A DNA stretch of 64,000 bases, from positions 11,671 to 75,670 of the forward strand of contig JABDBP010000003.1 in assembly GCA_013288565.1 (NCBI GenBank), written 5' to 3'. The notes beneath the pieces are model-generated. The model was given only the letters and a program-made list of their open reading frames with translations. It made no database searches and had not been told where the DNA came from. Each line of letters begins with the position of its first letter. The stretch's first letter is position 1. Shown in pieces: positions 1 through 64,000 of this stretch. The DNA is from Alphaproteobacteria bacterium (lineage in GTDB: Bacteria; Pseudomonadota; Alphaproteobacteria; Rickettsiales; JABDBP01). The position numbers and the translations under genes are program-made.

Positions 1-1
1 T

Positions 2-1261
2 TTGGATTTCTGCTATCAAGTGAATCGACTGGGTGGCCGAATACTTTACGTTCCGCAGATCAGCGCCGTGCATTTCCGCTCCACCAGCGATGTTTCAAGC
101 TTTTTCGTCGAATGGAACAAGGCGCGTGGGTTCACGCGCTACTTCCGCAAGAATTTTAAAGGCCAGTATTTTCCAGGATTTTTGACCCTCATCAGCGCAG
201 GAATTTACCTGCGGCTGGTGACCAGAATTATCTGGCTGGCGCTGGAAAAGCTACTGACCGGCCAATTGTTCATCGGCCGAAACGATGCGGCACGGTTGCA
301 GGAATTGAAATCGCGGTTGCTCGAGAATTATGCGAGTTTTGCTGCCGATCGTGCGGAAATTTCCGCGAGCGAAATCAAAAACCGCGAGCCGTATCTCCTC
401 ATCGGCGCGACCGGGCAGGTGGGAATCGCGATACTGAGAAGGTTATTGGCGCTGGATGCGGAAGTTATTGCGTTATATCACTCCAGCCTGGTTGATTTTT
501 CACATCCGAATCTTATTTGGGTGCAGGGCGATCTTGAGTCAGACCTGGTGAATCTTGCCGCGCTAAATCCGAAAACTTTGATTTATACTCCGGCCTTGTG
601 GCTATTGCCGCCGCACATAAAAAAATTCGCAAGCCTCGGCATAAACCGCATAATAACTTTCAGCTCGACCTCGATTTTCGGCAAGGCATCGTCGAGGAAC
701 ACATATGAGCAGAAATTGGTTTCGCGGCTTGTCGCAGCAGAAAAAGATATTGCCGATCTATGTGCACCGCTCGGCATTAAATGGACGATTTTCCGACCGA
801 CGATGATTTACGGCATTGGACTGGATCGCAACGTGAGTAGCATAGTCCGGTTCATCGATAAACTGGGATTTTTCCCGATTGCCGGGCCAGGTGCGGGATT
901 GCGCCAGCCGGTGAATTGCGACGACTTGGCACTGGCGGTTTTATCCACCGTTGCGCTACCGGCGTCTTTCGGCAAGAGTTATAATCTCGGTGGCGGTGAG
1001 CGGATTTCCTATCGCGCTATGGTGGAAAAGATTTTCACTGTCATCGGGAAAAAGCGACGGATAATATCGACAACTCTCTTGCCGCTGCTGCTGGATATTT
1101 ATTCTGTGATTTTTTCCAAGCAAGACATTAATGGTGAGATGGCAACGCGCATGAATATCGACCTGGCATTCGACGACAGCGATGCGCGGCGCGATTTTGC
1201 CTATAATCCCAGGCGGTTTCTGACCGCCGGGAAAAAAGATTTGGGAATATTGGAGGGATAG
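2..1261 (+). CDS. Glycosyltransferase family 2 C-terminal segment fused to an NAD(P)-binding epimerase/dehydratase-like domain (5' partial)
   Basis: The ORF runs off the left edge. DFCYQVNRLGGRILYVPQISAVHFRSTS resembles the end of a GT2 catalytic domain. A hydrophobic segment (FLTLISAGIYLRLVTRIIWLAL) follows, then the Rossmann motif LLIGATGQVGIAILRRLL. Confidence 0.55.
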   Translation: MDFCYQVNRLGGRILYVPQISAVHFRSTSDVSSFFVEWNKARGFTRYFRKNFKGQYFPGFLTLISAGIYLRLVTRIIWLALEKLLTGQLFIGRNDAARLQELKSRLLENYASFAADRAEISASEIKNREPYLLIGATGQVGIAILRRLLALDAEVIALYHSSLVDFSHPNLIWVQGDLESDLVNLAALNPKTLIYTPALWLLPPHIKKFASLGINRIITFSSTSIFGKASSRNTYEQKLVSRLVAAEKDIADLCAPLGIKWTIFRPTMIYGIGLDRNVSSIVRFIDKLGFFPIAGPGAGLRQPVNCDDLALAVLSTVALPASFGKSYNLGGGERISYRAMVEKIFTVIGKKRRIISTTLLPLLLDIYSVIFSKQDINGEMATRMNIDLAFDDSDARRDFAYNPRRFLTAGKKDLGILEG

Positions 1262-1263
1262 CC

Positions 1264-2229
1264 ATGGCAGTTCTAGTGACGGGGGCGGCGGGATTCATCG
1301 GTTCATACGTATGCCGGGCATTGCTTGAGCGCGGGGAAAAAGTCGTTGGCGTTGATAACCTGAACGATTACTACGAAGTCAGTTTAAAAAAAGCACGCCT
1401 GGAGAATCTGAAAGATAAAAATTTTACCTTCATTATCGCCGACATTGCCAATAATGCGGAACTTGGAAAAGCCCTGCAACCTTATCTTTCCGAGATAAAA
1501 TTCATAGTGCATCTGGCTGGGTATGCGGGCGTGCGTCACTCCATTTTGCACCCGTTTTTATATGCGGAGGCCAATATAATAGGCCATTTGGCTATACTAG
1601 AAATCTTCCGCAAAGCCGCTAATTTTAAGCATATGGTTTATGCCAGCTCCAGCTCGGTTTACGGGCTGGATATAAAAACGCCATTCTCGCTCAATGAAAA
1701 AGCCGACAGCCCGATTTCGCTATATGGCGCGACCAAAAGATGCGATGAAATTTTAAGCGCTTCCTACGCGAATCTCTATGGCCTTCAATTGACGGGTCTC
1801 AGGTTTTTCACAGTTTACGGGCCGTGGGGAAGGCCGGACATGGCATATTATTCGTTCACGAAAGCGATTTTTGCCGGGCAGCCGATTCAGGTTTATAATA
1901 ACGGAAACATGCAGCGCGATTTCACCTGGATCGATGATATTGTTTCCGGGATTCTGGGCGCGTTATATAAGCTGGAAAAGAGCGGCCACCGTTATTATAA
2001 TCTAGGCAACAATAAGCCGGAACAGTTGATGGATGTGATTACAATTCTGGAGCGGGCTATCGGCAAAAAAGCGGTAATTAATTTTGCACCAACCCCGCCG
2101 GGTGATGTTTTCATCACTTATTCGGATATTTCCCAAAGCCAAAAAGATTTCGGCTACTCGCCTAAGGTTTCAATCAAGGAAGGCCTGCCAAAATTTGTGG
2201 AGTGGTTTAAGAAATATTATAAGATTTGA
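1264..2229 (+). CDS. NAD-dependent sugar-nucleotide epimerase (UDP-glucuronate 4-epimerase-like, extended SDR)
   Basis: VLVTGAAGFIGSYV is a GxxGxxG motif and YGATKRCDE is the YxxxK catalytic motif. The ORF is 321 aa and starts 2 nt after the upstream ORF. Confidence 0.85.
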   Translation: MAVLVTGAAGFIGSYVCRALLERGEKVVGVDNLNDYYEVSLKKARLENLKDKNFTFIIADIANNAELGKALQPYLSEIKFIVHLAGYAGVRHSILHPFLYAEANIIGHLAILEIFRKAANFKHMVYASSSSVYGLDIKTPFSLNEKADSPISLYGATKRCDEILSASYANLYGLQLTGLRFFTVYGPWGRPDMAYYSFTKAIFAGQPIQVYNNGNMQRDFTWIDDIVSGILGALYKLEKSGHRYYNLGNNKPEQLMDVITILERAIGKKAVINFAPTPPGDVFITYSDISQSQKDFGYSPKVSIKEGLPKFVEWFKKYYKI

Positions 2230-2232
2230 ACT

Positions 2233-2808
2233 CTACTTTCCCACACCTACCAGCATTTTCATGCTGATTATTTTATCCGGGTTGGTGACTTGGCCGCTGC
2301 CTTCCGCTCCACGCTTGATTTTATCGACGTTATCCATCCCTTCCGTCACTTTTCCCCATACCGTATATTGGCCGTCTAAGAAATGTGAAGGCGCGAAGCA
2401 GATGAAAAACTGGCTGTCGGCACTATCCGGGTCGGAAGCGCGCGCCATCGAAACCGTGCCGCGCACATGCGGCTCGGATGAAAATTCCGCCTTCAATTTC
2501 TTGCCAGAACCGCCAGTTCCAGTTCCGGTCGGGTCGCCGGTCTGCGCCATGAATCCTTCAATCACTCGATGGAACGGTACGCCATTATAAAACCCTGCCT
2601 TGACCAGCTCTTTGATGCGTTTGACGTGGTTCGGCGCCAAATCCGGGCGCATTTCGATGACCACTTTGCCTTTCGGCTTTCCGTCATGATCGGCGATTTC
2701 CATGACGATGGTATTTTCCGGGTCGGCTGCGGCTGCCGCCTTCCCGCCGCCGAATCCGAAAAATCCGATGAAAAACGCTGCCAAAACGGCCATTAATCTG
2801 CGAAACAT
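2233..2808 (-). CDS. Cyclophilin-type peptidyl-prolyl cis-trans isomerase, secreted
   Basis: The protein has a signal-like N-terminus (LMAVLAAFFIGFFGFGGGKAAAA). It carries the cyclophilin signature GFYNGVPFHRVIEGFMAQTGDPTGTGTGGSG. Confidence 0.9.
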   Translation of the reverse strand: MFRRLMAVLAAFFIGFFGFGGGKAAAAADPENTIVMEIADHDGKPKGKVVIEMRPDLAPNHVKRIKELVKAGFYNGVPFHRVIEGFMAQTGDPTGTGTGGSGKKLKAEFSSEPHVRGTVSMARASDPDSADSQFFICFAPSHFLDGQYTVWGKVTEGMDNVDKIKRGAEGSGQVTNPDKIISMKMLVGVGK

Positions 2809-2994
2809 TCACGCCTCCTTTTATGATTTTTGAAGAAATCATAAACTACAATTTTGCGGCTGTTAACAATTATTTGACCGTCCAGCTCAAAGTGGGTGCC
2901 GCCAAGCGGAATTTCGCGAAAGCTTTTTAAAAGCACTTGAATAATTGCAGTTTTTTTGTATTTATTGACCGCGCTAAAGAGCAAGCCTTAACGT

Positions 2995-3069
2995 TCCCCG
3001 GTAGCTCAGTGGTAGAGCAACCGGCTGTTAACCGGTTGGTCGCTGGTTCGAATCCGGCCCGGGGAGCCA
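2995..3069 (+). tRNA. tRNA-Asn (GTT)
   Basis: The cloverleaf was folded by hand. Acceptor TCCCCGG/CCGGGGA, anticodon stem ACCGG/CCGGT with loop CTGTTAA, T-loop TTCGAAT, encoded CCA. Confidence 0.9.
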
Positions 3070-3105
3070 GCTAGTTTCTTGAAATACAATAAAAACCATC
3101 GATTT

Positions 3106-5229
3106 TTAGAACAACCAACTATTATCGTCAGAGTGATTTTCCAGGTAGTTGGCAAGTACCAGCACCACAGCACGATCATATTTGCCGCCGCTTTCGGCAA
3201 TCAATATGCCGATGGCGCTATCCATATCCAGCCGCGGCCGATGTGGCCGGTCGCTGACCATACCGATGAAGGCGTTAGCTACCATCAATATGCGTGCCGG
3301 CAATATGATTTCTTCGGCTTTAAGGCCGAGCAGGCCGGAGCCGTCCATGCGTTCCTGGGATTGACGTATGGTTTCTGAAACTGGTCCGGCGAAAGGAATA
3401 TTCTTTATAAGATCGGCACTCATTGATGCTGCTTCGCGCATTTTTTCCAGTTCTTTCGGGGAAAGCTCGCCGTCCTTGGAAAGCAGTTCTTCAGGGATGA
3501 ATATTTTACCGAGATTTATAAGTTTACCGGCGAATTCCGTGGCTTCCCTTATGTCGCGGCCAAGGCCCATTTCCCGGGCGATTATCCTGGCAAGTTTTGA
3601 AACCCTGGCTGAGTGATGGGCGAAAAACGGGACTTGGGCGTCGATCAGTGCCGTCAATGTTTCAACCAGGCTGCGCAAAGTCTTTTCATGCTTGACCCTG
3701 TCCATTATCGCGGCGGTGATATCATTCTCCACCACCAACGTGCCAACTCGTACTTCCGAACTATAGGGATCGGGGATTTCCTTTAACGGAATATGTTGTA
3801 CTTGGAAGATTTGCGTGGATTTTTCGTGCTTTTCCCTTCTCAGGTAAGAAACAACGGATTTTTTTTCGAGTGCCATGCCACTGTTTTCCAGGTATTTCCG
3901 GGCTAAACTGGCACCCAATACCGCCTGCATGCTTTTTCCCAACATCTCGGCTGGATACATCTTCGCGTTTGTGGCGGCGACAAGGTTTGCGAACCGGTAA
4001 TTTCCACCGCTATCTATTATCGAAACGGCATCCGGCTGATTATCGGCAATAAGGCGGAGCAGCTTCTCCTGGGCCCCATGGCGGCTTGCGATTTCCTTGT
4101 ATTCCTTGGCGGCGGTTTCGGCGCGCAGCGAACTCGCATGTCGCCATATCGCAAAAAGCACTATCAGCACAAGCAGTGTGATCAGGATAAGGAGTGCTGC
4201 CATATTGCGCGCGCGTTCGGTGCTTGGCTTAAGCGCGACATCGGCGTCGATCTTATGGATAAGATACCACGGCATTGATTCAATTTTGCGCGCCGCAGCC
4301 AGCACCTCTTTCTTACGGTAATCCATTTTCTTCACAAATCCGCCGCCAGCAGCGACAAGGAATGCAGAATCGAGGTTATCAGTATTGGCGTTAAGCTGTA
4401 ACCCCTGGCTGCCCGGCTGCCCAGGCAATGGGGATATATATTCGATGAAATTACCGGTTTTTCTCACCAGCAAAGTCTCGGAATTATTATAAGGGAGTCC
4501 TGGCTGATAGAGGCGGGATAAGAGCGAATCATTAATCTCGACAACGCCCAGAACGAACCCTATATGATCCTCGGGTTTCCTATCGCCCTGCACTGCGAAA
4601 ATCGGCTCCAGGAAGGCAACCATCCTCGGCTTCTCCGAAGATGCCGGACTTTTTTCCTCCAGGGTAAAAATATCCAGGGAACTTCTCTCTCCCGGTTTGG
4701 CATTTTTCACGAAATCGGCAAGCGGCCCTGAAACTTCCGGCATGTAACGAGTGGCAGCGATCGTATTGCGCTGGCCATCAAGCAGTGCTATGCCCGCCGT
4801 TGTATCAAGAACCAGATCGTTGCCGAGTTTTTCCGGCTTAGTTGAAGGCGCGAAACCCGCTCTCTCGGCAGTCACTTGCAATAGAATGCGCAAATAATCG
4901 GTCGCCGCCGGAGCTTGTGCTTCACCATTTGTTGCAGCATGGGAGGTAGCAAGATCGGTCATGTATAGCTGGAGCGAAGTGTTATCAGCTAGGGAGGAAA
5001 GCGTCTGGATTTTCCCCTGAAGCCATTGATCGACATCTTTTTCCCGGCTCTCAGCCACCAAGGAAAGCACCACCTGCCATTCGAGCAGCGCCCGCTGCCG
5101 CTCCGCCTTATAGAATTGCATAATCAGCGACAAGCAGATAAATGCCAGCAGCAACATTCCAGAAACCAGGACTAAAATTCCATAGCCTGTGGTGTAACGT
5201 GAACGGAAAATCGAAGGTTTTTTAAGCAT
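3106..5229 (-). CDS. Membrane receptor: TM, ~300-aa extracytoplasmic domain, TM, PAS-like region, degenerate HD-GYP domain
   Basis: There are two hydrophobic helices (GILVLVSGMLLLAFICLSLIM and ALLILITLLVLIVLFAIW). The C-terminal domain aligns by eye to HD-GYP (HHSARVSKLARIIAREMGL ... DGSG ... RP). The HD motif reads IN (GKLINLGK), HHE reads SQE, GYP reads GLL, and the late Asp reads Asn (VANAF). Confidence 0.65.
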   Translation of the reverse strand: MLKKPSIFRSRYTTGYGILVLVSGMLLLAFICLSLIMQFYKAERQRALLEWQVVLSLVAESREKDVDQWLQGKIQTLSSLADNTSLQLYMTDLATSHAATNGEAQAPAATDYLRILLQVTAERAGFAPSTKPEKLGNDLVLDTTAGIALLDGQRNTIAATRYMPEVSGPLADFVKNAKPGERSSLDIFTLEEKSPASSEKPRMVAFLEPIFAVQGDRKPEDHIGFVLGVVEINDSLLSRLYQPGLPYNNSETLLVRKTGNFIEYISPLPGQPGSQGLQLNANTDNLDSAFLVAAGGGFVKKMDYRKKEVLAAARKIESMPWYLIHKIDADVALKPSTERARNMAALLILITLLVLIVLFAIWRHASSLRAETAAKEYKEIASRHGAQEKLLRLIADNQPDAVSIIDSGGNYRFANLVAATNAKMYPAEMLGKSMQAVLGASLARKYLENSGMALEKKSVVSYLRREKHEKSTQIFQVQHIPLKEIPDPYSSEVRVGTLVVENDITAAIMDRVKHEKTLRSLVETLTALIDAQVPFFAHHSARVSKLARIIAREMGLGRDIREATEFAGKLINLGKIFIPEELLSKDGELSPKELEKMREAASMSADLIKNIPFAGPVSETIRQSQERMDGSGLLGLKAEEIILPARILMVANAFIGMVSDRPHRPRLDMDSAIGILIAESGGKYDRAVVLVLANYLENHSDDNSWLF

Positions 5230-5290
5230 TTTATTTGTTGCAGTAAAATAGTATCATGAGGCAGCGATATTGATACATTATATTAGCACC

Positions 5291-5920
5291 ATGAAAAAGC
5301 CAAAACTGTTAGCTTTGATTTTGCTGGCGATTTGCCATATGGCTGCATCTCCGGCAAATGCTGGGTTTTCGGGTATTTTTGCCAATGAGAGCATTTCGCA
5401 AAACCTAAAACCATTTCCCAGATGGGTCAGGGTTACGGTGCAGCATCCAAAGGATAGGAAGCTTATCGGCAACCCTTGCATGGGTAGGGAAAATAGTTGT
5501 TTCATGAATTCCTGGGCAGATTTTATCTCCTCGTTACGCAACAAGCCGCCCTTAGAGCAGATAAAAGCGGTGAATAGCCAGATGAATCGCTCGGAATATG
5601 TGACTGATCTTGCCAATTGGGGGATCAATAATTATTGGGAGACGCCGCTGGAATTCCTTAAAAAAAGCGGCAATTGCAAGGATTATGCTATCGCCAAGTT
5701 CTATTCGCTGAAGGAGCTTGGCTTCCCGGAGGATGACATGCGTATAGTGGTGCTGATGGATAATAACATCCACATTCTGCATAGCGTTCTGGTGGTGAAG
5801 TTCCACGGGCAGGAATTGGTTCTCGATAATCAGGTGAAGCAGATAGTCTCATCCGATAAGATTTATCATTACGAGCCGATTTACGCGGTGAACGAAACCG
5901 GCTGGTGGCGCTACCAATAA
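5291..5920 (+). CDS. Bacterial transglutaminase-like cysteine proteinase (BTLCP, LapG family), periplasmic
   Basis: The signal peptide is MKKPKLLALILLAICHMAASPANA. The Cys-His-Asp context (GNCKDYAIAKFYSL, ILHSVLVV, LVLDNQ) is typical of the LapG/DUF920 family. The ORF track starts at 5270; the ATG at 5291 is the better start. Confidence 0.75.
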   Translation: MKKPKLLALILLAICHMAASPANAGFSGIFANESISQNLKPFPRWVRVTVQHPKDRKLIGNPCMGRENSCFMNSWADFISSLRNKPPLEQIKAVNSQMNRSEYVTDLANWGINNYWETPLEFLKKSGNCKDYAIAKFYSLKELGFPEDDMRIVVLMDNNIHILHSVLVVKFHGQELVLDNQVKQIVSSDKIYHYEPIYAVNETGWWRYQ

Positions 5921-5952
5921 AAAAGCGCCGGATTTTACCCCAGCGCTTTTTT
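5921..5952. terminator. Possible bidirectional terminator hairpin between convergent genes
   Basis: aaaagcgc...gcgcttttttt forms a GC stem flanked by an A-run and a T-run. It sits between the 3' ends of 5291-5920(+) and 5971-6330(-). Confidence 0.4.
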
Positions 5953-5970
5953 TATAGTTGCTTAAAATAA

Positions 5971-6330
5971 TCAGTGCAGGACGTTGGCCACAGCTTCGGC
6001 GAGCGCCGGTTCAATTGCCTCTTTCTTGGAACCGGCCTTGGCCAGTTTCCGGTTCCGGTCAACCAGCAGTTTTATCGCCTGCGCCGCTTCTTTCGTCGGG
6101 ATCATCAGGGTTTCCTGATCGCCTTGATGGGCGGTGCATTTGAAATGTATATTCCCGCCGCTGAATAATTCCTCGATCGTCCCCGCCGCCCCGATATAAA
6201 CATCCATGGCGACGCCGTCCTCATTTTTCCCGGGAACGGTGACGCCGCGCACTTCCGGCCATGACGTGTTAACTTTCGCGGATTCAGACATAAAGGCGTG
6301 CGCCCCCGAAGCGGTATATGAACTGTGCAT
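5971..6330 (-). CDS. Hypothetical protein (~119 aa)
   Basis: The ORF has a good RBS (aggaga) upstream of the ATG at 6330; the track ORF extends to 6384. I recognise no motif. Confidence 0.45.
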   Translation of the reverse strand: MHSSYTASGAHAFMSESAKVNTSWPEVRGVTVPGKNEDGVAMDVYIGAAGTIEELFSGGNIHFKCTAHQGDQETLMIPTKEAAQAIKLLVDRNRKLAKAGSKKEAIEPALAEAVANVLH

Positions 6331-6689
6331 AGTTTTCTCCTGTTTAATCGCTATGAAGCCATTGTAACCGAGAAAGGTTAACAAAAGGTTAACGCGGGAA
6401 GGAATTGTTAATAGTTTGATTTATAGCGATTATTTGTGGGAAAAATGGATGGGATTTTAGATAAATCGCCGGGGAATTTGCGGGTTAGCAACTTAGGCGG
6501 GGTTGAAGTGGGTGAGGCGGGTGGCCGAGGAGGCTGTTGGTAGTGGAGGATAGTTTTTACTGGGATCCGGAGAGGGAAGGGGTTTTGGAATCATTATAAT
6601 TGAGAACTTAAGTATTTAAGTGCTGACAGATTTATTATATTATCCGGGAAACCTACTGTAAGTAGGTCTTCTTTAGAAACAAGTTAGTT

Positions 6690-7847
6690 ATGCCTATCGA
6701 ATCAGCAGCAACACTAAAAAAAGAAGTAAAACTTGTTCTCAAACAACAAGGATATAGCGTTAAAAGGAATGGCCTTTTCCTCCTGGAAAATAATGAGCGT
6801 GAGGAAAGGCGTAAAGTTCACGAAATAGCGAAGGCTGAGCGCGTAAAAGAAAAAGAAAATTTTCTCCGTAGAAATCTCAAATTAATAAAAAATCATTTAA
6901 TTGATGGCAAAAAACTGGAAATTGAGAAAATTGATCCAGTTTTAATAGAGGTTGAACCTGAGAGTGAAGAAGAACGACTATTCCGTTGGTGGAATATTAT
7001 TTGGTGGAGTCTGCCTTATGAGAGGGCTTATGGGCGCCAGATGCGCTTTATCGTCTGGGATAAATATCATGATGCTCCTATAGGTCTTATAGGTTTACAA
7101 AGCCCGATTTTAAGCTGGGGACCACGGGATAAATATCTTGGCATCGCTCCAGATGAGCGGGATTTTTGGGTAAATCAATCATTAAGTGCCCAGCGAATAG
7201 GGGCATTGCCCCCTTACAATGATATCCTGGGTGGAAAACTTGTTTCTCTTCTCATGACTGCCGATATTGTGCGGCAGAAATTCCGCAAAAAATATCGCAA
7301 TCAGAAGACTGTATTAGAAAAGCGGATACTACCTTCAAACCTCCTTTTTATTACCACCACCGGTGCATACGGTAAAAGCAGTGTATATAATCGTCTTCGG
7401 TTTAAGGATGAAACAGTAGCAAAATTTATTGGTTATACTCAGGGGAACGGAACCTTCCACATCCCAAACGCCCTCTACGAGGATTTGGTGAAGTACCTTG
7501 AGAAAAGAAAATATGATGTTAGGCGCGGGTACGGAAGCGGACCTTCCCGAAAATTGCGCTTGATTGACCTTTCGTTACAATTATTGGGCTTTGCGAATGG
7601 GATCTCTCATGGAATTAAGAGAGCACTATATTTATTCCCTATGGTTCACAATCTGGAAGACGTTATTCAGAAAGGGGAACGACCCGAATGGACTGATAGA
7701 AATATTGAGGAAATGACAGCATTTTGGAAAGAAAAATGGGCTTTACGCCGTGCCGAGAATAATAAATCATACTTAGAGTTTGATAGTGAAGATTTTGCTA
7801 CACAAACCCTATTAGACATAGAAAAATATAAGGAATTACTATCATAA
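6690..7847 (+). CDS. DUF4338 / Druantia DruA-like domain protein
   Basis: The central block (RQMRFIVWDKYHDAPIGLIGLQSPILSWGPRDKYLGI ... SAQRIGALPPYNDILGGKLVSLL) matches my memory of the DUF4338 core pattern (lrylv..g.pvallgfs.pa....RD.wiGw ... R.l.lP...nl.s..L.l). The N-terminus is basic and coiled. Coding sequence is AT-rich. Confidence 0.55.
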   Translation: MPIESAATLKKEVKLVLKQQGYSVKRNGLFLLENNEREERRKVHEIAKAERVKEKENFLRRNLKLIKNHLIDGKKLEIEKIDPVLIEVEPESEEERLFRWWNIIWWSLPYERAYGRQMRFIVWDKYHDAPIGLIGLQSPILSWGPRDKYLGIAPDERDFWVNQSLSAQRIGALPPYNDILGGKLVSLLMTADIVRQKFRKKYRNQKTVLEKRILPSNLLFITTTGAYGKSSVYNRLRFKDETVAKFIGYTQGNGTFHIPNALYEDLVKYLEKRKYDVRRGYGSGPSRKLRLIDLSLQLLGFANGISHGIKRALYLFPMVHNLEDVIQKGERPEWTDRNIEEMTAFWKEKWALRRAENNKSYLEFDSEDFATQTLLDIEKYKELLS

Positions 7848-7897
7848 CTAACTCTCAAGAATTAGAAACGCGCTCTTACGCGTACTTACCCGAAGAA

Positions 7898-9052
7898 TTG
7901 CTAGGGAAAATTCTTGAGCATCTACCAAATACCGTGGACAAAATGAACGCGCTGTTTGACATCCAAGATGAGCCTATACAGCAAGGAATAAAGCATCTGC
8001 GGGATACTGGAAAGATAGCAAAACTTTCCACCAAAGATTTTTCAGGTTCATTAGTAGCTGTTGACGGCAGCATGATTGTAGAAAAGATGACGGGCTCCGA
8101 TTTGCTTCTGGTGCTGGCGGTCGGCGTGGAAGGTCTTACAGAAGATAAAACAAAAGACTGGGGTACTGCCAAGAATCAGTATTACCAATGGCAGACGGTT
8201 TTACCTCACGACAGCGCGAATAGCAGTTTGGCTCAAGGCACAATGTTCTTGATGGAATTAAGCGTTTTAGCGAATTGCGACCATGAAATAAGAATCATGG
8301 ATGGCACTCATTTTACTTCTATTATAAAAATTAATAGTATGCTTTCGGCTAGTGATGAAAAGGCTGGAAAAGAGTACGCAGAAGCGCTACGAACATTTCT
8401 AAAGGAAACATACAGTAAAATCATTCCTGATATTCCTGACATTATCCAGTCTGCATTCAATAATGATAAAATTATAGCCTTGGCTAAATACAGTTCTTCA
8501 AAAGACGTTATAGAGGCGTTTTTGGGAGCGCAGAATATAAGACTTGATGATAAAACATTTTTCTCACTTGCGCTTGATGAGGATGAATATCTAATACCAT
8601 TGTCAGTTGGCCAAAGTAAGGATGAAAGAGAAAGGATTTGGGATGACCTCCATATCAAGTGCAACCTTAATATACCAGAGCGCGTCGAGTTGAATACAGC
8701 ACTTGCCGAAGCTATCAATCCTCTCAGAACTAGAGACAATCAATCAAAAAAGGATAAGGAATCTGCACTCTATTATACCTATTACAAACCCTACCAAGAT
8801 GGCCCTGCATACCGGATTGAATTAAAGAAATCATTGGTGGCTGATAGTCAGCGTTTAGAAAAATACCTTCTCAGTATTAAGAAACAGATTGTTTTTCCCG
8901 AAATCAGAGAACCATATCCGCAATATCTGGTTGATATAATGGCCAAAGGTATATCTACCGGAATGGTAGCTATCCAAGAGGGAATTAAACTTTCACCAAA
9001 TCTGAAAATAGATAAAGGATATTTCAACTTATTATTTAACTATAGAACCTGA
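7898..9052 (+). CDS. NurA-like nuclease domain protein
   Basis: LVAVDGSMIV and HEIRIMDGTHFTS resemble the two Asp-bearing NurA motifs (..DGS.. and lllDGsl). The track start is a TTG. The frame is open from 7832 and an ATG lies at 7943, so the start is uncertain. Confidence 0.55.
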   Translation: MLGKILEHLPNTVDKMNALFDIQDEPIQQGIKHLRDTGKIAKLSTKDFSGSLVAVDGSMIVEKMTGSDLLLVLAVGVEGLTEDKTKDWGTAKNQYYQWQTVLPHDSANSSLAQGTMFLMELSVLANCDHEIRIMDGTHFTSIIKINSMLSASDEKAGKEYAEALRTFLKETYSKIIPDIPDIIQSAFNNDKIIALAKYSSSKDVIEAFLGAQNIRLDDKTFFSLALDEDEYLIPLSVGQSKDERERIWDDLHIKCNLNIPERVELNTALAEAINPLRTRDNQSKKDKESALYYTYYKPYQDGPAYRIELKKSLVADSQRLEKYLLSIKKQIVFPEIREPYPQYLVDIMAKGISTGMVAIQEGIKLSPNLKIDKGYFNLLFNYRT

Positions 9053-9054
9053 AT

Positions 9055-10845
9055 ATGGCCAAAACTTTTTCTCAAGAAATCTTAGAAAGAATTAAAAATT
9101 CTGGGAACGCGGCAATGGGGATAACTGGCTCTCCAAGTAATACCCTGGAAGTTGTTATTGACATTACTGAAGTTACTAAAACTGACCGCGCACTTGGGCA
9201 AATGGTTTATGTATCTTTAGAAGAAGATGGCAGAAACGTACTAGTTATAGGCCAGATTATTGAGATTGAAACTAAAAATAGATGGCACGAAGACCCTTCT
9301 TTTAAGGGCGTAATCAAAAGGCACGGAAGTTTGCCGCACTTAAGTGGCGCGGCAGATAACAGGATTGCATCTATTAGCGTTCAAGCATGTTATGATTTAG
9401 GTCAGAGTGACCCTAAAGGCTATATACTCGGAACCTCACCATCGACAGGTATAAAAGTATTTAAGATGGATAATCATGTTATGGCTGCCTTAATGAAGGT
9501 ACACGATAAAGCCGTTACATATATAGGCAAGGTGTATGGGACAGAAGTTAATCTACCTTTCTGGTTTAAGCACTTTGATAAAGATGATTTGAATAATCAT
9601 GAATATGGTGCAAAAGATGCCTATCATATTGGGATTTTCGGAAAAACTGGTTCTGGGAAGACAGTAACGGCATCCCTGGCGCTTCTTGGTTATGTAAAAA
9701 ATAAAAATAATATCAGCGTATTAGTACTTGATCCACAAGGCCAATTTTACCTGGATCAGGACTTACTTCCCTCGGGAGGAAGTCTAGCCACAGAAATAAA
9801 GAAAGGAATGAAGTATAAGAAATACAAAATACTAGAGGATATTTATTTGCCTGGCGATAATACCGAGTTGTTTGCTAATTTATTGTTAAATAACGGATTT
9901 ATTAAACAAGTATTTAAACTATATACTCTAGAAATAGAAGAGCGGGCCGCTCAAGCAGTTGTAGGTTATTTAGACGGCAGGTTTAATAAGGGTAGTTTCT
10001 CTTTAAGCACAATTTCTGATCCCATAGAATTGCTTAAACAGATGCTTAAGCGATTCATAGCCCTTAATGACAAACAGGAAAAAGAAGATGAGTACTCTAA
10101 GTATATTATGGATATTTACGGAACAGCAAACACCAGGCAAAGATTGGCAAGAAGAATTAATAATCTATTAGAAAGTATTGATAACGAAATTGATTTAAGA
10201 AATAAATGGTCTGCAACCCTACAGCTGTTTTCTGAAAAGAAATCCAATGGCAGCGAAAAAATACCCATAAAGCAAATTGTGCAAGAGATTGTTGAAGAAA
10301 ATGGTAACTTTATTATTTTAGATATTAGTCCTAAAGAAGGGGAAATAGAGAATGAAAACCTGCAAGCAAGATTTGTTACTCTCATTGAGAGCGCTATTGT
10401 GGAAGCAGGGGCAAATTTTTACGCTAAAAGAAAGAAGGCTAATGCGCTAATCGTAATGGATGAGGCACACAGATTTATATCTACTGATACAAAAGATGAA
10501 AAGATAAAGGAATTAACAAAGGAAATAGTTGATTCTGTAAGAACTACACGAAAGTATGGCATAGGGTATATGTTTATTACTCAAACTATTGAATCCTTAT
10601 CAGAAGAAATAATAAGGCAAATGAGGATCTTTGGTTTTGGTTATGGCCTTACATCTGGACAGGAGTTAAAAAAAGTAAGCGAAGTAGTGAATAACAATGC
10701 GGCAATTAAATTGTATAAATCATTCATTGATCCAAGTAGTAATGGGAAATTTCCATTTATGTTCTTTGGCCCAATTTCTCCTCTCTCCTTCACAGGTTCC
10801 CCCCTGTTCATTGAAGTCTACAATGACCTAAAAAACTTTAGGTAA
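9055..10845 (+). CDS. HerA/FtsK-superfamily ATPase (HerA-like, DUF87-type)
   Basis: Motifs are Walker A GIFGKTGSGKT, LVLDPQGQF, Walker B ALIVMDEAHRF, and RKYGIGYMFITQT. The N-terminus looks like a barrel segment (VLVIGQIIEIETKN). The ORF starts 2 nt after the upstream stop. Confidence 0.8.
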   Translation: MAKTFSQEILERIKNSGNAAMGITGSPSNTLEVVIDITEVTKTDRALGQMVYVSLEEDGRNVLVIGQIIEIETKNRWHEDPSFKGVIKRHGSLPHLSGAADNRIASISVQACYDLGQSDPKGYILGTSPSTGIKVFKMDNHVMAALMKVHDKAVTYIGKVYGTEVNLPFWFKHFDKDDLNNHEYGAKDAYHIGIFGKTGSGKTVTASLALLGYVKNKNNISVLVLDPQGQFYLDQDLLPSGGSLATEIKKGMKYKKYKILEDIYLPGDNTELFANLLLNNGFIKQVFKLYTLEIEERAAQAVVGYLDGRFNKGSFSLSTISDPIELLKQMLKRFIALNDKQEKEDEYSKYIMDIYGTANTRQRLARRINNLLESIDNEIDLRNKWSATLQLFSEKKSNGSEKIPIKQIVQEIVEENGNFIILDISPKEGEIENENLQARFVTLIESAIVEAGANFYAKRKKANALIVMDEAHRFISTDTKDEKIKELTKEIVDSVRTTRKYGIGYMFITQTIESLSEEIIRQMRIFGFGYGLTSGQELKKVSEVVNNNAAIKLYKSFIDPSSNGKFPFMFFGPISPLSFTGSPLFIEVYNDLKNFR

Positions 10846-10880
10846 ACAAATGTCTTTATGGATATGGTAAGCAATTATGT

Positions 10881-11663
10881 CTACCCAAACTCATAAGCAT
10901 CCATCGCCAATACGCCCTGAGCTACTTCGTTATGTAACCGCTTTGCTTTTAGCGGCTTTCCGGCAGCGCCGAGGGATACGAAAAACGGCAAGAAATGCTC
11001 CGGAGTTGGATGGTTCTCTATGGCATGTGGTGCGAGTTTCTGCCATTCAACCAGGCTTTCAATATCCCCTTCCGCCACTTTGGCAGCAATCCATTCGGAA
11101 AATTCGGTCACCCAAGTTGGCGCCTTGGCATGATTGCCGGTCATGGTTTCACGTAAATTATGCGTCAAGTTTCCGGTGCCGATGATTAATATTCCTTCCT
11201 GGCGGAGTGGCGCTAAAGCCGTGCCGATCTGGTAATGCCAGCGCGCATCTCGCTCAGGCTGCACCGATATTTCCACAATCGGAATATCGGCATTCGGATA
11301 TATCAGCATTAGCGGGCTCCATACCCCGTGATCGAACCCTCGGCCTGGATCTATCCCGGCCTGTAACCCCGCATCATCCAGCAATTTCTTTACCATGGCC
11401 GCGAGTTTAGGATCGCCCGGAGCATCATAGTAAATTTGATAAAGCTCTTTCGGGAAACCACGAAAATCATGAATGGTTCTGGGCTTTCCCGCGCCATTTA
11501 CCATTGGTGAATCGGTTTCCCAATGCGCGGAAGCGACCACGATAGCCTTTGGCCGGGGCAAGTTTGCGGCGATGCCGCGCAGGAAATCGGCAGTTGGATT
11601 ATTTTTCTCTAACGCTAACGTCGGTGCGCCGTGGGAGATAAATAAAGATGGCATATGCATCAA
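10881..11663 (-). CDS. ygiD: Class III extradiol dioxygenase (LigB family, 4,5-DOPA dioxygenase-like, YgiD type)
   Basis: MPSLFISHGAPTLALE is a typical N-terminus for this family. The 260-aa size and the HNLRE and HFLPFF regions also fit. Confidence 0.8.
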   Translation of the reverse strand: MMHMPSLFISHGAPTLALEKNNPTADFLRGIAANLPRPKAIVVASAHWETDSPMVNGAGKPRTIHDFRGFPKELYQIYYDAPGDPKLAAMVKKLLDDAGLQAGIDPGRGFDHGVWSPLMLIYPNADIPIVEISVQPERDARWHYQIGTALAPLRQEGILIIGTGNLTHNLRETMTGNHAKAPTWVTEFSEWIAAKVAEGDIESLVEWQKLAPHAIENHPTPEHFLPFFVSLGAAGKPLKAKRLHNEVAQGVLAMDAYEFG

Positions 11664-11691
11664 TTCAAGCTAGGCGGTGCGGTGCAAAGCG

Positions 11692-12630
11692 TCAATAAGC
11701 TATTCCTAAGAACGCGCGGAGATAACTTACAGTGCTTTCCGCCAGTGCTGGTAAATTATATCCGCCTTCCAGCATGGAAATTACTTTGCCGCCGCAACAT
11801 TCATTGGCGATGCTGGATAATTGGTTCCCGATCCATTGATAATCTTCTTTTGTCAGTTTTATCGATGCCAGCGGGTCATCGCGATGGGCATCGAATCCTG
11901 CCGATGCCAAAATAAGTTGCGGCTTAAAATTTTTGAGCGCCGGGATAACATTTTCCGAGAAAATATTGCGATAGGCTTTTCCGGCAGTTCCGGCCGGTAA
12001 TGGTATATTTATAAGATTTCCCACGCCCTTTTCATTTGGCTGCCCGGTTCCCGGATAATGCGGCCATTGATGCGTGGAAATGTATAGAACGCTTGCATCC
12101 CGCGCAAACGCATCTTGTGTTCCATTGCCATGATGCACATCAAAATCCACTATCGCCACCCGCTGCAAATTATATTTTTGCATGGCATGCCGCGCGGCGA
12201 TGGCGATGTTGTTGAATATGCAAAATCCCATCGCTCGGCTGGGAGTGGCATGATGGCCGGGCGGGCGCACCGCGCAGAATGCGCTTTTGTATTTACCCTG
12301 CATCACATCATCAACGGCCTGGCATCCGGCACCGACAGCGCGTAGCGCCGCCGGGAAACTTCCTTTGGAGATTACGGTATCCGCATCGAGGTAAGCCAGT
12401 GATTCATCTGCGGGAATTGAACTCTCGACAAATCCCAGATGATCTGGCGTATGCACCAGCAATATCTGGTCTCTGGTGCCAACCGGGGCGTTGACAAAAT
12501 CCAGCTTGCCCGAGAAGTCACAAGATTTAAGCGCGTCCATGATGGCCGCCAGCCGAGCCGGGCTTTCCGGATGCATGGAGCCGGTCTCATGCTGCAGGCA
12601 ATCCGGATGCGAGAATATCGCAGTCTTCAT
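11692..12630 (-). CDS. Histone deacetylase-family amidohydrolase (acetoin utilisation / acetylpolyamine deacetylase-like)
   Basis: The motifs are RPPGHHA, DFDVHHGNGTQ and GFDAHRDDPL. Confidence 0.85.
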   Translation of the reverse strand: MKTAIFSHPDCLQHETGSMHPESPARLAAIMDALKSCDFSGKLDFVNAPVGTRDQILLVHTPDHLGFVESSIPADESLAYLDADTVISKGSFPAALRAVGAGCQAVDDVMQGKYKSAFCAVRPPGHHATPSRAMGFCIFNNIAIAARHAMQKYNLQRVAIVDFDVHHGNGTQDAFARDASVLYISTHQWPHYPGTGQPNEKGVGNLINIPLPAGTAGKAYRNIFSENVIPALKNFKPQLILASAGFDAHRDDPLASIKLTKEDYQWIGNQLSSIANECCGGKVISMLEGGYNLPALAESTVSYLRAFLGIAY

Positions 12631-13151
12631 CTAGGTTTCCCCGGTTTCAACGTGTCTTTCATACTTCTCTAGTTTCCTTTCGACCTATCCCACTTAATCC
12701 AAGGAATCCCTAATGCACTGACAAACCTCATTATTTCATTGGTTATCAAGCTGAGCACGGTTTATTCGCTATCCTATAATAGGAACTACCTGCCTAGCGC
12801 GGCTTGGGAATCACTAAAATCCTATCTTTATTTCCTATTATTATTCAATGGATCAGGTCGGAATAATTTTTTAGCATGGAGCTTGCGTGAATATAATAGC
12901 CGTATGTTACAAAATCTTAATTATTAAAGAGAAATATTTTATGATGCTAATACTGTTGTTCCATTGTGTCCGGGCGCCAAGTAACGCATTGATAAATCTA
13001 TAATTTCGTATTGTAATTTTTGTAACAAATATTTAATAAAAATTAACTGGAATTTAACCAGTTATTAGCTATTATGTAATAGTATCTTTATGTATTTAAG
13101 TAATAGCATGTAGACAGATCGGAATTACACATTTTAACAACAGGAGTATTT

Positions 13152-13685
13152 ATGAATTATATGAAAACTAAACAAGTGAAGCTCTCTCTTTTAATCGCTT
13201 CCTTTGTTTTGATTATCGGAGCGGGATTTTCCGCGCAGGCGCTGGTTTTTGGCAGCAACGCTGTGGTTAGCTTCGTAGCCCCAATTACCGTTACCGCCAA
13301 CACACTCCCGAACTTTGGTAATGTAATAACAGACGTTTCGGGTCAAACCCTTACTTTAAGTACCACTGGAGCCATATCCGGCGCCAATTCCTCGGATTAT
13401 GTCAGTGGTGCGTTAGCCGGTAACTATACTATCAAAGGTTCTGCGAGTAGTACGATCGCTATTAGCATTGGCGGCTATGGCGCAGACCATAACGTAGTCC
13501 CTTCGGCAGCTACCTGCGCCTATAACGGGGGTGCCGTATCTTCTCCTTGCAACCTTAGTACCCAGGTCGCTCCCGGCAATGCAGGAAAAACTTTACTGGT
13601 GGGGCTTACGATGACTACCAACAACACTGAAACCGATGGCACTGTCGCTAACCCGACTTTTCAGATAACCGTCGTCTATGACTAA
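13152..13685 (+). CDS. DUF4402-type secreted pilin-like subunit (paralogue 1)
   Basis: The protein has a signal peptide. APITVTANTLPNFGNV, a Cys pair (AATCAYNGGAVSSPC) and the C-terminal FQITVVYD match my memory of DUF4402 proteins (APITIt...l.FG ... vtVaYn). Confidence 0.6.
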   Translation: MNYMKTKQVKLSLLIASFVLIIGAGFSAQALVFGSNAVVSFVAPITVTANTLPNFGNVITDVSGQTLTLSTTGAISGANSSDYVSGALAGNYTIKGSASSTIAISIGGYGADHNVVPSAATCAYNGGAVSSPCNLSTQVAPGNAGKTLLVGLTMTTNNTETDGTVANPTFQITVVYD

Positions 13686-13712
13686 ATATACTATTAAGTA
13701 AGCTATCGAAAA

Positions 13713-13736
13713 GGGACGCAACTGCGTCCCTTTTTA
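13713..13736 (+). terminator. Rho-independent terminator
   Basis: gggacgc-aact-gcgtccc is a perfect 7-bp stem followed by ttttt. It lies 27 nt after the stop of the first pilin gene. Confidence 0.65.
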
Positions 13737-13987
13737 TTAAACTTAGCCTTTAATACTAATCCATTCTTTCCTAATTCCTCCTGCCTTACTTCTTATTTCC
13801 ACCTGATTGTGCAAGATAGTCTAGCGTGATCAAGCAGATAGATTATACCTATAGGAATTTTTACAAATTTTGAAGGTTATTTAATAAAATTATTCCTGGT
13901 AATTTATTGAAATTGCTGGGTTTTTCTTCATATTGTCACGATAAATTTCTTGAATCAGAACCTGCGGAACTGTACTCTAGTCAATGA

Positions 13988-14500
13988 ATGCAGAGCTTAA
14001 AAACCTTTTGTGCGCTCCTTATAGTCGCAATAATATTTGGCTTCGGTCTTGAAGCTAAAGCGGTGACGCTTTCCACCAATGCTGTAGTTAGATTTGTCAG
14101 CCCGCTTGTGATTGCCACTAACCAGTTGCCGAATTTTGGATCAGTCGCCACAGGGGGAGCCGGCCGGGTGCTGACCCTAGATACGAACGGGAACATAACC
14201 AACACCAATGCCGCAGATTACATGAGTGGTGCGGCGGTAGGGAAATATACCGTCACTGGCTCAAGTAATAATACCGTCAATATAAGCGCGCAAAACTATG
14301 TCGCTAACAATAATGTAATTCCATCCGCTGCCACCTGCGCCTATAACGGCGGTACGGCGAACCCTTGCAATCTAGCGGCGCAGGTAGCTCCAGGATCGGG
14401 CAAAACATTGCTGGTTGGAATAACTATCACCACCAGCGGCGTCAGCAATGATGGTGATACCGCAAACCCAATGTTTGATCTCGTCGTAACTTACAATTAA
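13988..14500 (+). CDS. DUF4402-type secreted pilin-like subunit (paralogue 2)
   Basis: The architecture matches 13152-13685: SPLVIATNQLPNFGSV, AATCAYNGGTANPC, and an FDLVVTYN end. It has a signal peptide. Confidence 0.6.
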   Translation: MQSLKTFCALLIVAIIFGFGLEAKAVTLSTNAVVRFVSPLVIATNQLPNFGSVATGGAGRVLTLDTNGNITNTNAADYMSGAAVGKYTVTGSSNNTVNISAQNYVANNNVIPSAATCAYNGGTANPCNLAAQVAPGSGKTLLVGITITTSGVSNDGDTANPMFDLVVTYN

Positions 14501-14630
14501 TCGGCGCTTTAAAGCCCCTTCAAGTAATAATGATCCAGCGCAACATAATATAGCTTAAATCGCTATATAACATCCCCCATTTATAAACCTTTTAGTTGCG
14601 TCCGCATCATCATAGCATTATGCATTTGGA

Positions 14631-15119
14631 ATGTGTTTTGCTAATCATATGCGTTATGCGGTGCTTTTCCTATTTTTATTACTATGCCCTGTGCTTTCAT
14701 GGGCGGCAATCCAGATCTCGGAAATTACCCCGATAAATTTCGGCATGATCCAGATACCTGCTGCCGGCACCGAGACTTTTACCATCAACGGGTCAACAGG
14801 GAGTGCCAGCGGAATCGGGACTTCGCTGAACAATATCCAGACACGGGGCCAATATACCATTACTAACACCGATCATGTGAACGATGTCACGGTTACGATA
14901 GATGTCGAGAATAACGGTGGCGGTGGGGTGTTACAAATGAATAACTTTACCGGTCAGTTCGGCTCCACCACTATCAACAGGTTTCCGGTGTCGTCGCTGC
15001 TGCTACGGAAAGGGCAGAGCCTCACGCTTTATCTGGGGGCAACAATCAGCTATAACCAGAATGTGAGCGATGGCACTACCTATAATCCGGCCTATAACAT
15101 TATGGTCAATATTCCATGA
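14631..15119 (+). CDS. DUF4402-like minor subunit
   Basis: The signal peptide may start at MRYAV (14649). EITPINFGMIQIP is the shared N-terminal motif and the protein ends in YNIMVNIP. Its stop overlaps the next start (ATGA). Confidence 0.5.
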   Translation: MCFANHMRYAVLFLFLLLCPVLSWAAIQISEITPINFGMIQIPAAGTETFTINGSTGSASGIGTSLNNIQTRGQYTITNTDHVNDVTVTIDVENNGGGGVLQMNNFTGQFGSTTINRFPVSSLLLRKGQSLTLYLGATISYNQNVSDGTTYNPAYNIMVNIP

Positions 15120-16003
15120 GCGCGTCATATTTTATCCGGAGTCGATTTATGCAGAAGAAATTTATTTTTCACTTATGTGCGGTTATTCTGCTCGGCACAG
15201 TTCTTATCCTTCCCAGCCCTATCATGGCAGATGAAAATGCCGGCCTTCTGCTTCTGCCGACCAGGATAGTGCTTGGAGAGCGGAATCGCAACGTGGAGCT
15301 ACTGGTTAAAAATAATGGTGGTGCACGCGGGCTCTACCGCATCGAAGTGATCGATATGGACATGCAGGAGAATGGTGCTATCCAGCCTCTGGAAGGTGAT
15401 AAGGAGGAGCCTTTCTCGGCCAAGAAATTCATCCATATATCGCCGCGCCAGATGATTTTGGAGCCAGACCAGACTCAGACACTACGTGTCATTGTCAGGA
15501 AGCCTTCAGGGCTCGAAGATGGCGAATACCGTGCCCATATAAAAGCAACGGTGGTGGAAAATAATGTCGATCCCAGCGGTAGCCCTATTTCGCCCAAGGA
15601 ACCTGAGAAAGGAATGAGTGTCGCCGTTAAAACCCGATTTTCGATAGTCATTCCGGTACTGGTTATGCAGGGGCAATTACATGTTAACGTTGCTTTTGGT
15701 GAAACAAAGCTGCGTGAGGAAAATGGAGCATATTATCTGGATACGGAAATCACCCGGGAAGGCAACCGCTCCGGGTTTGGTGATATAACTGTGACCTACC
15801 AGCCTGCGGCAGGAGACAAACCAACCGTAGTCAAATACCAGCCTGGGCTGGCTGTTTACCGGCCGATGGCCAAACGTAAAATATCGCTGCCGCTCGATGT
15901 GCCGAAGGGTATGAAGATTGCTAATGGTAAATTGATCATGACATATACTACCCAGGAAAAAGACGGCGGTGCCTTGTTGGCGCAAAAAGAAATCGGAATC
16001 TAA
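15116..16003 (+). CDS. PapD-like periplasmic pilus chaperone
   Basis: LLLLPTRIVLGERNRNVELLVKNNG and ISPRQMILEPDQTQTLRVIVRKPSGLEDGEYRAHI fit the two-strand signature of chaperone-usher chaperones. It has a signal peptide. An alternative start is MQKK at 15149. Confidence 0.6.
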   Translation: MSASYFIRSRFMQKKFIFHLCAVILLGTVLILPSPIMADENAGLLLLPTRIVLGERNRNVELLVKNNGGARGLYRIEVIDMDMQENGAIQPLEGDKEEPFSAKKFIHISPRQMILEPDQTQTLRVIVRKPSGLEDGEYRAHIKATVVENNVDPSGSPISPKEPEKGMSVAVKTRFSIVIPVLVMQGQLHVNVAFGETKLREENGAYYLDTEITREGNRSGFGDITVTYQPAAGDKPTVVKYQPGLAVYRPMAKRKISLPLDVPKGMKIANGKLIMTYTTQEKDGGALLAQKEIGI

Positions 16004-16055
16004 TGATGTTGCTGCACTGCCTTTCTGAGTATGTCAGAGGAAAAGGATGAGATAG

Positions 16056-19000
16056 GTGGCTAACGGGAAGTCACTGCTCATTATTTTTGCCGCCTTTCTG
16101 ATCTCAACCGTATCTGTAGAGGCGAGAAGCCAGGAGATTCCGCCGCAAAAGATATTTACCCCGGAAAGTGCGATAAAAGTCGATCTTAAATACCGGGATA
16201 CCAGTTTAGGAACTATAGAAGGTTATTCCAACAACGGTAGTTTCCTGGTGCCGCTCGGGGTGATTGCCAGCAAGCTGAAATTCAATATTACGATAGACGC
16301 GCCAAACGCCACCGCGAGCGGTTGGTTCTTGAGCCCGAGCCGCATCTTCGTCCTGCATGTCAATACCGGCCAGGCCATCATCGAGGGCAAGGAGGTAAAA
16401 ATTCCCCCCAATACTGCTTTCATAAATAAAGGTGAGATCTATGTAGATATAGCCCTGCTGGAAAGTTTTTTCCCGCTGAATTTACGGATCGATACCAACC
16501 AGGGCTATTTACAAATTCTTCCCAATGAACCCTTCCCCGGCCTGGAAGAAACAAGTCCCACGGAAAAAACCCTGCCGGCAAAACCTGTGCCTCTCCAAGC
16601 TGCACCATCCGAGCAACCTTCTACGCAACCAGCGAAGCCTGTGCAGGAGAAAGAGCAGCTAGATGCCTTGAATGAGGATAATCTGGTTATATTCCAGACG
16701 ATGCTTGATAAGATCGCGCTTGAAAATTTCATTGAAGGCTATAGCACCGAAAATCAGAATTACCTGATTTCCTTTAGCGACCTCATGCATTTGCTTGATT
16801 TTCCCATAACCTTTGATCCTTTAACCAATACTGCCAAAGGTTGGTTCGTAAAAGAGGAAAACACTTTCCTGTTGAACGTGAAGGAAGGATTCGCCGAAAT
16901 CAAGGGTCAGAGAACCAGCTTCCCTAAGGCGCAAGTGAGAATTAAAGACGGAATGCTTTTCGTTAACAGCGAGTTACTCGCGCGTTGGTTTCCTTTGGAA
17001 TTCAAGTTCGATCTTGCTTCACTCATCATGCATATCAACCCAACTGAGCCACTGCCGATAATGACTAAAATGGAGCGGGAGAAAAAGCTGGAGAAATTCC
17101 AGAAACAGCAACAGAAACAGGCAGTGGTTTATGACCGGATTGAAGCGCCATACCAGGGAATTAGTTTTCCGTTTCTCGATTTAGATTTGAATACCGGATT
17201 CACCCATAATGCGAATTCTGCCAACAACCTAACCACAAGCCTGACCAATAATAACTTTATCACCAATACCGGTACGACGGTTCCCATTGTGCCGGTTACT
17301 TCAGGCAATACTGCCCCCAATAAAGGCTCTTTTTATGGCTATTCTGTTGTCGGCGGCGGTGATCTCGCCTATTTGAGCGCTAATACTTATGTTGCCGGTA
17401 ATAACGATAGAAATCCCGAGATAGCGCGGTTGGACCTCGGCCGCAAAGATGCGGATGCCCAGCTGCTAGGGCCTATGCATGCCACGGCATTTGATGTCGG
17501 GGACATCAATTCCGGTTCGGTGCCACTGGTTGCCACTACCAGCTTAGGGCGCGGCGTTTCTGTTACCAACTTGCCGGTGAACAGCAACCTTGAATTCGAC
17601 CATGTGAGCCTGGTGGGTGATAGCATTGCCGATTGGGATGTTGAGCTTTACCGGAACGATGCCCTGATAGATTTTCAGCATGTTGGAACCGATGGCAGAT
17701 ATCAGTTCATCAACGTGCCGTTGCTCTATGGAAATAACATCTTCCGCCTAGTGTTCTATGGACCGCAAGGACAAACACGTGAGGAAACTAGGCAATATAA
17801 CATTGGCGATGAGGTTTTGCACCCGGGGGAGTTCCGTTATTTTGCCTCGGTTGATCAAAAATCGCAATCTCTCTTCGGCCTGAATGAGGATTTTGGGGTA
17901 CAGAATACCAAGGACGTGCGTTATGTGAGCGACTTCCAATTTGGCCTAACAAAATGGCTTACCGGAGTGGTTGGAGCTGTTTCGACTCCACTGATTGATG
18001 GCGTGCATAATTATCTGACTTCCGGGCTCCGCGCCGATATGCTCGGATCAATAATTGGGTTTGATGGCGCGGTAACCGATAATAATCAATGGGCAACCAA
18101 AACCACCCTTGTCACCGCCATCAAGGATGTAAGCCTTAAGCTGGAACAGCGATTCTATTCGGACAACTATACCAGTGAGGAAAATGTACTAACAGGAGCG
18201 ACGCCTACCTCGCTATCGCAGATCGACCTCAACACTTCCTTCCCTTCTTTCCTATTCTTGCCCTATATGACTATGGGTTTGAATGTGAAAAACGAAACGT
18301 TCCCAACCGGCGATCAGCAATTCATCACGCACCGATTTACTACCTCGATCAGCGGCATTGGTATCAGCAATAACCTGACTGCCACTTACTCCCCTGGCCT
18401 GGATACTTACATAGGCGATTTCGCGCTGCGTGGCAATCTGTTCGGCTGGAATATCCATAACGTTCTCGAATATGAGTTGCAGCCATTGGAGCAATTGCAG
18501 AAAATCGATTTGGTTCTGCAGCATAATATCACACAAAATGTTTCTGACCGTATCGAGATTCAGAAGGATTTAGTCGAGTCTAGTGCGTCCACCTATCTAA
18601 ATTCCATCATATGGGATCGTCAACTTTATAAGATCAGTCTGGAAACTTCGGTCAGCGAGAGAGGGGATGCGCAAATTCTCGGCCGCCTTACCTTCTCGCT
18701 GGCAAAAGACCCTAGAAGCAATGATGTTCGTACCACAAGCCAAAGTCTGGCTAGCAAGGGTGGAGTGGTCGCCAAGACTTATCTAGATACCAATAATAAC
18801 CAGAAATTGGATGATGGGGATCAATTGATCACGGAACCTCTTGGTTATAACGTCGGCGGCAAAAAATATACTGCGAACAATGATGCGGAAGACCTGATAC
18901 TAGGCGTGGATACCTACCGACCGGTGAATATTGAGATCGATCAAAGCCAGATTCCTGACCCGCGTTGGGTTCCCTATAAAAACGGCTATACAGTGATAAC

Positions 19001-19418
19001 GCATCCGGGCGCCGCACCGGAAGTTGATTTCCTTCTCACCGCTACCAGCGATATTGATGGTATCGTTTATGTCAATGGCGTAGGGGAGGGCGGACAGCCC
19101 TTTGAAGTACCGCTGGAAGGTTCTACGGTGGAACTGGTCAATGATGATGGAAAGGTAATCGCCACCCAGCGTTCGGAATTCGATGGCTTTTTTGATTTTG
19201 AAAAAGTGTTTACCGGGCATTATGTCTTAAGGATCAAGGCCTCTGAGCTTGAAGAAAAGAAACTGGCAGAGCGGGAAACTCAGGAAATTACAGTTACCAA
19301 TAAAAGTGATTCTTACAGCGGCAAAGATATCCATTTGATCCGTGCGGATGTCCCTGCAGGTAATAAGACTGGCGGGGGAAATATAAATTATCCGGTCAAC
19401 CCGGGTATTACTGAATGA
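16056..19418 (+). CDS. Large secreted/outer-membrane protein, putative usher-equivalent of the DUF4402 pilus locus
   Basis: The 1120-aa protein has a signal peptide. Two related ~100-aa N-terminal modules are separated by a Pro/Gln-rich linker. A long beta-rich middle follows. The C-terminus looks like a carboxypeptidase-regulatory domain (GSTVELVNDDGKVIATQRSEFDGFFDFEKVFTGHYVLRI). The start codon is GTG. Confidence 0.45.
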   Translation: MANGKSLLIIFAAFLISTVSVEARSQEIPPQKIFTPESAIKVDLKYRDTSLGTIEGYSNNGSFLVPLGVIASKLKFNITIDAPNATASGWFLSPSRIFVLHVNTGQAIIEGKEVKIPPNTAFINKGEIYVDIALLESFFPLNLRIDTNQGYLQILPNEPFPGLEETSPTEKTLPAKPVPLQAAPSEQPSTQPAKPVQEKEQLDALNEDNLVIFQTMLDKIALENFIEGYSTENQNYLISFSDLMHLLDFPITFDPLTNTAKGWFVKEENTFLLNVKEGFAEIKGQRTSFPKAQVRIKDGMLFVNSELLARWFPLEFKFDLASLIMHINPTEPLPIMTKMEREKKLEKFQKQQQKQAVVYDRIEAPYQGISFPFLDLDLNTGFTHNANSANNLTTSLTNNNFITNTGTTVPIVPVTSGNTAPNKGSFYGYSVVGGGDLAYLSANTYVAGNNDRNPEIARLDLGRKDADAQLLGPMHATAFDVGDINSGSVPLVATTSLGRGVSVTNLPVNSNLEFDHVSLVGDSIADWDVELYRNDALIDFQHVGTDGRYQFINVPLLYGNNIFRLVFYGPQGQTREETRQYNIGDEVLHPGEFRYFASVDQKSQSLFGLNEDFGVQNTKDVRYVSDFQFGLTKWLTGVVGAVSTPLIDGVHNYLTSGLRADMLGSIIGFDGAVTDNNQWATKTTLVTAIKDVSLKLEQRFYSDNYTSEENVLTGATPTSLSQIDLNTSFPSFLFLPYMTMGLNVKNETFPTGDQQFITHRFTTSISGIGISNNLTATYSPGLDTYIGDFALRGNLFGWNIHNVLEYELQPLEQLQKIDLVLQHNITQNVSDRIEIQKDLVESSASTYLNSIIWDRQLYKISLETSVSERGDAQILGRLTFSLAKDPRSNDVRTTSQSLASKGGVVAKTYLDTNNNQKLDDGDQLITEPLGYNVGGKKYTANNDAEDLILGVDTYRPVNIEIDQSQIPDPRWVPYKNGYTVITHPGAAPEVDFLLTATSDIDGIVYVNGVGEGGQPFEVPLEGSTVELVNDDGKVIATQRSEFDGFFDFEKVFTGHYVLRIKASELEEKKLAERETQEITVTNKSDSYSGKDIHLIRADVPAGNKTGGGNINYPVNPGITE

Positions 19419-19569
19419 ATAGTAAATGGAGTTATGATCAAGCCTCTTGTGATTGATCCAGTTTTAGAGTTAAAAGATATAATAAATAAGGTGTTATTCT
19501 GATTTCCTGGCATTTTCCATGCACAATTAGACGGGCATTATACATTTAGAAGAGACACCACTTGGAAAG

Positions 19570-19664
19570 TGGTGCCAGAGGCGCTCCCACATCAGCACCA
19601 TAACATATTGATTATAATAATGATTCCTGGTTCGACCTTCCCAAGGTACCCCAAAAAGTACCCC
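19570..19664. repeat. Distal island boundary: duplicated 3' end of tRNA-Phe plus an 88-bp direct repeat (copy L)
   Basis: gtggtgccagaggcg at 19570-19585 matches gtggtgcccagaggcg of the intact tRNA-Phe 3' end (25001-25016) apart from one missing c. 19577-19664 is about 85% identical by eye to 24799-24886. Confidence 0.7.
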
Positions 19665-19755
19665 GGTTTGGATTTTGACTTTTCACGGTACTATGGTTCA
19701 CAGATAGAGACCAATGTATTGTTTTATAACTGTAGCAATTCAAAACTACCTCCAC

Positions 19756-20007
19756 CTAATTATTTTTCTTAGCGAAGTAAGTTTCATGAATGTAATTTTC
19801 TGTTTCTTCATCAGGCTCGCCTTCTCCGGAAGCGATAATAACCCCAAAATCTTCCGGACTAGTGGTTTTAGTCATTAATGCGAGTTTCAAGTCGCGGACA
19901 CGGTGTTTATAAAGAGCAAGGTATATATAAACCCTTTCACCATCCGTATTAAAACCACGGATTAGTTGAATTTCTATCTTTTTTTCTTTTGTTAATTTAT
20001 AGCCCAT
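19756..20007 (-). CDS. Small hypothetical protein (83 aa), last gene of the island operon
   Basis: The start MGYKLTKEKK lies 4 nt after the upstream stop. The longer track ORF (to 20082) overlaps the upstream gene. I recognise no motif. Confidence 0.45.
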   Translation of the reverse strand: MGYKLTKEKKIEIQLIRGFNTDGERVYIYLALYKHRVRDLKLALMTKTTSPEDFGVIIASGEGEPDEETENYIHETYFAKKNN

Positions 20008-20011
20008 ACCG

Positions 20012-22243
20012 TTATTTCTCTTTTTCCTTTTGCTCTTTGGATTCAACTTGTTGCTCCAATGCAGGGGAAGGAGATACAACATCCCCTGCAGTGGTTGAAG
20101 TAGCTCCCATTCTTAGTACAAACCGTCTTTCAGCCTCTACCATCGCTGCAGCATATTCAGGATGAAGTAGGACGGTATTTTTATCATGAGGATGCTGCCA
20201 TCTTAATTCTTCACATGAGTAAGTTTTGCCTTCGTAATCCTTAGGCGCCTCTGTTCCATTAATTAGGTATTTCTTCCCTGACTTTAGTCGGAGAGTGCGT
20301 TGGGCAACTAATAGGTTTGATGCTCCCGGTCTTATTTCTTCAATCTGCCTTTGAACATCAGCCTGTAGTACATACTTCTTATCCAGCAATTCCGTATATT
20401 TCTTTTCAGCTTCTATAATTGCTGCGGCATATTCAGGATGAAGCAGCGCACTGCTTAAAGTATCAGTAGTCCGCCACCTTAACTCTTCATGTAAGTAAGT
20501 TTTACCTTCATAACTTTCCGGTACCTCCGTTCCATTAATTAGATATTTCTTTCCTGATTCTAGTCGGCGAGTGCGACGAGCAACTATATGCTTTCCTGCT
20601 CTCGGCCTTATTTTCTTAATCTGTTTTTCAACATCAGTTTGCAACACATATCCCTTATCTAGTAATTCTTTCCATTTCTTTTCAGCTTCTATCATTGCTG
20701 CAGCATATTCAGGATGAAGTAGGACGGTATATGGATCCTGAGGATGCGGCCACCTTAATTCTTCACGCGAGTAAGCTTTGCCTTCATAATCCTTCGGCGC
20801 TTCCATCCCATTAATGAGGTATTTCTTTCCTGGCTTTAGTTGACGAGTGCGGGCAGCAACTAATAGCTTCGCTGCTCTCGGTCTTATGTCTTCAATCTGC
20901 TTTTGAACATCAACCTGTGGTACATACTTCTTGTCCAGCAATTCCTTATATTTCTTTTCATCTTCTATCATTGCTGCAGCATATTCTGGGTGAAGCAGTA
21001 CAGTGAATAAATCATGAGGAGGCTGCCATCTTAATTCTTCACGTGAGTAAGTGTGGCCCTCGTAATCCTTAGGTGCCTCCATCCCATTAATTAGATATTT
21101 CTTTCCTGACTTTAGTCGGAGAGTGCGTTGGGCAACTAATAGGTTTGATGCTCCCGGTCTTATTTCTTCAATCTGCCTTTGAACATCAGCCTGTAGTACA
21201 TACTTCTTATCCAGCAATTCCGTATATTTCTTTTCAGCTTCTATAATTGCTGCGGCATATTCAGGATGAAGTAGGACGGTATTTTTATCATGAGGATGCT
21301 GCCATCTTAATTCTTCACATGAGTAAGTTTTGCCTTCGTAATCCTTAGGCGCCTCTGTTCCATTAATTAGATATTTCTTTCCTGACTTTAGTTGACGAGT
21401 GCGGAAAGCAACTAAACCATGTGCAGCTTCTGGCCTTATTTCTTCAATCTGCTTTTGAACATCGTCCTGTGGCACATACTTCTTATCCAGTAATTTCTTA
21501 TGTTTCTTTTCAGCCTCTATCATTGCTGCAGCATATTCTGGATGAAGTAGGACGGTATATGGATCATGAGGATGTTGCCATCTTAATTCTTCACGTGAGT
21601 AAGTTTTGCCATCGTAATCCTTAGGCGTCTCTTTCCCATTAATTAGATATCTCTTTCCTGACTTTAGTTGACGAGTGCGAGTAGCAACTAATTTATTTGA
21701 TGCTCCCGGTCTTATTTCTTCAATCTGCTTTTGAACATCAACCTGTGGTACATACTTCTTGTCCAGCAATTCCTTATATTTCTTTTCATCTTCTATCATT
21801 GCTGCAGCATATTCTGGGTGAAGCAGTACAGTGAATAAATCATGAGGAGGCTGCCATCTTAATTCTTCACGTGAGTAAGTGTGGCCCTCGTAATCCTTAG
21901 GTGCCTCCATCCCATTAATTAGATATTTCTTTCCTGGTTCTAGTCGGCTAGTGCGTTTAGCAACTAACATCTTTGTCGTTCCCGGTCTTATTTCCTCAAT
22001 CTGCTTTTGAACGTCAGCTTGCAGCACCCATTTTGCTGCCAGCAGCCTCTCATACTCCCTATCCGCCTCTTCCCTTCCTTTCCTAGTTTCTTGCTCCACA
22101 GAGACCGGGTCTTTCTCATCCCGCATCCTTTGCAGCTCGGCCAAAAGTTCTGCTAAGTCTCCAGCGCCCAGAGGCAATGGGGTTCCGCTCACCGAGCTAA
22201 GATTCTTTTCTTCTGCCGATCCATCTGGGAGCTGTTCATTCAT
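20012..22243 (-). CDS. Repeat protein: seven tandem 92-aa units (YLING-x-EAPKDYEGKTYSxEELRW ... LLHPEYAAA)
   Basis: The ORF is 743 aa. Seven YLING-containing units were counted in the translation. The N-terminus is acidic and the C-terminus is Lys/Glu-rich. Confidence 0.7.
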   Translation of the reverse strand: MNEQLPDGSAEEKNLSSVSGTPLPLGAGDLAELLAELQRMRDEKDPVSVEQETRKGREEADREYERLLAAKWVLQADVQKQIEEIRPGTTKMLVAKRTSRLEPGKKYLINGMEAPKDYEGHTYSREELRWQPPHDLFTVLLHPEYAAAMIEDEKKYKELLDKKYVPQVDVQKQIEEIRPGASNKLVATRTRQLKSGKRYLINGKETPKDYDGKTYSREELRWQHPHDPYTVLLHPEYAAAMIEAEKKHKKLLDKKYVPQDDVQKQIEEIRPEAAHGLVAFRTRQLKSGKKYLINGTEAPKDYEGKTYSCEELRWQHPHDKNTVLLHPEYAAAIIEAEKKYTELLDKKYVLQADVQRQIEEIRPGASNLLVAQRTLRLKSGKKYLINGMEAPKDYEGHTYSREELRWQPPHDLFTVLLHPEYAAAMIEDEKKYKELLDKKYVPQVDVQKQIEDIRPRAAKLLVAARTRQLKPGKKYLINGMEAPKDYEGKAYSREELRWPHPQDPYTVLLHPEYAAAMIEAEKKWKELLDKGYVLQTDVEKQIKKIRPRAGKHIVARRTRRLESGKKYLINGTEVPESYEGKTYLHEELRWRTTDTLSSALLHPEYAAAIIEAEKKYTELLDKKYVLQADVQRQIEEIRPGASNLLVAQRTLRLKSGKKYLINGTEAPKDYEGKTYSCEELRWQHPHDKNTVLLHPEYAAAMVEAERRFVLRMGATSTTAGDVVSPSPALEQQVESKEQKEKEK
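20098..22033. repeat. Tandem 276-bp coding repeats (7 units) with mosaic identical blocks
   Basis: 20278-20443 is identical to 21106-21271 (offset 828 = 3x276). About 100 bp starting at 20167 (to ~20268) matches the stretch starting at 21271 (offset 1104 = 4x276). The ~20933-21100 block recurs at ~21761-21930 (offset 828). Confidence 0.85.
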
Positions 22244-22276
22244 AACATTTAGAGAACTATTATTTTAGCGGGATTG

Positions 22277-24667
22277 TTAAGTCTTATCAGTCCCAGTCCC
22301 TTTTTCTTTATCGTCAAGACCCTTCTCATCTCCAGGAGGCAATCTAGGTTCCTCTCCAGGCCTTACTTCCTTAGAGTCAGTTCCGGGCCGCATGTTTGTA
22401 TTTCCCTCCCAACCCCTTCTGCGTTCTTCCTCGGCTCTCTTAGCTATTCTTTCCAATGCTCTTTGTATTTCCGCCGTTGTTACACCAGATTGCTCCGCAA
22501 TTGTTTCTACCGTCATGGAGCCCTGTTGCACATCTTGCCGCATTTGCAGATAAATCCCTTCAAGCAATGTCAGGCTTATTATGGTATTCCTTCCCAAGGT
22601 TCCTAGTAAATCCCTTCTGGTATAGGTTTGAACAGGTTTTGAACCATCTGTAGGAATGGTAAATCCATTTTCGCTTACTTGCGTGCTGGAGGTTACAATA
22701 TGGCCATTCTGATAATATCTGCCGCCCTCAACTATGTGCTGAATACGGCTTCTTAATATTTCTTCATTTGCTATCTGCGGGCTATTCAAATACGCCACAG
22801 CCTGAGATACCGTCATGAATCCTGGTGGAACATTCTGCTCAGCAGTTTCATATATGCCGGCGGCATCACCCACACGCTGCACTTGTACTGCATCATAATC
22901 AAAATAATGTACAAAACTATTACTCGGCTGCGGCAAGCTTTCCGGCCTCCGGCCCGGCCTGGTATCATCAATATGAGGAAAATCCCCAGGTATCCTTGAT
23001 ATATAAGGATGCCTCAACATATGGGCAAAGGTTTTTGTCATAGCGTTTCTAACAAACGCCCGGGGAGAAACACTTGTGTTAATCTCCCCCCAAAACGGAT
23101 GAGTGGCATCAAAAAAATGCGCTGGAGAGACATCCAATAACAGGAGGCTTTTCTGTTCCCTACCAAATATATTTGGAAAATTTGCAGTAGGGGCTCTGGT
23201 TCCGCGTGCGGCTTTTTGAATAGTGACATCCGGGTTGTCCAAGCCAAAACGAACTACAGCACAAATATTTTGTATATCTATCGCTCTTTCGAGGACGTCA
23301 GCTCCTACTATTCCTCTCTGCTGACCGTTATTGAGTCTATCAATAAGAGTTCTTACTCCGAACCTTACGATATTTCGGCCTCTTACTAGATCATCCATCG
23401 GAGTATCACCAGATACTGCGACAAATCCGCCCCTGCCATCTCCATTCCCATGAATTTCAATATTTCTTCTGTGAGCTCGTGCTTCCACGGCTGTTGCACC
23501 TGCAGGAGGTGGACCATAAAAATGATCATTTAGGAAATTCGCCACAAGCTCACCTGACAAAATGGTAGGAGTGTGAAATAAAACTGGGGTATCCAGAACT
23601 CTCACGACATGGTCATGATAATCTCGCAGCGCGGTCAGTGCCCCATTTACTAATCTTCCAACCAGATCAATTGATTGAATGACTTGAGGCCCAAGCTGTG
23701 CATCTTGTGCGATAGAGTTAGTCCATTCCGCTAATTCATGTCGCCATCTTTGTACGTCTGGAGTTGCCGCTGTTGCTGGCATCATATCAACACTGGCTAT
23801 TAAGGCATTTACCATGATAGGTCCATAACCATCACGTATGCCAGCATCCAAGGGGTAACTGCCGATTCGTGTCTGGCCCGGTAATAAATCCACTTCTATT
23901 TTGCCAGATGTTGCACTGGAAGCAATGCCTGTAGACCACCTCATACATTCTTCCACGATGGGCCTGGTGAGCTCGCCACATACATATCTATCAGCCTCGT
24001 CAAATATTGCTCGCCCAAAAACAAATCTCTGGCGAATACCCTCTTGTCTATATTCGGGGAATGCCTCCTCATTTGGAGTTGCAATTCCTTCCCTAATCAA
24101 ACGCAGAAAGCCTAGATTATGGGTAATGATGGTAAGGGGATGCACCCGCTGCATCCGTTCTAAAATCTCCTGAATAACTTCCCTGGCGTTCCCCGCTTCA
24201 GAATCAAATACAATAAATCTTGTAGCATCTAAACCAAGGTGCTCAGCATCAGTGGCACGATCATATAAATTTCGGTTTGATTCTAATTTGGTTGTTACCA
24301 ACAAACTATTTGTGCCACAGTTATAGCAATCAAAAAGATTCATTCTGCCTTTGCCAAATCCGCCAAATGCTTCTTCAAAACCTAGATCATAGATTTTTCT
24401 TCCACCCTCCGTGCGATATTCACCATTTGACAAGCGTTCATAGTCAGGCATACCAGCCGCATTGGTGATAGGATAAAACCGTCCCATGAACTCAAGACGG
24501 TCACCTTGCCTTGCCGCCACAAATCTTGCTCTATTCCTAAGATAAGTCAGTTGATCCGGAAAAAGCTCCATTGGAGGATTTTTGCTTTCCGCCATAGCAG
24601 CTTCAACAGCTTCAATAGCCCTAAGTAGACTAGATGAGACTAGTTGATCTAATTGTGGGTTGGACAT
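22277..24667 (-). CDS. Divergent superfamily-2 helicase-like protein
   Basis: AIFDEADRY is a DEAD-like motif II. VGADVLERAIDIQNICAVVRFGLDNPDVTIQKAARGTRA is a helicase-C motif V/VI-like block. There is no canonical GxGKT; the closest is GGFGKGR. A ~250-aa C-terminal extension ends in a charged tail. Confidence 0.5.
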   Translation of the reverse strand: MSNPQLDQLVSSSLLRAIEAVEAAMAESKNPPMELFPDQLTYLRNRARFVAARQGDRLEFMGRFYPITNAAGMPDYERLSNGEYRTEGGRKIYDLGFEEAFGGFGKGRMNLFDCYNCGTNSLLVTTKLESNRNLYDRATDAEHLGLDATRFIVFDSEAGNAREVIQEILERMQRVHPLTIITHNLGFLRLIREGIATPNEEAFPEYRQEGIRQRFVFGRAIFDEADRYVCGELTRPIVEECMRWSTGIASSATSGKIEVDLLPGQTRIGSYPLDAGIRDGYGPIMVNALIASVDMMPATAATPDVQRWRHELAEWTNSIAQDAQLGPQVIQSIDLVGRLVNGALTALRDYHDHVVRVLDTPVLFHTPTILSGELVANFLNDHFYGPPPAGATAVEARAHRRNIEIHGNGDGRGGFVAVSGDTPMDDLVRGRNIVRFGVRTLIDRLNNGQQRGIVGADVLERAIDIQNICAVVRFGLDNPDVTIQKAARGTRAPTANFPNIFGREQKSLLLLDVSPAHFFDATHPFWGEINTSVSPRAFVRNAMTKTFAHMLRHPYISRIPGDFPHIDDTRPGRRPESLPQPSNSFVHYFDYDAVQVQRVGDAAGIYETAEQNVPPGFMTVSQAVAYLNSPQIANEEILRSRIQHIVEGGRYYQNGHIVTSSTQVSENGFTIPTDGSKPVQTYTRRDLLGTLGRNTIISLTLLEGIYLQMRQDVQQGSMTVETIAEQSGVTTAEIQRALERIAKRAEEERRRGWEGNTNMRPGTDSKEVRPGEEPRLPPGDEKGLDDKEKGTGTDKT

Positions 24668-24798
24668 ACTAAACTCCTTTATTCCCGCTAAAGATTTGTG
24701 GGGTAACCATCATTACCCTGTTGGATTAGGGCAATTATTTCATAGAAAGGTTAATAAAAGGTTAAGGAATCAGATTTATTTTTATCGCAATATACTTT

Positions 24799-24886
24799 AG
24801 AGGTGCTCCCACATCAGAGCCGCAACATATTGATTATAATAATCATTTCTGATTCGACTTTTCCAGGGTACCCCAAAAAGTACTCC
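24799..24886. repeat. 88-bp direct repeat (copy R) near tRNA-Phe
   Basis: This copy aligns with 19577-19664 with about 12 mismatches in 88 by eye. It keeps the agagg[c/t]gctccc junction but lacks the tggtgcc part of the tRNA end. Confidence 0.7.
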
Positions 24887-25001
24887 AATTTCTTCTGGAT
24901 GTTATCAGATTTCTAAAAACCGGTTAAGGTTAGAAAGCACCTGTTTTCCTTAGTTCTAGGCCGATATTTTAGGTTCGGCAAGGTTAGGCTAGATTAAGGA
25001 G

Positions 25002-25077
25002 TGGTGCCCAGAGGCGGAATCGAACCACCGACACAGGGATTTTCAGTCCCTTGCTCTACCAACTGAGCTATCTGGGC
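25002..25077 (-). tRNA. tRNA-Phe (GAA)
   Basis: The reverse complement folds as acceptor GCCCAGA/TCTGGGC, anticodon stem AGGGA/TCCCT with loop CTGAAAA, and T-loop TTCGATT. CCA is encoded. Confidence 0.9.
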
Positions 25078-25207
25078 AATTATAAAGGATTTTGCGGAGT
25101 GTATAAAATATGCAGGAATAATTGTCATCTATTTATTTATACAGTGACCGCAGAACACATAAAAAAAGTCTGGAAAATCTGGATTCATAGCAATTACTTT
25201 AACCTTC

Positions 25208-27457
25208 CTATGCCTCCAATAACACTTCGCGTTTTCCGACATGGTTCGCCGGTGAGACTACGCCCTCTTTTTCCATCCGCTCGATTATGGTCGCGGCTCG
25301 GTTATACCCGATTTTCAAATAGCGCTGGACGAAGCTGGTTGAGGCTTTGCGCTCATTAAGCACGAGTGCGACCGCTTGGTCGTATAATTCGTCGCGCTCG
25401 CCGGCGCTAGAGCCTTCGAATGCCGCATCTTCGGATTCGTCCGCGGTGATGTCATCCATATAAACCGGGGCGCCTTGCGTTTTCAGGAATGAAACTACTT
25501 CCTCCACTTCTTCGTCGCTGACGAAGGGGCCGTGGACGCGTATAATCCTGGATCCGCCGGACATGTAAAGCATATCACCCGCGCCTAGCAACTGCTCACC
25601 ACCCTGCTCACCCAGAATGGTGCGGCTGTCAATACGGCTGGTTACCTGGAAACTGATCCGCGTTGGCAGGTTTGCCTTGATGACGCCGGTGATGACGTCA
25701 ACGCTCGGGCGCTGAGTCGCCATGATGATGTGGATTCCGGCCGCACGGGCCATTTGTGCCAGGCGCTGCACCGAAGTTTCGATTTCCTTTCCCGCAACCA
25801 GCATCAGATCGGCCATTTCATCGACAATTACCACAATGAAGGGGAGGGGAGCCATATTGAGCGGCACGGTCTCAAGGGTCGGCTTGCCAGTTTCCACATC
25901 AAAACCGGTTTGCACCGTGCGGGTCAGAACCTCGCCTTCCTTCAGCGCCGCTTCGATTCTGCTGTTATATCCGGCGATGTTGCGGACGCCGAGCGTGGAC
26001 ATCAAACGATAACGGTTTTCCATTTCTTTGACCGTCCATTTTAAGCCTACCACCGCCTTTTTCGGATCGGTGACAACAGCGGCGAGCAGGTGCGGAATCC
26101 CATCATAAACCGAAAGCTCTAGCATTTTCGGATCGATCATGATGAATTTGCATTCATCCGGCGAATATTTATAAAGCAGCGAGAGAATCATAGTGTTTAT
26201 CGCCACCGATTTTCCCGAGCCGGTGGTTCCCGCGACCAGCAAATGCGGCATTTTTGCAAGGTCAACAATCACCGGATCGCCGCCGATGTTTTTGCCGAGA
26301 GCGATGGCCAACTTCGATTCAGCGCTTTGGTATTCCGCTGTTTCCAGCAGCTCGCGCAGATAAACGGTTTCACGGGTGGAATTAGGCAGTTCTATACCAA
26401 TGGCGTTTTTACCGGGAATCACCGCGATGCGGGCGCTTGTGGCGCTCATCGAGCGGGCAATATCATCCGCCAATCCGATGACACGGGAGGATTTTGTGCC
26501 AGCCGCAGGCTCCAGTTCATAAAGCGTAACCACCGGGCCGGGGTTGATTCCGATGATTTTCCCATAAACGCCGAAGTCCTCCAGCACCCGTTCCAGCAAC
26601 CTGGCGTTTTGTTGTAAAGCGCTCTCGGAAAGCCCAGATTTCCTTATTTTCGGCGGATCGGAAAGCAGGTTCAGCGAGGGCAGGGTGAAATTATTAGGCA
26701 GTGGTAGGTCAAACGAATCTTGCCGACCCTCCGGTTCTGCCACGCGCTTGAGATATGGCGAAATCCTGGGCATTTTCCGCTCCGGCGCTTCTTTTTTCTT
26801 GCGGCGCCGCAGGTTCAAGCCCAGTTCCGGCTGTGGGGACAAAGATTTTTTGCCGAGCAGTGCATAAATTTTTTGGAACATCCGATAAGAAATCCGCGAA
26901 ACGAACGAGATAATTTTTGCAACGACTATGGTTCCTTCCAACCAGCCGTAAAACGATATTCCGAGAGCAAAAAACAGTGTGAGAAGCCCCAGAACCATAG
27001 CTATCACACTGAAAGCAGACGGATTGAAGTGATATAATTTTTCCTTCAAGAAATATCCGATGTATCCGCCATAGCTTTGCAGCGGCAGGTTCTCTTTAGC
27101 GCCAAAAACCGCAAAAACCGCTGCGAAAGAAACTAGCGCCGTCATTAGCATAATGAATTTCAGCCACAGAAATTTAAGTGGTTTTTTCGCGAGAATCCTG
27201 ATGCCCCAGGCCAGGGGCGCGGTGCTCAATACAAAACAGGCGAACCCAAAAAATTGCAGAAGCGGACTGGCGACATACGCTCCGGCGCGGCCCATAAAAT
27301 TCCGCGCATGACCCCCAGTTGCGAGGTCAAATGATGGATCGTTCGGGCTGTAGGTGATGAATGCTAGGCCTAAGAAAACACCAAGCAAAACTAGTGCTAT
27401 TCCCGCCAATTCCGTGATACGTTTTCGAAAAAATGTGGGAGGGCTTGGGCTTATCAT
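25208..27457 (-). CDS. ftsK: DNA translocase FtsK
   Basis: The N-terminus has membrane helices. Motifs are Walker A GTTGSGKS and Walker B IVVIVDEMADL. The C-terminal gamma domain reads YDQAVALVLNERKASTSFVQRYLKIGYNRAATIIERME. Confidence 0.95.
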   Translation of the reverse strand: MISPSPPTFFRKRITELAGIALVLLGVFLGLAFITYSPNDPSFDLATGGHARNFMGRAGAYVASPLLQFFGFACFVLSTAPLAWGIRILAKKPLKFLWLKFIMLMTALVSFAAVFAVFGAKENLPLQSYGGYIGYFLKEKLYHFNPSAFSVIAMVLGLLTLFFALGISFYGWLEGTIVVAKIISFVSRISYRMFQKIYALLGKKSLSPQPELGLNLRRRKKKEAPERKMPRISPYLKRVAEPEGRQDSFDLPLPNNFTLPSLNLLSDPPKIRKSGLSESALQQNARLLERVLEDFGVYGKIIGINPGPVVTLYELEPAAGTKSSRVIGLADDIARSMSATSARIAVIPGKNAIGIELPNSTRETVYLRELLETAEYQSAESKLAIALGKNIGGDPVIVDLAKMPHLLVAGTTGSGKSVAINTMILSLLYKYSPDECKFIMIDPKMLELSVYDGIPHLLAAVVTDPKKAVVGLKWTVKEMENRYRLMSTLGVRNIAGYNSRIEAALKEGEVLTRTVQTGFDVETGKPTLETVPLNMAPLPFIVVIVDEMADLMLVAGKEIETSVQRLAQMARAAGIHIIMATQRPSVDVITGVIKANLPTRISFQVTSRIDSRTILGEQGGEQLLGAGDMLYMSGGSRIIRVHGPFVSDEEVEEVVSFLKTQGAPVYMDDITADESEDAAFEGSSAGERDELYDQAVALVLNERKASTSFVQRYLKIGYNRAATIIERMEKEGVVSPANHVGKREVLLEA

Positions 27458-27460
27458 TTC

Positions 27461-28396
27461 CTATTTCGCGTTGCGCTCCAAAAACACTCCATTTTTCAAC
27501 CCCTGTATGGAAGAATCATTCTCTGCCATTTTTAGACGTTTTTCCGCCAGACAGCAATAGTGCAAATCGCTCTCGACACCGGAAAACCTGCGCCCGAGTT
27601 TTTTCGCCACAACCGCCGCCGTGCCGGAGCCGAGGAACGGATCGAACACGAAATCACCCGCATCCGAACTGTTCAGGATGATTTTCGCTAGTAGCTTTTC
27701 TGGCTTTTGTGCCGGATGGTCGGTATTTTCCGGCATCGACCAGAACGGCACCGAAATATCGGTCCACAAATTGGAGGGCGCGGTGAGTCGGAACTTTTCA
27801 CCGCCTTCATGCTGCCAATCCTTAGGATTTCCGGCATTGTCGCGATATGGCGCGATGACTTTTTTCTTGAGTCGCACCCGCTCCGGATAAAATTTATAAT
27901 CCTTGGAAACTGTACAGAATAAAATATCCTCCGAGACGTTTTTCCAGTTTTTCGCCGCGCTGCGGCCTTTCTCGCGCTGCCAGGTGATGCGGTTTTGGAT
28001 ATGGAAATATTTTTTCGCGGAATTATAAACGGCGGGCGTTGATTGCCAATCGGAACATATATATATGGAGGCATGGGGCTTAAGTATTTTGACGAGCTGG
28101 GAAAGCCAGGAATCTAGCCATTTCTCATAGCTCCCGGCATCGGTTTTTTTAAACATTTTTCCGCCGAAATTCTTGGTTAAATTATATGGCGGATCGATGA
28201 ACAAAAGATCGACGAAATTTTTCGGAAATCGGCCCGCTACCTTGAAAATATCACCGTGAATAATGCGGTTGGTCATGCCAGCGGGATTTAATTTATCCGC
28301 CGTTACCAGCCGTTTCTTATATTCCACGATTTCTTTGGGCGAGAGCGTTAAGGTTTGGTTGCGTGGGGCTTTTTTCATGTTAGGTGCTGTTCTCAT
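27461..28396 (-). CDS. Beta-class DNA methyltransferase (N6-adenine or N4-cytosine), orphan
   Basis: Motif IV (LLFIDPPYNL) precedes motif I (FDPFLGSGTAAVVAKKLGRRFSG), which is the beta-class order. No nuclease gene is adjacent. The likelier start is MKKAP at 28378, because 28379 onward belongs to a repeat element. Confidence 0.8.
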   Translation of the reverse strand: MRTAPNMKKAPRNQTLTLSPKEIVEYKKRLVTADKLNPAGMTNRIIHGDIFKVAGRFPKNFVDLLFIDPPYNLTKNFGGKMFKKTDAGSYEKWLDSWLSQLVKILKPHASIYICSDWQSTPAVYNSAKKYFHIQNRITWQREKGRSAAKNWKNVSEDILFCTVSKDYKFYPERVRLKKKVIAPYRDNAGNPKDWQHEGGEKFRLTAPSNLWTDISVPFWSMPENTDHPAQKPEKLLAKIILNSSDAGDFVFDPFLGSGTAAVVAKKLGRRFSGVESDLHYCCLAEKRLKMAENDSSIQGLKNGVFLERNAK

Positions 28397-28547
28397 ATTA
28401 TTTAAGTAATTGCGAAAGAATGATTTTTTATGGAAAAAAGCACAAAATCCGACAGCGATGGTTCCACATCGCCCTTCGCGCTTCTCCTAGCAGAAATGAA
28501 TTTTTGCCACAACGCAATACTAAAATAACATGATAACAGCGCCTCAA
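28379..28547. mobile_element. MITE-like palindromic repeat element, copy 1 (~169 bp)
   Basis: The terminal inverted repeats are gttaggtgctgttctcatattatttaagtaattgcg and cgcaatactaaaataacatgataacagcgcctcaa. The internal core gatggttccacatcgc..cttctcctag is shared with the copies at 63456 and 59125. Confidence 0.7.
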
Positions 28548-28603
28548 ATTTTTGCCCGCAAAAATCCTTGCTGTAAACGATATTTTAACTCTATAATCTC
28601 TCA

Positions 28604-28701
28604 GGGGAATCATTAAGACGGGCGCTTCGTTCCGTAAACCCGGCCAGGTCCGAAAGGAAGCAGCCGTAGCGGGGTTGGAGCGGGTCGTTTTCGTGGTTCC
28701 C
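28604..28701 (+). ncRNA. ffs: Signal recognition particle RNA (small 4.5S type)
   Basis: The conserved domain IV sequence ccaggtccgaaaggaagcagccgtagc is present. The ends are complementary (ggggaatca / tggttccc). The position directly upstream of dnaX is typical. The ends are approximate. Confidence 0.7.
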
Positions 28702-28720
28702 TTTGTAATTCAGGATTTTT

Positions 28721-30361
28721 GTGACTCAGGAAACCAAACCTTACCTCGTTCTCGCGCGCAAATACCGGCCCAGGAATTTTTCCGAGCTGATCGGCCAGGA
28801 CGCGTTGGTTACGACGCTCACCAACGCGATAAAATCTAACCGTATTGCCCATGCCTTCATTTTGACTGGCATCCGCGGCGTCGGCAAAACTACCTCGGCG
28901 CGTATCATCGCTAAAGCCTTGAATTGCGTAGGTATTGATGGCAGTAGTGGCCCGACGCCGGAACCATGCGGCGTTTGCGAACAGTGCATAAGCATCGCCG
29001 AGGATAGGAATGTCGATGTCATCGAAGCCGACGCGGCGAGCCGCACTGGCGTTAACGACATCCGCGAAATCATCGACAATGTGCGCTATGTTCCGGTGGC
29101 AGCACGTTATAAAATCTACATTATCGACGAAGTGCACATGCTTTCCAAATCGGCGTTCAACGCGCTTTTGAAAACCCTGGAGGAACCGCCGCCGCATGTG
29201 AAATTCATCTTCGCCACCACGGAAATCAGAAAAATTCCGCTGACTATTCTGTCGCGCTGTCAGCGATTTGATCTGTTGCGTGTGTCTCCCGAGTTGCTCA
29301 TGCAAAGATTTTCGGAAATCGCTGCAAAGGAAGGGTTTTCGATTGATGGCGAGGCGCTGGAAATCATCGCTAAAGCGGCGGAAGGCTCAGTGCGCGATGG
29401 GCTTTCCATATTAGATCAAGCGCTTTCCCGATCAAGTGGCAATGTAACGGCTAAGGAAGTGAAGGAATTGATCGGCATCGCCGACAGCAATAAAATATTC
29501 GATTTGTTCGAGCTGGCCATGGCCGGAAAACCTCCGGAAGCATTGGCAGCCCTGCGCACACTATACGATTCTAGTTCTGATCCGGTCGCGGTGCTGGAAG
29601 ACCTGCTTGAGTTGACACATTATGTCAGTGTAGTGAAGCACGGGGCGGAAAATACGGCGGCAAAAACTGGGGCTGGCGATAAGCGGCGGGCGCAGGCAAT
29701 GGCAGAAAAACTTTCGGTTCCAGCGTTGGTAAAGGCCTGGCAGATATTACTGAAGAGCCTTGGTGAAGCACGGGCGGCGGCCAACCCAATGAACGCGGCG
29801 GAAATGGCCGTCATCAAGCTTGCATATACTTCCGGTCTGCCTGGCCCAAGCGATCTGGCAAAAAATCCCCATGCAGAAATTCGCCAGGCACCTCCATTTC
29901 AACCGGCACCGGCAAAATCATTTACTCCTGAGTTCACCAATGCGTCAAAAAAAATCCCGGTGAATAATTTTCGCGAGTTGGTGGAGCTTTTCGCCGCGAA
30001 GGAAGAGCAAGCGCTTCATGGCTGGCTGGTAAATGGCGTGCATCTGGTTTCGTTCGAGAAGGGACGGTTGGAATTTCGCCCATCGCCCGCAGCGCCCCAG
30101 GATTTAGCTGGGAAAATCGGCAAATGCTTGACGGATTGGACAGGAGAACGCTGGCTGGCGGTGATTTCCAATGATAAGGGTGCAACGACATTGCAGGACG
30201 ATGCGCGGCAGCAGGAAAAAAAACTATATGAGGAAATCGCAAATGATCCGAACGTCGCTCGTGTGCTAGAATCGTTTCCCGGTGCGGAAATCATTGGCGT
30301 ACGGGAAAAGCGCGGAGAAAATTTAAAAGCAGGAGATTTAAAAGCGGGAGAAAGCAAATGA
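28721..30361 (+). CDS. dnaX: DNA polymerase III subunits gamma/tau
   Basis: The motifs are HAFILTGIRGVGKTTSARI, the CGVCEQC zinc module, YIIDEVHML and SRCQRF. The start codon is GTG. Confidence 0.95.
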   Translation: MTQETKPYLVLARKYRPRNFSELIGQDALVTTLTNAIKSNRIAHAFILTGIRGVGKTTSARIIAKALNCVGIDGSSGPTPEPCGVCEQCISIAEDRNVDVIEADAASRTGVNDIREIIDNVRYVPVAARYKIYIIDEVHMLSKSAFNALLKTLEEPPPHVKFIFATTEIRKIPLTILSRCQRFDLLRVSPELLMQRFSEIAAKEGFSIDGEALEIIAKAAEGSVRDGLSILDQALSRSSGNVTAKEVKELIGIADSNKIFDLFELAMAGKPPEALAALRTLYDSSSDPVAVLEDLLELTHYVSVVKHGAENTAAKTGAGDKRRAQAMAEKLSVPALVKAWQILLKSLGEARAAANPMNAAEMAVIKLAYTSGLPGPSDLAKNPHAEIRQAPPFQPAPAKSFTPEFTNASKKIPVNNFRELVELFAAKEEQALHGWLVNGVHLVSFEKGRLEFRPSPAAPQDLAGKIGKCLTDWTGERWLAVISNDKGATTLQDDARQQEKKLYEEIANDPNVARVLESFPGAEIIGVREKRGENLKAGDLKAGESK

Positions 30362-30669
30362 ACATAAACCAATTGATGAAACAGGCGCAATCCATGCAGA
30401 AAAAAGTGGCGGAGATGCAGGAGAAAGTCGAAAAAATGGAAATCATCGGTACATCCGGTGGCGGACTGGTTTCGTTGGCAATGAATGGCAAGGGCGAGGC
30501 GAAGACTGTGAAAATCGACAAGTCACTTTTTGCACCGGACGACTCGGAAATCCTGGAAGATTTGCTCGTCGCCGCCATCAATGATGCAAAAGCGAAAATC
30601 GATGATAAAATGAATTCGGAAATGTCCGGCATCGGCGGATTGCCGCCTGGATTCAAATTGCCATTTTAA
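30358..30669 (+). CDS. ybaB: YbaB/EbfC family nucleoid-associated protein
   Basis: The 103-aa protein starts MNINQLMKQAQSMQKK. It lies between dnaX and recR, and its start overlaps the dnaX stop. Confidence 0.9.
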   Translation: MNINQLMKQAQSMQKKVAEMQEKVEKMEIIGTSGGGLVSLAMNGKGEAKTVKIDKSLFAPDDSEILEDLLVAAINDAKAKIDDKMNSEMSGIGGLPPGFKLPF

Positions 30670-30722
30670 TTCGTGAGTTCGCAAAGTTAAAATCACGAGA
30701 TCACGAACCTACGAAATTACGA

Positions 30723-31319
30723 ATGCAGGAAACCGTACTCGAACGCCTTATAAAAACTCTCGCAAAACTCCCGGGGTTAGGTCCGCGCTCAGCCCGCCGC
30801 GCTGCTCTACATCTGGTGAAAAACAAGGAAACGCAGCTAAAGCAGCTCTCTGATTTATTGTTGCGTTGCCACGCGGAAATGCAGGTTTGTGCGGTTTGCG
30901 GCAATATTGATACCGTTAGTCCATGCTACATCTGTCAGGATGAAAGGCGTAGCGATTCTAGCATCTGCATCGTTGAGGAAGTGGCGGATTTATGGGCGCT
31001 GGAGCGTGGTGGAGTATTCAAAGGAAAATATCATGTGCTGGGCGGAACGCTTTCGGCGATAGAGGCGCGCGGGCCGGAGGAACTGGGTCTCGGCAAATTA
31101 CTGATGCGGATAAAAACCGATAATGTTGAGGAAATTATATTAGCAACCAACGTCACAGTGGAGGGCCAGACCACCGCTCATTACATCACCGAACAGGCGC
31201 GGCCATTAGGGGTCAAAATCTCTCGACTCGCCCAGGGAATTCCTATCGGTGGGGAGTTAGATTATATGGATGAAGGGACTTTAAGCGCTGCAATGAAAGC
31301 AAGGCTGGTAGTGGGCTAA
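30723..31319 (+). CDS. recR: Recombination protein RecR
   Basis: The helix-hairpin-helix reads LPGLGPRSARRAALHL. The zinc finger reads CAVCGN..SPCYIC. A Toprim segment is ICIVEEVADLWALE. Confidence 0.95.
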   Translation: MQETVLERLIKTLAKLPGLGPRSARRAALHLVKNKETQLKQLSDLLLRCHAEMQVCAVCGNIDTVSPCYICQDERRSDSSICIVEEVADLWALERGGVFKGKYHVLGGTLSAIEARGPEELGLGKLLMRIKTDNVEEIILATNVTVEGQTTAHYITEQARPLGVKISRLAQGIPIGGELDYMDEGTLSAAMKARLVVG

Positions 31320-31783
31320 AGTACTAATTCACAAATACCATTTTTATTTGCAAAGTTGGCACGGCTGTATAAAGACTTGCTCTCGTCGCTTGGCCAAACT
31401 ATTACGGATTCGTAGTCATTGGTTTTTGTAAACTTTATCAAGTTTTCTAAAAGTTTTTTCCCGATTTTTTTATTCCTATATTCGGCCTTCACATAAAAAT
31501 TGGTGAGGTATCCAAAATGCTTGAATTTTCTGTGTGGACGCGGAATCATTTCAATCTTCATAAGAGAGGCGTGGCCAATAATCTTGCCATCAATTTCAGC
31601 AATAAAATGATTCCAAGTTTTATTTTTTAAGCCATACGCTAAGAATTTAATGCAGCTACTTAGGAATTTTTTCTCCGAAACAGAACCGTCACTATCACCA
31701 ACCTCAGTTGTAAATTCATAACGAAGGGCGGCTAAGGAATTAATATCTTCTTTTTTGGCTAAGCGATAATTGGCAGACGCCAT
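31316..31783 (-). CDS. GNAT family N-acetyltransferase
   Basis: The acetyl-CoA motif A-like block is YVKAEYRNKKIGKKLLENL. The gene is AT-rich, starts 2 nt after the parC stop, and its 3' end overlaps recR by 4 nt. Confidence 0.75.
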   Translation of the reverse strand: MASANYRLAKKEDINSLAALRYEFTTEVGDSDGSVSEKKFLSSCIKFLAYGLKNKTWNHFIAEIDGKIIGHASLMKIEMIPRPHRKFKHFGYLTNFYVKAEYRNKKIGKKLLENLIKFTKTNDYESVIVWPSDESKSLYSRANFANKNGICELVL

Positions 31784-31785
31784 CC

Positions 31786-34032
31786 TTACTCCATCCCAAA
31801 CTTATTACTCTTCGAAAACCCGTTCGGTGCTAAACGCCCAGCAGCAGCGCGTTTACCCACCCAAGCGGTTAAGTCTTTTTCACTCCGGGTTTGTTTATCG
31901 GTTTGCCAGGTGAGGCCATCGGTGAGGTTGAAAGTCTTGATGTCGGAAAGGCTGCCATCCTGGTATTTCTGCAATATCACGCCGCGACCGCGCTTCATTT
32001 CCGGGATTTCAGAGATTGCGTACACCAATAATTTCCGGTTCTCGCCAATGACCGCAACATGGCTACCAGCAATGGGTTTCACCGCAACCGCGCGTGTTCC
32101 ATCGCCCAGGTTCATGACCTGCTTGCCGGTGCGTGTTGAAGCGACGACATCCTTTTCATCAACGATGAAGCCATGCCCGCTGCTTGAAGCTAGCAGTAAT
32201 TTTCGTTCCGGATTGTGGACGAAAATGGTGACTATGTCCCGATTCTCGGTCAAATCTATCATCAGCCGTAGTGATTCGCCGTCTCCCTTGCCACGCGGGA
32301 TTCTGTCGCATGGTATGGTGAAGAATTTTCCGTCGCTAGCGAACAGCAATAATTTATCGGTGGTTTGCGCCTTGATGAAAAATCTACCGCGGTCACCCTC
32401 TTTAAATTTTATTTCGCTGAAATCTTCAAGATGTCCCTTCACAGCACGAATCCAGCCCAGAGTAGAGCAGATTACAGTTATCGGCTCTTTCTCGACGAAT
32501 GCTTCGGGTGAAATATCGATGTCTTTTGCTTCCTCGCCGGAGATTTCGGTACGCCTTTTTCCAAGTTTTGTTTTCTTGCCGAATTGCTCTTTCACTTGGC
32601 GAATATCGTCGGCGATTACCTGCCAGCGTTTTTTCTTGTCGGCGAGGATAGATTTCAACTCCTTTTTTTCGCTGCTTAAATTCTTATGTTCGCGATTGAT
32701 TTCGATTTCCTCAAGCTTGCGTAACGCACGCAGGCGCATATTGAGAATCGCCTCAACCTGGATTTCGCTTAAATCCCATTTCTTCATCATTTTTTCTTTG
32801 GGATCGTCCTCGTTACGGATTATTTTTATTACCTGGTCGAGGTTCAAATAGGCTATCAGCAATCCTTTCAAGATTTCCAGGCGGCGATCGATTTCCGTTA
32901 AACGGTGATTGGTTTTGCGGAGCAAAACTTCGTGTCGGTGGTTCAAAAATTCTTGTAACACCTCGCGCAGATTCATCACCCGCGGGCTATGCTTTGAATC
33001 AAGCACGTTCATGTTGAGCGCGAACCGCACTTCCAGATCAGTGAGTTTGAATAGCGAAGCCATGAGGATTTCCGGATCAACCGAGCGGTTCTTCGGCTCC
33101 AGGACGATGCGAATTTCCTCAGCCGATTCATCGCGCAAATCTCCGAGTAGCGGAACTTTTTTCTCCTTGAAAACTTCGGCTATTCGTTCGACCAGCCGCC
33201 CTTTCTGCACCTGATAGGGAATTTCCGTCACTACAATTTGATAGGTTCCATGCGCCAATTCTTCCTTCTCCCATTTTGCGCGCAAACGGAAACTTCCGCG
33301 CCCGGATTCGTAAGCCGCGACGATATTCTCCACCGGCTCCATGATAATCCCGCCGGTTGGGAAATCCGGCCCTTTGATGAACCGCACCAGGCGCGAGATT
33401 TTTGCCTCCGGGTTTTCAATTAAATGAATCAGTGCATCGCAGATTTCATCAGCATTGTGTGGTGGAATCGAAGTCGCCATACCGACAGCTATACCCTCCG
33501 AGCCATTGGCCAGAAGATTCGGAAACCGTGATGGTAGGAGTGCCGGTTCTTCCTCGGAACCGTCATAATTCGGGCGGAAATCTACGGTATTGCTTTCGAG
33601 ATCGGTAAGCAGCGCCAGGGCAACATCGGTTAGGCGTGCTTCGGTGTAACGCATCGCGGCAGGGTTATCGCCGTCGATGCTCCCAAAATTTCCCTGGCCC
33701 TCTACCAACGGATAACGCACAGAAAAGCTTTGCGCCAGCCTGACCATAGTATCATAAACCGCAACGTCGCCGTGTGGGTGGTATTTACCGATGACATCGC
33801 CGACAACGCGCGCGCATTTCTTAAAACCCGATTTCGGATCGAGTTTCAATTGCAGCATAGCGAAAAGCAGGCGACGATGCACGGGTTTCAGGCCGTCGCG
33901 CACATCGGGCAAAGACCGTGACATGATGGTGGAAAGTGCGTAGGCGAGGTAACGCTCTGCCAGCGCGTCCTTGAATTCAACAATATTTACCCGGCCTTCG
34001 GGAATTTTTTTCTCAGTCGTTTTTTTTGCCAT
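31786..34032 (-). CDS. parC: DNA topoisomerase IV subunit A
   Basis: The N-terminus is GyrA/ParC-like ([26 protein letters not shown], with catalytic-Tyr region AMRYTEARL). The 748-aa length fits ParC rather than GyrA. Confidence 0.85.
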
Positions 34033-34038
34033 AAAATT

Positions 34039-34800
34039 TTAGTTGCAAGTTTCAAGTCGCAGAGTTGCAACCTCTCTTACTTGCAACTCACTATTCAACA
34101 TCTCCACAAATCTATTTCTTGCCGGCGGCATGGCCCGGTTATCGCCGGAAAACACATGTTTGTCCAGAAAATATCCGGTAAGCCGGACGCCATGCAGTAT
34201 GTCCATATTATCAACAGCTGCAGGGGTTTCGCTTGTAATAAATGCGGGAAGCGTAAGCAATTTATCCTTATATTGTTCTCCCGATTCGCGGTTGACAGCA
34301 CGACCGGATTTCGGCGAGACGTAAATCAAATCTTCACGCCCCCCAGTGACAGCGCAACTAGCCAAATCCATTCCAAATCCAAGCCTTTTCAATAGTTCCA
34401 GTTCAAGCATTACATATTTTTCCCGCCAGTTTTCCTTTTCCAGGAATTCTAAAAATTGAATAAGTGTTGAAAAAATTTCACTCTGTGGTTCACGCTCCAT
34501 GAGCGAGCAACCCAGCAGTTCACAGCCCGAAACCAGCGCCGCCAGCTTCAATGAATCATGCATTACGCGCGCTGCGATCGGTTCGAGCATTTCAACTGCG
34601 ATCGTGCCAAGATGTTCGGCTAGCCTGGCATTCCAGACCGCCTCGACAATATTTCCCGATTGGCAAATTCCGCGCGCGGCTTTGGCGCTTCTGATCACGC
34701 CGCCATATCGCCCATGATTTTCGCTTAAAACGTTCACAATAAGAGCGCTTTCCCCGAATTTCCTGGCCGATAAAATCACCGCCTTATCTTTCCATTTCAT
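34039..34800 (-). CDS. recO: DNA repair protein RecO
   Basis: MKWKDKAVILSARKFGESALIVNVLSENHGRYGGV is a typical RecO OB-fold N-terminus. The track ORF extends to 34890, but the ATG at 34800 is the likely start. Confidence 0.85.
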   Translation of the reverse strand: MKWKDKAVILSARKFGESALIVNVLSENHGRYGGVIRSAKAARGICQSGNIVEAVWNARLAEHLGTIAVEMLEPIAARVMHDSLKLAALVSGCELLGCSLMEREPQSEIFSTLIQFLEFLEKENWREKYVMLELELLKRLGFGMDLASCAVTGGREDLIYVSPKSGRAVNRESGEQYKDKLLTLPAFITSETPAAVDNMDILHGVRLTGYFLDKHVFSGDNRAMPPARNRFVEMLNSELQVREVATLRLETCN

Positions 34801-35359
34801 CGGTTTTTTCCAATCTCTGCATGCCGTTACAGGTGAGCACATAACCACTGGTGATACTTTTTTGCAGATAAACCTTGAAAGTATCTCCAATCTCGATAGC
34901 GAAAAGACAATCTTTCGGCATGACTAATCCAGTTTCCACGATGGAAAATCCTTCCTCGTCACCGCTGATTTTTTTTATAACGTCAAACCTCACCATTGTG
35001 AACGGAACATTTTCAATGCCGTAAACCCGACCGATAAAGACCGTGGCAGCACTGCGTTTTGTACTGACATCTCCGGCATCGTCCAGAAATATTCTTAGCA
35101 GAAAAACCAGCGTGGGAAGAAGGACAAAAATCGTCAGCAGCACTGAGAAAGAGCGATAATAATCACGGTTTAAAAAATTCACCGGGGCCAGATCGCGCTC
35201 AAACGCGTTGCGCAGGAAAAAAACCGTGAGCGCCGCTGCTGCAAAAAATGCGAATGACCAATAAGCGGCAAGCGGAAATCCCAGCATCGGTGTTATATAA
35301 ACATGTGTCGCCAGCACGGTAAAAAAAGCAAAAATCGCAAGCGTGCCTATGATTTTCAT
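34784..35359 (-). CDS. Hypothetical membrane protein
   Basis: There are three hydrophobic segments in the N-terminal half. The gene lies between era and recO with overlapping junctions. I recognise no motif. Confidence 0.5.
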   Translation of the reverse strand: MKIIGTLAIFAFFTVLATHVYITPMLGFPLAAYWSFAFFAAAALTVFFLRNAFERDLAPVNFLNRDYYRSFSVLLTIFVLLPTLVFLLRIFLDDAGDVSTKRSAATVFIGRVYGIENVPFTMVRFDVIKKISGDEEGFSIVETGLVMPKDCLFAIEIGDTFKVYLQKSITSGYVLTCNGMQRLEKTDEMER

Positions 35360-36210
35360 ATATGGTTTTCCTGCACTTTCACGAATAAAAACAGGTTTAT
35401 TTTTTTACCGAAGAATTCTTCCAGTTCTTTGCGTGCTGTCATTCCGATTTCCTTGACCCCGGCTCCAGCACGCCCGACTATTATCTTTTTTTGGCTCTCG
35501 CGTTGGACGATTATCGTTTGATGGATAGTAATGCGTTTCTCATCTTCTTCCCATTTTTCGGTTTCTATCATAGAAAAATATGGTACTTCCTGATGGAATT
35601 TCAGGAATATTTTTTCCCGCGTGATTTCCTCGGCGATGGAGCGTGCGGGCGCGTCGGTGATTTCATCTTCGGCGTAAAGCCATGGTGCTGGCTTGGCATT
35701 TTCCAGCAGGTATTTCTTCAAATCATCAACGCCGGAGCCGGTTGTTGCCGAGATCATGAATGTTGCGGCGAAAGTGTGCGCCGCATTCAATTCCGCCACT
35801 AAAGGCAATAAAATTTTTGGCGAAATTTTATCGATTTTATTCACCGCCAGCATTGCGGGAATCTTTTCGCGGGCGATTTTTTTGCATAATTCGATGCCAT
35901 CCGCCGATTTTTTTTCTGCGTCGATCATGAGCAGAATCATATCGCTGCTTTGTATCCCGCCCCAGGAAGCGCGGGACATTTCCTTCTGCAATTTTTCCTG
36001 GCCGGATCCAAGACTCCCAGTGAGAATGCCCGGTGTATCAATGAAAATAAGCTGGGTATTTCCTTCCGTAATAATGCCGCGAATCTGAGTCCGCGTGGTT
36101 TGCGGTTTCGGGGAAATGATCGAGATTTTCACGCCGACCAGCAGGTTCACCAGAGTTGATTTGCCAGAATTCGGCAGCCCGGCGACAGCGACTATGGAGC
36201 ATTTTTTCAT
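35356..36210 (-). CDS. era: GTPase Era
   Basis: The GTPase motifs are G1 GLPNSGKST, DTPG and NKID. The C-terminal KH domain includes VGRAGAGVKEIG. Confidence 0.95.
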   Translation of the reverse strand: MKKCSIVAVAGLPNSGKSTLVNLLVGVKISIISPKPQTTRTQIRGIITEGNTQLIFIDTPGILTGSLGSGQEKLQKEMSRASWGGIQSSDMILLMIDAEKKSADGIELCKKIAREKIPAMLAVNKIDKISPKILLPLVAELNAAHTFAATFMISATTGSGVDDLKKYLLENAKPAPWLYAEDEITDAPARSIAEEITREKIFLKFHQEVPYFSMIETEKWEEDEKRITIHQTIIVQRESQKKIIVGRAGAGVKEIGMTARKELEEFFGKKINLFLFVKVQENHI

Positions 36211-36875
36211 CCCCGTAACTTCTTCAACATATTCTCTGCCGCGATATTTTCCGCGGCTTTGCGCGAGCTGGCGGTGCCAGTTGCTGACTTATGGCCCTCC
36301 ACCTTTACTTCAATAGTGAATTCCGGTTTGTGTGACGGGCCGGAAGTGCCGATTATATTATATTCTGGCAGGCCCTTACCCAGTTTCTGCATATATTCCT
36401 GGAGTTCGGATTTCGGGCTGGAAGGCGGCTCGATCATTTTTGCCAACTCCTCCGACCACAGATTTTCGACCAGGGTTTTCGCTGGGCTAAGCCCGCCATC
36501 AATGAAAATTGCGCCGAGTAGGGCCTCCATAGCGTTTTCCAGATTCGCCGGATTAGCTCGGCCGCCGATATTTTCCTCGCCATCCGCAAGATGTATATGT
36601 TTATCTAGGCCGATTTTTAACGCCGCTTGCGATACCGCCTCACGCCCGACTAACTGCGCCCGGCGCTTCGCGAGTTCTCCCTCCGCTTCGTTCGGGTAAC
36701 GGCGATAGAGCATTTCCGCGACAGAAAGCGAAAGCACCGAATCACCAAGAAATTCCAGCCGCTCATAATTCCGGCGTACCTTTCCCATGCGAGAGAGGCT
36801 GGGATGTGTCAGCGCTTCTTCCAGCAGCTCATGATTTTTGAAGTGATAGGAAATTTTTTCTTCCAGATCGCTCAT
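36207..36875 (-). CDS. rnc: Ribonuclease III
   Basis: The signature is ERLEFLGDSVL. The C-terminal dsRBD reads PKSELQEYMQKLG...KKAAENIAA. The likely start MSDLEEK at 36875 lies 4 nt after the lepB stop. Confidence 0.9.
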   Translation of the reverse strand: MSDLEEKISYHFKNHELLEEALTHPSLSRMGKVRRNYERLEFLGDSVLSLSVAEMLYRRYPNEAEGELAKRRAQLVGREAVSQAALKIGLDKHIHLADGEENIGGRANPANLENAMEALLGAIFIDGGLSPAKTLVENLWSEELAKMIEPPSSPKSELQEYMQKLGKGLPEYNIIGTSGPSHKPEFTIEVKVEGHKSATGTASSRKAAENIAAENMLKKLRG

Positions 36876-36879
36876 GGAA

Positions 36880-37665
36880 TCAATGCGTGACCTTGAAAAA
36901 CCGGTCGCTACGCAACAGATGTGGCCAGTTCCAGGGCTCAAAAATCGAATGGCGGGCGGAAAAGAAAATCAAATCGGCGCGACCGACGATATTTTCCTCC
37001 GGCACATAGCCGACCGCCGATAGCACCCGGCTATCCTGTGAATTATCGCGGTTATCGCCCATGAAGAAATAATGCTTAGGGGGGACTTTATAGATTCCGG
37101 TATTGTCGAGCGGGCCGTTCGGCAGCTCGTCCAACACCTCGTATTCAAGGCCTTCGGGCAATGTTTCGGTGCATTCGGTGATGTTCTTGCCGCCCTTTTC
37201 TTCGTCAATGAATTCCGAGTTGCAGTGCTTTTCCACCGCGCGGCCGTTGATGAACAATACGCCGTTTTTCATCTGGATTTCGTCTCCGGGCAGGCCGATC
37301 AGCCTTTTGATGAAATCCGGCCAGAACAGTTTTTCCCAGAAGCTGGCATTTTCATCGTACGGACGCCGGAAAACCACAATATCGCCGCGCTGCAAAGGTT
37401 TTTCAAAAATTCGGCCCTTAATCAAAGGAACGCCGAACGGCAGCGAATAGCGACTATAGCCCGCCGCAAATTTTGAAACGAAAATATAATCGCCGATCAA
37501 GAGGGTCGGCTTCATTGAACCGGAGGGAATGTGGAACGGCGACCAGGCGAAAGTGCGGAAAACAATTGGCAGGATGATACAAAAAACAACCAGAAACGCC
37601 CAGGTTTCATGGAACCTGGCTTTTTTCTTCCGTCCATTCATGGCCGCGGTATTGGATTCCGTCAT
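36880..37665 (-). CDS. lepB: Signal peptidase I
   Basis: The motifs are SGSMKPTL (catalytic Ser), the Lys box RLIGLPGD, and GDNRDNSQDSR. Confidence 0.95.
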   Translation of the reverse strand: MTESNTAAMNGRKKKARFHETWAFLVVFCIILPIVFRTFAWSPFHIPSGSMKPTLLIGDYIFVSKFAAGYSRYSLPFGVPLIKGRIFEKPLQRGDIVVFRRPYDENASFWEKLFWPDFIKRLIGLPGDEIQMKNGVLFINGRAVEKHCNSEFIDEEKGGKNITECTETLPEGLEYEVLDELPNGPLDNTGIYKVPPKHYFFMGDNRDNSQDSRVLSAVGYVPEENIVGRADLIFFSARHSIFEPWNWPHLLRSDRFFKVTH

Positions 37666-37881
37666 CTTAAAATACCTGAATATATTATGAAACTCTTTGT
37701 AAAAATACTAAGGCAAGAAACATAACAGCTTGATGGAAAATTACAAAGAAAATCACCGGGTAGGGGCGCACGAATTTAAAGCTGTTGCAAATCTTTCCTT
37801 TGCCGCCTAGAAGGTGAGGCTGGAAGCTGGAAGTTGGAAACTGCACTTACATAACATTTCCAGCTTACATTTTCCAAAAGC

Positions 37882-37974
37882 GGAGGGGTGGCCGAGTGGC
37901 TGAAGGCGGCGGTTTGCTAAACCGTTATACGGGGTAAACCCGTATCGTGAGTTCGAATCTCATCTCCTCCGCCA
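37882..37974 (+). tRNA. tRNA-Ser (GCT)
   Basis: The anticodon loop is TTGCTAA. There is a long variable arm (atacggggtaaacccgtat), T-loop TTCGAAT, and encoded CCA. Confidence 0.9.
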
Positions 37975-38360
37975 GCTATATTAAGGGCGGATATTGTCTG
38001 GCCTTAATATGGCTGATGAAGGGCTGGGATAAGAACGGGTGAGTTCGACAAAGAGTTCTCCTAATTTTTTGTCGAACTTACCCCATGTGCCAACCTGTGA
38101 TGAGTTAAGTATGAAGCGACTTGCCGTGCCAGCGTACTTGCTCAATATGAGCAACGCAGTCTTTTTAAGTTGGAAATTCTGGTAGATTTGTATAATGTTC
38201 GTGGGCTAGTTATCCTTGTTAGGTTATTCATCTAACCAACAGCATAATGGGCCTTTTTGCCTGATGTTAAGAGATTAAAGCTATGACGTTCCGTTTCTAA
38301 ACATGTCTACGCATAGTCATGTGACAAAAGGTTTTTTTAATGCGTTTCAAGCTGATATAA

Positions 38361-40634
38361 ATGGACAAAAACCTAACAGATAATTCCAACTTTGAGCACG
38401 GACAAGTCAGCCAGGTGAGCTTGGCCGATATTGAAAAAGAGGCAATTGCCAAGCAGAAGACTAGGCTTGGTGAATACGATCATCTTGCCAATCAGAAATA
38501 TCAAGACTTAGCCGATCTCATAAAGGAAGCTCACAGCAAGCACAAATATGTCAAGGCTGAGCAGGAAAAACTAAGTAAGGAAGGTAAGCGCGATCTTGAT
38601 CGGCTAATCGAAGAAGCAAGGGCAAGACAAGAAGCTGCTCGCAAAGAGCAGATGTTGGAGCTTGAGGAGAAGCGTAAAGAGATTTCCTTGCTGCAAAGGG
38701 AGTCCGAGCAGAGATTTAAAGATCTGCCGAATGCGGAAAAAATCAGACGGCGTCATGAACTCAGTACCCTAATGGGCAAGGCGCATGTTAAATATCAGGA
38801 TCTTGAATCAAAGCAGCAGCAGAACGCCAAGGAAGAGCAAAAGGATTTATCAAGGTTAGTAAGACAAATCGAAGACGAAAGACAAGCTCTGCAAAAAGCT
38901 CAGCTTGAGAGATTGAAAAATTTTCTTGCCGAAACTGTCACCATGGCTTCAGATGAGAAAGATAAGATTAAGCGGCAGTTCCAGGATTTAGCAAAACAAG
39001 AAATGGGGGAGCTGGACAAGGTTTTGCAGGAAGTTCGTCAGAGGCATAAGGATATGCATTTGGATTTCACAGCGAAAATGGAAGAAAATAAAAAATACGT
39101 GAAGGAACAAATTGAGCTAAGCAAGAGCTTGATAAAAGAAGGTAAGATTGCCGAAGCGCAGAAGCTCCGGGCGGATGCCCAGAACCGGGTTTATGAACTG
39201 CAAAGTAATATTCAAAGAACGCAATATAAATTTGCCGGTGATGCGAGGATTGAGATCATAGAATTCGAACAAGCGGTTGGCGAGAATGTTGGTAAGCTTC
39301 AGAAGCAACACAGTGAATCAATCGAGCAGCTTAGAATCAATATGGATGGGGAAGCGAAAAGGCAGCTTAACACTATTGTTCATGAATTAACCGAATACAC
39401 CAAAACCAGCATTACTACCTTTGAAGATACTATGTTCAATAAGCACCATGATATGCAGCTTGAACAGCTTAAAGCTATCAAACTCATAAAAGTAAAAATA
39501 GAAAATCAGGCGAATGACAATCAGCGTCGCCAGCGCGAAGAGCAATTAGCACTGGTTAATCACACCAGAGAGCTAATTAATGAATTGGAGGAGAGATCAA
39601 AATATAGCCGGAAATTAATAGAGAAAGATCAGCAAGTGATGTTAACCGCCGCCAAAACTAGCGTAATAGAAATGGATAGTAAGGGCCGGTCATTCCAAAA
39701 GGAATTATATAAGGAGCAGCAAAACCTAATAGATCAAGGTTATCACGAAACGCTTTTGCTCATACAGCAGGTAAGAGAGCAGAGAAAGAAAGAACAGGCG
39801 GAGTTAGATAAAAAATTAAGCGAAGAAAGGTTCAGTATCGGCAGAGAAGCAACAGTTTTACAAAAACGCACCGAACAAGAAAGGCGCGAAGCTTTACAGA
39901 CACATCAAAAGAAGATGGTTGATGCTGGTAAAGAAATTCAGAGGAGGTTGCAAAACCTCCAAAAAGAAAGGCATGAGCTTGCCACATTGGAATTGGATAA
40001 AACTGTTGACCTGATTCAGAAAGTTAAAATCCGGCATGAGGAACTGGAGAATACTTGCCTAAAAACCATTCAGGATGAGCAAAAAAAATATAATGAAATA
40101 TTACAACAAATTCAGATAAGGCAGAAATCGGTATTGGAAGGACAGGAGAAACTAGAAGAAATTATCCAGGAAGCAAAAGATAATCAAACTAAAATTGATA
40201 AAGGTTTGCTGGGCGAAGGCGCCAAGGAATCACAGCAGCAGTTGATGATGTTGATTGAGAGGGCGCAATTAAAGCAGCAGGAAATCCAGCAGGAAGACAA
40301 AGCAACTGCTAAGAAAGCGCAGGAAGATATGGAAAGAAAAATCAAAGAAGCGCAGCAGAGGCTTAGGCAGGAGCAGAAGAATCTGCATGAAACTTATGAG
40401 AATGTTTTATCTGAGCTTGAGAAAGAAGTGGAAAGAAAAGATCAAGACTTAAAATCTGTGCAGCAAACGCTGATGAAGCAGCAGGAAAATGATATGGGCA
40501 GCCTTATATTGGAGGCGGAATCTACACAGAAATTATTTAGGGAGGAGCAGAAAAAAATTATAGAGCAGACGCAAAAAAAGCTTAGAGATCTTGAGGAACA
40601 AGCTCTTAATAAGAGATTTGCTTTCCAATCTTAA
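38361..40634 (+). CDS. Large Glu/Lys/Gln-rich coiled-coil protein
   Basis: The 757-aa protein is almost entirely heptad-like charged sequence, with no signal peptide and no enzymatic motif. The locus between two tRNA genes is AT-rich. Confidence 0.6.
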   Translation: MDKNLTDNSNFEHGQVSQVSLADIEKEAIAKQKTRLGEYDHLANQKYQDLADLIKEAHSKHKYVKAEQEKLSKEGKRDLDRLIEEARARQEAARKEQMLELEEKRKEISLLQRESEQRFKDLPNAEKIRRRHELSTLMGKAHVKYQDLESKQQQNAKEEQKDLSRLVRQIEDERQALQKAQLERLKNFLAETVTMASDEKDKIKRQFQDLAKQEMGELDKVLQEVRQRHKDMHLDFTAKMEENKKYVKEQIELSKSLIKEGKIAEAQKLRADAQNRVYELQSNIQRTQYKFAGDARIEIIEFEQAVGENVGKLQKQHSESIEQLRINMDGEAKRQLNTIVHELTEYTKTSITTFEDTMFNKHHDMQLEQLKAIKLIKVKIENQANDNQRRQREEQLALVNHTRELINELEERSKYSRKLIEKDQQVMLTAAKTSVIEMDSKGRSFQKELYKEQQNLIDQGYHETLLLIQQVREQRKKEQAELDKKLSEERFSIGREATVLQKRTEQERREALQTHQKKMVDAGKEIQRRLQNLQKERHELATLELDKTVDLIQKVKIRHEELENTCLKTIQDEQKKYNEILQQIQIRQKSVLEGQEKLEEIIQEAKDNQTKIDKGLLGEGAKESQQQLMMLIERAQLKQQEIQQEDKATAKKAQEDMERKIKEAQQRLRQEQKNLHETYENVLSELEKEVERKDQDLKSVQQTLMKQQENDMGSLILEAESTQKLFREEQKKIIEQTQKKLRDLEEQALNKRFAFQS

Positions 40635-40771
40635 GGTATCCAGCGCTAAAATCTCTCTTCAGCATTTTAACAATTTAAGTTAGATGACGGTCAGTCTATT
40701 CAGAATGGAGCAAAAATTTTATTGGCATGGTTCAGGCTTTTTTTGTACATTGCCCTGTCATTGACAAAAGC

Positions 40772-40846
40772 GGCTCGGTAGCTCAGCGGTAGAGCAGGGG
40801 AATCATAATCCCTTGGTCGGGGGTTCAAATCCCTCTCGAGCCACCA
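40772..40846 (+). tRNA. tRNA with CAT anticodon (elongator Met, or Ile2 if lysidinylated)
   Basis: The acceptor is GGCTCGG/TCGAGCC with a paired G1-C72, so this is not an initiator tRNA. The anticodon loop is ATCATAA. CCA is encoded. Confidence 0.85.
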
Positions 40847-41171
40847 CATTTTATCCTTATATGCCAATATGTTAGATGGTATCGCTGAGTGGCGGGGAAC
40901 CGGCCTATAATTTTACGTGGGGGGAGCGGAGGTATATTCTCCGATCTCTTCTACGAGGCCTTTTAGGGCTTTCTCTCTATCTGCCATTTTGGCGGTCACG
41001 TTAGGTATTAGGAAAAGTTTAGAATTTGCCTCTGTTCTGCCCAATTGAGTGGAAGGTCAGAGCGCTTTAGCAACATTTTACCTTATATATCGTTTACGGC
41101 ATTTTCAAGTTGACTATACTATCGTTTGGCATACAGAACATAATTATTTGAAGTAGAGGCAGAGATTAGTT

Positions 41172-42278
41172 ATGGCGCAAAAAGCACTTAATCTAGCATT
41201 ACAGGGTGGCGGATCGCATGGTGCCTACACCTGGGGTATTCTCGATCGCTTACTGGAAGAAAGAGATATAGATATCCATGGTGTCAGCGGCACCAGCGCT
41301 GGTGCGATGAATGCCGTAGTGATGTCAGCTGGCTTTCGTGAGGGTGGGCGGGAAACCGCAAAGGAAAAGCTTCATGATTTCTGGCAAAATGTTAGCCAAA
41401 CGGGGGCGTTTATGAATGCCAGTAACCAAAGCGAGGTAGAGCGCATCGCCGAAGGTTGGAATATTGACAAATCTTTTGGCTATCTATGGTTCGACACGCT
41501 GACACGCATGTTATCTCCTTACCAACTCAATCCCTTCAACGTCAATCCCATGCGCGATATACTTAGAAAAGTCATTGACTGGGAGCGCGTTAATAAGGGG
41601 GGCGATATCCCCTTATTTATCACCGCCACGTCGGTTACTACCAGTCGCCCGCGCGTGTTTCGCTGTCATGAAGTGACCGAAGATGTATTGCTTGCATCTT
41701 CCTGCGTACCGTTTCTTTTCCAATCGGTGGAAATTGACGGCGAGCCTTATTGGGACGGCGGCTATATGGGTAATCCCAGCATCTGGCCGTTGATTTATAA
41801 TACTGGTACCAAGGATGTGTTGTTGGTACAGATTAATCCTTTGGTTCGGCTGGGCACTCCCAAAACTGCGCAAGACATTATTAACCGCATGAACGAGATA
41901 ACCTTTAATTCAAGCTTGATTGCGGAGATGCGTGCCATCAATTTCGTCGGCGATCTTGTGGAAAGCAAGCAACTGGATGACGCGCACTATAAAAAAATGC
42001 ACATGCATATGATTGCAGCGCCTGACGCATCCCATGGTCTAAATGCCTCCAGTAAAGTAAATACTGATTGGCGTTTCCTTAAATTTCTCCGCGGCATAGG
42101 GCGTGAAAATGCGGATCAGTGGATAGCCAAGTATAAAACCGATATAGGCCGTAAAGGTTCCATAGATATTGCCGAAGTATTCCTTGGTATCCAAAAGCAT
42201 CAAAAATCGGCGACGGTACATAATCTGAACAAAAATGATATCCGTCAAAAGACAAAGCGACGGGCAAAATCGGCATGA
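41172..42278 (+). CDS. Patatin-like phospholipase
   Basis: The oxyanion motif is GGGSHGAYTWG. The nucleophile elbow is GTSAGA (GxSxG). The catalytic Asp context is YWDGGYMGN. Confidence 0.85.
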   Translation: MAQKALNLALQGGGSHGAYTWGILDRLLEERDIDIHGVSGTSAGAMNAVVMSAGFREGGRETAKEKLHDFWQNVSQTGAFMNASNQSEVERIAEGWNIDKSFGYLWFDTLTRMLSPYQLNPFNVNPMRDILRKVIDWERVNKGGDIPLFITATSVTTSRPRVFRCHEVTEDVLLASSCVPFLFQSVEIDGEPYWDGGYMGNPSIWPLIYNTGTKDVLLVQINPLVRLGTPKTAQDIINRMNEITFNSSLIAEMRAINFVGDLVESKQLDDAHYKKMHMHMIAAPDASHGLNASSKVNTDWRFLKFLRGIGRENADQWIAKYKTDIGRKGSIDIAEVFLGIQKHQKSATVHNLNKNDIRQKTKRRAKSA

Positions 42279-42279
42279 A

Positions 42280-43410
42280 ATGAAGCCTATCCTAGCAAGC
42301 GTCAGTTTTCCGTCGGAAAGAGAAGTGGTTATAGAGCTGCACAATCACTGGACGGTGCATGAAGTTGAGGATATCAGCCAGTTGCTTAGGAACATTGGCC
42401 TGAAGGACATTAGTCGGATCACCATCGACGGCAGTGATCTTCAGGCAGTTGACCTCTCCGCCGCATGGACAATGATCGAGTTCGTCCGGCGCCTGTCCTT
42501 GCGCAATGTTGAAATAATCAAGCGCGGATGTAACGAAGAGCATCTGGGAATATTCAATATCGTCAGAAGTGTCGAGAGTATGCCTTTCGAACGCAAACTA
42601 TATTTCGGCAGCGTGAAAGACATGTTCGTTCATATCGGAAGATCAAGCCTTCTGGCTGTTAAAAGTTTGCTTGATTTACAGACATTCTTCGGTCAATTCT
42701 GCATCACGTTACTGGATACGATTAAAAACCCCACCCGTCTACGCTTTCGCAGCGTCGTCTATCATATCAATGAGATTGGACTACGGGCGATACCGATCGT
42801 ATCGCTGCTCGCGTTTCTCATCAGCATCGTGCTGGGTTATCAGGGGGCGCAGCAACTCAAACGCTTCGGCGCTGATATCTTTACTATTAATCTGGTGTCG
42901 ATTTCCCTGCTCAGAGAAATGGCGGTAATCGTAACCTCCATTATCGTAGCAGGCCGTTCAGGTAGTGCATTTGCGGCTAAAATCGGCGTCATGAAAATCA
43001 ACCAGGAAATCGATGCACTACATACTTTCGGTCTCGATCCGTTCGACCTGCTGATTATGCCACGGATTCTGGCTATCCTGATTGCACTGCCCGCTCTCAC
43101 GTTGATCGCTGATTTCGTCGGGCTGTTCGGTACCATGTTCATCAGCAGCCAGATGCTGCACGTATCGACCGCCGAATTCCTAAGCCGCCTACATGAAGCG
43201 GTAGACATCAGCACCTTTGTCGTAGGTCTTGTTAAAGCACCCTTCTTTGCCCTGCTGATTGGCATGACCGGTTGCCTGCAGGGGCTTGAAGTCAAAAGTT
43301 CATCCGAGGAAGTTGGTATGCGCACCACTGCGGCAGTTGTACAATCCATCTTCCTCATAATACTTGCCGATGCGGCATTCTCGGTACTATTCACATGGAT
43401 GGGAGTATGA
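42280..43410 (+). CDS. MlaE-family ABC permease with N-terminal STAS (MlaB-like) domain
   Basis: The first ~110 aa resemble a STAS fold (VVIELHNHWTVHEV...ITIDGSDLQAVDLSAAWTMIEFVRRL). The C-terminal part has MlaE-type helices (GRSGSAFAAKIGVMKINQEIDAL). The track ORF starts at 42235, and the ATG at 42280 follows the patatin stop. Confidence 0.75.
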   Translation: MKPILASVSFPSEREVVIELHNHWTVHEVEDISQLLRNIGLKDISRITIDGSDLQAVDLSAAWTMIEFVRRLSLRNVEIIKRGCNEEHLGIFNIVRSVESMPFERKLYFGSVKDMFVHIGRSSLLAVKSLLDLQTFFGQFCITLLDTIKNPTRLRFRSVVYHINEIGLRAIPIVSLLAFLISIVLGYQGAQQLKRFGADIFTINLVSISLLREMAVIVTSIIVAGRSGSAFAAKIGVMKINQEIDALHTFGLDPFDLLIMPRILAILIALPALTLIADFVGLFGTMFISSQMLHVSTAEFLSRLHEAVDISTFVVGLVKAPFFALLIGMTGCLQGLEVKSSSEEVGMRTTAAVVQSIFLIILADAAFSVLFTWMGV

Positions 43411-44168
43411 ACCTGCCTGTCATTGAGGTGCGCGGTCTTGTCAATACGTTCGGCAACCAGATAGTGCATGACGGTCTCGATTTCTCAGTGAACAAAGGCG
43501 AGATCATGGGCGTTGTTGGAGGTTCAGGCACTGGAAAGTCCGTCCTGTTGCGCTCCATCATCGGCCTGCAGCGGCCTAAGGCAGGCGCGGTGCTTGTGGA
43601 AGGCCATGACATCACCCACATAAGGGATTGGGAATTGCTGGAGGTGCAGAAGCTCTGGGGTGTGCTGTTTCAAAGCGGTGCGCTGTTTTCCTCGCTGACC
43701 GTGCGGCAGAACGTTGCTCTGCCTCTGCAGGAATGCATAGGCGTATCACACCGGCTGGCGGACGAGCTGGCGCGGGTAAAAATTAATCTGGTAGGGCTGC
43801 CGTTGGACGCCTGCAACAAATATCCGGGCGAGCTGTCGGGTGGTATGGTTAAGCGTGCAGGCCTAGCACGCGCCCTGGCTCTTGATCCCAAGGTACTGTT
43901 TCTCGACGAGCCTACGGCAGGCCTAGACCCGATTTCGGCCGATGCGTTCGATAAACTCATCCACGAGCTTTCGCTCAGTCTTGGCCTTGCAATAGTCATG
44001 ATCACGCACGATCTGAATAGTTTATATTCCATTTGCGACCGCATTGCCGTACTTGTTGACAAAAAGATACGCATTGGCACGCTAGAAGACCATCTGCACG
44101 ACAATCACCCATGGATACGTGAATATTTCCATGGTGCGCGTTCCAACGCGTTGCTGGGAAAAGGGTAA
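43395..44168 (+). CDS. ABC transporter ATP-binding protein (MlaF-like)
   Basis: The motifs are Walker A GGSGTGKS, signature LSGGMVKR, and Walker B LFLDEPTAGLD. Confidence 0.9.
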   Translation: MDGSMNLPVIEVRGLVNTFGNQIVHDGLDFSVNKGEIMGVVGGSGTGKSVLLRSIIGLQRPKAGAVLVEGHDITHIRDWELLEVQKLWGVLFQSGALFSSLTVRQNVALPLQECIGVSHRLADELARVKINLVGLPLDACNKYPGELSGGMVKRAGLARALALDPKVLFLDEPTAGLDPISADAFDKLIHELSLSLGLAIVMITHDLNSLYSICDRIAVLVDKKIRIGTLEDHLHDNHPWIREYFHGARSNALLGKG

Positions 44169-44174
44169 GGAACT

Positions 44175-44915
44175 ATGGAACAGGACAATTATTATTTAAG
44201 GGTCGGCTTATTCGTCACAGCCATAATCACACTCAGTGTTCTCTCCATCAGCTGGTTTTCGATCAACCAGCACAAAGTGCCTTATACAACCTATTCCATT
44301 TATTTCAGCGACTCGGTGGATGGTCTAAGCCTGGGATCGCCGGTCAAACTCAAGGGCATCACGGTGGGTAATGTCAAGGATATCTCTTTTTTTCCGGACA
44401 AAGATCTGGTCAAGGTACTTGTAAACGTGATGGAGCATGCACCAATCCGCAATGATACACAGGCCACCATGCAGATGGCGGGCATTACTGGAACATCATT
44501 TATTGCACTCAGCAATACCGGTGGCGATCCATCTCCTAAAACATCTACAAACGGTGAGGATTACCCGGTTATTCCTTCTACGCCTTCGTCGCTGGATAAA
44601 GTCTTCGCAACGATCCCGGAATTGCTAGAGGAACTCAAGAAACTAAGCATAAGGGGAGAAATATTGCTCAGTGATGATAATATTGCGGAGGTGAACCGGA
44701 CACTAAAATCTATCGATGACTCTGCCAAAACAATACAATCCTTGGTGGGTGGACCAGGCACACAATCAGCGGCAAGTGCTGTGCAGGAACTTAATGAAAC
44801 ACTTGCCGAAGCAAAACTAACCATGCGCGAAATTCATATGCTTGCCCGGACAATACGTGAAGACCCGTCCATTATCATTCGCGGCACCGGCCATGAAGGA
44901 AAGGCTGTCCCATGA
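44175..44915 (+). CDS. MCE/MlaD-family substrate-binding protein
   Basis: An N-terminal TM anchor is followed by the MCE core GLSLGSPVKLKGITVGNVKDI. Confidence 0.8.
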   Translation: MEQDNYYLRVGLFVTAIITLSVLSISWFSINQHKVPYTTYSIYFSDSVDGLSLGSPVKLKGITVGNVKDISFFPDKDLVKVLVNVMEHAPIRNDTQATMQMAGITGTSFIALSNTGGDPSPKTSTNGEDYPVIPSTPSSLDKVFATIPELLEELKKLSIRGEILLSDDNIAEVNRTLKSIDDSAKTIQSLVGGPGTQSAASAVQELNETLAEAKLTMREIHMLARTIREDPSIIIRGTGHEGKAVP

Positions 44916-45544
44916 TGTGCCGAGCTTATCTCCCGCTTTTTTCTGCCCTCCTGCTTTCCTCTTGTACACTTGCTACGCCGGTTGACACCGGCCAAGCTAA
45001 TATGGTGACGCTCGCGCCGTTGCAACAGAGCGAAATTGCCTGCACGAAACATGTAAAAGGCAGCATCATCATCGCCTATCCGGTGACTCCTGATGATCTG
45101 GATACATACCGTATTGCATTACTGGATAAAGGTCGGAGGGATTATCTGTCTCACATGCGTTGGGCTGAATTTCTTCCGGGTATTATTCAATCCACATTCA
45201 CGCAAAGCTTAAACAACACCAATAGTTTCGACAATGCCTTTACTGACGATCAGATCGTGTCAGCACACTGGCAGTTGATGACAGAGGTAAAACGGTTTGA
45301 GGTATTATACGATGAGAACGAATCGCCTAGGGAGGCGGTGATTGAAATGCGGTTTGAACTTCTCACCGGCAGCAACACGGAAATAAAAAAGCAATTTACC
45401 CTATCACAGTCAGTAGATATACAGGCCAATAACACAACTGCAATCATGCAGGCATTCCGCGAAGGTTTCAGCAAGCTACAAAACGAATTGATTGCAAAAT
45501 TGGTGGGCTGTTCATCAACCACATCATCGTCATCAGGGATATGA
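44912..45544 (+). CDS. ABC-transport auxiliary lipoprotein (DUF330-like)
   Basis: The lipobox is LLLSSC. The gene lies directly downstream of the MCE gene with an overlapping start. The assignment rests on context. Confidence 0.55.
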   Translation: MMCRAYLPLFSALLLSSCTLATPVDTGQANMVTLAPLQQSEIACTKHVKGSIIIAYPVTPDDLDTYRIALLDKGRRDYLSHMRWAEFLPGIIQSTFTQSLNNTNSFDNAFTDDQIVSAHWQLMTEVKRFEVLYDENESPREAVIEMRFELLTGSNTEIKKQFTLSQSVDIQANNTTAIMQAFREGFSKLQNELIAKLVGCSSTTSSSSGI

Positions 45545-46390
45545 TCCGCCCAATTTCCCTTGCTTGAAGAGCTGTGCTGCGATCTTTTTGATACCCATTT
45601 CACCCTGCCGCAATGTTTCCTTATTGGTGTGCACCGAATAATTTCCCAGCGCTAGATCGTGAGGATGTTTCATTGCGGAGCCCAGTATAAAGATGGTATC
45701 TCCCTCAGCCCGAAAGTCGATGGGTGTTTCGGATTCAGAAAAGACCGCAAGCTCTTTTGCGGCAATCGGTTCCGCTGCATGCAATTGCCCTGACTGAACG
45801 CATAGCCACAGAACACTATGTCCCGGTTCCGGCTCAAAACGCCAATGTTTGCCGCCTCGCAAATGAACGGCGAGATAACTAAGCGTTGGCGGCGAAGGGA
45901 TAGGGCTGCTCGTCCCTGCATAACGTCCCAATATCACACGCACCGGCCCTGATTCAGGGACATTCTGTGGTGCAAGATAGAGGCTTTCCGCTGGCGCAAG
46001 TTCCTGATCATGCGGCAAGGCGATCCACAACTGGAAGCCCTGTTTGAGGGAACCACCACTCACCTTGCCAGTATGCCAGACACCGCCGCCCGCGCGCATC
46101 CATTCGACTCCACCGGCGGGAAGCACTCCCTGTTTGCCCGTGCTATCTTCATACTGGATATCACCATTCAGCAGGTAGGTGATGGTCGCGATACCCGAAT
46201 GGGGATGCCACCCAACGCCTTCTCCGAAGCTGCCTTGCCATTCAAAATAATCAAGGAATACGAATGGCTTTATCATCTGCCCGATATCCGACGGGCTGAC
46301 AAGGCGCGTGATGGGGCCGTGCTGGTTTCCTTTCGTGCGATATACAATGTCACGTATTGCGGGTAACGTTACTGCATTGATTTTTTTCAT
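45533..46390 (-). CDS. Pirin family protein
   Basis: HPHSGIATITYLLNGDIQYEDSTG is the pirin metal-binding region. The likely start is MKKINAV at 46390. Confidence 0.85.
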   Translation of the reverse strand: MKKINAVTLPAIRDIVYRTKGNQHGPITRLVSPSDIGQMIKPFVFLDYFEWQGSFGEGVGWHPHSGIATITYLLNGDIQYEDSTGKQGVLPAGGVEWMRAGGGVWHTGKVSGGSLKQGFQLWIALPHDQELAPAESLYLAPQNVPESGPVRVILGRYAGTSSPIPSPPTLSYLAVHLRGGKHWRFEPEPGHSVLWLCVQSGQLHAAEPIAAKELAVFSESETPIDFRAEGDTIFILGSAMKHPHDLALGNYSVHTNKETLRQGEMGIKKIAAQLFKQGKLGGSYP

Positions 46391-46394
46391 AACA

Positions 46395-47003
46395 TTACGC
46401 TGCCTCCTTATGGGTAATTGCATGTGCGCGTTGCTCGGCTTTGGCCAGGGCTTCCGCTTTCTTGTCCGGCCCCATGCCGACGCCTTCGATGTAAATTGTT
46501 TCTACATCGGTGATCCCGATAAACCCTAGAATAGCGCGCAGATACGGTTCCTGATAATCCATAGGCTTAGCCGGGCCTGTGCTATAGACACCACCGCGCC
46601 CAAGAACGATAATCGCTTTTTTCCCCTTTACTAATCCTTCAGGGCCTGCAGCGCCGTATTGAAATGTTTTCCCTGCACGCACTACATGATCGATCCATGC
46701 TTTAAGGACTGAAGGTATGTTGAAATTATACATCGGCGCTTCAAGGACGATGATGTTGCTGGCAAAGATTTCATCAATAAGTTCCTGAGACAGTGCAAGT
46801 GCAGGCGCATCATTCTGGCCAGAATACATCGCACCCAAAAATTCCGGGCTGACATGCGGTATAGGATTTTTGAGTAGGTCACGTTCGATGATTTTTGCGC
46901 CTAGGTGAGTTTGTTTCAATTCTGTCAGAGTGGTTCCACCGATTTGGCGGGTTACTGAGCTATCAAGATTGCTGCTAGATTTAATATGAAGAATGGTGGT
47001 CAT
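46395..47003 (-). CDS. azoR: FMN-dependent NADH-azoreductase
   Basis: The N-terminus MTTILHIKSSSNLDSSVTRQ and the segment APMYNFNIPSVLKAWIDHV are typical of the AzoR/AcpD family. Confidence 0.85.
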   Translation of the reverse strand: MTTILHIKSSSNLDSSVTRQIGGTTLTELKQTHLGAKIIERDLLKNPIPHVSPEFLGAMYSGQNDAPALALSQELIDEIFASNIIVLEAPMYNFNIPSVLKAWIDHVVRAGKTFQYGAAGPEGLVKGKKAIIVLGRGGVYSTGPAKPMDYQEPYLRAILGFIGITDVETIYIEGVGMGPDKKAEALAKAEQRAHAITHKEAA

Positions 47004-47097
47004 AAATGTACCTCTTGTTAATTGGTTCGTTAGTAGTTATGATTAGTTATAAGGTATATTATAGTAACTACTTAAAACTCTACAAGAAGGCACAATT

Positions 47098-47502
47098 ATG
47101 TCAGAAGGTTACAAGAATGTTCCCGGGGCTAATACAAGCCAGGCGCATGACGCTGGGCAATGTTGTGGGGCTATACGCGAAACGCTGTCTAAAGTCGGCG
47201 ATAAATGGAGCTTGCTGATTATCAGTATTTTAAGCGATGCACCACTGCGCTTCAACGAATTACGTCGCCGGATCAATGGAATTTCCCAGCGTATGCTCAC
47301 TCGCACGCTGCGCGAGCTTGAACGCGATGGGCTGGTGACACGCACCGTAACTCCTACTACTCCGCCGAGCGTTGAATACGCCCTCAATGATCTGGGACGC
47401 AGCTTGCTGGAACCCGTCAAAGCACTTATCGCTTGGATAATGGCCAATTATCCGAATATCAGCAAATCACAACAAAAGTTCGATAAGAGGAATAAGAATT
47501 AA
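47098..47502 (+). CDS. HxlR family transcriptional regulator
   Basis: GDKWSLLIISILSDAPLRFNELRRRINGISQRMLTRTLRELERDGLVTR is a typical HxlR winged helix. The gene is divergent from azoR. Confidence 0.9.
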   Translation: MSEGYKNVPGANTSQAHDAGQCCGAIRETLSKVGDKWSLLIISILSDAPLRFNELRRRINGISQRMLTRTLRELERDGLVTRTVTPTTPPSVEYALNDLGRSLLEPVKALIAWIMANYPNISKSQQKFDKRNKN

Positions 47503-47585
47503 GCCGACTTCTTAAGCGAAATTTCCATGTTACCTATAGAGAATGCAATATTATCAATAGGATAGAATCTACAACTTTCCTCTTG

Positions 47586-47598
47586 ACTGACCGGTCAA
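47586..47598. promoter_or_regulatory. Candidate TetR operator, site 1 (actgaccggtcaa; palindromic core tgaccggtca)
   Basis: A perfect 10-bp palindrome lies about 42 bp upstream of the tetR-family ATG at 47640. An identical 13-mer recurs at 48300. Confidence 0.5.
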
Positions 47599-47639
47599 CT
47601 TATGAGATGTTAGGTCATAAGTTGAGCAAAGAGGTTTAT

Positions 47640-48278
47640 ATGAACAAGGTTAAACAAAAGGCTACGCAAGATACGAAGCAGATTCTGATCGATACAGCAT
47701 CAGAGCTCATCTGGAAGAATAGTTATGGCGCGGTCAGCGTCGATGATATTTGCAAGGCTGCTAATGTGAAAAAGGGCAGCTTTTACCACTTCTTCCCTTC
47801 AAAGGTTGATTTGGCTCTTGCCGCATTGGAAGAGTTTTATCAAAACAAGAAAGAGGCTTATGACAGGATTTTCTCTCCACAGACACCAGCTTTGAAGCGG
47901 TTTGAACAAATGGCCGATCTTGTGGTCGAAATGCAGGAAAAAGCGGCTGCTAAACATGGCCAAGTCTGCGGCTGCCCGCACGCCTCCCTTGGCTGTGAAA
48001 TGGCCGGGCAGGAGGACGCTATTCGCAAAAAGCTTGATGAGATTACCAAGCGGTTTGAACGCTATTATGAAAGTGGCATAAGGGATTTGATAGCCGATGG
48101 TATGTTGCCTGCGGATACCAATATAAAAGCTAAAGCGCAGGAGGTGTTTACCTATCTACTTGGACAGCTCACATTCGCACGTATCCAGAATGATATCGAC
48201 ATACTAAAGCGTGAGTTAAAGCCAGGTTTACGCAGAATTTTAGTAAAAGACTCATTTTCTTGGGGCAAGAGTAAGTAA
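47640..48278 (+). CDS. TetR/AcrR family transcriptional regulator
   Basis: The HTH reads AVSVDDICKAANVKKGSFYHFFPSK. An RBS (gaggt) precedes the ATG at 47640. The track ORF starts at a TTG at 47583. Confidence 0.85.
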   Translation: MNKVKQKATQDTKQILIDTASELIWKNSYGAVSVDDICKAANVKKGSFYHFFPSKVDLALAALEEFYQNKKEAYDRIFSPQTPALKRFEQMADLVVEMQEKAAAKHGQVCGCPHASLGCEMAGQEDAIRKKLDEITKRFERYYESGIRDLIADGMLPADTNIKAKAQEVFTYLLGQLTFARIQNDIDILKRELKPGLRRILVKDSFSWGKSK

Positions 48279-48299
48279 ATTTTTTTGAACAGAAACTAA

Positions 48300-48312
48300 A
48301 CTGACCGGTCAA
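48300..48312. promoter_or_regulatory. Candidate TetR operator, site 2 (actgaccggtcaa)
   Basis: The 13-mer is identical to site 1. It lies about 20 bp upstream of the RBS/ATG of the small ORF at 48334. Confidence 0.5.
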
Positions 48313-48333
48313 ATATTAATCATGGAGGAATAT

Positions 48334-48522
48334 ATGTCAAAGCTCTTTCAAAACCTCGCCAAAGCCATCCATGGCTCGGATGAGAATTCTTTATCTGGTC
48401 GGCAGTTAGTTAACATAGATGGCCAGTTATTTGCCGTTGCCCGCTCGCGTGAGGAGATGGCAAGGCTGATGCGGATGCGTGACCAGAGTGTCGCCGGATA
48501 TGTTCTTCAGAATCATGTGTAA
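48334..48522 (+). CDS. Small hypothetical protein (62 aa)
   Basis: A strong RBS (ggagga) precedes the ATG at 48334. Two further short ORFs with RBS or overlapping ATGA follow (48540-48671 and 48668-48829; the latter is hydrophobic). Confidence 0.4.
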   Translation: MSKLFQNLAKAIHGSDENSLSGRQLVNIDGQLFAVARSREEMARLMRMRDQSVAGYVLQNHV

Positions 48523-48858
48523 ATTTGAGGGAGGGAATTATGAAACATTATGAGGTGATACTATGGGTTATGTTTCCGGTGTCATATTCTATCATGAAAG
48601 GTACGGTTTATCTTTCAAAAAAGGTCGCTGCATACAGAAAAACGCATGCACTGACGGGAGCATCGCTATGAAAGCCAAGGGCAAGAAAATAACTATAACG
48701 GTTTTATCGCTAACCTTGATCGCTCTGGCCACCTATGCCGTAACTTTACTCGGTGCCGGTGCATTCTGGTCGACTCTGATCAGCGGCTTGGCCGGCACGA
48801 TCGGCAGTTATATCATGAACAACGCTTAACCTAACTTAACATAAAAAGGAGAAGTCTT

Positions 48859-49590
48859 ATGAAGATCGAAAACAAAAATATTCTGGTTACCGGTGCGAAC
48901 CGCGGCATCGGCGCTGCTATTGTTCGCGAACTGCTGAAACATAAGGTCGGTAAAGTTTATACCGCCGCACGCAATGTTAAAAATCTCCCCGACTTTGGCG
49001 ATAAACGCGTCGTGCCGTTGGCCATAGATATCACTGACTCCAGACAGGTTGCCGATGCGGCCAAACAAGCGAAAGACGTCAATGTGCTGATTAATAACGC
49101 AGGCCGGATAGCTTTTGCTTCCATCATTGATGGCCAATCAGATCAGATTGCTGCCGATATGAATACCAATTATTCCGGTACGCTTGGCATGATGCAGGCC
49201 TTTGCGCCGGTGCTGCAGAAGAATGGGCAAGGCGTGATTGCCAATGTTGTCAGCATCGTCGGACTGGCGCCTATGGCAATGATCGGCGGTTATTCCGCTT
49301 CAAAAGCGGCCTTACATTCCGCTACTCAAGCTGCACGCATAGAATTGGCAAGCCGTAATATTCATGTCATCGGCATTTATCCCGGACCGATCGACACCGA
49401 AATGGCGAGTGATTTCCCGATTGCGAAAACGTCTCCTGCCGTAACGGCACAAGCCATTGTCGCCGGCATCATCGAAGGAAAGGACTATATCTTCCCCGAC
49501 CCGATGTCTGAGCAGGTCGGCACGCTATGGGAACACGATCCGAAGGCGCTGGAAAAGCAATTCGCAGCACCCCCGGCGGAAGCGGCATAA
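48859..49590 (+). CDS. Short-chain dehydrogenase/reductase
   Basis: The motifs are TGANRGIGAA (TGxxxGxG), NNAG and YSASKAAL (YxxxK). Confidence 0.9.
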   Translation: MKIENKNILVTGANRGIGAAIVRELLKHKVGKVYTAARNVKNLPDFGDKRVVPLAIDITDSRQVADAAKQAKDVNVLINNAGRIAFASIIDGQSDQIAADMNTNYSGTLGMMQAFAPVLQKNGQGVIANVVSIVGLAPMAMIGGYSASKAALHSATQAARIELASRNIHVIGIYPGPIDTEMASDFPIAKTSPAVTAQAIVAGIIEGKDYIFPDPMSEQVGTLWEHDPKALEKQFAAPPAEAA

Positions 49591-49595
49591 AGTGA

Positions 49596-50333
49596 TCAAT
49601 GCTGGCTGATGATCATCTGCGCGAATGCTTCCAATTCCTGCCTATTCAGGTCTGACACCGCCTCGAACTTCATATTATTTTTCTGCCATGATACAATATT
49701 AAACCCGCGCTTGGAAGTGCTATGGACTGACGAATCCCCAGCGTTATTTGGCATGATGAATAGATTGATTATATGTTTGTTGCGCTTATAGGAAAGCGCG
49801 GCGACATTTTGATGCCGGATATAATCCAGCCGCCCGCCAAGCAGTGGATAGCCTTGCTCCGCAAAATCATAAACCGGAGGCGAGAAATCAATCTTGCCGG
49901 CAAACCACGGCTTCACCGTATGTTTATCGGAAGATGCCACATCGGTCAGATGCTGCTCCATCAGCGACCGCACATGGCTGGAAACCACTTCGTCCACCAG
50001 CATATCCTGCCCAGATGGGATAGCAAAATAAAGTATCACAGATGCTGCGAGCGCTGCGGCGGAGATTGTTGGTGCAAGCCATTTCTTAGCTGAGAATGAT
50101 TTTTGCTGATTTATTTGAGACATGATCCGTTGTTGCAATAACTCCGGTGCAGGATGATATGATGCCTGCTGGCGTATACCTTCGCGTAATGCCTGCATCT
50201 CGGCAAGTTTCGCCTTGCATTCCGCGCATTTTGCTATGTGCTGGCTCACACGCACAGACATTTCCATCTCTAACTCGTTATCGATATAGGGATGCAGCCA
50301 GGTAGCGCAATCGTTACAGTTCATTTCATTCAT
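49596..50333 (-). CDS. Anti-sigma factor (zf-HC2 type, single-pass membrane)
   Basis: The N-terminus reads CNDCATWLHPYIDNEL...HIAKCAECKA (H-x3-C-x2-C). A TM segment (APTISAAALAASVILYF) follows. The gene overlaps the upstream ECF sigma gene. Confidence 0.8.
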   Translation of the reverse strand: MNEMNCNDCATWLHPYIDNELEMEMSVRVSQHIAKCAECKAKLAEMQALREGIRQQASYHPAPELLQQRIMSQINQQKSFSAKKWLAPTISAAALAASVILYFAIPSGQDMLVDEVVSSHVRSLMEQHLTDVASSDKHTVKPWFAGKIDFSPPVYDFAEQGYPLLGGRLDYIRHQNVAALSYKRNKHIINLFIMPNNAGDSSVHSTSKRGFNIVSWQKNNMKFEAVSDLNRQELEAFAQMIISQH

Positions 50334-50863
50334 AATTTAGCCAATAATTCTTTTTTCAGCATCTCACGTCCACGCGCCAGCCGTGACATTACTGTGCCGA
50401 TCGGCACCTCTGTCACAGACGCAATTTCCTTGTAAGACATTTCCTCCAACTCTTTTAGGATAATCACCTCCCTAAATGGCACCGGCAAAGTTTCGAGCGC
50501 CCGCTGCATAGCGGCAGCATCTTGCATTTTTGCTGCCAATATTTCCGGCGTTTCCATATGGCTCACCAAAACCAAATCCTGATCATGCATCATAGCTTCA
50601 TCATCTATATCCACATAATGCCTGCCGCCCGATGCTTTAAGCCATGTATAGCATTGGTTCCGCACAATCGTCAGAAACCAGGCCCTAGCATTGCCGTCTG
50701 CAAATCGATCAATCGCCGCGAAAGCTCTAAGCGAACTTTCCTGCACTACATCCTGTGCCGCCACTGCATCCTTTAAAAGCCAGCGGGCGAGGTTATGGGC
50801 AGCATTTAAGTGCGGCAGAATAAGCTGCTCAAACCGTTTTGCACTTTCATTACGTGCTTTCAT
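50330..50863 (-). CDS. ECF (group 4) RNA polymerase sigma factor
   Basis: Region 2 reads AQDVVQESSLRAF. Region 4 reads ELEEMSYKEIASVTEVPIGTVMSRLARGR. Confidence 0.9.
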   Translation of the reverse strand: MKARNESAKRFEQLILPHLNAAHNLARWLLKDAVAAQDVVQESSLRAFAAIDRFADGNARAWFLTIVRNQCYTWLKASGGRHYVDIDDEAMMHDQDLVLVSHMETPEILAAKMQDAAAMQRALETLPVPFREVIILKELEEMSYKEIASVTEVPIGTVMSRLARGREMLKKELLAKL

Positions 50864-50998
50864 TAATATAAACCGCTCTCCGCCTTGGTTTATTCCCGAT
50901 TAAAATATTTTTCTTCTGCCGGGAATAAAACACCTGTTCCGCCAGTTATATATCGTGACGGCGTTATTATGTAAACCTTTTGAGCCTTAAGGAGTTTT

Positions 50999-51970
50999 AT
51001 GACAAACGATATATTTAAGCCTGATGAAACTACCCAAGATGTTGAAAACCCCGAGCGCCGGAAACTCCTAAAATGCTCCGCCTGGGCTGGCGCCGGGGTG
51101 TTATGGATGCTCTCGGGCGGCATTCCCAAAGCCTTCGCGCTGGATGCGGCAGGGAAATTACCTGCGGGCGTGGTGCTTGACGGCAATTTCCACTTCGTGC
51201 AGATCAGCGACAGCCATATCGGCTTCAATAAGGAGGCCAATCCCGAACCGATCAAAACATTGCAGGAAGCCATTGGCAAAATTAATGCCTTCCCTGTTAA
51301 ACCATCACTCATCTTGCATACCGGCGATATCACCCATCTTTCCAAGCCCGCAGAATTCGATACCGCTGCGGAGATTCTAAAAGCGTTGCCGGCAACTGTG
51401 CATTATGTACCGGGCGAACACGATACGCTCGATGAAGGCGGCGGCAAACTTTTCTTAGAGCGCTATGGCAAAGGCACAAAAGGCACCGGCTGGTATAGCT
51501 TCGATGACCATGGCGTGCATTTCATCGCCCTCATCAATGTGCTGAATTTCAAGCAAGGCCAGATGACTAGCCTCGGCGATGAGCAACTTAAATGGCTGGC
51601 CGATGATTTGCGCTCCGTTAAAACCAGTACGCCAATCGTCGTGTTTGCGCATATTCCCCTATGGACTGTTTATGAACCTTGGGGCTGGGGTACGCAAGAT
51701 GGCGATCAGGCTCTGGCGCTGCTGCGTAAATACGGCTCGGTGACGATCTTAAACGGCCATATCCATCAGGTGATTCAGAAGGTTGAAGGCAACATTACCT
51801 TCCACACTGCGCGTGGCACTGCCTATCCGCAACCGGCACCCGGAGCCGCCCCTTCACCCGGCCCGATGAAGGTTCCTGCCGATCAGCTCCGCAGCTATCT
51901 CGGCATTACCGATGTCGTAACCGTACAAGGCGATCACCCGCTGGCGCTCGTCAATTCAACCCTATCCTAA
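50999..51970 (+). CDS. Tat-exported metallophosphoesterase
   Basis: The twin-arginine leader is ERRKLLKCSAWAGAGV. The calcineurin-like motifs are ISDSHIG, HTGDITH, GEHD and NGHIHQ. Confidence 0.85.
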   Translation: MTNDIFKPDETTQDVENPERRKLLKCSAWAGAGVLWMLSGGIPKAFALDAAGKLPAGVVLDGNFHFVQISDSHIGFNKEANPEPIKTLQEAIGKINAFPVKPSLILHTGDITHLSKPAEFDTAAEILKALPATVHYVPGEHDTLDEGGGKLFLERYGKGTKGTGWYSFDDHGVHFIALINVLNFKQGQMTSLGDEQLKWLADDLRSVKTSTPIVVFAHIPLWTVYEPWGWGTQDGDQALALLRKYGSVTILNGHIHQVIQKVEGNITFHTARGTAYPQPAPGAAPSPGPMKVPADQLRSYLGITDVVTVQGDHPLALVNSTLS

Positions 51971-51988
51971 CCTTACTAGGAATGTTTT

Positions 51989-52315
51989 ATGAAAAAATAT
52001 CTGCACGTTTTCGCTCTCGGCTGCCTGGTATTTTCCACATCAGCTTGGGCGGCTGACCAAACAATCGAGATCAAGGAGTACAAATATATACCGGAACAAG
52101 TGACCGTAGCGGCGGGTACGAAAGTTACCTGGATTAACCGCGACGAAATACCACACACTGTCGATGTCGATGACGGCAAAAAAGGATTCCGCTCCCCCGC
52201 ACTTGATACCGACGAGACGTATTCTTACACCTTCACGACCCCTGGAACGTATAAGTATTTATGCAGGCTACATACGAAGATGACGGGCACGGTTATCGTT
52301 ACAGCTGCCAAATAG
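51989..52315 (+). CDS. Cupredoxin (plastocyanin/pseudoazurin-like blue copper protein)
   Basis: The protein has a signal peptide. The copper ligand pattern is PHTV ... CRLHTKM (H, C, H, M). Confidence 0.8.
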   Translation: MKKYLHVFALGCLVFSTSAWAADQTIEIKEYKYIPEQVTVAAGTKVTWINRDEIPHTVDVDDGKKGFRSPALDTDETYSYTFTTPGTYKYLCRLHTKMTGTVIVTAAK

Positions 52316-52335
52316 CGCGGCAAAATAGTCTTACG

Positions 52336-52938
52336 ATGTCTAGGCACACCCATTCCGCTAACTATAACGCCGTCGCCAAAATATTTCATTGGCTTATGGC
52401 GACTTTGATCCTCTGCATGCTGCTGCTGGGCTGGGCTATGACGGCTGACAACATTCTGGGCGGTCATGAAAAATCCGTCGCAATGCAAGTGCATGAATCT
52501 GTTGGCATGATTGTTCTTACTCTCGGCTTGCTTCGATTGACATGGCGGTTCCTAAATCCACCACCGCCACTGCCCGCTTTTATGCCGGTGTGGGAGCAGG
52601 TAGCCGCTAGATTGTCGCATGTGATTTTATACGTTCTGATGCTTGTCATGCCGCTGGTCGGCTGGGGGATAATTTCCACCATGGCACACAATGCCCTGTT
52701 CTTCGGACTATTCCCCATTCCAAACCTTCCTTTCCTGCACGATCTACCGGGTAAAAAAGAAATCCGTGAAATTTTTGAAAATATCCACTGGTGGTTAGCC
52801 TGGGTTATCATCGCCGTTGTTGCCTTGCATGCCGGTGCGGCCCTGAAGCATCATTTTATCGAACGCGACGATATTCTGTTGCGCATGGCCCCGAGCTTTC
52901 TCGGACGAATTCTATGCTACCTCCGGGGTGAGGCATGA
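52336..52938 (+). CDS. Cytochrome b561 family protein
   Basis: The pattern is four helices with conserved His residues (AKIFHWLMA, MQVHESVG, ENIHWWLAW, AALKHHF). The likely start is at 52336. Confidence 0.75.
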   Translation: MSRHTHSANYNAVAKIFHWLMATLILCMLLLGWAMTADNILGGHEKSVAMQVHESVGMIVLTLGLLRLTWRFLNPPPPLPAFMPVWEQVAARLSHVILYVLMLVMPLVGWGIISTMAHNALFFGLFPIPNLPFLHDLPGKKEIREIFENIHWWLAWVIIAVVALHAGAALKHHFIERDDILLRMAPSFLGRILCYLRGEA

Positions 52939-53848
52939 TGTGTATAGATACCTATACATTCTGCTTTCCATCACCATCTGTTTCAGTGCAAGTGCCGCCT
53001 ACGCCCACGCTATTGTCGGCGACAGGATATTCCCGGCAACGCTGGCCATCGACGATCCAGGCATATCGGATGAATTGAACACGCAAATAAGCCGCTTCAA
53101 ACAGGCTGGCGATGGCGGCGCCCCAGCCTCATGGCAGACCGGCACATCAGGTGAATATGACAAAACCATCACCGAGAATTTTGGTGTGTTAATTGGCGGC
53201 GCATGGCTAAACAACGGCGGCGTATCGGGCTGGGATAATTTTTATGTCGCGGCGAAGTATGTATTTTATACTAATGTTGAACATGAAATCATGCTCTCCA
53301 CCGGGCTGGATTGGGACATCGGCCACACCGGCGCAAAGCGCGTCGGCGCGGATAGTTTCAGCACTTTCACACCTGCGCTGTTCTTCGGCAAAGGCCTGGG
53401 TGACCTGCCGGATTCCGCCGACCTGCTAAAACCCTTCGCTCTTACCGGAACGCTCGGCTATGCTGTGCCGACACAGAATTTCTCCACCGATCCCGATACC
53501 GGCAACAAAACCCGCAACCCGCAATCGGTGGAATGGGGATTTACCGTGCAATACAGCCTGCCTTACTTGCAGCAGCATGTGAAGGATTTAGGAATACCGC
53601 AACCATTCAGCACCGCTATTCCCATTGTGGAATTCGTTTTTGAAACGCCGACCGATGGCGACCAGTCCGGCCAGACCACCGGCACGATCAATCCCGGCAT
53701 CATTTTCATGGGTGATCAGATGCAGTTTGCTCTGGAAGCGCAAATCCCGCTTAACCATGATTCCGGCAGCGGCGTTGGCTACTTGGCGCAGGCGCACTTT
53801 TATCTCGACAATATTTTTCCAAATTCTATAGGGAGGCCTTTATGGTAA
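52928..53848 (+). CDS. Putative outer-membrane beta-barrel protein
   Basis: The signal peptide ends AYAHA. The composition is alternating Gly/aromatic-rich, with a terminal aromatic residue (PLW). The family was not identified. Confidence 0.4.
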   Translation: MRHDVYRYLYILLSITICFSASAAYAHAIVGDRIFPATLAIDDPGISDELNTQISRFKQAGDGGAPASWQTGTSGEYDKTITENFGVLIGGAWLNNGGVSGWDNFYVAAKYVFYTNVEHEIMLSTGLDWDIGHTGAKRVGADSFSTFTPALFFGKGLGDLPDSADLLKPFALTGTLGYAVPTQNFSTDPDTGNKTRNPQSVEWGFTVQYSLPYLQQHVKDLGIPQPFSTAIPIVEFVFETPTDGDQSGQTTGTINPGIIFMGDQMQFALEAQIPLNHDSGSGVGYLAQAHFYLDNIFPNSIGRPLW

Positions 53849-54195
53849 AAGGCGCTATCGTATTATGTTTCATCTTGCTTATAGCATCGCCAGCACTGGC
53901 TTGTGGTGTATTGGATAAGGCCGATCCGAAAGTCGGCAGCACAGTTAAATCGACGGATCATGTTACACTGAAATTCACTCAAGCTGTCGTTCCCGGCTCC
54001 AGCGATGTAAAAATCACCGATGACACTGGAAATGTAGTGAAGATCGGCAAGCCGGTGAGCAGCGAGGATGATACTGTGATTTCTCTGAAAATGAATCATC
54101 CTCTTATGCCAGGCAAATATAAAGTCAGCTGGAACATACTCTGGCTAGATTGCAAAAACAAAACTCAAGGCGATTATAAATTCACTGTAGAATAA
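53842..54195 (+). CDS. CopC-domain periplasmic protein
   Basis: After the signal peptide the sequence reads L.KADPKVGSTVKS..HVTLKFTQAV ... GKYKVSWNI, which fits the CopC/YobA fold pattern. Confidence 0.6.
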   Translation: MVKGAIVLCFILLIASPALACGVLDKADPKVGSTVKSTDHVTLKFTQAVVPGSSDVKITDDTGNVVKIGKPVSSEDDTVISLKMNHPLMPGKYKVSWNILWLDCKNKTQGDYKFTVE

Positions 54196-54365
54196 ACGAG
54201 CCTAACCCGACCATCATGGTGGGCAAGATAATCGTCACCACCGGGAAATAGAGGCCATAATTATTGCTATTCTTTGAGCCGTTCGCTATAGACTCCCTAC
54301 ACCACCACTTTTCTCGTTGTATTTCGATATCTCCAATAACCTAGCCACAGTGGCGGCGAAACACT

Positions 54366-55202
54366 ATGAATTACTCCAAGCGTTTTCTTATCAAACCCGG
54401 CTCGAAAGTAAAACTTTCCTATATTGATCCTGATTTCAAAGACAAGCATGCGAGCAAAAAGGACGCCCTAAAAATCGTTGAACGCAATGACTTGCGGCTG
54501 CGCGAACTACAGGAGCTTTTATATGCGGAACATAAGCAATCGCTACTTATCTGTTTGCAGGCGATAGATACGGGTGGCAAAGACGGTAGCATACGGCATG
54601 TACTGGGTGCCATGAATCCGCAAGGTTGCAAAGTGGCTTCTTTCAAACAGCCAAACAGCCTGGAACTTGATCACGATTTTCTCTGGCGCGCTCACCGCGA
54701 TGTTCCGGCAAAAGGCGAAGTGACGGTTTTCAACCGTTCACATTATGAGGATGTACTGGTCGTGCGGATTCATAATCTAGTCCCCAAGTCCGTATGGATG
54801 AAACACTATGACCAGATTAATGCCATGGAAAAATACCTATCCGAGAATAATACCCACATCATCAAATTCTTCCTGCATATCAGCGAGGATGAACAGCTTA
54901 AGCGTTTCAAAGAAAGGCTGGATGACCCGTCGAAACATTGGAAGATCAGCGAGAACGACTACATCGAACGAAAACGATGGAATGATTATATGGCAGCGTT
55001 TGATGATATGCTTTCAAAATGCAGTACTAAATATGCTCCATGGTTTGTTATCCCGGCTAATCATAAATGGTTTCGCAATTTGGCGGTATCGCAGATCGTA
55101 GTGGAATATATGGAAGGGCTGAATATGAAATCGCCGCCACCTTCGGTTGATATCGATCAAATCCGCAAAAAATACCATGCGGCAAAAGGGGGTGGCGTCT
55201 AA
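54366..55202 (+). CDS. ppk2: Polyphosphate kinase 2 family protein
   Basis: The P-loop is QAIDTGGKDGSIRHV. The lid region is RSHYEDVLVVRIH. The 278-aa size fits a single-domain PPK2. Confidence 0.85.
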   Translation: MNYSKRFLIKPGSKVKLSYIDPDFKDKHASKKDALKIVERNDLRLRELQELLYAEHKQSLLICLQAIDTGGKDGSIRHVLGAMNPQGCKVASFKQPNSLELDHDFLWRAHRDVPAKGEVTVFNRSHYEDVLVVRIHNLVPKSVWMKHYDQINAMEKYLSENNTHIIKFFLHISEDEQLKRFKERLDDPSKHWKISENDYIERKRWNDYMAAFDDMLSKCSTKYAPWFVIPANHKWFRNLAVSQIVVEYMEGLNMKSPPPSVDIDQIRKKYHAAKGGGV

Positions 55203-55300
55203 TGCTGGCTGGCAATCAGTTGGCCGAGCGCTTCAAGTTCATGTTTGTTAAGATCTGATACAGTTTCAAAGGCCATATGGTCCTGCCGCCAGAAACATCG
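55199..55300 (-). pseudogene. Remnant of an anti-sigma factor paralogue (C-terminal ~30 codons only)
   Basis: The minus-strand translation WRQDHMAFETVSDLNKHELEALGQLIASQH* aligns with the end of the intact anti-sigma factor at 49596 (WQKNNMKFEAVSDLNRQELEAFAQMIISQH*). Nucleotide similarity is also visible. No upstream coding continuation exists. Confidence 0.65.
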
Positions 55301-55486
55301 CGGGCGGCAGACAACACTATAGATTAATATTTCCTGAACTATTTCTGATAGGTAAAATAGCTAACAGCGAAGAGCCAGTGCCGAAAAGCATAGCGCCGAG
55401 AATAGTGGATTATATGGCGTTATGGTGTACCAGCTTCTGAAAAAGCTGGATTCTTTCGGGTAAATTGCTTAGCAGTTATTTTTAAT

Positions 55487-57574
55487 ATGCTGCAGGAAGC
55501 GATAAGAAATTTTTATGCCGGGAATCTTGCCCAGGCGGAAATAATCACTGGCTCGCTTTTAAGAAGTGATCCCAATAACCCCGATGCTCTTCACTTGAAG
55601 GCAGCTATAGCCCTGCAGTTGGGGCAATTAAAAGAAGCGGAGAAACTACTTGAGGAAGCGCTGAAATACCGTGAGTCCGACCCGAACTTCTATAATACGC
55701 TGGCAACTATTTTACGCGGCCAGCGCAAATTCGAGGAAGCTACTAAAGCTTCGAAAAAAGCCATGGCGCTTATTCCGCGTAACCCACATTTCATTAATAA
55801 TCTCGGCCTTACCTACGTGGAAGAGGGTGACCATAAAAACGCGGAAATATGTTATAAGCAGGTTTTGCAGATTGCCCCGAATTTCGCCGAGAGTCTTATG
55901 AATCTGGGGATCTTGCGGATCAACGACTGGAGGTTGGAGGAAGCGCTAGAGTACTTGGATAAAGCAGCGCAACTGATGCCGGGCAATGCGCTCACATGGC
56001 ATAACCTTTCGTGCGCATACAGGTTCAAGCTTGATTTCGAAAACGCCATCATATTCGGTAAAAGGGCGCTGCAGATGGATCCCCGGCAAATCTCGATCTG
56101 GGCAGGCCTTGCCGAAACCTATTTCTTCCAGGGTGATTATGAAAATGCAGTAAAAATCTATGACGAGGCAATAAAAAGTTTTCCAAACCATTGCGGCCTC
56201 AGAGTGCAGCGGGCTTGCATAATGCCGCATATACTGGAATCGAATGAGCAAATCGATAAGCTGCGTGCCGAATTTTCCTTAAGGATCGATGAAATGACTA
56301 GGTGCGGGGTAAAACTAGACAACACTAATTATATAATATTGCCATTCTACCAAGGTTATCACGGACGCGACAATAAGGAATTCATGATAAAACTCAGGGA
56401 GTTCTTCCGCCAGGCCATGCCCGTATTGAATTACGTGGCGCCGCACTCAAAAAAACCTAAAAGGCGTAAAGATGGCAAGATCAAGATCGGAATAATATCA
56501 AAATACCTTTTCGATCATGCAATCGGCACGTTTTATAGGCCATTGATCTACGGTTTGGCTGAGAATCCAAGATTCGAGGTCGTTCCCGTAATCATCTCCA
56601 CCCGGCAGGATGAGGAAAGAAAGGCATTTGAGAAACGCATAAAGGTGCTAAACGTGCCGACAATTCTCGACAAAGCCATCAAAGCCATAGCAGATGAGGA
56701 ATTCGATATCATCCTGCATCTTGAAGTAGGGCTAGATTTATTTCCATATCTTCTGGCAAGTATGCGATTTGCGCCGATCCAATGCGTGATGGCCGGCGGT
56801 CACCCTATAACTTCCGGACTCGATACTTTGGATTACACCCTATCCAGCAAATTAATCGAGCCGGAAAACGGCCATGAGCATTATGTCGAAAAAATGGTAC
56901 CGTTTAACCGATTCCCTTTCGCATTTAAAATGCCGAAGGTGCCGGAGGGCAATAAAAGCCGGAAGGAATTAAACTTGCCGGAAGGCAGGCTGTACGCCTG
57001 CCCAGTTTTCCTGTTCCGCATCCATCCGGACATGGACCCGATATTCATTAAAATCCTGGATCATGATGAAAAGGCCAAGATAATCCTGTTCGATAGCGAG
57101 AACAGGCACAAGTGGAAGGAACTGTTGGAAAAAAGATTTGATAAAACTGTTCCGGCGCATCTTAGGGATCGAGTGATTATCGTTCCTTTCGCCAAAGGCG
57201 ATAATTTAATAATGTCACTACGCCATATGGACGCTATACTGGATGCTTTCCATTTCTCGATGGGCACCACAGCCTATAAGATTTTCGCGGACGGCATGCC
57301 AATAGTTACTTGGCCCGGAGAATTCATGCGCGGCCGCGCTTCCTACGCTCTTTACCAGATGATGGGGATAATGGATGTCGTTGCCAGGGATCACTACGAT
57401 TTCGCCGAAATTGCGGTTCGCATTGCTACTGACAAAAAATTCCGGGAGGAGATTTCGGAAAAAATAAAAGCAAAATCCCACCTGCTTTTTGATGACGATC
57501 CTGCCACAGACGAAGTGACGAATTTTTTCATCGATATTTATGAAAAGACATTTCCAAATGAGGAAAGAGTTTAA
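55487..57574 (+). CDS. TPR-repeat protein with C-terminal O-GlcNAc-transferase-like (GT41/SPINDLY-type) domain
   Basis: There are about 7 TPR units in the first ~250 aa (for example AEICYKQVLQIAPNFAESLMNLG). The C-terminal region has the typical HYVEKMVPF.. and NKSRKELNLPEG.. segments of bacterial GT41-like proteins. Confidence 0.7.
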   Translation: MLQEAIRNFYAGNLAQAEIITGSLLRSDPNNPDALHLKAAIALQLGQLKEAEKLLEEALKYRESDPNFYNTLATILRGQRKFEEATKASKKAMALIPRNPHFINNLGLTYVEEGDHKNAEICYKQVLQIAPNFAESLMNLGILRINDWRLEEALEYLDKAAQLMPGNALTWHNLSCAYRFKLDFENAIIFGKRALQMDPRQISIWAGLAETYFFQGDYENAVKIYDEAIKSFPNHCGLRVQRACIMPHILESNEQIDKLRAEFSLRIDEMTRCGVKLDNTNYIILPFYQGYHGRDNKEFMIKLREFFRQAMPVLNYVAPHSKKPKRRKDGKIKIGIISKYLFDHAIGTFYRPLIYGLAENPRFEVVPVIISTRQDEERKAFEKRIKVLNVPTILDKAIKAIADEEFDIILHLEVGLDLFPYLLASMRFAPIQCVMAGGHPITSGLDTLDYTLSSKLIEPENGHEHYVEKMVPFNRFPFAFKMPKVPEGNKSRKELNLPEGRLYACPVFLFRIHPDMDPIFIKILDHDEKAKIILFDSENRHKWKELLEKRFDKTVPAHLRDRVIIVPFAKGDNLIMSLRHMDAILDAFHFSMGTTAYKIFADGMPIVTWPGEFMRGRASYALYQMMGIMDVVARDHYDFAEIAVRIATDKKFREEISEKIKAKSHLLFDDDPATDEVTNFFIDIYEKTFPNEERV

Positions 57575-57592
57575 AGTGCTAAATCGCCTGAT

Positions 57593-58165
57593 TTAACATT
57601 TAGATTTCATAAATTCTTTTTCCAGCTTTAATAAGTCCTTGCTGCGCGGCTTGATGAACTTTGCCGGTACTCCGCCATAAATTCCCCATTTGGCCAGGGA
57701 TTCTGTTACCAGCGAACAAGCCCCGACAGCAACGCCCTCTTCCAGCGTCACACCAGGCAACACAACACTATTGGCGCCGATTATGGCGTGGCGCGATATT
57801 TTAACCGGAGCTTTGGTCACATTCGTATATTTTTCAGGAATCGTCGGGTGCGCCATCGCCTTACCGGAAAAATCATCCGATGCGGTATAAATCCTGACGC
57901 CCGACGAAACGCCCGAGAATTCTTCTAATACTAATTCGGCCTTGGCGGTGATCGAACCGTGATTTGCCACATGCACATAATCGCCGATATAAACCAGGCC
58001 AGAGGCCGAAATCACATTAAAATCATCGATGCGGCAAAAATCTCCCAGAGTTATGTTTTCAGCACCATAAATGCTGGCAAGGCGGCTTAACTTTACGTCA
58101 CGGCCAATCTTTTTGAAGCCGATTTTATTCAGCTCTTCCCTGGTTAAAAATCCGCCTTGCAACAT
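57593..58165 (-). CDS. Left-handed beta-helix (hexapeptide repeat) acyl/acetyltransferase
   Basis: Hexapeptide-type repeats are ISRHAIIGANSVVLPGVTLEEGVAVGACSLV. Confidence 0.8.
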   Translation of the reverse strand: MLQGGFLTREELNKIGFKKIGRDVKLSRLASIYGAENITLGDFCRIDDFNVISASGLVYIGDYVHVANHGSITAKAELVLEEFSGVSSGVRIYTASDDFSGKAMAHPTIPEKYTNVTKAPVKISRHAIIGANSVVLPGVTLEEGVAVGACSLVTESLAKWGIYGGVPAKFIKPRSKDLLKLEKEFMKSKC

Positions 58166-58242
58166 AAAATTCTCCTGAATTAATTATTCATAAATGATAT
58201 TATGGATTTTTATTCCTCGGATTTGTGGTTTATCGAAAAGGG

Positions 58243-59121
58243 CTATTTCCAGTAATCGACAAAACCTTCCTTGAAAATATAATGATAAAATTCGCCTTTA
58301 TTTCTTTTGTTGGCTTGTTCTATTGCAGGCTTGATAGCCTCCGCCGGCTGTTTGAACCAAAACCACAAACGCGAGGCAACGTTATATATTGAGCAGGTGT
58401 ATCCTTTTTGCTCGAATAGAATCTGCATGGCCATATTGGTATAAAAAGAACAATGAACAGACAGTAAATAGAACCATTCAGTATCATGCGGGATATTCTC
58501 CATCACTAAAGTGTGGATGCCCATCACGCCGTTTTTGCTCATCAGGTCAAACAGCCCGTCGAGCGCGGCGCGGGAGCGCAAATGCTCCATAACTGAAGTA
58601 TTGAGGAGAAAAGAAAATCGGCCTGGTCTTAATCCCTCATCTGAAAGATAATCCTTCCGGTTGCTGCTATGCTCATATTTATTAAAATCGAGATTAAATC
58701 TCTGTTTTAATGCATCGGCAAGTTTACCGTCACCGGCTCCGTAATCAAGCCAGTCACCAGCCGGTAACAATCCAAGTTCTGCAATATCACCAATTATATT
58801 TGCCTGATTATTGAGGCGTTCCATCCAACGCGGATCCTCCGGATTAAAATCACTGCCCTGGTATAGTGAGACCCATTTTTGATTGAGGTTTTCCCATTCT
58901 GCATCTGTCATCTCATAGTGGGTTTTGGATATAACGAAACCACAATTCACGCATTTTACATAATCAATCTTTCCCAGATCAAACTGGATAAAATTTTTGC
59001 TTAAAAAAGGTTTTGTTGGGCTGTTACAGATGACACAATTCATTTGATAGTGTAGGTTAAACTTAAGATAATGAGAAATCAAGCCTGGTTCTGTTCCTAT
59101 AGTCATTATGAATTCTGCCAT
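58243..59121 (-). CDS. Class I SAM-dependent methyltransferase with N-terminal Cys4 zinc ribbon
   Basis: The zinc ribbon reads CVICNSP...CVNCGF. Motif I-like sequence is WLDYGAGDGKLA. Confidence 0.65.
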   Translation of the reverse strand: MAEFIMTIGTEPGLISHYLKFNLHYQMNCVICNSPTKPFLSKNFIQFDLGKIDYVKCVNCGFVISKTHYEMTDAEWENLNQKWVSLYQGSDFNPEDPRWMERLNNQANIIGDIAELGLLPAGDWLDYGAGDGKLADALKQRFNLDFNKYEHSSNRKDYLSDEGLRPGRFSFLLNTSVMEHLRSRAALDGLFDLMSKNGVMGIHTLVMENIPHDTEWFYLLSVHCSFYTNMAMQILFEQKGYTCSIYNVASRLWFWFKQPAEAIKPAIEQANKRNKGEFYHYIFKEGFVDYWK

Positions 59122-59124
59122 TAG

Positions 59125-59335
59125 TCAATTTTTCCATGCCGCTAGGAGAAGCCCGCAAAGCGATGCGGCTCCATCGGTTCAGGGCTTCGACGCCGCGGAT
59201 GGAAAAATTGACATGGCCCGTAGGGTTGTGCGAAAATAGCCAGCCACTGCGTCGAAAGGCTTGACCGATGATCCACATCGCTCTTCGCCTTTCTCCTTTT
59301 ATCTGGCTATTTTTTCTACAACAGAATTTCATAAG
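59125..59335. mobile_element. MITE-like palindromic repeat element, diverged copy 3
   Basis: This copy shares gggttgtgcgaaaa...gcgtcgaaaggcttgaccgatgatccacatcgctcttcgcctttctcc with the copy at 63456. It has internal inverted repeats (gtcaatttttccat / atggaaaaattgac, and ggagaagcccgc.. / ..gcctttctcc). It lies between divergent genes. The ends are approximate. Confidence 0.55.
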
Positions 59336-59355
59336 GACTATAGGAACAGAACCTA

Positions 59356-61146
59356 GTGAAGTTTACTCCGCTACAGCCCCTGGAAATTTATGTGTCTCAT
59401 AGCGAAAGCCATAGAGTCTCATTGAAGAAATATTCCTCCGGTATCAATAGCACGCCGCACGTATTTTTTAAGAAAGATGAGAACGGCAATGTTCCCTGGG
59501 TGGTAACCAGGGTTTGCGATCATGCCAAAGGCCAGCTCCGGCTGTGCCATGATGATCCTACCAAGGCCATCTGCCCGATGCACAATTGGGAATTTGATTT
59601 TAAAACCTTGTCATATTCGAAAATCCCCAATCAGAAATTTGAGCATATTGTTAAAAAGCCGATACCGTTTTCAATCAAAGATGATTTACTTACCTACCAG
59701 ATTAATCAATTAAATTTACGTGTCCCTCAGGAACTGTCTGCCAAAAACACCAGAAAAACCTCAGTAAAGCTCAGATTTATTACTCACGCTTCTGTATCTT
59801 TAACGATGGATGATATAAATTTTGTAACTGACCCATGGTTCTTCGGTGAATGTCTTGCCAGTGGCTGGTGGCTAAAATATCCACCCAAGCAGGATGCATT
59901 GGATTTGTTGGAATGTGCGAATTTTCTTTATATTTCCCATAATCACCCCGACCACATGCATGCTGAAACCCTAAAACATGTGGCGCGCGATAAGTCTATA
60001 ATTGTGCCCAAGTTTAAAACGAATTCAGTGGCAAATCCCCTGCGCCATATGGGTTTTTCCAATATTATTGAATTGGAACTTTTGCGGCTTTACCGGGTGG
60101 GTGACAGCGATATGCTAATCAGTATCCTGCCAACAGGGGATCACAGGGATGATAGCGCCCTGTTCGTGGTGAAGGGCGATGCCAGCGCAGTCTTTACCGT
60201 GGATTGTATAGGCGCCAATCACTATATATTGCCCAGGGATATCACCTTTCTGTTAACTAATTTTGCCAGCGGGGCATCCGGCTGGCCTTTATGTTTTGAA
60301 GTGCTAGGGCCATTATCCGAACGTGACAAGATCGTCGCCAAAAACCGGGGCAATGCACTGATTGAGGTCATGAAATACATAGACGTCACCCGACCGAGGA
60401 TTTACTTGCCATACGCCGGCTATTTTGATGAAAAAGCACCGCGTGACAGCATGATCCAGCAGCATAATATCAAAAATACCCCGCAGCAGGTTTTAGAAAA
60501 AATTAAGGCACGCTTCCCGGACGTGACAGCAGTGAATCCCATAGAAAATGACTGTGTTGAGTATCAGGATGCTGAAATACGACTCTCTACAGTCGATAAA
60601 CCGCCGCTTTATATTACCGATGAGGATTACATTGATAAATATGTGGGTGCTCAGAAAGAATTGCTTAAGAAATTTGATATTCATAAAGTGGCGGATTATT
60701 TTTGCCAATCAGAATTTCGGGATAAATTGATATTATACCTAGCACTGACAGATGATGATTATATTCCGTTGGATGATGGACTGAAAATAGATTTTTTTAC
60801 CAATCCAGTCGCATATGAAGTGAGTGCAAGCAAAACGTTGGTGGATCAATTCAATGAGATTGGCGACCTTGCCGGCATGCATCATTTATTGATCAAGGCC
60901 CGCAAAGACAGCCTTTGGCATATTGTCTATTACGGATTGCCGCTGGAAGAACTATCCTTAGGGTTTCAATGCCGGATTGACCGCAAGCCCGATCAGCATA
61001 ATGCGGACTTCTGGAAACATTATACCACCTATGAAGTGCCAAGCCTGAAACACGGTGAGGAAAGGCTGTTTTATAAATTGCTTGAAGGATATGATGAAAG
61101 CGGATCAGGGAAAAATAATGCTGAGGATATTTACAAAAAATCTTGA
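59356..61146 (+). CDS. Rieske [2Fe-2S] domain fused to a metallo-beta-lactamase fold (CMP-Neu5Ac hydroxylase-like architecture)
   Basis: The Rieske motif is CDH-x16-CPMH (VCDHAKGQLRLCHDDPTKAICPMHNWEF). The MBL motif is ISHNHPDH (HxHxDH). The start codon is GTG. Confidence 0.65.
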   Translation: MKFTPLQPLEIYVSHSESHRVSLKKYSSGINSTPHVFFKKDENGNVPWVVTRVCDHAKGQLRLCHDDPTKAICPMHNWEFDFKTLSYSKIPNQKFEHIVKKPIPFSIKDDLLTYQINQLNLRVPQELSAKNTRKTSVKLRFITHASVSLTMDDINFVTDPWFFGECLASGWWLKYPPKQDALDLLECANFLYISHNHPDHMHAETLKHVARDKSIIVPKFKTNSVANPLRHMGFSNIIELELLRLYRVGDSDMLISILPTGDHRDDSALFVVKGDASAVFTVDCIGANHYILPRDITFLLTNFASGASGWPLCFEVLGPLSERDKIVAKNRGNALIEVMKYIDVTRPRIYLPYAGYFDEKAPRDSMIQQHNIKNTPQQVLEKIKARFPDVTAVNPIENDCVEYQDAEIRLSTVDKPPLYITDEDYIDKYVGAQKELLKKFDIHKVADYFCQSEFRDKLILYLALTDDDYIPLDDGLKIDFFTNPVAYEVSASKTLVDQFNEIGDLAGMHHLLIKARKDSLWHIVYYGLPLEELSLGFQCRIDRKPDQHNADFWKHYTTYEVPSLKHGEERLFYKLLEGYDESGSGKNNAEDIYKKS

Positions 61147-61255
61147 GCGCAAATTCCAGGAAGTTTGGTGAGAATATTGCAACAATAATCCAGCCAAGAG
61201 TTACTGGCCCGTACAACAAACGGATGACTATTGACCGCCAATCTGTTACAGGAGT

Positions 61256-61750
61256 ATGACAAAAGAGATGGAAAAAGCATCGATAACCGTAAAGAAATAC
61301 CCCAACCGGCGGCTTTACCGCACCGACAAGAGCAAATACATCACGCTTGAGGATCTGGCGACGATGGTGAAAAACGGTGAGGAATTCACTGTGGTTGACG
61401 CAAAAACCAAAGAGGATATCACGCGCTCGATATTGGTGCAGATAATATTCGAGCAGGAGTCTAAAGGTGACGCAAACATCCTGCCGGTCAACTTCCTAAA
61501 AAAGCTGATCGGGTTTTACGGCGATAACCTAACCTCCGTTCTGCCCGGCTACCTGGAGGCCAGCATGGAAGCATTCACCCGCAACCAGGAAAAAATGCAA
61601 GAATTCGTAAAAACCAACCTGGATGGGCTTTTCCCGCTGCAACGGCTAGAGGAACTCCGCAAGCAGAATATGGAGATGATCACCAAGAGCATGGAACTGA
61701 TGAGCCAGTGGAATCCGGTCGTCGGTTATTGGAAGGATAAGGGAAAGTAG
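61256..61750 (+). CDS. phaR: Polyhydroxyalkanoate synthesis repressor PhaR
   Basis: The N-terminal signature is ITVKKYPNRRLYRTDKSKYITLEDLATMVKNGEEF. Confidence 0.9.
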   Translation: MTKEMEKASITVKKYPNRRLYRTDKSKYITLEDLATMVKNGEEFTVVDAKTKEDITRSILVQIIFEQESKGDANILPVNFLKKLIGFYGDNLTSVLPGYLEASMEAFTRNQEKMQEFVKTNLDGLFPLQRLEELRKQNMEMITKSMELMSQWNPVVGYWKDKGK

Positions 61751-61864
61751 TGGCAGCAGAATACTTTCTGCTATAATTCAGCACGACAAAACAAGTAAAT
61801 TTGCAGGTTGCTAAAATTTTTAATAAACCATCTCCGCCCTTGCGGCGGGAGGATTTAATGGTAC

Positions 61865-62488
61865 CTAACCGTGTGCGGAATTATAGTCCTTCACCATGCC
61901 ATCTAGCTTGGTGATGAGGCTATCGAAGCCTTCCCGTGAAATCACCGAGCCGAATTCCGAGCGCTGGGTGTTGATCAGGCTCACGCCCTCGACGATTATA
62001 TCCACTATTTTAAGCGCCCCGCCTTTCCCGGCGAGCCGGTAATCCACCCGCACCGATTCCTGGTTCGGCCGTAAAATTTCGGTCTGCACCACATATTCGG
62101 AATCACCTTCCGCCCTAGCGGCGGTTATCTGGAATTTCTCCCCGGTATATTGGCGGAATTTTGGCACATAGCTTTCGAGGACGTATTGCCGGTAGAGATC
62201 TTTGTATTTCTTCAATTGGGCGGGCGTAGCCTGGCGGTAATAATGGCCGAGCACGAACCGGCTCATCCATTCAGTATCAACCGTCTGGTTAAAAATGCCG
62301 ATGAGTTTCTTTTCCTTGGCGTCGTCGGACTGCGATTTGTTGCTGATGATGACAAGCACCTGGTTGCCAACATCCTGGACGTATTTTTTTGCGCTGTCAG
62401 TTTGGGCGAAAGCAGGAAAGGAGAGGAAAATCGCAACCGTCGCAAATGCCGCCAGCGGCAGGAATTTTGATTTAGACAGGATGTTCAT
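61865..62488 (-). CDS. mlaC: MlaC (Ttg2D/toluene tolerance) periplasmic lipid-binding protein
   Basis: The protein has a signal peptide. The segment MSRFVLGHYYRQATPAQLKKYKDLYRQYVLESYVPKF fits the MlaC pattern. Confidence 0.8.
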   Translation of the reverse strand: MNILSKSKFLPLAAFATVAIFLSFPAFAQTDSAKKYVQDVGNQVLVIISNKSQSDDAKEKKLIGIFNQTVDTEWMSRFVLGHYYRQATPAQLKKYKDLYRQYVLESYVPKFRQYTGEKFQITAARAEGDSEYVVQTEILRPNQESVRVDYRLAGKGGALKIVDIIVEGVSLINTQRSEFGSVISREGFDSLITKLDGMVKDYNSAHG

Positions 62489-62546
62489 ATATTCTGGAAG
62501 AATATATAACGGGTACGGAATTAAAAATAAAGAGGTTATTTAACGT

Positions 62547-63323
62547 TTATTTGAACGCCGACAGATCATTGGATTTCACCCCGTTGCCATCACCTTTCAG
62601 CATATCATACCGCCGCTGCGCGTAGCCGCTGCGATATGTGGCGTAAGGGTCGAGCGAGACTTTATCCACCGTATCGGTGAAGTCGAGTGCTGCCGCGCGC
62701 CCGCTCACTATCCGGCCCGAATCAAGGACGTAAGGAACATAATCGTAATCGCTTGGCAGATAATTCAGTGGATCGAAGAACAAATCGACCACCATTCCCG
62801 TGCCGTCGCGCAGGGAGGATGGTCCTAGTATCGGCAGTACTAGGTAGGTGCCGTGATCTAGGCCGTAATGGCCTAGGGTCAGCCCGAAATCCTCTTTCTT
62901 GGAATGCATTCCGACTTGGCTGCCGACATCGAAAAACCCGCCCAAGCCCAGCGTTGAATTTATGCAGAACCGCCAGAAGGTGGCGAATGAATTTTCCATA
63001 TCGCCTTGCAGCAAAGAGTTGGCAAGCACAATCGGCGATGCGAGGTTTCTTAAGAAACGCCCGGTCGCGGCTCGGCCCTGCTCCGGCACTATATCCTTAT
63101 AGGCGCTAGCTATTGGATGCAGCAATATCCGGTCGGCAAAACGGTTGAATTCGAATATGCCGCGGTTTATTGGCTCCAGGTAATCTGCCATATCCTGGCC
63201 TTGAGCGTAATAATTGGTTTCTGGCACTGGAGCCGGCGCATGTGCCGCGTATGATGACAAAGGTGCGAAAGCCGCTATAATGAATGCCACCAGAAAAAAA
63301 AGGCCGGAGAGAAATTTGTTCAT
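62547..63323 (-). CDS. mlaA: MlaA/VacJ outer-membrane lipoprotein
   Basis: PINRGIFEFNRFADRILLHPIASAYKDIVP...FLRNLASPIVLANSLLQGD is typical of VacJ. Confidence 0.85.
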   Translation of the reverse strand: MNKFLSGLFFLVAFIIAAFAPLSSYAAHAPAPVPETNYYAQGQDMADYLEPINRGIFEFNRFADRILLHPIASAYKDIVPEQGRAATGRFLRNLASPIVLANSLLQGDMENSFATFWRFCINSTLGLGGFFDVGSQVGMHSKKEDFGLTLGHYGLDHGTYLVLPILGPSSLRDGTGMVVDLFFDPLNYLPSDYDYVPYVLDSGRIVSGRAAALDFTDTVDKVSLDPYATYRSGYAQRRYDMLKGDGNGVKSNDLSAFK

Positions 63324-63455
63324 TTGATTATCATCGAAAATATTTTATACCCAAGCCTATTATACTAGAACATCCTTAACAACAACTTAATTAACTAAGC
63401 AATACCAGGAAAATTATCATAAAAGTGCAAGATGTGTTTTTATAAATTTCAGAGG

Positions 63456-63730
63456 GTTAGGCACTGTTAGCACATTATTTAAGTGATTGCGAAAGAAGGA
63501 TTTTTTATGGAAAAAAGAAGAAAATTTGAACAGCGTATCGGCAATACGGTGGAGAATTTTCTTCTTTTTTCCATAAAAAAGCATCTTTCCCCTTCGGGTT
63601 GTGCAAAAAAGCTTTGCCGCGGCGTCGCAAGGCTTGCCCGATGGTTCCACATCGCGCTGCGCCTTACTCCTAGAGGAAAAAGCTTTTTTGCTACAACGCA
63701 ATACTCAAATAATGTGTTAACAGTGCCTAA
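63456..63730. mobile_element. MITE-like palindromic repeat element, copy 2 (~275 bp)
   Basis: The ~36-bp terminal inverted repeats are gttaggcactgttagcacattatttaagtgattgcg and cgcaatactcaaataatgtgttaacagtgcctaa. An internal 26-bp hairpin is ttttttatggaaaaaagaagaaaatt / aattttcttcttttttccataaaaaa. The core is shared with copies 1 and 3. Confidence 0.7.
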
Positions 63731-63740
63731 GAGGTTATAA

Positions 63741-64000
63741 ATGCCGGCAGGTGTGAAATCTGGTAAAATAAACAGCGAGTATTTGTTGCGGCTGAAGAAT
63801 TCTTTCTTGGCTAGTAGGCCGCTGGTATCGTTCGAGTTTTTTCCCCCAAAAACGCCAGAGATGGAGGAAAAGCTCTGGCGCTCGGTGAAAAAGCTGGAAG
63901 TGTTGCGGCCGCGGTTCGTTTCGGTCACCTATGGTGCAGGCGGTTCAACGCGCGAGCGTACCCATAAAACCGTCGTTCGTATATTAAAGGAAACCGCATT
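63741..64000 (+). CDS. metF: 5,10-methylenetetrahydrofolate reductase (3' partial)
   Basis: This ORF is not in the track, so I translated it by hand. The product [75 protein letters not shown] carries the MetF N-terminal signature. It runs off the right edge. Confidence 0.85.

What the first reader, a model, noticed from the sequence alone, without database searches (positions are those of the whole stretch)
6600..10880. Low-GC three-gene cassette (DUF4338/DruA-like + NurA-like nuclease + HerA-like ATPase): candidate undescribed defence-type system
Seen in the sequence:
- Three co-directional ORFs (6690-7847, 7898-9052, 9055-10845) are tightly packed, with a 2-nt gap between the last two.
- They sit in a block that is clearly more AT-rich than the flanking chromosomal genes. 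The flanks are the hypothetical gene at 5971 and the ygiD-like gene at 10881, both on the opposite strand.
- ORF3 has a full HerA/FtsK motif set: GIFGKTGSGKT, LVLDPQGQF, ALIVMDEAHRF and RKYGIGYMFITQT.
- ORF2 carries VAVDGS and IRIMDGTHF, which resemble the two acidic NurA motifs.
- ORF1 has a core I recognise as DUF4338, the domain that defines Druantia DruA.

Established knowledge:
- HerA-NurA pairs are DNA-end-processing machines.
- HerA hexamers also partner with SIR2 or DUF4297 effectors in known antiphage systems.
- DUF4338 marks type I Druantia.

Inference:
- The trio looks like a horizontally acquired, self-contained nuclease-translocase module with a DruA-like sensor or adaptor.
- I am not aware of a described system with this composition.
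Basis: partly seen in the sequence, partly recalled or inferred. Interest (0 to 1): 0.85.

Follow-up and report, generated by a model that had tools for sequence, protein, structure and literature searches.

The report
Mobile DruA–NurA–HerA three-gene cassette
A horizontally acquired three-gene cassette pairs a Druantia-type DruA protein with a NurA nuclease and a HerA DNA motor; the trio recurs as a unit across bacteria and archaea, I found no description of it in the searchable literature, and it is most likely an untested defence system against phages or other invading DNA.

Summary
Three co-directional genes (6690-7847, ~7844-9052, 9055-10845) form a low-GC block (~0.38 against ~0.49). They encode a DruA/DUF4338 protein (Pfam 1e-65) with a GNAT-like fold, a divergent NurA nuclease and a HerA-family ATPase.

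The three genes are adjacent in every assessable locus out of 41 distinct loci surveyed. These span Patescibacteria, Nitrospirales, Gammaproteobacteria, Cyanobacteria and an archaeon. Gene order is permuted in some loci and the neighbourhoods vary, sometimes including restriction-modification genes, an OLD-family nuclease or recombinases. The three proteins' identity matrices correlate (Mantel r 0.87-0.92).

It is not Druantia, because DruB-E are absent. It is not the canonical repair NurA-HerA either. No searchable paper mentions both NurA and Druantia.

Most likely reading: a compact anti-invader module. A HerA hexamer with a NurA dimer degrades DNA, and DruA acts as sensor or modifier. A defence function is inferred, not shown.

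Caveat: in this window NurA lacks the ATG start that all 36 other loci examined have, so this copy may be impaired.

Novelty: new variant of a known kind. Interest about 0.62.

The parts
6590..6689 (+). AT-rich leader of the cassette and left edge of the low-GC block. It contains a 7-bp-stem hairpin/palindrome at 6651-6667 (ACCTACTGTAAGTAGGT), 23 nt before the ORF1 ATG.
   Evidence: GC falls from 0.52 (6501-6600) to 0.33 (6601-6700). The hairpin was found and the sequence read. No sigma-70-like promoter was found on the + strand here.
6690..7847 (+). ORF1, 385 aa: DruA/DUF4338-family protein with a GNAT-like acyltransferase fold.
   Evidence: Pfam DruA 9.6e-66 and PADLOC DruA 7e-87. The AlphaFold model has pLDDT 84, and its top PDB fold hits are nearly all GNAT enzymes such as GCN5, KKT23, HAT1 and LasI (prob 0.87, E about 0.09). 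It is 28-31% identical to canonical type I Druantia DruA over about 87% of its length. Motifs shared with type I DruA: R119, G132, R146, D147, Y202, G228, S230, R235 and PPYN..GGKL at 174-184.
7844..9052 (+). ORF2: divergent NurA-family (RNase H-like) nuclease. The full-length frame is about 402 aa starting at ATA 7844, which overlaps the ORF1 stop codon. The mechanical ORF starts at TTG 7898 (384 aa). A public gene call starts at ATG 7943 (369 aa). The canonical start codon is missing.
   Evidence: Pfam NurA 3e-7, above the gathering score. The top 8 PDB fold hits are all NurA (prob up to 0.96, E 3e-3). Acidic residues D56, E78, E120, D135, D217/D218 and D346 are invariant across 30 sequences, including Microcystis and the archaeon. 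Start-codon analysis.
9055..10845 (+). [quoted passage not shown]
   Evidence: Pfam DUF87 6.4e-9; PADLOC mad8 3e-14 and HerA 2.6e-13. A profile search of PDB sequences matches only HerA-family proteins: TdpA 4e-8, 8wiv HerA 4.5e-8, Sulfolobus HerA 4d2i 1.7e-6. Walker A (G196-K202), Walker B (D469, E470) and R499 are invariant.
10846..10881 (.). Right edge of the insertion: a 35-nt spacer (10846-10880) between the ORF3 stop and the convergent LigB-family gene, whose stop codon begins at 10881.
   Evidence: DNA similarity to the nearest relative (80% over window 10882-12633) ends here. GC rises to 0.53 from 10901.

Best explanation
The block is a self-contained, horizontally mobile three-gene module. 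It has not been named in any literature I could search. Its most probable role is defence against invading DNA such as phages or other mobile elements.

Shown:
- The three genes are inherited and transferred together across bacteria and archaea.
- All three proteins keep their catalytic or nucleotide-binding residues.

Inferred from the biochemistry of characterised NurA-HerA complexes:
- ORF3 forms a hexameric ring that pumps double-stranded DNA using ATP.
- An ORF2 dimer caps the ring, splits the strands and cuts them. Together they act as a processive, end-dependent DNA-degrading machine.

Inferred from the DruA fold and its other contexts:
- ORF1 is the same protein family that heads type I Druantia, and it has a GNAT-like fold with a conserved loop at the CoA pyrophosphate-binding position.
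- It probably supplies specificity or control, either by sensing the invader and licensing the nuclease, or by acyl-modifying a protein or nucleic-acid target.
- In effect, the DruBCDE helicase module of Druantia I is swapped for NurA-HerA.

In this genome:
- The cassette was inserted next to a LigB-family gene.
- Its NurA has lost the canonical ATG. This copy may therefore be weakly expressed, through a rare ATA/ATC/ATT start coupled to the ORF1 stop, or it may be impaired.
For: Unit and co-inheritance:
- All three genes are adjacent in every assessable locus, whether anchored on NurA or on DruA.
- Order is permuted to NurA-HerA-DruA in Microcystis and the archaeon, and DruA is inverted in L012.
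- Mantel r is 0.87-0.92, p<=0.001, between the three proteins' identity matrices.

Mobility:
- Proteins are 50-89% identical across unrelated phyla.
- Neighbourhoods are heterogeneous.
- Recombinases lie nearby in several loci, and L045 has the trio between an integrase and a serine recombinase.
- In the window, GC is low and synteny breaks at the block edge, with the trio absent in the closest relative.

Defence flavour:
- DruA is otherwise the first gene of type I Druantia.
- Published work reports DUF4338 fused to DndF in DndFGH systems (PMC10853773).
- HerA ATPases partner with effectors in SIR2-HerA, DUF4297-HerA and TdpAB (PMC11472057, PMC11291478; PDB hits).
- Immediate neighbours include type IIG restriction-methyltransferases, type I HsdR, a Dam-class methyltransferase, an OLD-family nuclease, SNF2-PLD helicases and a Shedu SduA_C protein.

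Activity:
- Acidic NurA residues, HerA Walker A/B and the arginine finger, and the DruA core motifs are invariant.
- The NurA-HerA mechanism is taken from PMC9960219.
Against: - No experiment exists, and nothing here tests phage or plasmid restriction.
- The excess of defence genes among neighbours is modest, roughly 12-14 of 118 flanking genes, and was not tested against a background.
- Many loci, including all Nitrospirales and this window, sit among ordinary metabolic genes.
- The cassette is not on sequenced phages, IMG/VR contigs or plasmids. Its vehicle is therefore unknown.
- The GNAT assignment rests on weak Foldseek E-values (about 0.09) and a partial CoA-loop motif.
- The ORF2 model is only moderate (pLDDT 69, TM about 0.3 to NurA).
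- This copy's NurA lacks a canonical start codon.
Confidence: 0.55

Rival explanations
1. An accessory DNA-repair module. The NurA-HerA pair resects double-strand breaks for recombination, as in archaea and Deinococcus, with DruA as a regulatory acetyltransferase.
For: NurA and HerA are the defining pair of the archaeal and Deinococcus end-resection machine (PMC9960219; fold hits; PDB hit to Sulfolobus HerA). In Nitrospirales the cassette sits in a conserved, non-defence context.
Against: There is no Mre11-Rad50 linkage in the window or in any locus examined. Both proteins are very distant from the repair enzymes: the NurA profile finds no PDB NurA by sequence, and NCBIfam repair HerA scores 23.7 bits against a cutoff of 970. 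The cassette is rare, with 31 loci among 185,579 species representatives. It is patchy and highly similar across phyla, and always linked to a Druantia-family gene.
Confidence: 0.12
2. A function that serves a mobile element itself. Examples are DNA processing or pumping for transfer or replication of an integrative element, or an addiction or exclusion module, rather than host immunity.
For: HerA/FtsK ATPases also drive conjugative DNA transfer, and ORF3 gives weak hits to VirB4, TraC, TrwB and CedD. Serine or tyrosine recombinases lie near the trio in several loci. Sequence identity across phyla is very high.
Against: Most loci, including the window, have no recombinase, relaxase or other transfer gene next to the trio. 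No terminal or direct repeats bound the block. It is absent from plasmid, phage and viral-contig collections. A processive nuclease is an odd component for a transfer apparatus.
Confidence: 0.13
3. In this particular genome the cassette is an inactive or decaying remnant, whatever its ancestral role. This does not exclude the other readings.
For: All 36 other loci have an ATG 8-13 codons before the invariant YAxLP motif. The window has none between the upstream stop codon and TTG 7898. Public gene calling truncates the protein to 369 aa. L15 and P16 of the lost or uncertain N-terminus are invariant across the family. No sigma-70-like promoter was found upstream on the + strand.
Against: All three frames are otherwise intact, with no frameshift or internal stop, and every invariant residue is retained. 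The N-terminal motif is still in frame. ATA 7844 overlaps the ORF1 stop codon, so coupled re-initiation at a rare start codon is possible.
Confidence: 0.3

Closest known systems
Type I Druantia (DruABCDE)
   Same: ORF1 is a full-length homolog of DruA (Pfam 1e-65, PADLOC 7e-87; 28-31% identity over about 87% of the length of DruA from P. putida pKF715A and N. watsonii pNWAT01). It sits first in an operon of DNA-acting enzymes, and core motifs are shared.
   Different: There is no DruB, DruC, DruD or the roughly 1,840-aa DruE helicase that defines Druantia. NurA and HerA take their place. Trio DruAs are 50-82% identical to one another but only about 30% to type I DruA.
Archaeal and Deinococcus NurA-HerA DNA end-resection complex
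   Same: The same two protein families in adjacent genes. The RNase H-like nuclease keeps its acidic residues, and the hexameric ATPase keeps Walker A/B and the arginine finger. The mechanical logic is probably the same: a ring translocase feeds DNA to a dimeric nuclease.
   Different: Very distant in sequence. Not linked to Mre11-Rad50. Rare, patchy and horizontally mobile. Always accompanied by DruA.
HerA-effector defence systems (SIR2-HerA, DUF4297-HerA, TdpAB) and the 'HerA/FtsK capture systems' proposed by Aravind's group
   Same: A HerA-family ATPase paired with an effector in a compact mobile operon. ORF3's best solved relatives by sequence include TdpA and defence-system HerAs (PMC11472057, PMC11291478, PMC10853773).
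   Different: The effector here is NurA, not SIR2, DUF4297 or TdpB. A third, DruA-family gene is obligatory. NCBIfam antiphage HerA equivalog scores are 15-26 bits against cutoffs of 800-850.
BREX-Related Capture (BRC) system and DUF4338-DndF fusions
   Same: GNAT-type domains co-occur with HerA/FtsK translocases in predicted defence systems. DUF4338 is the GNAT domain fused to DndF in some DndFGH systems, whose DndH carries a HerA/FtsK domain (PMC12839542; PMC10853773).
   Different: BRC has seven components (PglZ, BrxC-like, STAND, DUF4007, HerA, GNAT, TGT) and no NurA. None of those extra genes is in the window or in the trio loci.

Membership tests
Type I Druantia | DruA (DUF4338/PF14236) protein | tested here: met
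   Pfam 9.6e-66 (222 bits, cutoff 27); PADLOC DruA 7e-87.
Type I Druantia | DruE: large YprA-family helicase with DUF1998 (about 1,800 aa), the signature gene of all Druantia types | tested here: not met
   The largest ORF in the 64-kb window is 1,120 aa and is a Cu_amine_oxidN1-domain protein. Canonical loci carry a 1,840-aa DEAD/DEAH helicase four genes after DruA. Nothing comparable follows DruA in any trio locus.
Type I Druantia | DruB, DruC and DruD genes between DruA and DruE | tested here: not met
   ORF2 has no PADLOC hit at E<=1, and ORF3 hits only HerA/mad8-type models. Only NurA and HerA follow DruA.
Canonical NurA-HerA double-strand-break repair system | NurA-domain nuclease with catalytic acidic residues | tested here: met
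   PF09376 30.6 bits against a cutoff of 21. The top 8 fold hits are NurA structures. D56, E78, E120, D135 and D346 are invariant. Mapping these residues onto the known NurA active site is by position in the fold, not by a residue-level alignment.
Canonical NurA-HerA double-strand-break repair system | HerA hexameric ATPase at equivalog level | tested here: not met
   Family-level match only: DUF87 36.7 bits. NCBIfam helicase_HerA scores 23.7 bits against a cutoff of 970, and HerA_Thermprot 19.7 against 800.
Canonical NurA-HerA double-strand-break repair system | Genomic linkage with mre11-rad50 and vertical, lineage-wide inheritance | tested here: not met
   No Mre11/Rad50-type genes appear among the neighbours. 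There are 31 loci among 185,579 species representatives, scattered over many phyla. The trio is absent from the closest relative of the window.
SIR2-HerA / DUF4297-HerA (Gao_Her) | SIR2 or DUF4297 effector next to HerA, and an antiphage HerA equivalog | tested here: not met
   The partner genes are DruA and NurA. NCBIfam HerA_antiphage_2 scores 25.7 bits against 850, and HerA_antiphage 15.3 against 800.
MADS (mad1-8) | Eight-gene mad operon including a methyltransferase | tested here: not met
   Only ORF3 resembles mad8 (3e-14). No other mad-like genes or methyltransferase lie in or beside the block.
GNAT acyltransferase superfamily (for ORF1) | GNAT fold with an acyl-CoA pyrophosphate-binding loop between strand 4 and helix 3 | tested here: inconclusive
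   Fold hits are consistently GNAT enzymes but weak (best E 0.086, prob 0.87, TM up to about 0.5 on the target). A conserved PPYN..GGK loop at 174-183 follows a strand and precedes a helix, but it is not a textbook Q/RxxGxG/A motif. Published assignment of DUF4338 as GNAT: PMC10853773. CoA binding cannot be tested with these tools.
Anti-phage defence system (general) | Experimental protection against phage, or statistically supported enrichment in defence islands | not testable with these tools
   Only qualitative context is available: restriction/defence genes among immediate neighbours in about 8 of about 28 independent loci.

The most novel reading that the evidence does not exclude
DruA is an active acyl-CoA-dependent transferase. 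It either marks self DNA or a host/phage protein, or directly gates the nuclease. The trio would then be a minimal modification-restriction-like system based on acylation rather than methylation, and the same chemistry would explain the unknown role of DruA in type I Druantia. DruA occupies the first position in type I operons. From my own recollection of Doron et al. 2018, which I did not check here, type II Druantia has a methylase (DruM) at that position.
Probability: 0.12. Interest if true: 0.9.

Novelty: new variant of a known kind. Interest (0 to 1): 0.62.

Why it matters
If it is a defence system, this is a very compact example of about 4.2 kb and three genes. It shows that the NurA-HerA end-resection machine has been recruited for immunity. 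It also shows that DruA is a portable module that can be plugged into different DNA motors: DruBCDE, NurA-HerA and DndFGH.

That gives a simpler experimental handle on what DruA does, which I found no published work on. It also warns annotators. NCBI's pipeline labels these proteins 'Druantia anti-phage system protein DruA' even where no Druantia system exists.

Tried and rejected
- Insertion scars. I searched 5900-11700 for direct or inverted repeats flanking the block and found only short chance-level matches, with no att-like or target-site duplication.
- Carrier element. I searched for ORF2 in sequenced phages (no match), IMG/VR viral contigs (none) and plasmids (one 24%-identity hit on a Rhizobium megaplasmid).
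- Clean empty site. Exact-protein look-ups of ORF3 and the LigB gene returned only the source contig. The closest relative (89% LigB identity) lacks the trio, but its left flank is also different, so it shows a synteny break rather than a precise empty site.
- Sequence search of the PDB for ORF1 and ORF2 found nothing, so I relied on fold searches.
- Methyltransferase as a fourth component. I considered it because a type IIG enzyme lies directly upstream in L001, L002 and L020/L021. I rejected it as a core part because most loci, and the window, lack it.
- Neighbouring large ORFs at 20012-24667. I checked them for defence models and found nothing convincing.
- Literature. Ten searches found no paper describing a DUF4338/DruA + NurA + HerA system. 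One search term was malformed.
Full report
**1. Observation**

The gap between the last two is 2 nt.

Both flanking genes are on the minus strand. The left one (5971-6384) has no Pfam hit. The right one (10881-11663) is a LigB/YgiD-type extradiol dioxygenase.

GC is 0.34-0.44 across 6500-11000 against about 0.47-0.52 outside. This is the lowest 2-kb bin in the 64-kb window. At 100-nt resolution the block runs from about 6600 to about 10900. All quoted motifs are present.

**2. Domain identities**

- ORF1 is a DruA/DUF4338 protein (Pfam 9.6e-66; PADLOC DruA 7e-87).
  - Its AlphaFold model is good (pLDDT 84, pTM 0.84).
  - Its PDB fold neighbours are almost all GNAT acyltransferases: GCN5, KKT23, HAT1, LasI, FeeM and ArsN. 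E-values are weak (best 0.086) but probability reaches 0.87.
  - This agrees with the published statement that DUF4338 is a GNAT domain (PMC10853773).
- ORF2 is a divergent NurA.
  - Pfam gives 3e-7, above the gathering score.
  - The top 8 fold hits are all NurA structures, including the 2026 T. kodakarensis HerA-NurA complex.
  - The model is only moderate (pLDDT 69), and sequence search of the PDB finds nothing.
- ORF3 is a HerA-family ATPase.
  - Pfam DUF87 gives 6.4e-9; PADLOC gives mad8 3e-14 and HerA 2.6e-13.
  - A profile of trio HerAs matches only HerA-type chains in the PDB: TdpA 4e-8, 8wiv 4.5e-8, Sulfolobus HerA 1.7e-6, 9c1m and 8xau.

**3. Likely activity**

I aligned 30 trio loci, including the most distant ones (Microcystis at 37% and an archaeon at 26% NurA identity). 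The following stay invariant:

- NurA: D56, E78, E120, D135, D217/D218 and D346 (384-aa numbering).
- HerA: Walker A (G196..K202), Walker B (D469, E470) and R499.
- DruA: R119, G132, R146, D147, Y202, G228, S230 and R235, all shared with canonical type I DruA. The loop P174-P-Y-N...G181-G-K-L184 is nearly invariant. It lies between a strand and a helix, where GNAT enzymes bind the CoA pyrophosphate.

Enzyme activity is therefore plausible for all three proteins, but it is inferred.

**4. The trio is a unit**

- NurA-like homologs are 66-89% identical in very different phyla.
- A scan of one genome per species (185,579 species) found 31 loci. They come from Patescibacteria, Nitrospirales, Gammaproteobacteria, Omnitrophica, Bacteroidota, Zixibacteria, Ignavibacteriales, Saccharibacteria, Eubacteriaceae, Brocadiales, Microcystis and an archaeon. 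The scan uses peptide patterns, so this count is a lower bound.
- In every locus with enough sequence, DruA-like, NurA-like and HerA-like genes are adjacent.
- The archaeal locus first seemed to lack DruA, but the gene directly after HerA is a DruA (Pfam 1e-15).
- The usual order is DruA-NurA-HerA. Microcystis and the archaeon have NurA-HerA-DruA, and L012 has DruA inverted. Linkage that survives rearrangement argues for a functional connection.
- Two look-ups anchored on DruA homologs gave the same trio.
- Pairwise identity matrices of the three proteins correlate strongly (Mantel r 0.87-0.92, p<=0.001). The cassette therefore moves and evolves as one piece.
- The NurA-like family is small: 413 clusters at E<=0.001 among 1.84 billion representatives.

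**5. Context**

Neighbours differ from locus to locus. Among 118 genes within two positions of the trio, the recurrent families were:

- type IIG restriction-methyltransferases (L001, L002, L020/L021);
- SNF2-PLD helicases (L001, L021);
- a type I HsdR (L008);
- a Dam-class methyltransferase (L011);
- an OLD-family nuclease (L018);
- a large N6/N4 methyltransferase (L025);
- serine recombinases (four or more loci).

A Shedu SduA_C protein lies nearby in L002. In L045 the trio sits between a tyrosine integrase and a serine recombinase, inside a housekeeping region.

By contrast, the Nitrospirales loci share conserved, non-defence flanks of radical-SAM/B12-binding genes and DUF3047. That suggests vertical inheritance there.

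The defence-island signal is therefore real but modest, and I did not test it statistically. The cassette is not found on sequenced phages, IMG/VR contigs or plasmids, apart from one distant hit.

**6. The window's copy**

The surrounding genes are chromosomal: FtsK, topoisomerase IV subunit A, an HD-GYP-type protein and a fimbria-like cluster.

The closest available relative has 89% LigB protein identity and keeps the HDAC-LigB pair. DNA similarity (80%) ends at 10882, one base after the LigB stop codon, and the trio is absent from that contig. Together with the low GC, this supports acquisition by horizontal transfer. No bounding repeats or recombinase were found.

One defect stands out. All 36 other loci have an ATG 8-13 codons upstream of the invariant YAxLP[DE][DE]L motif. 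The window has the motif in frame, but only ATT, ATC and ATA codons lie between the upstream stop codon and TTG 7898. A public gene call truncates the protein to 369 aa. L15 and P16 of that motif are invariant family-wide, so a truncated NurA is likely to be impaired. ATA 7844 overlaps the ORF1 stop codon, so coupled initiation at a rare start remains possible.

**7. How it most likely works**

The step from NurA plus HerA to a machine is taken from characterised complexes. A HerA hexamer translocates duplex DNA. A NurA dimer sits on the ring, separates the strands and cuts them (PMC9960219).

The third gene is the informative one. DruA otherwise heads type I Druantia, where it is followed by DruB-D and the roughly 1,840-aa DruE helicase. 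As a domain, it is reported fused to DndF in DndFGH systems. The simplest reading is that DruA is a portable control or specificity module, either a sensor or an acyl-transferring modifier, which is attached here to a NurA-HerA degradation engine. I put about 0.55 on the overall defence-module reading, and much less on any specific role for DruA.

**8. Comparison with known systems**

- It is not Druantia, because DruB-E are absent.
- It is not the canonical repair NurA-HerA. There is no Mre11-Rad50 linkage, it fails the equivalog thresholds, and it is rare and mobile.
- It is not SIR2-HerA, DUF4297-HerA, MADS, TdpAB or the seven-gene BRC system.
- ORF2 matches no PADLOC v2 model.
- No paper in the searchable library contains both 'NurA' and 'Druantia', and only four mention DUF4338.

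I rate it a new variant of a known kind, namely a HerA-plus-effector defence-type operon with a Druantia-derived component.

**9. Limits**

- No function was tested.
- Fold-search statistics are weak.
- The neighbourhood enrichment is qualitative.
- The host organism is only known to be an uncultured bacterium from run SRR8424233. Its LigB homologs that carry a source name are mostly labelled Pseudomonadota.
- The literature library does not hold most subscription-journal papers.

Noticed in passing
window 7829-7900: The NurA-like gene has no ATG, GTG or TTG before its conserved N-terminal motif. Only ATT (7835), ATC (7841) and ATA (7844, overlapping the ORF1 stop codon) are available. All 36 other loci examined have an ATG there.
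   Followed up: yes
window 6651-6667: A perfect 7-bp-stem palindrome (ACCTACT GTA AGTAGGT) lies 23 nt upstream of the ORF1 start. It could be an operator or an RNA hairpin. No + strand sigma-70-like promoter was found in the leader.
   Followed up: no
window 6470-6560: A G-rich, strongly GC-skewed tract (GGCGGGGTTGAAGTGGGTGAGGCGGGTGGCCGAGGAGGCTG...; skew 0.33 for 6501-7000) lies just outside the left edge of the low-GC block. Its origin and role are unknown.
   Followed up: no
model of window ORF1 against the BFVD viral structure library: Strong structural matches to DruA occur in giant viruses: Faunusvirus (E 1.5e-15, TM 0.63), Yasminevirus and Dasosvirus. There is also a fragment from an uncultured tailed phage at 29% identity. 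A preprint also reports DruA-like proteins in Synechococcus phages.
   Followed up: partly
P0219 / L024, and plasmid hits H2-H16: NCBI's annotation names trio-linked DUF4338 proteins 'Druantia anti-phage system protein DruA' although no DruB-E genes are present. The name is family-level and can mislead counts of defence systems.
   Followed up: partly
L026-L031, L033 (Nitrospirales): The trio sits in a conserved neighbourhood: two radical-SAM/B12-binding genes upstream and a DUF3047 gene directly downstream. This suggests stable vertical inheritance in that lineage, unlike the variable contexts elsewhere.
   Followed up: partly
L045 6546-16068: A small island holds a tyrosine integrase, a DivIC-domain gene, the trio, an HTH gene, a Zn-ribbon gene, several small ORFs and a serine recombinase. 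It is inserted between Mur-ligase-region genes and ribosomal protein L25, so it is a candidate vehicle for the cassette.
   Followed up: no
window 13152-19418: A cluster of two paralogous secreted proteins of about 170-177 aa, a DUF4402-like protein (borderline, E 1.4e-4), a weak PapD-like chaperone hit and a 1,120-aa protein. It looks like a chaperone-usher-type fimbrial locus.
   Followed up: partly
window 20012-24667 (minus strand): Two large adjacent ORFs (743 and 796 aa) lie in a second lower-GC stretch (0.41 for 20001-22000). They give only weak hits (NTR module, Helicase_C) and no PADLOC match. Function unknown.
   Followed up: partly
window 10881-12633 against L042: The HDAC-LigB gene pair is conserved with the nearest relative (80% DNA identity). 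Everything to the left of LigB differs, including the genes beyond the trio. The site is therefore a synteny breakpoint, not just a simple insertion.
   Followed up: partly

Follow-up and report, generated by a model that had tools for sequence, protein, structure and literature searches.

A five-gene locus with DUF4402 subunits as a likely deep-branching chaperone-usher system

Do five neighbouring genes of an alphaproteobacterium encode a complete chaperone-usher line, in which small exported proteins are built into a surface fibre by a periplasmic chaperone and an outer-membrane usher? The locus lies within a window of 64,000 nucleotides, which is the whole stretch of DNA analysed (GCA_013288565.1 JABDBP010000003.1:11671-75670). 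The first-pass annotation had read it as a chaperone-usher-like fibre with an atypical usher, a reading now supported by the predicted usher fold, remote homology, synteny and the chaperone. The five genes are likely to encode a complete and deep-branching chaperone-usher line whose sister group is the archaic (sigma) class and whose product is a thin surface fibre of polymerised DUF4402 subunits; that the subunits polymerise is what we infer. A search for published work on this system found no paper. The locus most likely belongs to a chaperone-usher branch that has diverged strongly, has no name as yet and extends across thousands of bacterial lineages; if so, the orphan family DUF4402 would gain a function.

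Gene layout and start sites

All five open reading frames were found on the plus strand, co-directional and where the first-pass annotation had placed them; every feature below lies on that strand. The first major subunit paralogue (13152..13685, 177 aa) is followed by an intrinsic terminator (13709..13738), recognised both in the sequence and by RNA folding. The terminator consists of an A-tract, a GGGACGC/GCGTCCC stem with a 4-nt loop and a T-run, and folds at -22.8 kcal/mol (z = -5.17), a value that none of 200 shuffled sequences equalled. Because of this terminator, the first gene probably forms its own transcription unit. The RNA fold check revealed no clear terminator 3' of the second major paralogue (13988..14500, 170 aa). 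Since paralogue 1 has a terminator of its own and each paralogue a separate upstream region, expression of the two may be strong or independently controlled.

The third subunit (14631..15119, 162 aa) is of the type without an N-terminal extension, and the chaperone gene that follows can be read from two starts. The longest frame (15116..16003, 295 aa) overlaps the subunit gene through an ATGA sequence, an overlap that exists only if this frame is used. No GGAG-like site lies 5' of 15116; a GGAG is present 7 nt 5' of the internal ATG at 15149, and the chaperone homologues as well as the database gene call (284 aa) begin at the Met of this ATG. The likely chaperone gene is therefore 15149..16003 (284 aa), and the two genes are probably separated by 29 nt rather than overlapping, which makes the translational coupling initially proposed for them doubtful. 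The last and largest gene (16056..19418) starts with GTG and encodes a protein of 1120 aa, the putative outer-membrane usher of a deep-branching family.

The usher, the chaperone and the subunits

Fold prediction and profile comparison indicate that the 1120-aa protein is a genuine usher, though a very remote one. When the AF2 model (pLDDT 80.6) was searched against the PDB with Foldseek, ranks 1-18 were all FimD or PapC (E 1.1e-25 to 2.3e-14, TM on target 0.41-0.59), and the next kind of match (E 3e-9) covered the C-terminal domain only. The usher profile aligned with that of 13 archaic ushers at an hhalign E of 3.3e-19 over 776 columns and with that of nine E. coli ushers at 1.6e-15 over 485 columns; reversed controls gave 0.25 and 1.1e-3, and cross-family controls at least 0.04. 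Single-sequence comparisons with FimC, FimD and FimA were not significant. The atypical usher first suspected here is thus a predicted usher-type β-barrel protein, remotely homologous to ushers at the profile-profile level.

A 24-strand barrel had been expected, and the DSSP strand list of the predicted model, from which the strands were counted, contains one. Behind a signal peptide (residues 1-23) and the N-terminal domains, barrel strands 1-6 (17172..17567, residues ∼373-504) are separated from the 18 barrel strands 7-24 (17832..18707, residues ∼593-884) by a six-strand insert, the predicted plug (17601..17804, residues ∼516-583). The most conserved motif of the usher family, GD..PGWDVELYRN...YGPQGQ, sits in the plug, which aligned with the FimD plug region from residue 301 of the FimD precursor. 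Two β domains follow the barrel. C-terminal domain 1 (18723..19046, residues ∼890-997) carries the motif TD..G.A...iD...L.D...P..G...F, aligned with a conserved motif of the FimD C-terminal region, and an extra D-x-N-x-N-G-type loop (residues 908-922) that classical ushers do not have. C-terminal domain 2 (19047..19343, residues ∼998-1096) aligned with the last domain of ushers and is CarboxypepD_reg/SdrD_B-like; the carboxypeptidase-regulatory-like domain noted at the outset is a Pfam-level match in the window and recurs in all 31 usher relatives.

The N-terminal part contains two related modules, 35 % identical (E 7e-19) and visible as two Cu_amine_oxidN1 stretches. Copy 1 (16170..16523, residues ∼39-156) is a lineage-specific extra copy and is followed by a low-confidence Pro/Gln-rich linker (residues 165-203). 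Copy 2 (16671..17051, residues ∼206-332), conserved in all 84 relatives and collinear in the alignment with the archaic usher N-terminal domain, is a candidate docking site for chaperone-subunit complexes. The domain HMM matched 84/84 relatives and found a duplication in only three, so the large size and duplicated modules first described are real in this protein but not general in the family; the extra size appears to come from a lineage-specific duplication.

The chaperone has a signal peptide, and no C-terminal membrane helix was seen in it. An invariant Arg lies in its A1 strand (LLLPTRIVL), an invariant G-E-Y-R-x-H in its F1 strand, and its G1 strand (RFSIVIPV) alternates hydrophobic residues before an invariant Pro. 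PapD_N matched 11 of the 12 chaperone family members (best E 3.9e-7). By hhalign, the family aligned with E. coli chaperones at E 3.3e-7 and with archaic chaperones at 8e-10 locally, or at 3.3e-13 (Prob 98.2, 246 columns) in a global alignment across both domains; reversed controls gave 0.17-0.33. The PapD-like assignment is thereby borne out against both classical and archaic chaperones. Archaic chaperones anchor the subunit carboxylate through an Arg of strand F in domain 1 and a Tyr/Arg pair in domain 2 (PMC4654587). The invariant Y127-R128-x-H130 aligned within two residues of the archaic F1-strand signature Arg region (Y-R), and domain 2 contains nearly invariant Tyr and Arg residues whose alignment to the archaic pair is uncertain; overall, the carboxylate-anchoring residues are placed to within one or two positions. 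The invariant Arg of PTR aligned with FimC Arg8 in a single-sequence comparison that is without significance.

The two major subunits are 50 % identical (E 2e-56) and both contain the features by which they had been recognised as paralogues: the LPNFG motif, a Cys pair (TCAYNGG...C) and a V-x-Y-D/N C-terminus (VVYD and VTYN). The third subunit resembles them weakly in pairwise comparison (E 2e-4), yet family alignments place all three in the same family, in keeping with the relationship first suggested. In paralogue 1, a signal peptide with predicted cleavage after AQA30 precedes an N-terminal extension of about 13 residues (residues 31-43, LVFGSNAVVSFVA) with alternating hydrophobic residues, which leads into a DUF4402/SCPU-like pilin body with the Cys pair and a penultimate Tyr. 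Paralogue 2 likewise has the extension, the Cys pair and the C-terminal V-x-Y-x.

The DUF4402 label holds for the family and less firmly for the window's own proteins. The Pfam model (PF14352, gathering threshold 25.2 bits) matched 97 of 110 subunit family members, with a best E of 1.7e-35. All three window subunits fall under the threshold: paralogue 1 scored 18.9 bits (E 2.5e-3), subunit 3 scored 23.0 bits (E 1.4e-4), and the Pfam search gave no DUF4402 match for paralogue 2. Over 151 columns, the subunit family alignment matched archaic SCPU pilins with an E of 3.8e-9 (reversed control 0.06); conservation within the family is at least 90 % for both the FG motif and the penultimate Tyr. Of the top 50 fold matches to the AF2 model of subunit 1 (pLDDT 88.5), about 40 were chaperone-usher pilins, but the best E was 0.017 with TM at most 0.47, so that the fold match is not significant on its own.

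DSSP assigns no strand to the N-terminal extension of subunit 1 in the monomer model. Its counterpart in 93 long subunits shows a strict Ala/(Thr/Ser) alternation, then V/I, then Pro. Such an Ala/Thr alternation in the major subunits is as would be expected of a donor strand. The mature subunit 3 has 11 residues before the FG motif, as compared with 24 in paralogue 1. Extension-less subunits make up 29/65 of the chaperone-adjacent subunits versus 2/71 of the others (Fisher p 3e-9) and never number more than one per locus. Since it lacks the extension, occurs once per operon and adjoins the chaperone, the gene 3 product is probably the distal tip or initiator.

Proposed assembly and alternative readings

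From predicted signal peptides, all five proteins would be exported by Sec. By homology, the periplasmic chaperone would capture each unfolded subunit, place its G1 strand in the groove that results from the subunit's lack of a seventh strand and anchor the C-terminal V-x-Y-x. The complexes would then dock on the usher N-terminal domain, while the plug is predicted to close the 24-strand outer-membrane barrel and the two C-terminal domains to hold the growing end. The extension-less subunit would enter first and become the distal tip, because it could accept a donor strand and could not give one. The two major paralogues would be added next, each inserting its Ala/Thr extension in the groove of the subunit added before it by donor-strand exchange, as the fibre is pushed out through the usher barrel. 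Adhesion or cell-cell contact is the likely role.

The same machinery could instead deliver an amorphous or sheet-like coat of short polymers, comparable to the F1 capsule or the Myxococcus spore-coat protein U layer; we regard this as rather unlikely. The Ala/Thr-type extension resembles that of capsule-forming subunits, the subunits are single-domain proteins, and the window contains no gene for a two-domain adhesin. Capsule- or coat-like material is also produced by known chaperone-usher systems, archaic ones included (PMC13734109). Against a coat, one extension-less subunit accompanied by major subunits is how a locus for a polar fibre ending in a defined tip is laid out. From the sequence, fibre and coat cannot be told apart.

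Far less probable is a reading of the large protein as a channel or transporter of general type in the outer membrane, and of the small ones as unrelated periplasmic or surface proteins that do not polymerise, their neighbourhood being coincidental or reflecting some other shared function. In its favour, the Pfam Usher, PapC_N and PapC_C models matched none of the 31 usher family members at E ≤ 1, and porins, TonB-dependent receptors and LptD were also among the fold matches, with E of about 1e-4 to 1e-3. The E values of ushers, however, are lower than those of the next class by over 16 orders of magnitude, the profile alignment is collinear from the N-terminal domain via plug and barrel to both C-terminal domains, and the chaperone and subunits each show independent homology to components of chaperone-usher systems. 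Synteny also argues against coincidence: subunit, chaperone and usher occur together in 61 of 62 independent loci with more than 2.5 kb of upstream flank, the co-occurrence that the first-pass annotation had proposed to survey. The conserved loci stand in unrelated flanking contexts in at least seven phyla, and an E of 1e-30 or better is reached by 4,106 cluster representatives.

That the locus is a decaying, non-functional remnant in a small, reduced genome is just as improbable, for although the assembly is small (1.34 Mb; incomplete, 70 % complete) and the family is patchy within the order (7/31 relatives, some with internal stops), the five intact frames keep signal peptides, ribosome-binding sites and family-invariant residues, and the nearest relative locus (L004) retains the same five genes.

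Comparison with known chaperone-usher and WxL systems

By profile comparison, the nearest known class is the archaic (sigma) one and not the PapC class. It is represented by Csu of Acinetobacter baumannii, by CupE of Pseudomonas aeruginosa and, in this analysis, by the SCPU-type loci L138-L150; donor-strand complementation and exchange are established for Csu pili (PMC4654587, PMC9452303). Like archaic pili, the system combines subunits, a periplasmic two-domain chaperone and an outer-membrane usher, and the archaic class gives the best profile matches for all three (usher 3.3e-19, chaperone 3.3e-13, subunit/SCPU 3.8e-9). Subunits of both share the L-x-F-G motif and a C-terminal Y....V-T-V-x-Y motif, and the chaperones share the invariant Pro after G1 and appear to share the F1-strand Arg region (PMC4654587).

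There are distinctions from the archaic clade. Pfam SCPU (PF05229) matched 0/110 subunits at E ≤ 0.01, and Usher (PF00577), the model on which the published clade scheme is built, 0/31 ushers; the window's own genome (assembly 70 % complete) yielded neither an SCPU gene nor a match to the Usher model at E ≤ 1. Archaic and classical ushers are far closer to each other (3.6e-57) than the usher family here is to archaic ushers (1e-19). A single-domain subunit without extension is the tip candidate, whereas CsuE of Csu is a two-domain adhesin. Unlike archaic ushers, the usher ends in a CarboxypepD_reg/SdrD_B-like domain and has an N-terminal domain that scores as Cu_amine_oxidN1-like and, in the family, is sometimes duplicated and sometimes preceded by SPOR.

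Type 1 (Fim) and P (Pap) pili share with this system the predicted usher fold and its domain order, with an N-terminal domain, a 24-strand barrel, a plug after strand 6 and, as in FimD and PapC, two predicted C-terminal domains after the barrel. The subunit C-terminus resembles that of FimA (...FKVQYQ) in its alternating hydrophobic residues and penultimate Tyr, in a single-sequence comparison that is not significant. Unlike Fim and Pap subunits, those here gave no match to Fimbrial (PF00419; 0/110), and DUF4402 has no profile similarity to this family, hhalign against E. coli pilins aligning the signal peptide only. Of the classical anchoring pair Arg8/Lys112, the Arg is aligned here and the Lys112 position is aligned with Ser; the chaperone also matches the classical class less well (3.3e-7) than the archaic one (8e-10).

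A further likeness is to the chaperones of WxL pili (DUF916/DUF3324). The chaperone family profile matched EfmWxLIP1 (PDB 9i25) at E 2e-5, and Pfam WxLIP_PGBD matched 2/12 family members. For ElrE, pilins are reported to be primed by donor-strand complementation (bioRxiv 10.64898/2026.10.17.759780). WxL chaperones such as ElrE and EfmWxLIP1 belong to monoderm bacteria (Bacillota), are membrane-anchored and operate with no usher, whereas the chaperone here is predicted to be soluble and periplasmic and is encoded next to an usher.

Usher and chaperone homology

The locus is homologous to the chaperone–usher pathway and probably works like it, although its usher and subunits escape the Pfam Usher and SCPU models. 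The 1120-residue product of its last gene (16056–19418; GTG start preceded by AAGGA), which carries a signal peptide and had been proposed in the first-pass annotation as an usher, is indeed an usher by both predicted fold and profile homology. An AlphaFold2 model built on the family alignment was confident (mean pLDDT 80.6). In the DSSP strand list of this model, two N-terminal domains and a helix are followed by six long strands (residues 373–504), a compact six-strand domain (residues 516–583) that bears the family's most conserved motif, GWDVELYRN...YGPQGQ, eighteen further strands (residues 593–884) and two β domains (residues ∼890–997 and 998–1096). The barrels of PapC and FimD are built from 6 + 18 strands, the insert lying between strands 6 and 7. 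The strand list of the model fits the 24-strand barrel expected of the large protein. When the model was searched against PDB folds, FimD or PapC occupied all ranks from 1 to 18 (E 1.1e-25 to 2.3e-14, up to 956 aligned columns, TM on target 0.41–0.59); the first match to another protein (E 3e-9) covered the C-terminal domain alone.

At the sequence level, no family member matched Pfam Usher, PapC_N or PapC_C at E ≤ 1. Single-sequence searches of PDB sequences with the large protein and the chaperone, as well as an NCBIfam search, returned nothing useful, and the usher family profile matched only a C-terminal SdrD-like domain among PDB sequences. Comparison by hhalign of the chaperone, usher and subunit families with single FimC, FimD and FimA sequences gave E values of 0.03–0.08, none of them significant, including usher against FimD. 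Significance was reached only when each profile combined many proteins, from E. coli or from archaic loci. A word-index search yielded 31 relatives of the large protein, which share a conserved core but differ at their N-termini. The usher profile aligned with nine E. coli K-12 ushers at 98.5% probability (E 1.6e-15, 485 columns), spanning the plug to CTD2 and collinear with FimD 301–839, and with 13 ushers from SCPU-type archaic loci at 99.2% (E 3.3e-19, 776 columns), the N-terminal domain included. Reversed profiles gave E values of 1.1e-3 and 0.25, and cross-family controls ≥0.04.

The chaperone (15149–16003) matches PapD_N directly but weakly (E 8e-4). Its family supports the earlier assignment as PapD-like: PapD_N matches 11 of 12 members (best E 3.9e-7), and the family profile aligns with E. 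coli chaperones at E 3.3e-7 and with archaic chaperones at E 8e-10 in local and 3.3e-13 in global mode, the latter over 246 columns and both domains (reversed controls, 0.17–0.33). The invariant Arg of LLLPTRIVL is aligned to FimC Arg8, and the alternating G1 strand RFSIVIPV together with an invariant Pro aligns with the archaic G1 strand. An invariant G-E-Y-R-x-H in strand F1 sits no more than two residues from the Y-R characteristic of archaic and alternative chaperones; in CsuC the archaic-type marker Arg is Arg89 (PMC4654587). As a separate observation, the profile of the chaperone family alignment matches the Gram-positive WxL-pilus chaperone EfmWxLIP1 (PDB 9i25/9i1y) at E 2e-5, and Pfam WxLIP_PGBD is found in 2 of the 12 members, beside PapD_N in 11. 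The WxL and PapD-like chaperone families are reported to be unconnected at E ≤ 1e-20 (2026 preprint 10.64898/2026.10.17.759780); the present family might form a sequence bridge between them.

Subunits and predicted fibre polarity

All five co-directional genes of the first-pass annotation are present in the window as ORFs with exactly the boundaries it had assigned. Subunits 1 (13152–13685, 177 residues) and 2 (13988–14500, 170 residues) are, as described there, paralogues; they are 50% identical and have in common LPNFG, a Cys pair and a V-x-Y-x C-terminus. Subunit 3 (14631–15119, 162 residues) is a distant relative, so that its claimed relatedness stands, but its claimed ATGA coupling to the chaperone gene probably does not. 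The longest frame of the chaperone gene begins at 15116 and encodes 295 residues, or 284 from an internal ATG at 15149. GGAG is found 7 nt upstream of the internal ATG, with no comparable site upstream of 15116, and the homologues and the database gene call begin at the internal Met (284 residues); in place of the supposed overlap there is thus probably a gap of 29 nt. A strong intrinsic terminator (z = -5.2) follows the subunit 1 gene, and no clear terminator was found 3' of the subunit 2 or usher genes. Similar AT-rich stretches of ∼30 nt (ATTTAATAAAA..TTA..CTGG.AATTTA; 13025–13060 and 13878–13912) lie upstream of both major-subunit paralogues. Together with the terminator, this suggests that the major-subunit gene was duplicated with its control region, and the two paralogues may be separately regulated.

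Subunits 1 and 3 of the window score 18.9 and 23.0 bits against DUF4402 (Pfam PF14352), below the cut-off of 25.2, and the domain is recognised in 97 of 110 subunits from related loci (best E 1.7e-35); the SCPU and Fimbrial Pfam models matched none of the 110. A profile of the subunit family, from an alignment of ORFs in the fetched loci, aligned with 20 SCPU pilins at 96% probability (E 3.8e-9, 151 columns; reversed control 0.06), and both groups contain L-x-F-G and a C-terminal Y....V-T-V-x-Y. SCPU and classical pilins gave E 4.2e-5 in the same test, which makes the DUF4402–SCPU link the stronger one; DUF4402 showed no similarity to classical Fimbrial pilins. Against PDB sequences the subunit profile returned unrelated carbohydrate-binding modules and intimin (E ≥ 6e-4), and a word-index protein search with subunit 1 found one relative only. 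The AF2 model of subunit 1 is confident (pLDDT 88.5). Each of its PDB fold matches is weak on its own (best E 0.017, TM ≤ 0.47), yet about 40 of the top 50 are chaperone–usher pilins, namely CfaB, FimA/I/G, PapA/E/H, Caf1 and CsuA/B.

Across the subunits, the spacing between the signal-peptide core and the FG motif is bimodal. Long subunits have ∼13–18 additional residues before the motif. In 93 of them this extension reads (A-T)x5-[VI]-[VLI]-x-P, with small hydrophobic residues alternating strictly with polar ones, and leads into the first domain strand; by its sequence it looks as a donor strand should. Short subunits lack the segment entirely, occur at most once per locus and make up 29 of 65 chaperone-adjacent subunits versus 2 of 71 others (Fisher p 3e-9). 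The window encodes two long subunits (1 and 2) and a single short one (subunit 3). By the logic of donor-strand exchange (PMC4654587, PMC9452303), a subunit that accepts a strand and has none to donate fits only the distal end, and subunit 3 is thus likely the tip or initiator. We infer that the subunits have an open groove and polymerise, and likewise infer the surface location and the function of the product.

Two other kinds of subunit were observed. Double-length DUF4402 proteins of 314–346 residues, apparently with two pilin-like domains per chain, are encoded at three related loci (L006:12116–13060, minus strand; L018:572–1612; L040:3521–4534) and may be two-domain tip subunits, by analogy with adhesins of other chaperone–usher systems. 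Sphingomonad-type loci (L052, L053, L057, L060, L061, L063, L075, L076 and L079–L083) have a different distal subunit class, with C-x-L-C near the N-terminus and FS or FD replacing FG, whose gene precedes that of the long subunit; no extension-less subunit adjoins the chaperone there.

Conservation of the locus and usher add-ons

The gene set is conserved as a unit. At 61 of 62 independent usher loci with more than 2.5 kb of upstream sequence, the chaperone and at least one DUF4402 subunit are present, mostly in the order subunits–chaperone–usher, and four distant relatives contain the same set in unrelated flanking contexts. Scanning across genomes recovered at least 598 relatives, and 4,106 cluster representatives match the usher family at E ≤ 1e-30. 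Among the relatives listed are Alpha-, Beta- and Gammaproteobacteria, Bdellovibrionota, Myxococcota, Acidobacteriota, Fibrobacterota, Nitrospinota and Desulfobulbus, with Massilia, Marinobacter, Halomonas/Vreelandella, Pseudomonas tumuqii and Thalassomonas as cultivable carriers. The window's own genome (1.34 Mb, 70% complete) contains only these three DUF4402-type subunit genes and, within that 70%, no Pfam-recognisable usher and no SCPU gene. Within the order the usher family is patchy (7 of 31 genomes), and some relatives (among genomes G002, G014 and G020) contain homologues broken by stop codons, which suggests repeated loss.

The two N-terminal modules noted earlier in the usher are 35% identical to each other, and the C-terminal carboxypeptidase-regulatory-like domain was recovered as a CarboxypepD_reg/SdrD_B-like match. 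The N-terminal domain occurs in 84 of 84 relatives and is duplicated in three: the window (16170–17051), its nearest relative L004 and the related locus L001. This duplication accounts for the unusual length of the protein. Each of the three loci has three subunit genes, two of them long-type. Each domain copy might serve one kind of chaperone–subunit complex, but in three related cases the pattern carries no statistical weight. SPOR (peptidoglycan-binding) domains recur with the family, as neighbouring genes or fused to the usher N-terminus (for example L002:3428–4126 and 10116–10781; L003:10089–11369). SPOR-linked N-termini account for 10 of 31 ushers in the family alignment, about a third of relatives, a hint that the assembly platform is attached to the cell wall. 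Beside the Thalassomonas locus lies a gene for an HMW1C-like glycosyltransferase (L002:10875–12755).

Relationship to known systems

A sortase pilus was rejected, since the weak FctA/SpaA matches are generic β-sandwich noise and the proteins are periplasmic. Bacteroidota type V pili were likewise rejected, as the subunits lack a lipobox and the locus includes a chaperone and an usher. In the literature searched, no paper mentioning DUF4402 or PF14352 was found, nor any on an usher together with a carboxypeptidase regulatory-like domain. The papers that come closest deal with archaic systems of the recognisable kind or with other pili; neither the CT pilus of Microcystis (PMC12397347) nor the archaic fac system (PMC13734109) is the system described here.

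Taken jointly, the data can be read as a separate, deepest-branching chaperone–usher clade with donor-strand DUF4402 fibres, usher add-ons and a possible WxL link, a reading to which we give slightly less than even credence. Such a clade would fall within none of those drawn from the Usher Pfam family, and would span at least seven diderm phyla. Its fibre would start from a single-domain subunit without a donor strand, and its usher would have gained periplasmic add-ons, the duplicated N-terminal domain here and SPOR in about a third of relatives, which might anchor the assembly machinery to the cell wall or allow it to accommodate two kinds of major subunit.

As a chaperone–usher system, the locus would give a concrete, testable function to DUF4402, a Pfam domain of unknown function, and one to the ∼900-residue 'hypothetical' outer-membrane proteins (∼4,100 cluster representatives, E ≤ 1e-30) and their chaperones. 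The pathway would reach past current family models into Acidobacteriota, Fibrobacterota, Nitrospinota, Myxococcota, Bdellovibrionota and small-genome Pseudomonadota, and adhesin surveys relying on Usher or SCPU models miss all such loci. The prediction is tractable in the cultivable and harmless Massilia, Marinobacter, Halomonas/Vreelandella and Thalassomonas, and a branch this deep would be a useful outgroup for the evolution of ushers, their plug and docking domains. Judged by family models, the locus qualifies for neither the archaic nor the classical clades. Archaic and classical ushers align with each other at E 3.6e-57 in profile comparison, against 3.3e-19 (archaic) and 1.6e-15 (classical) for the present family, which places it well outside both classes.
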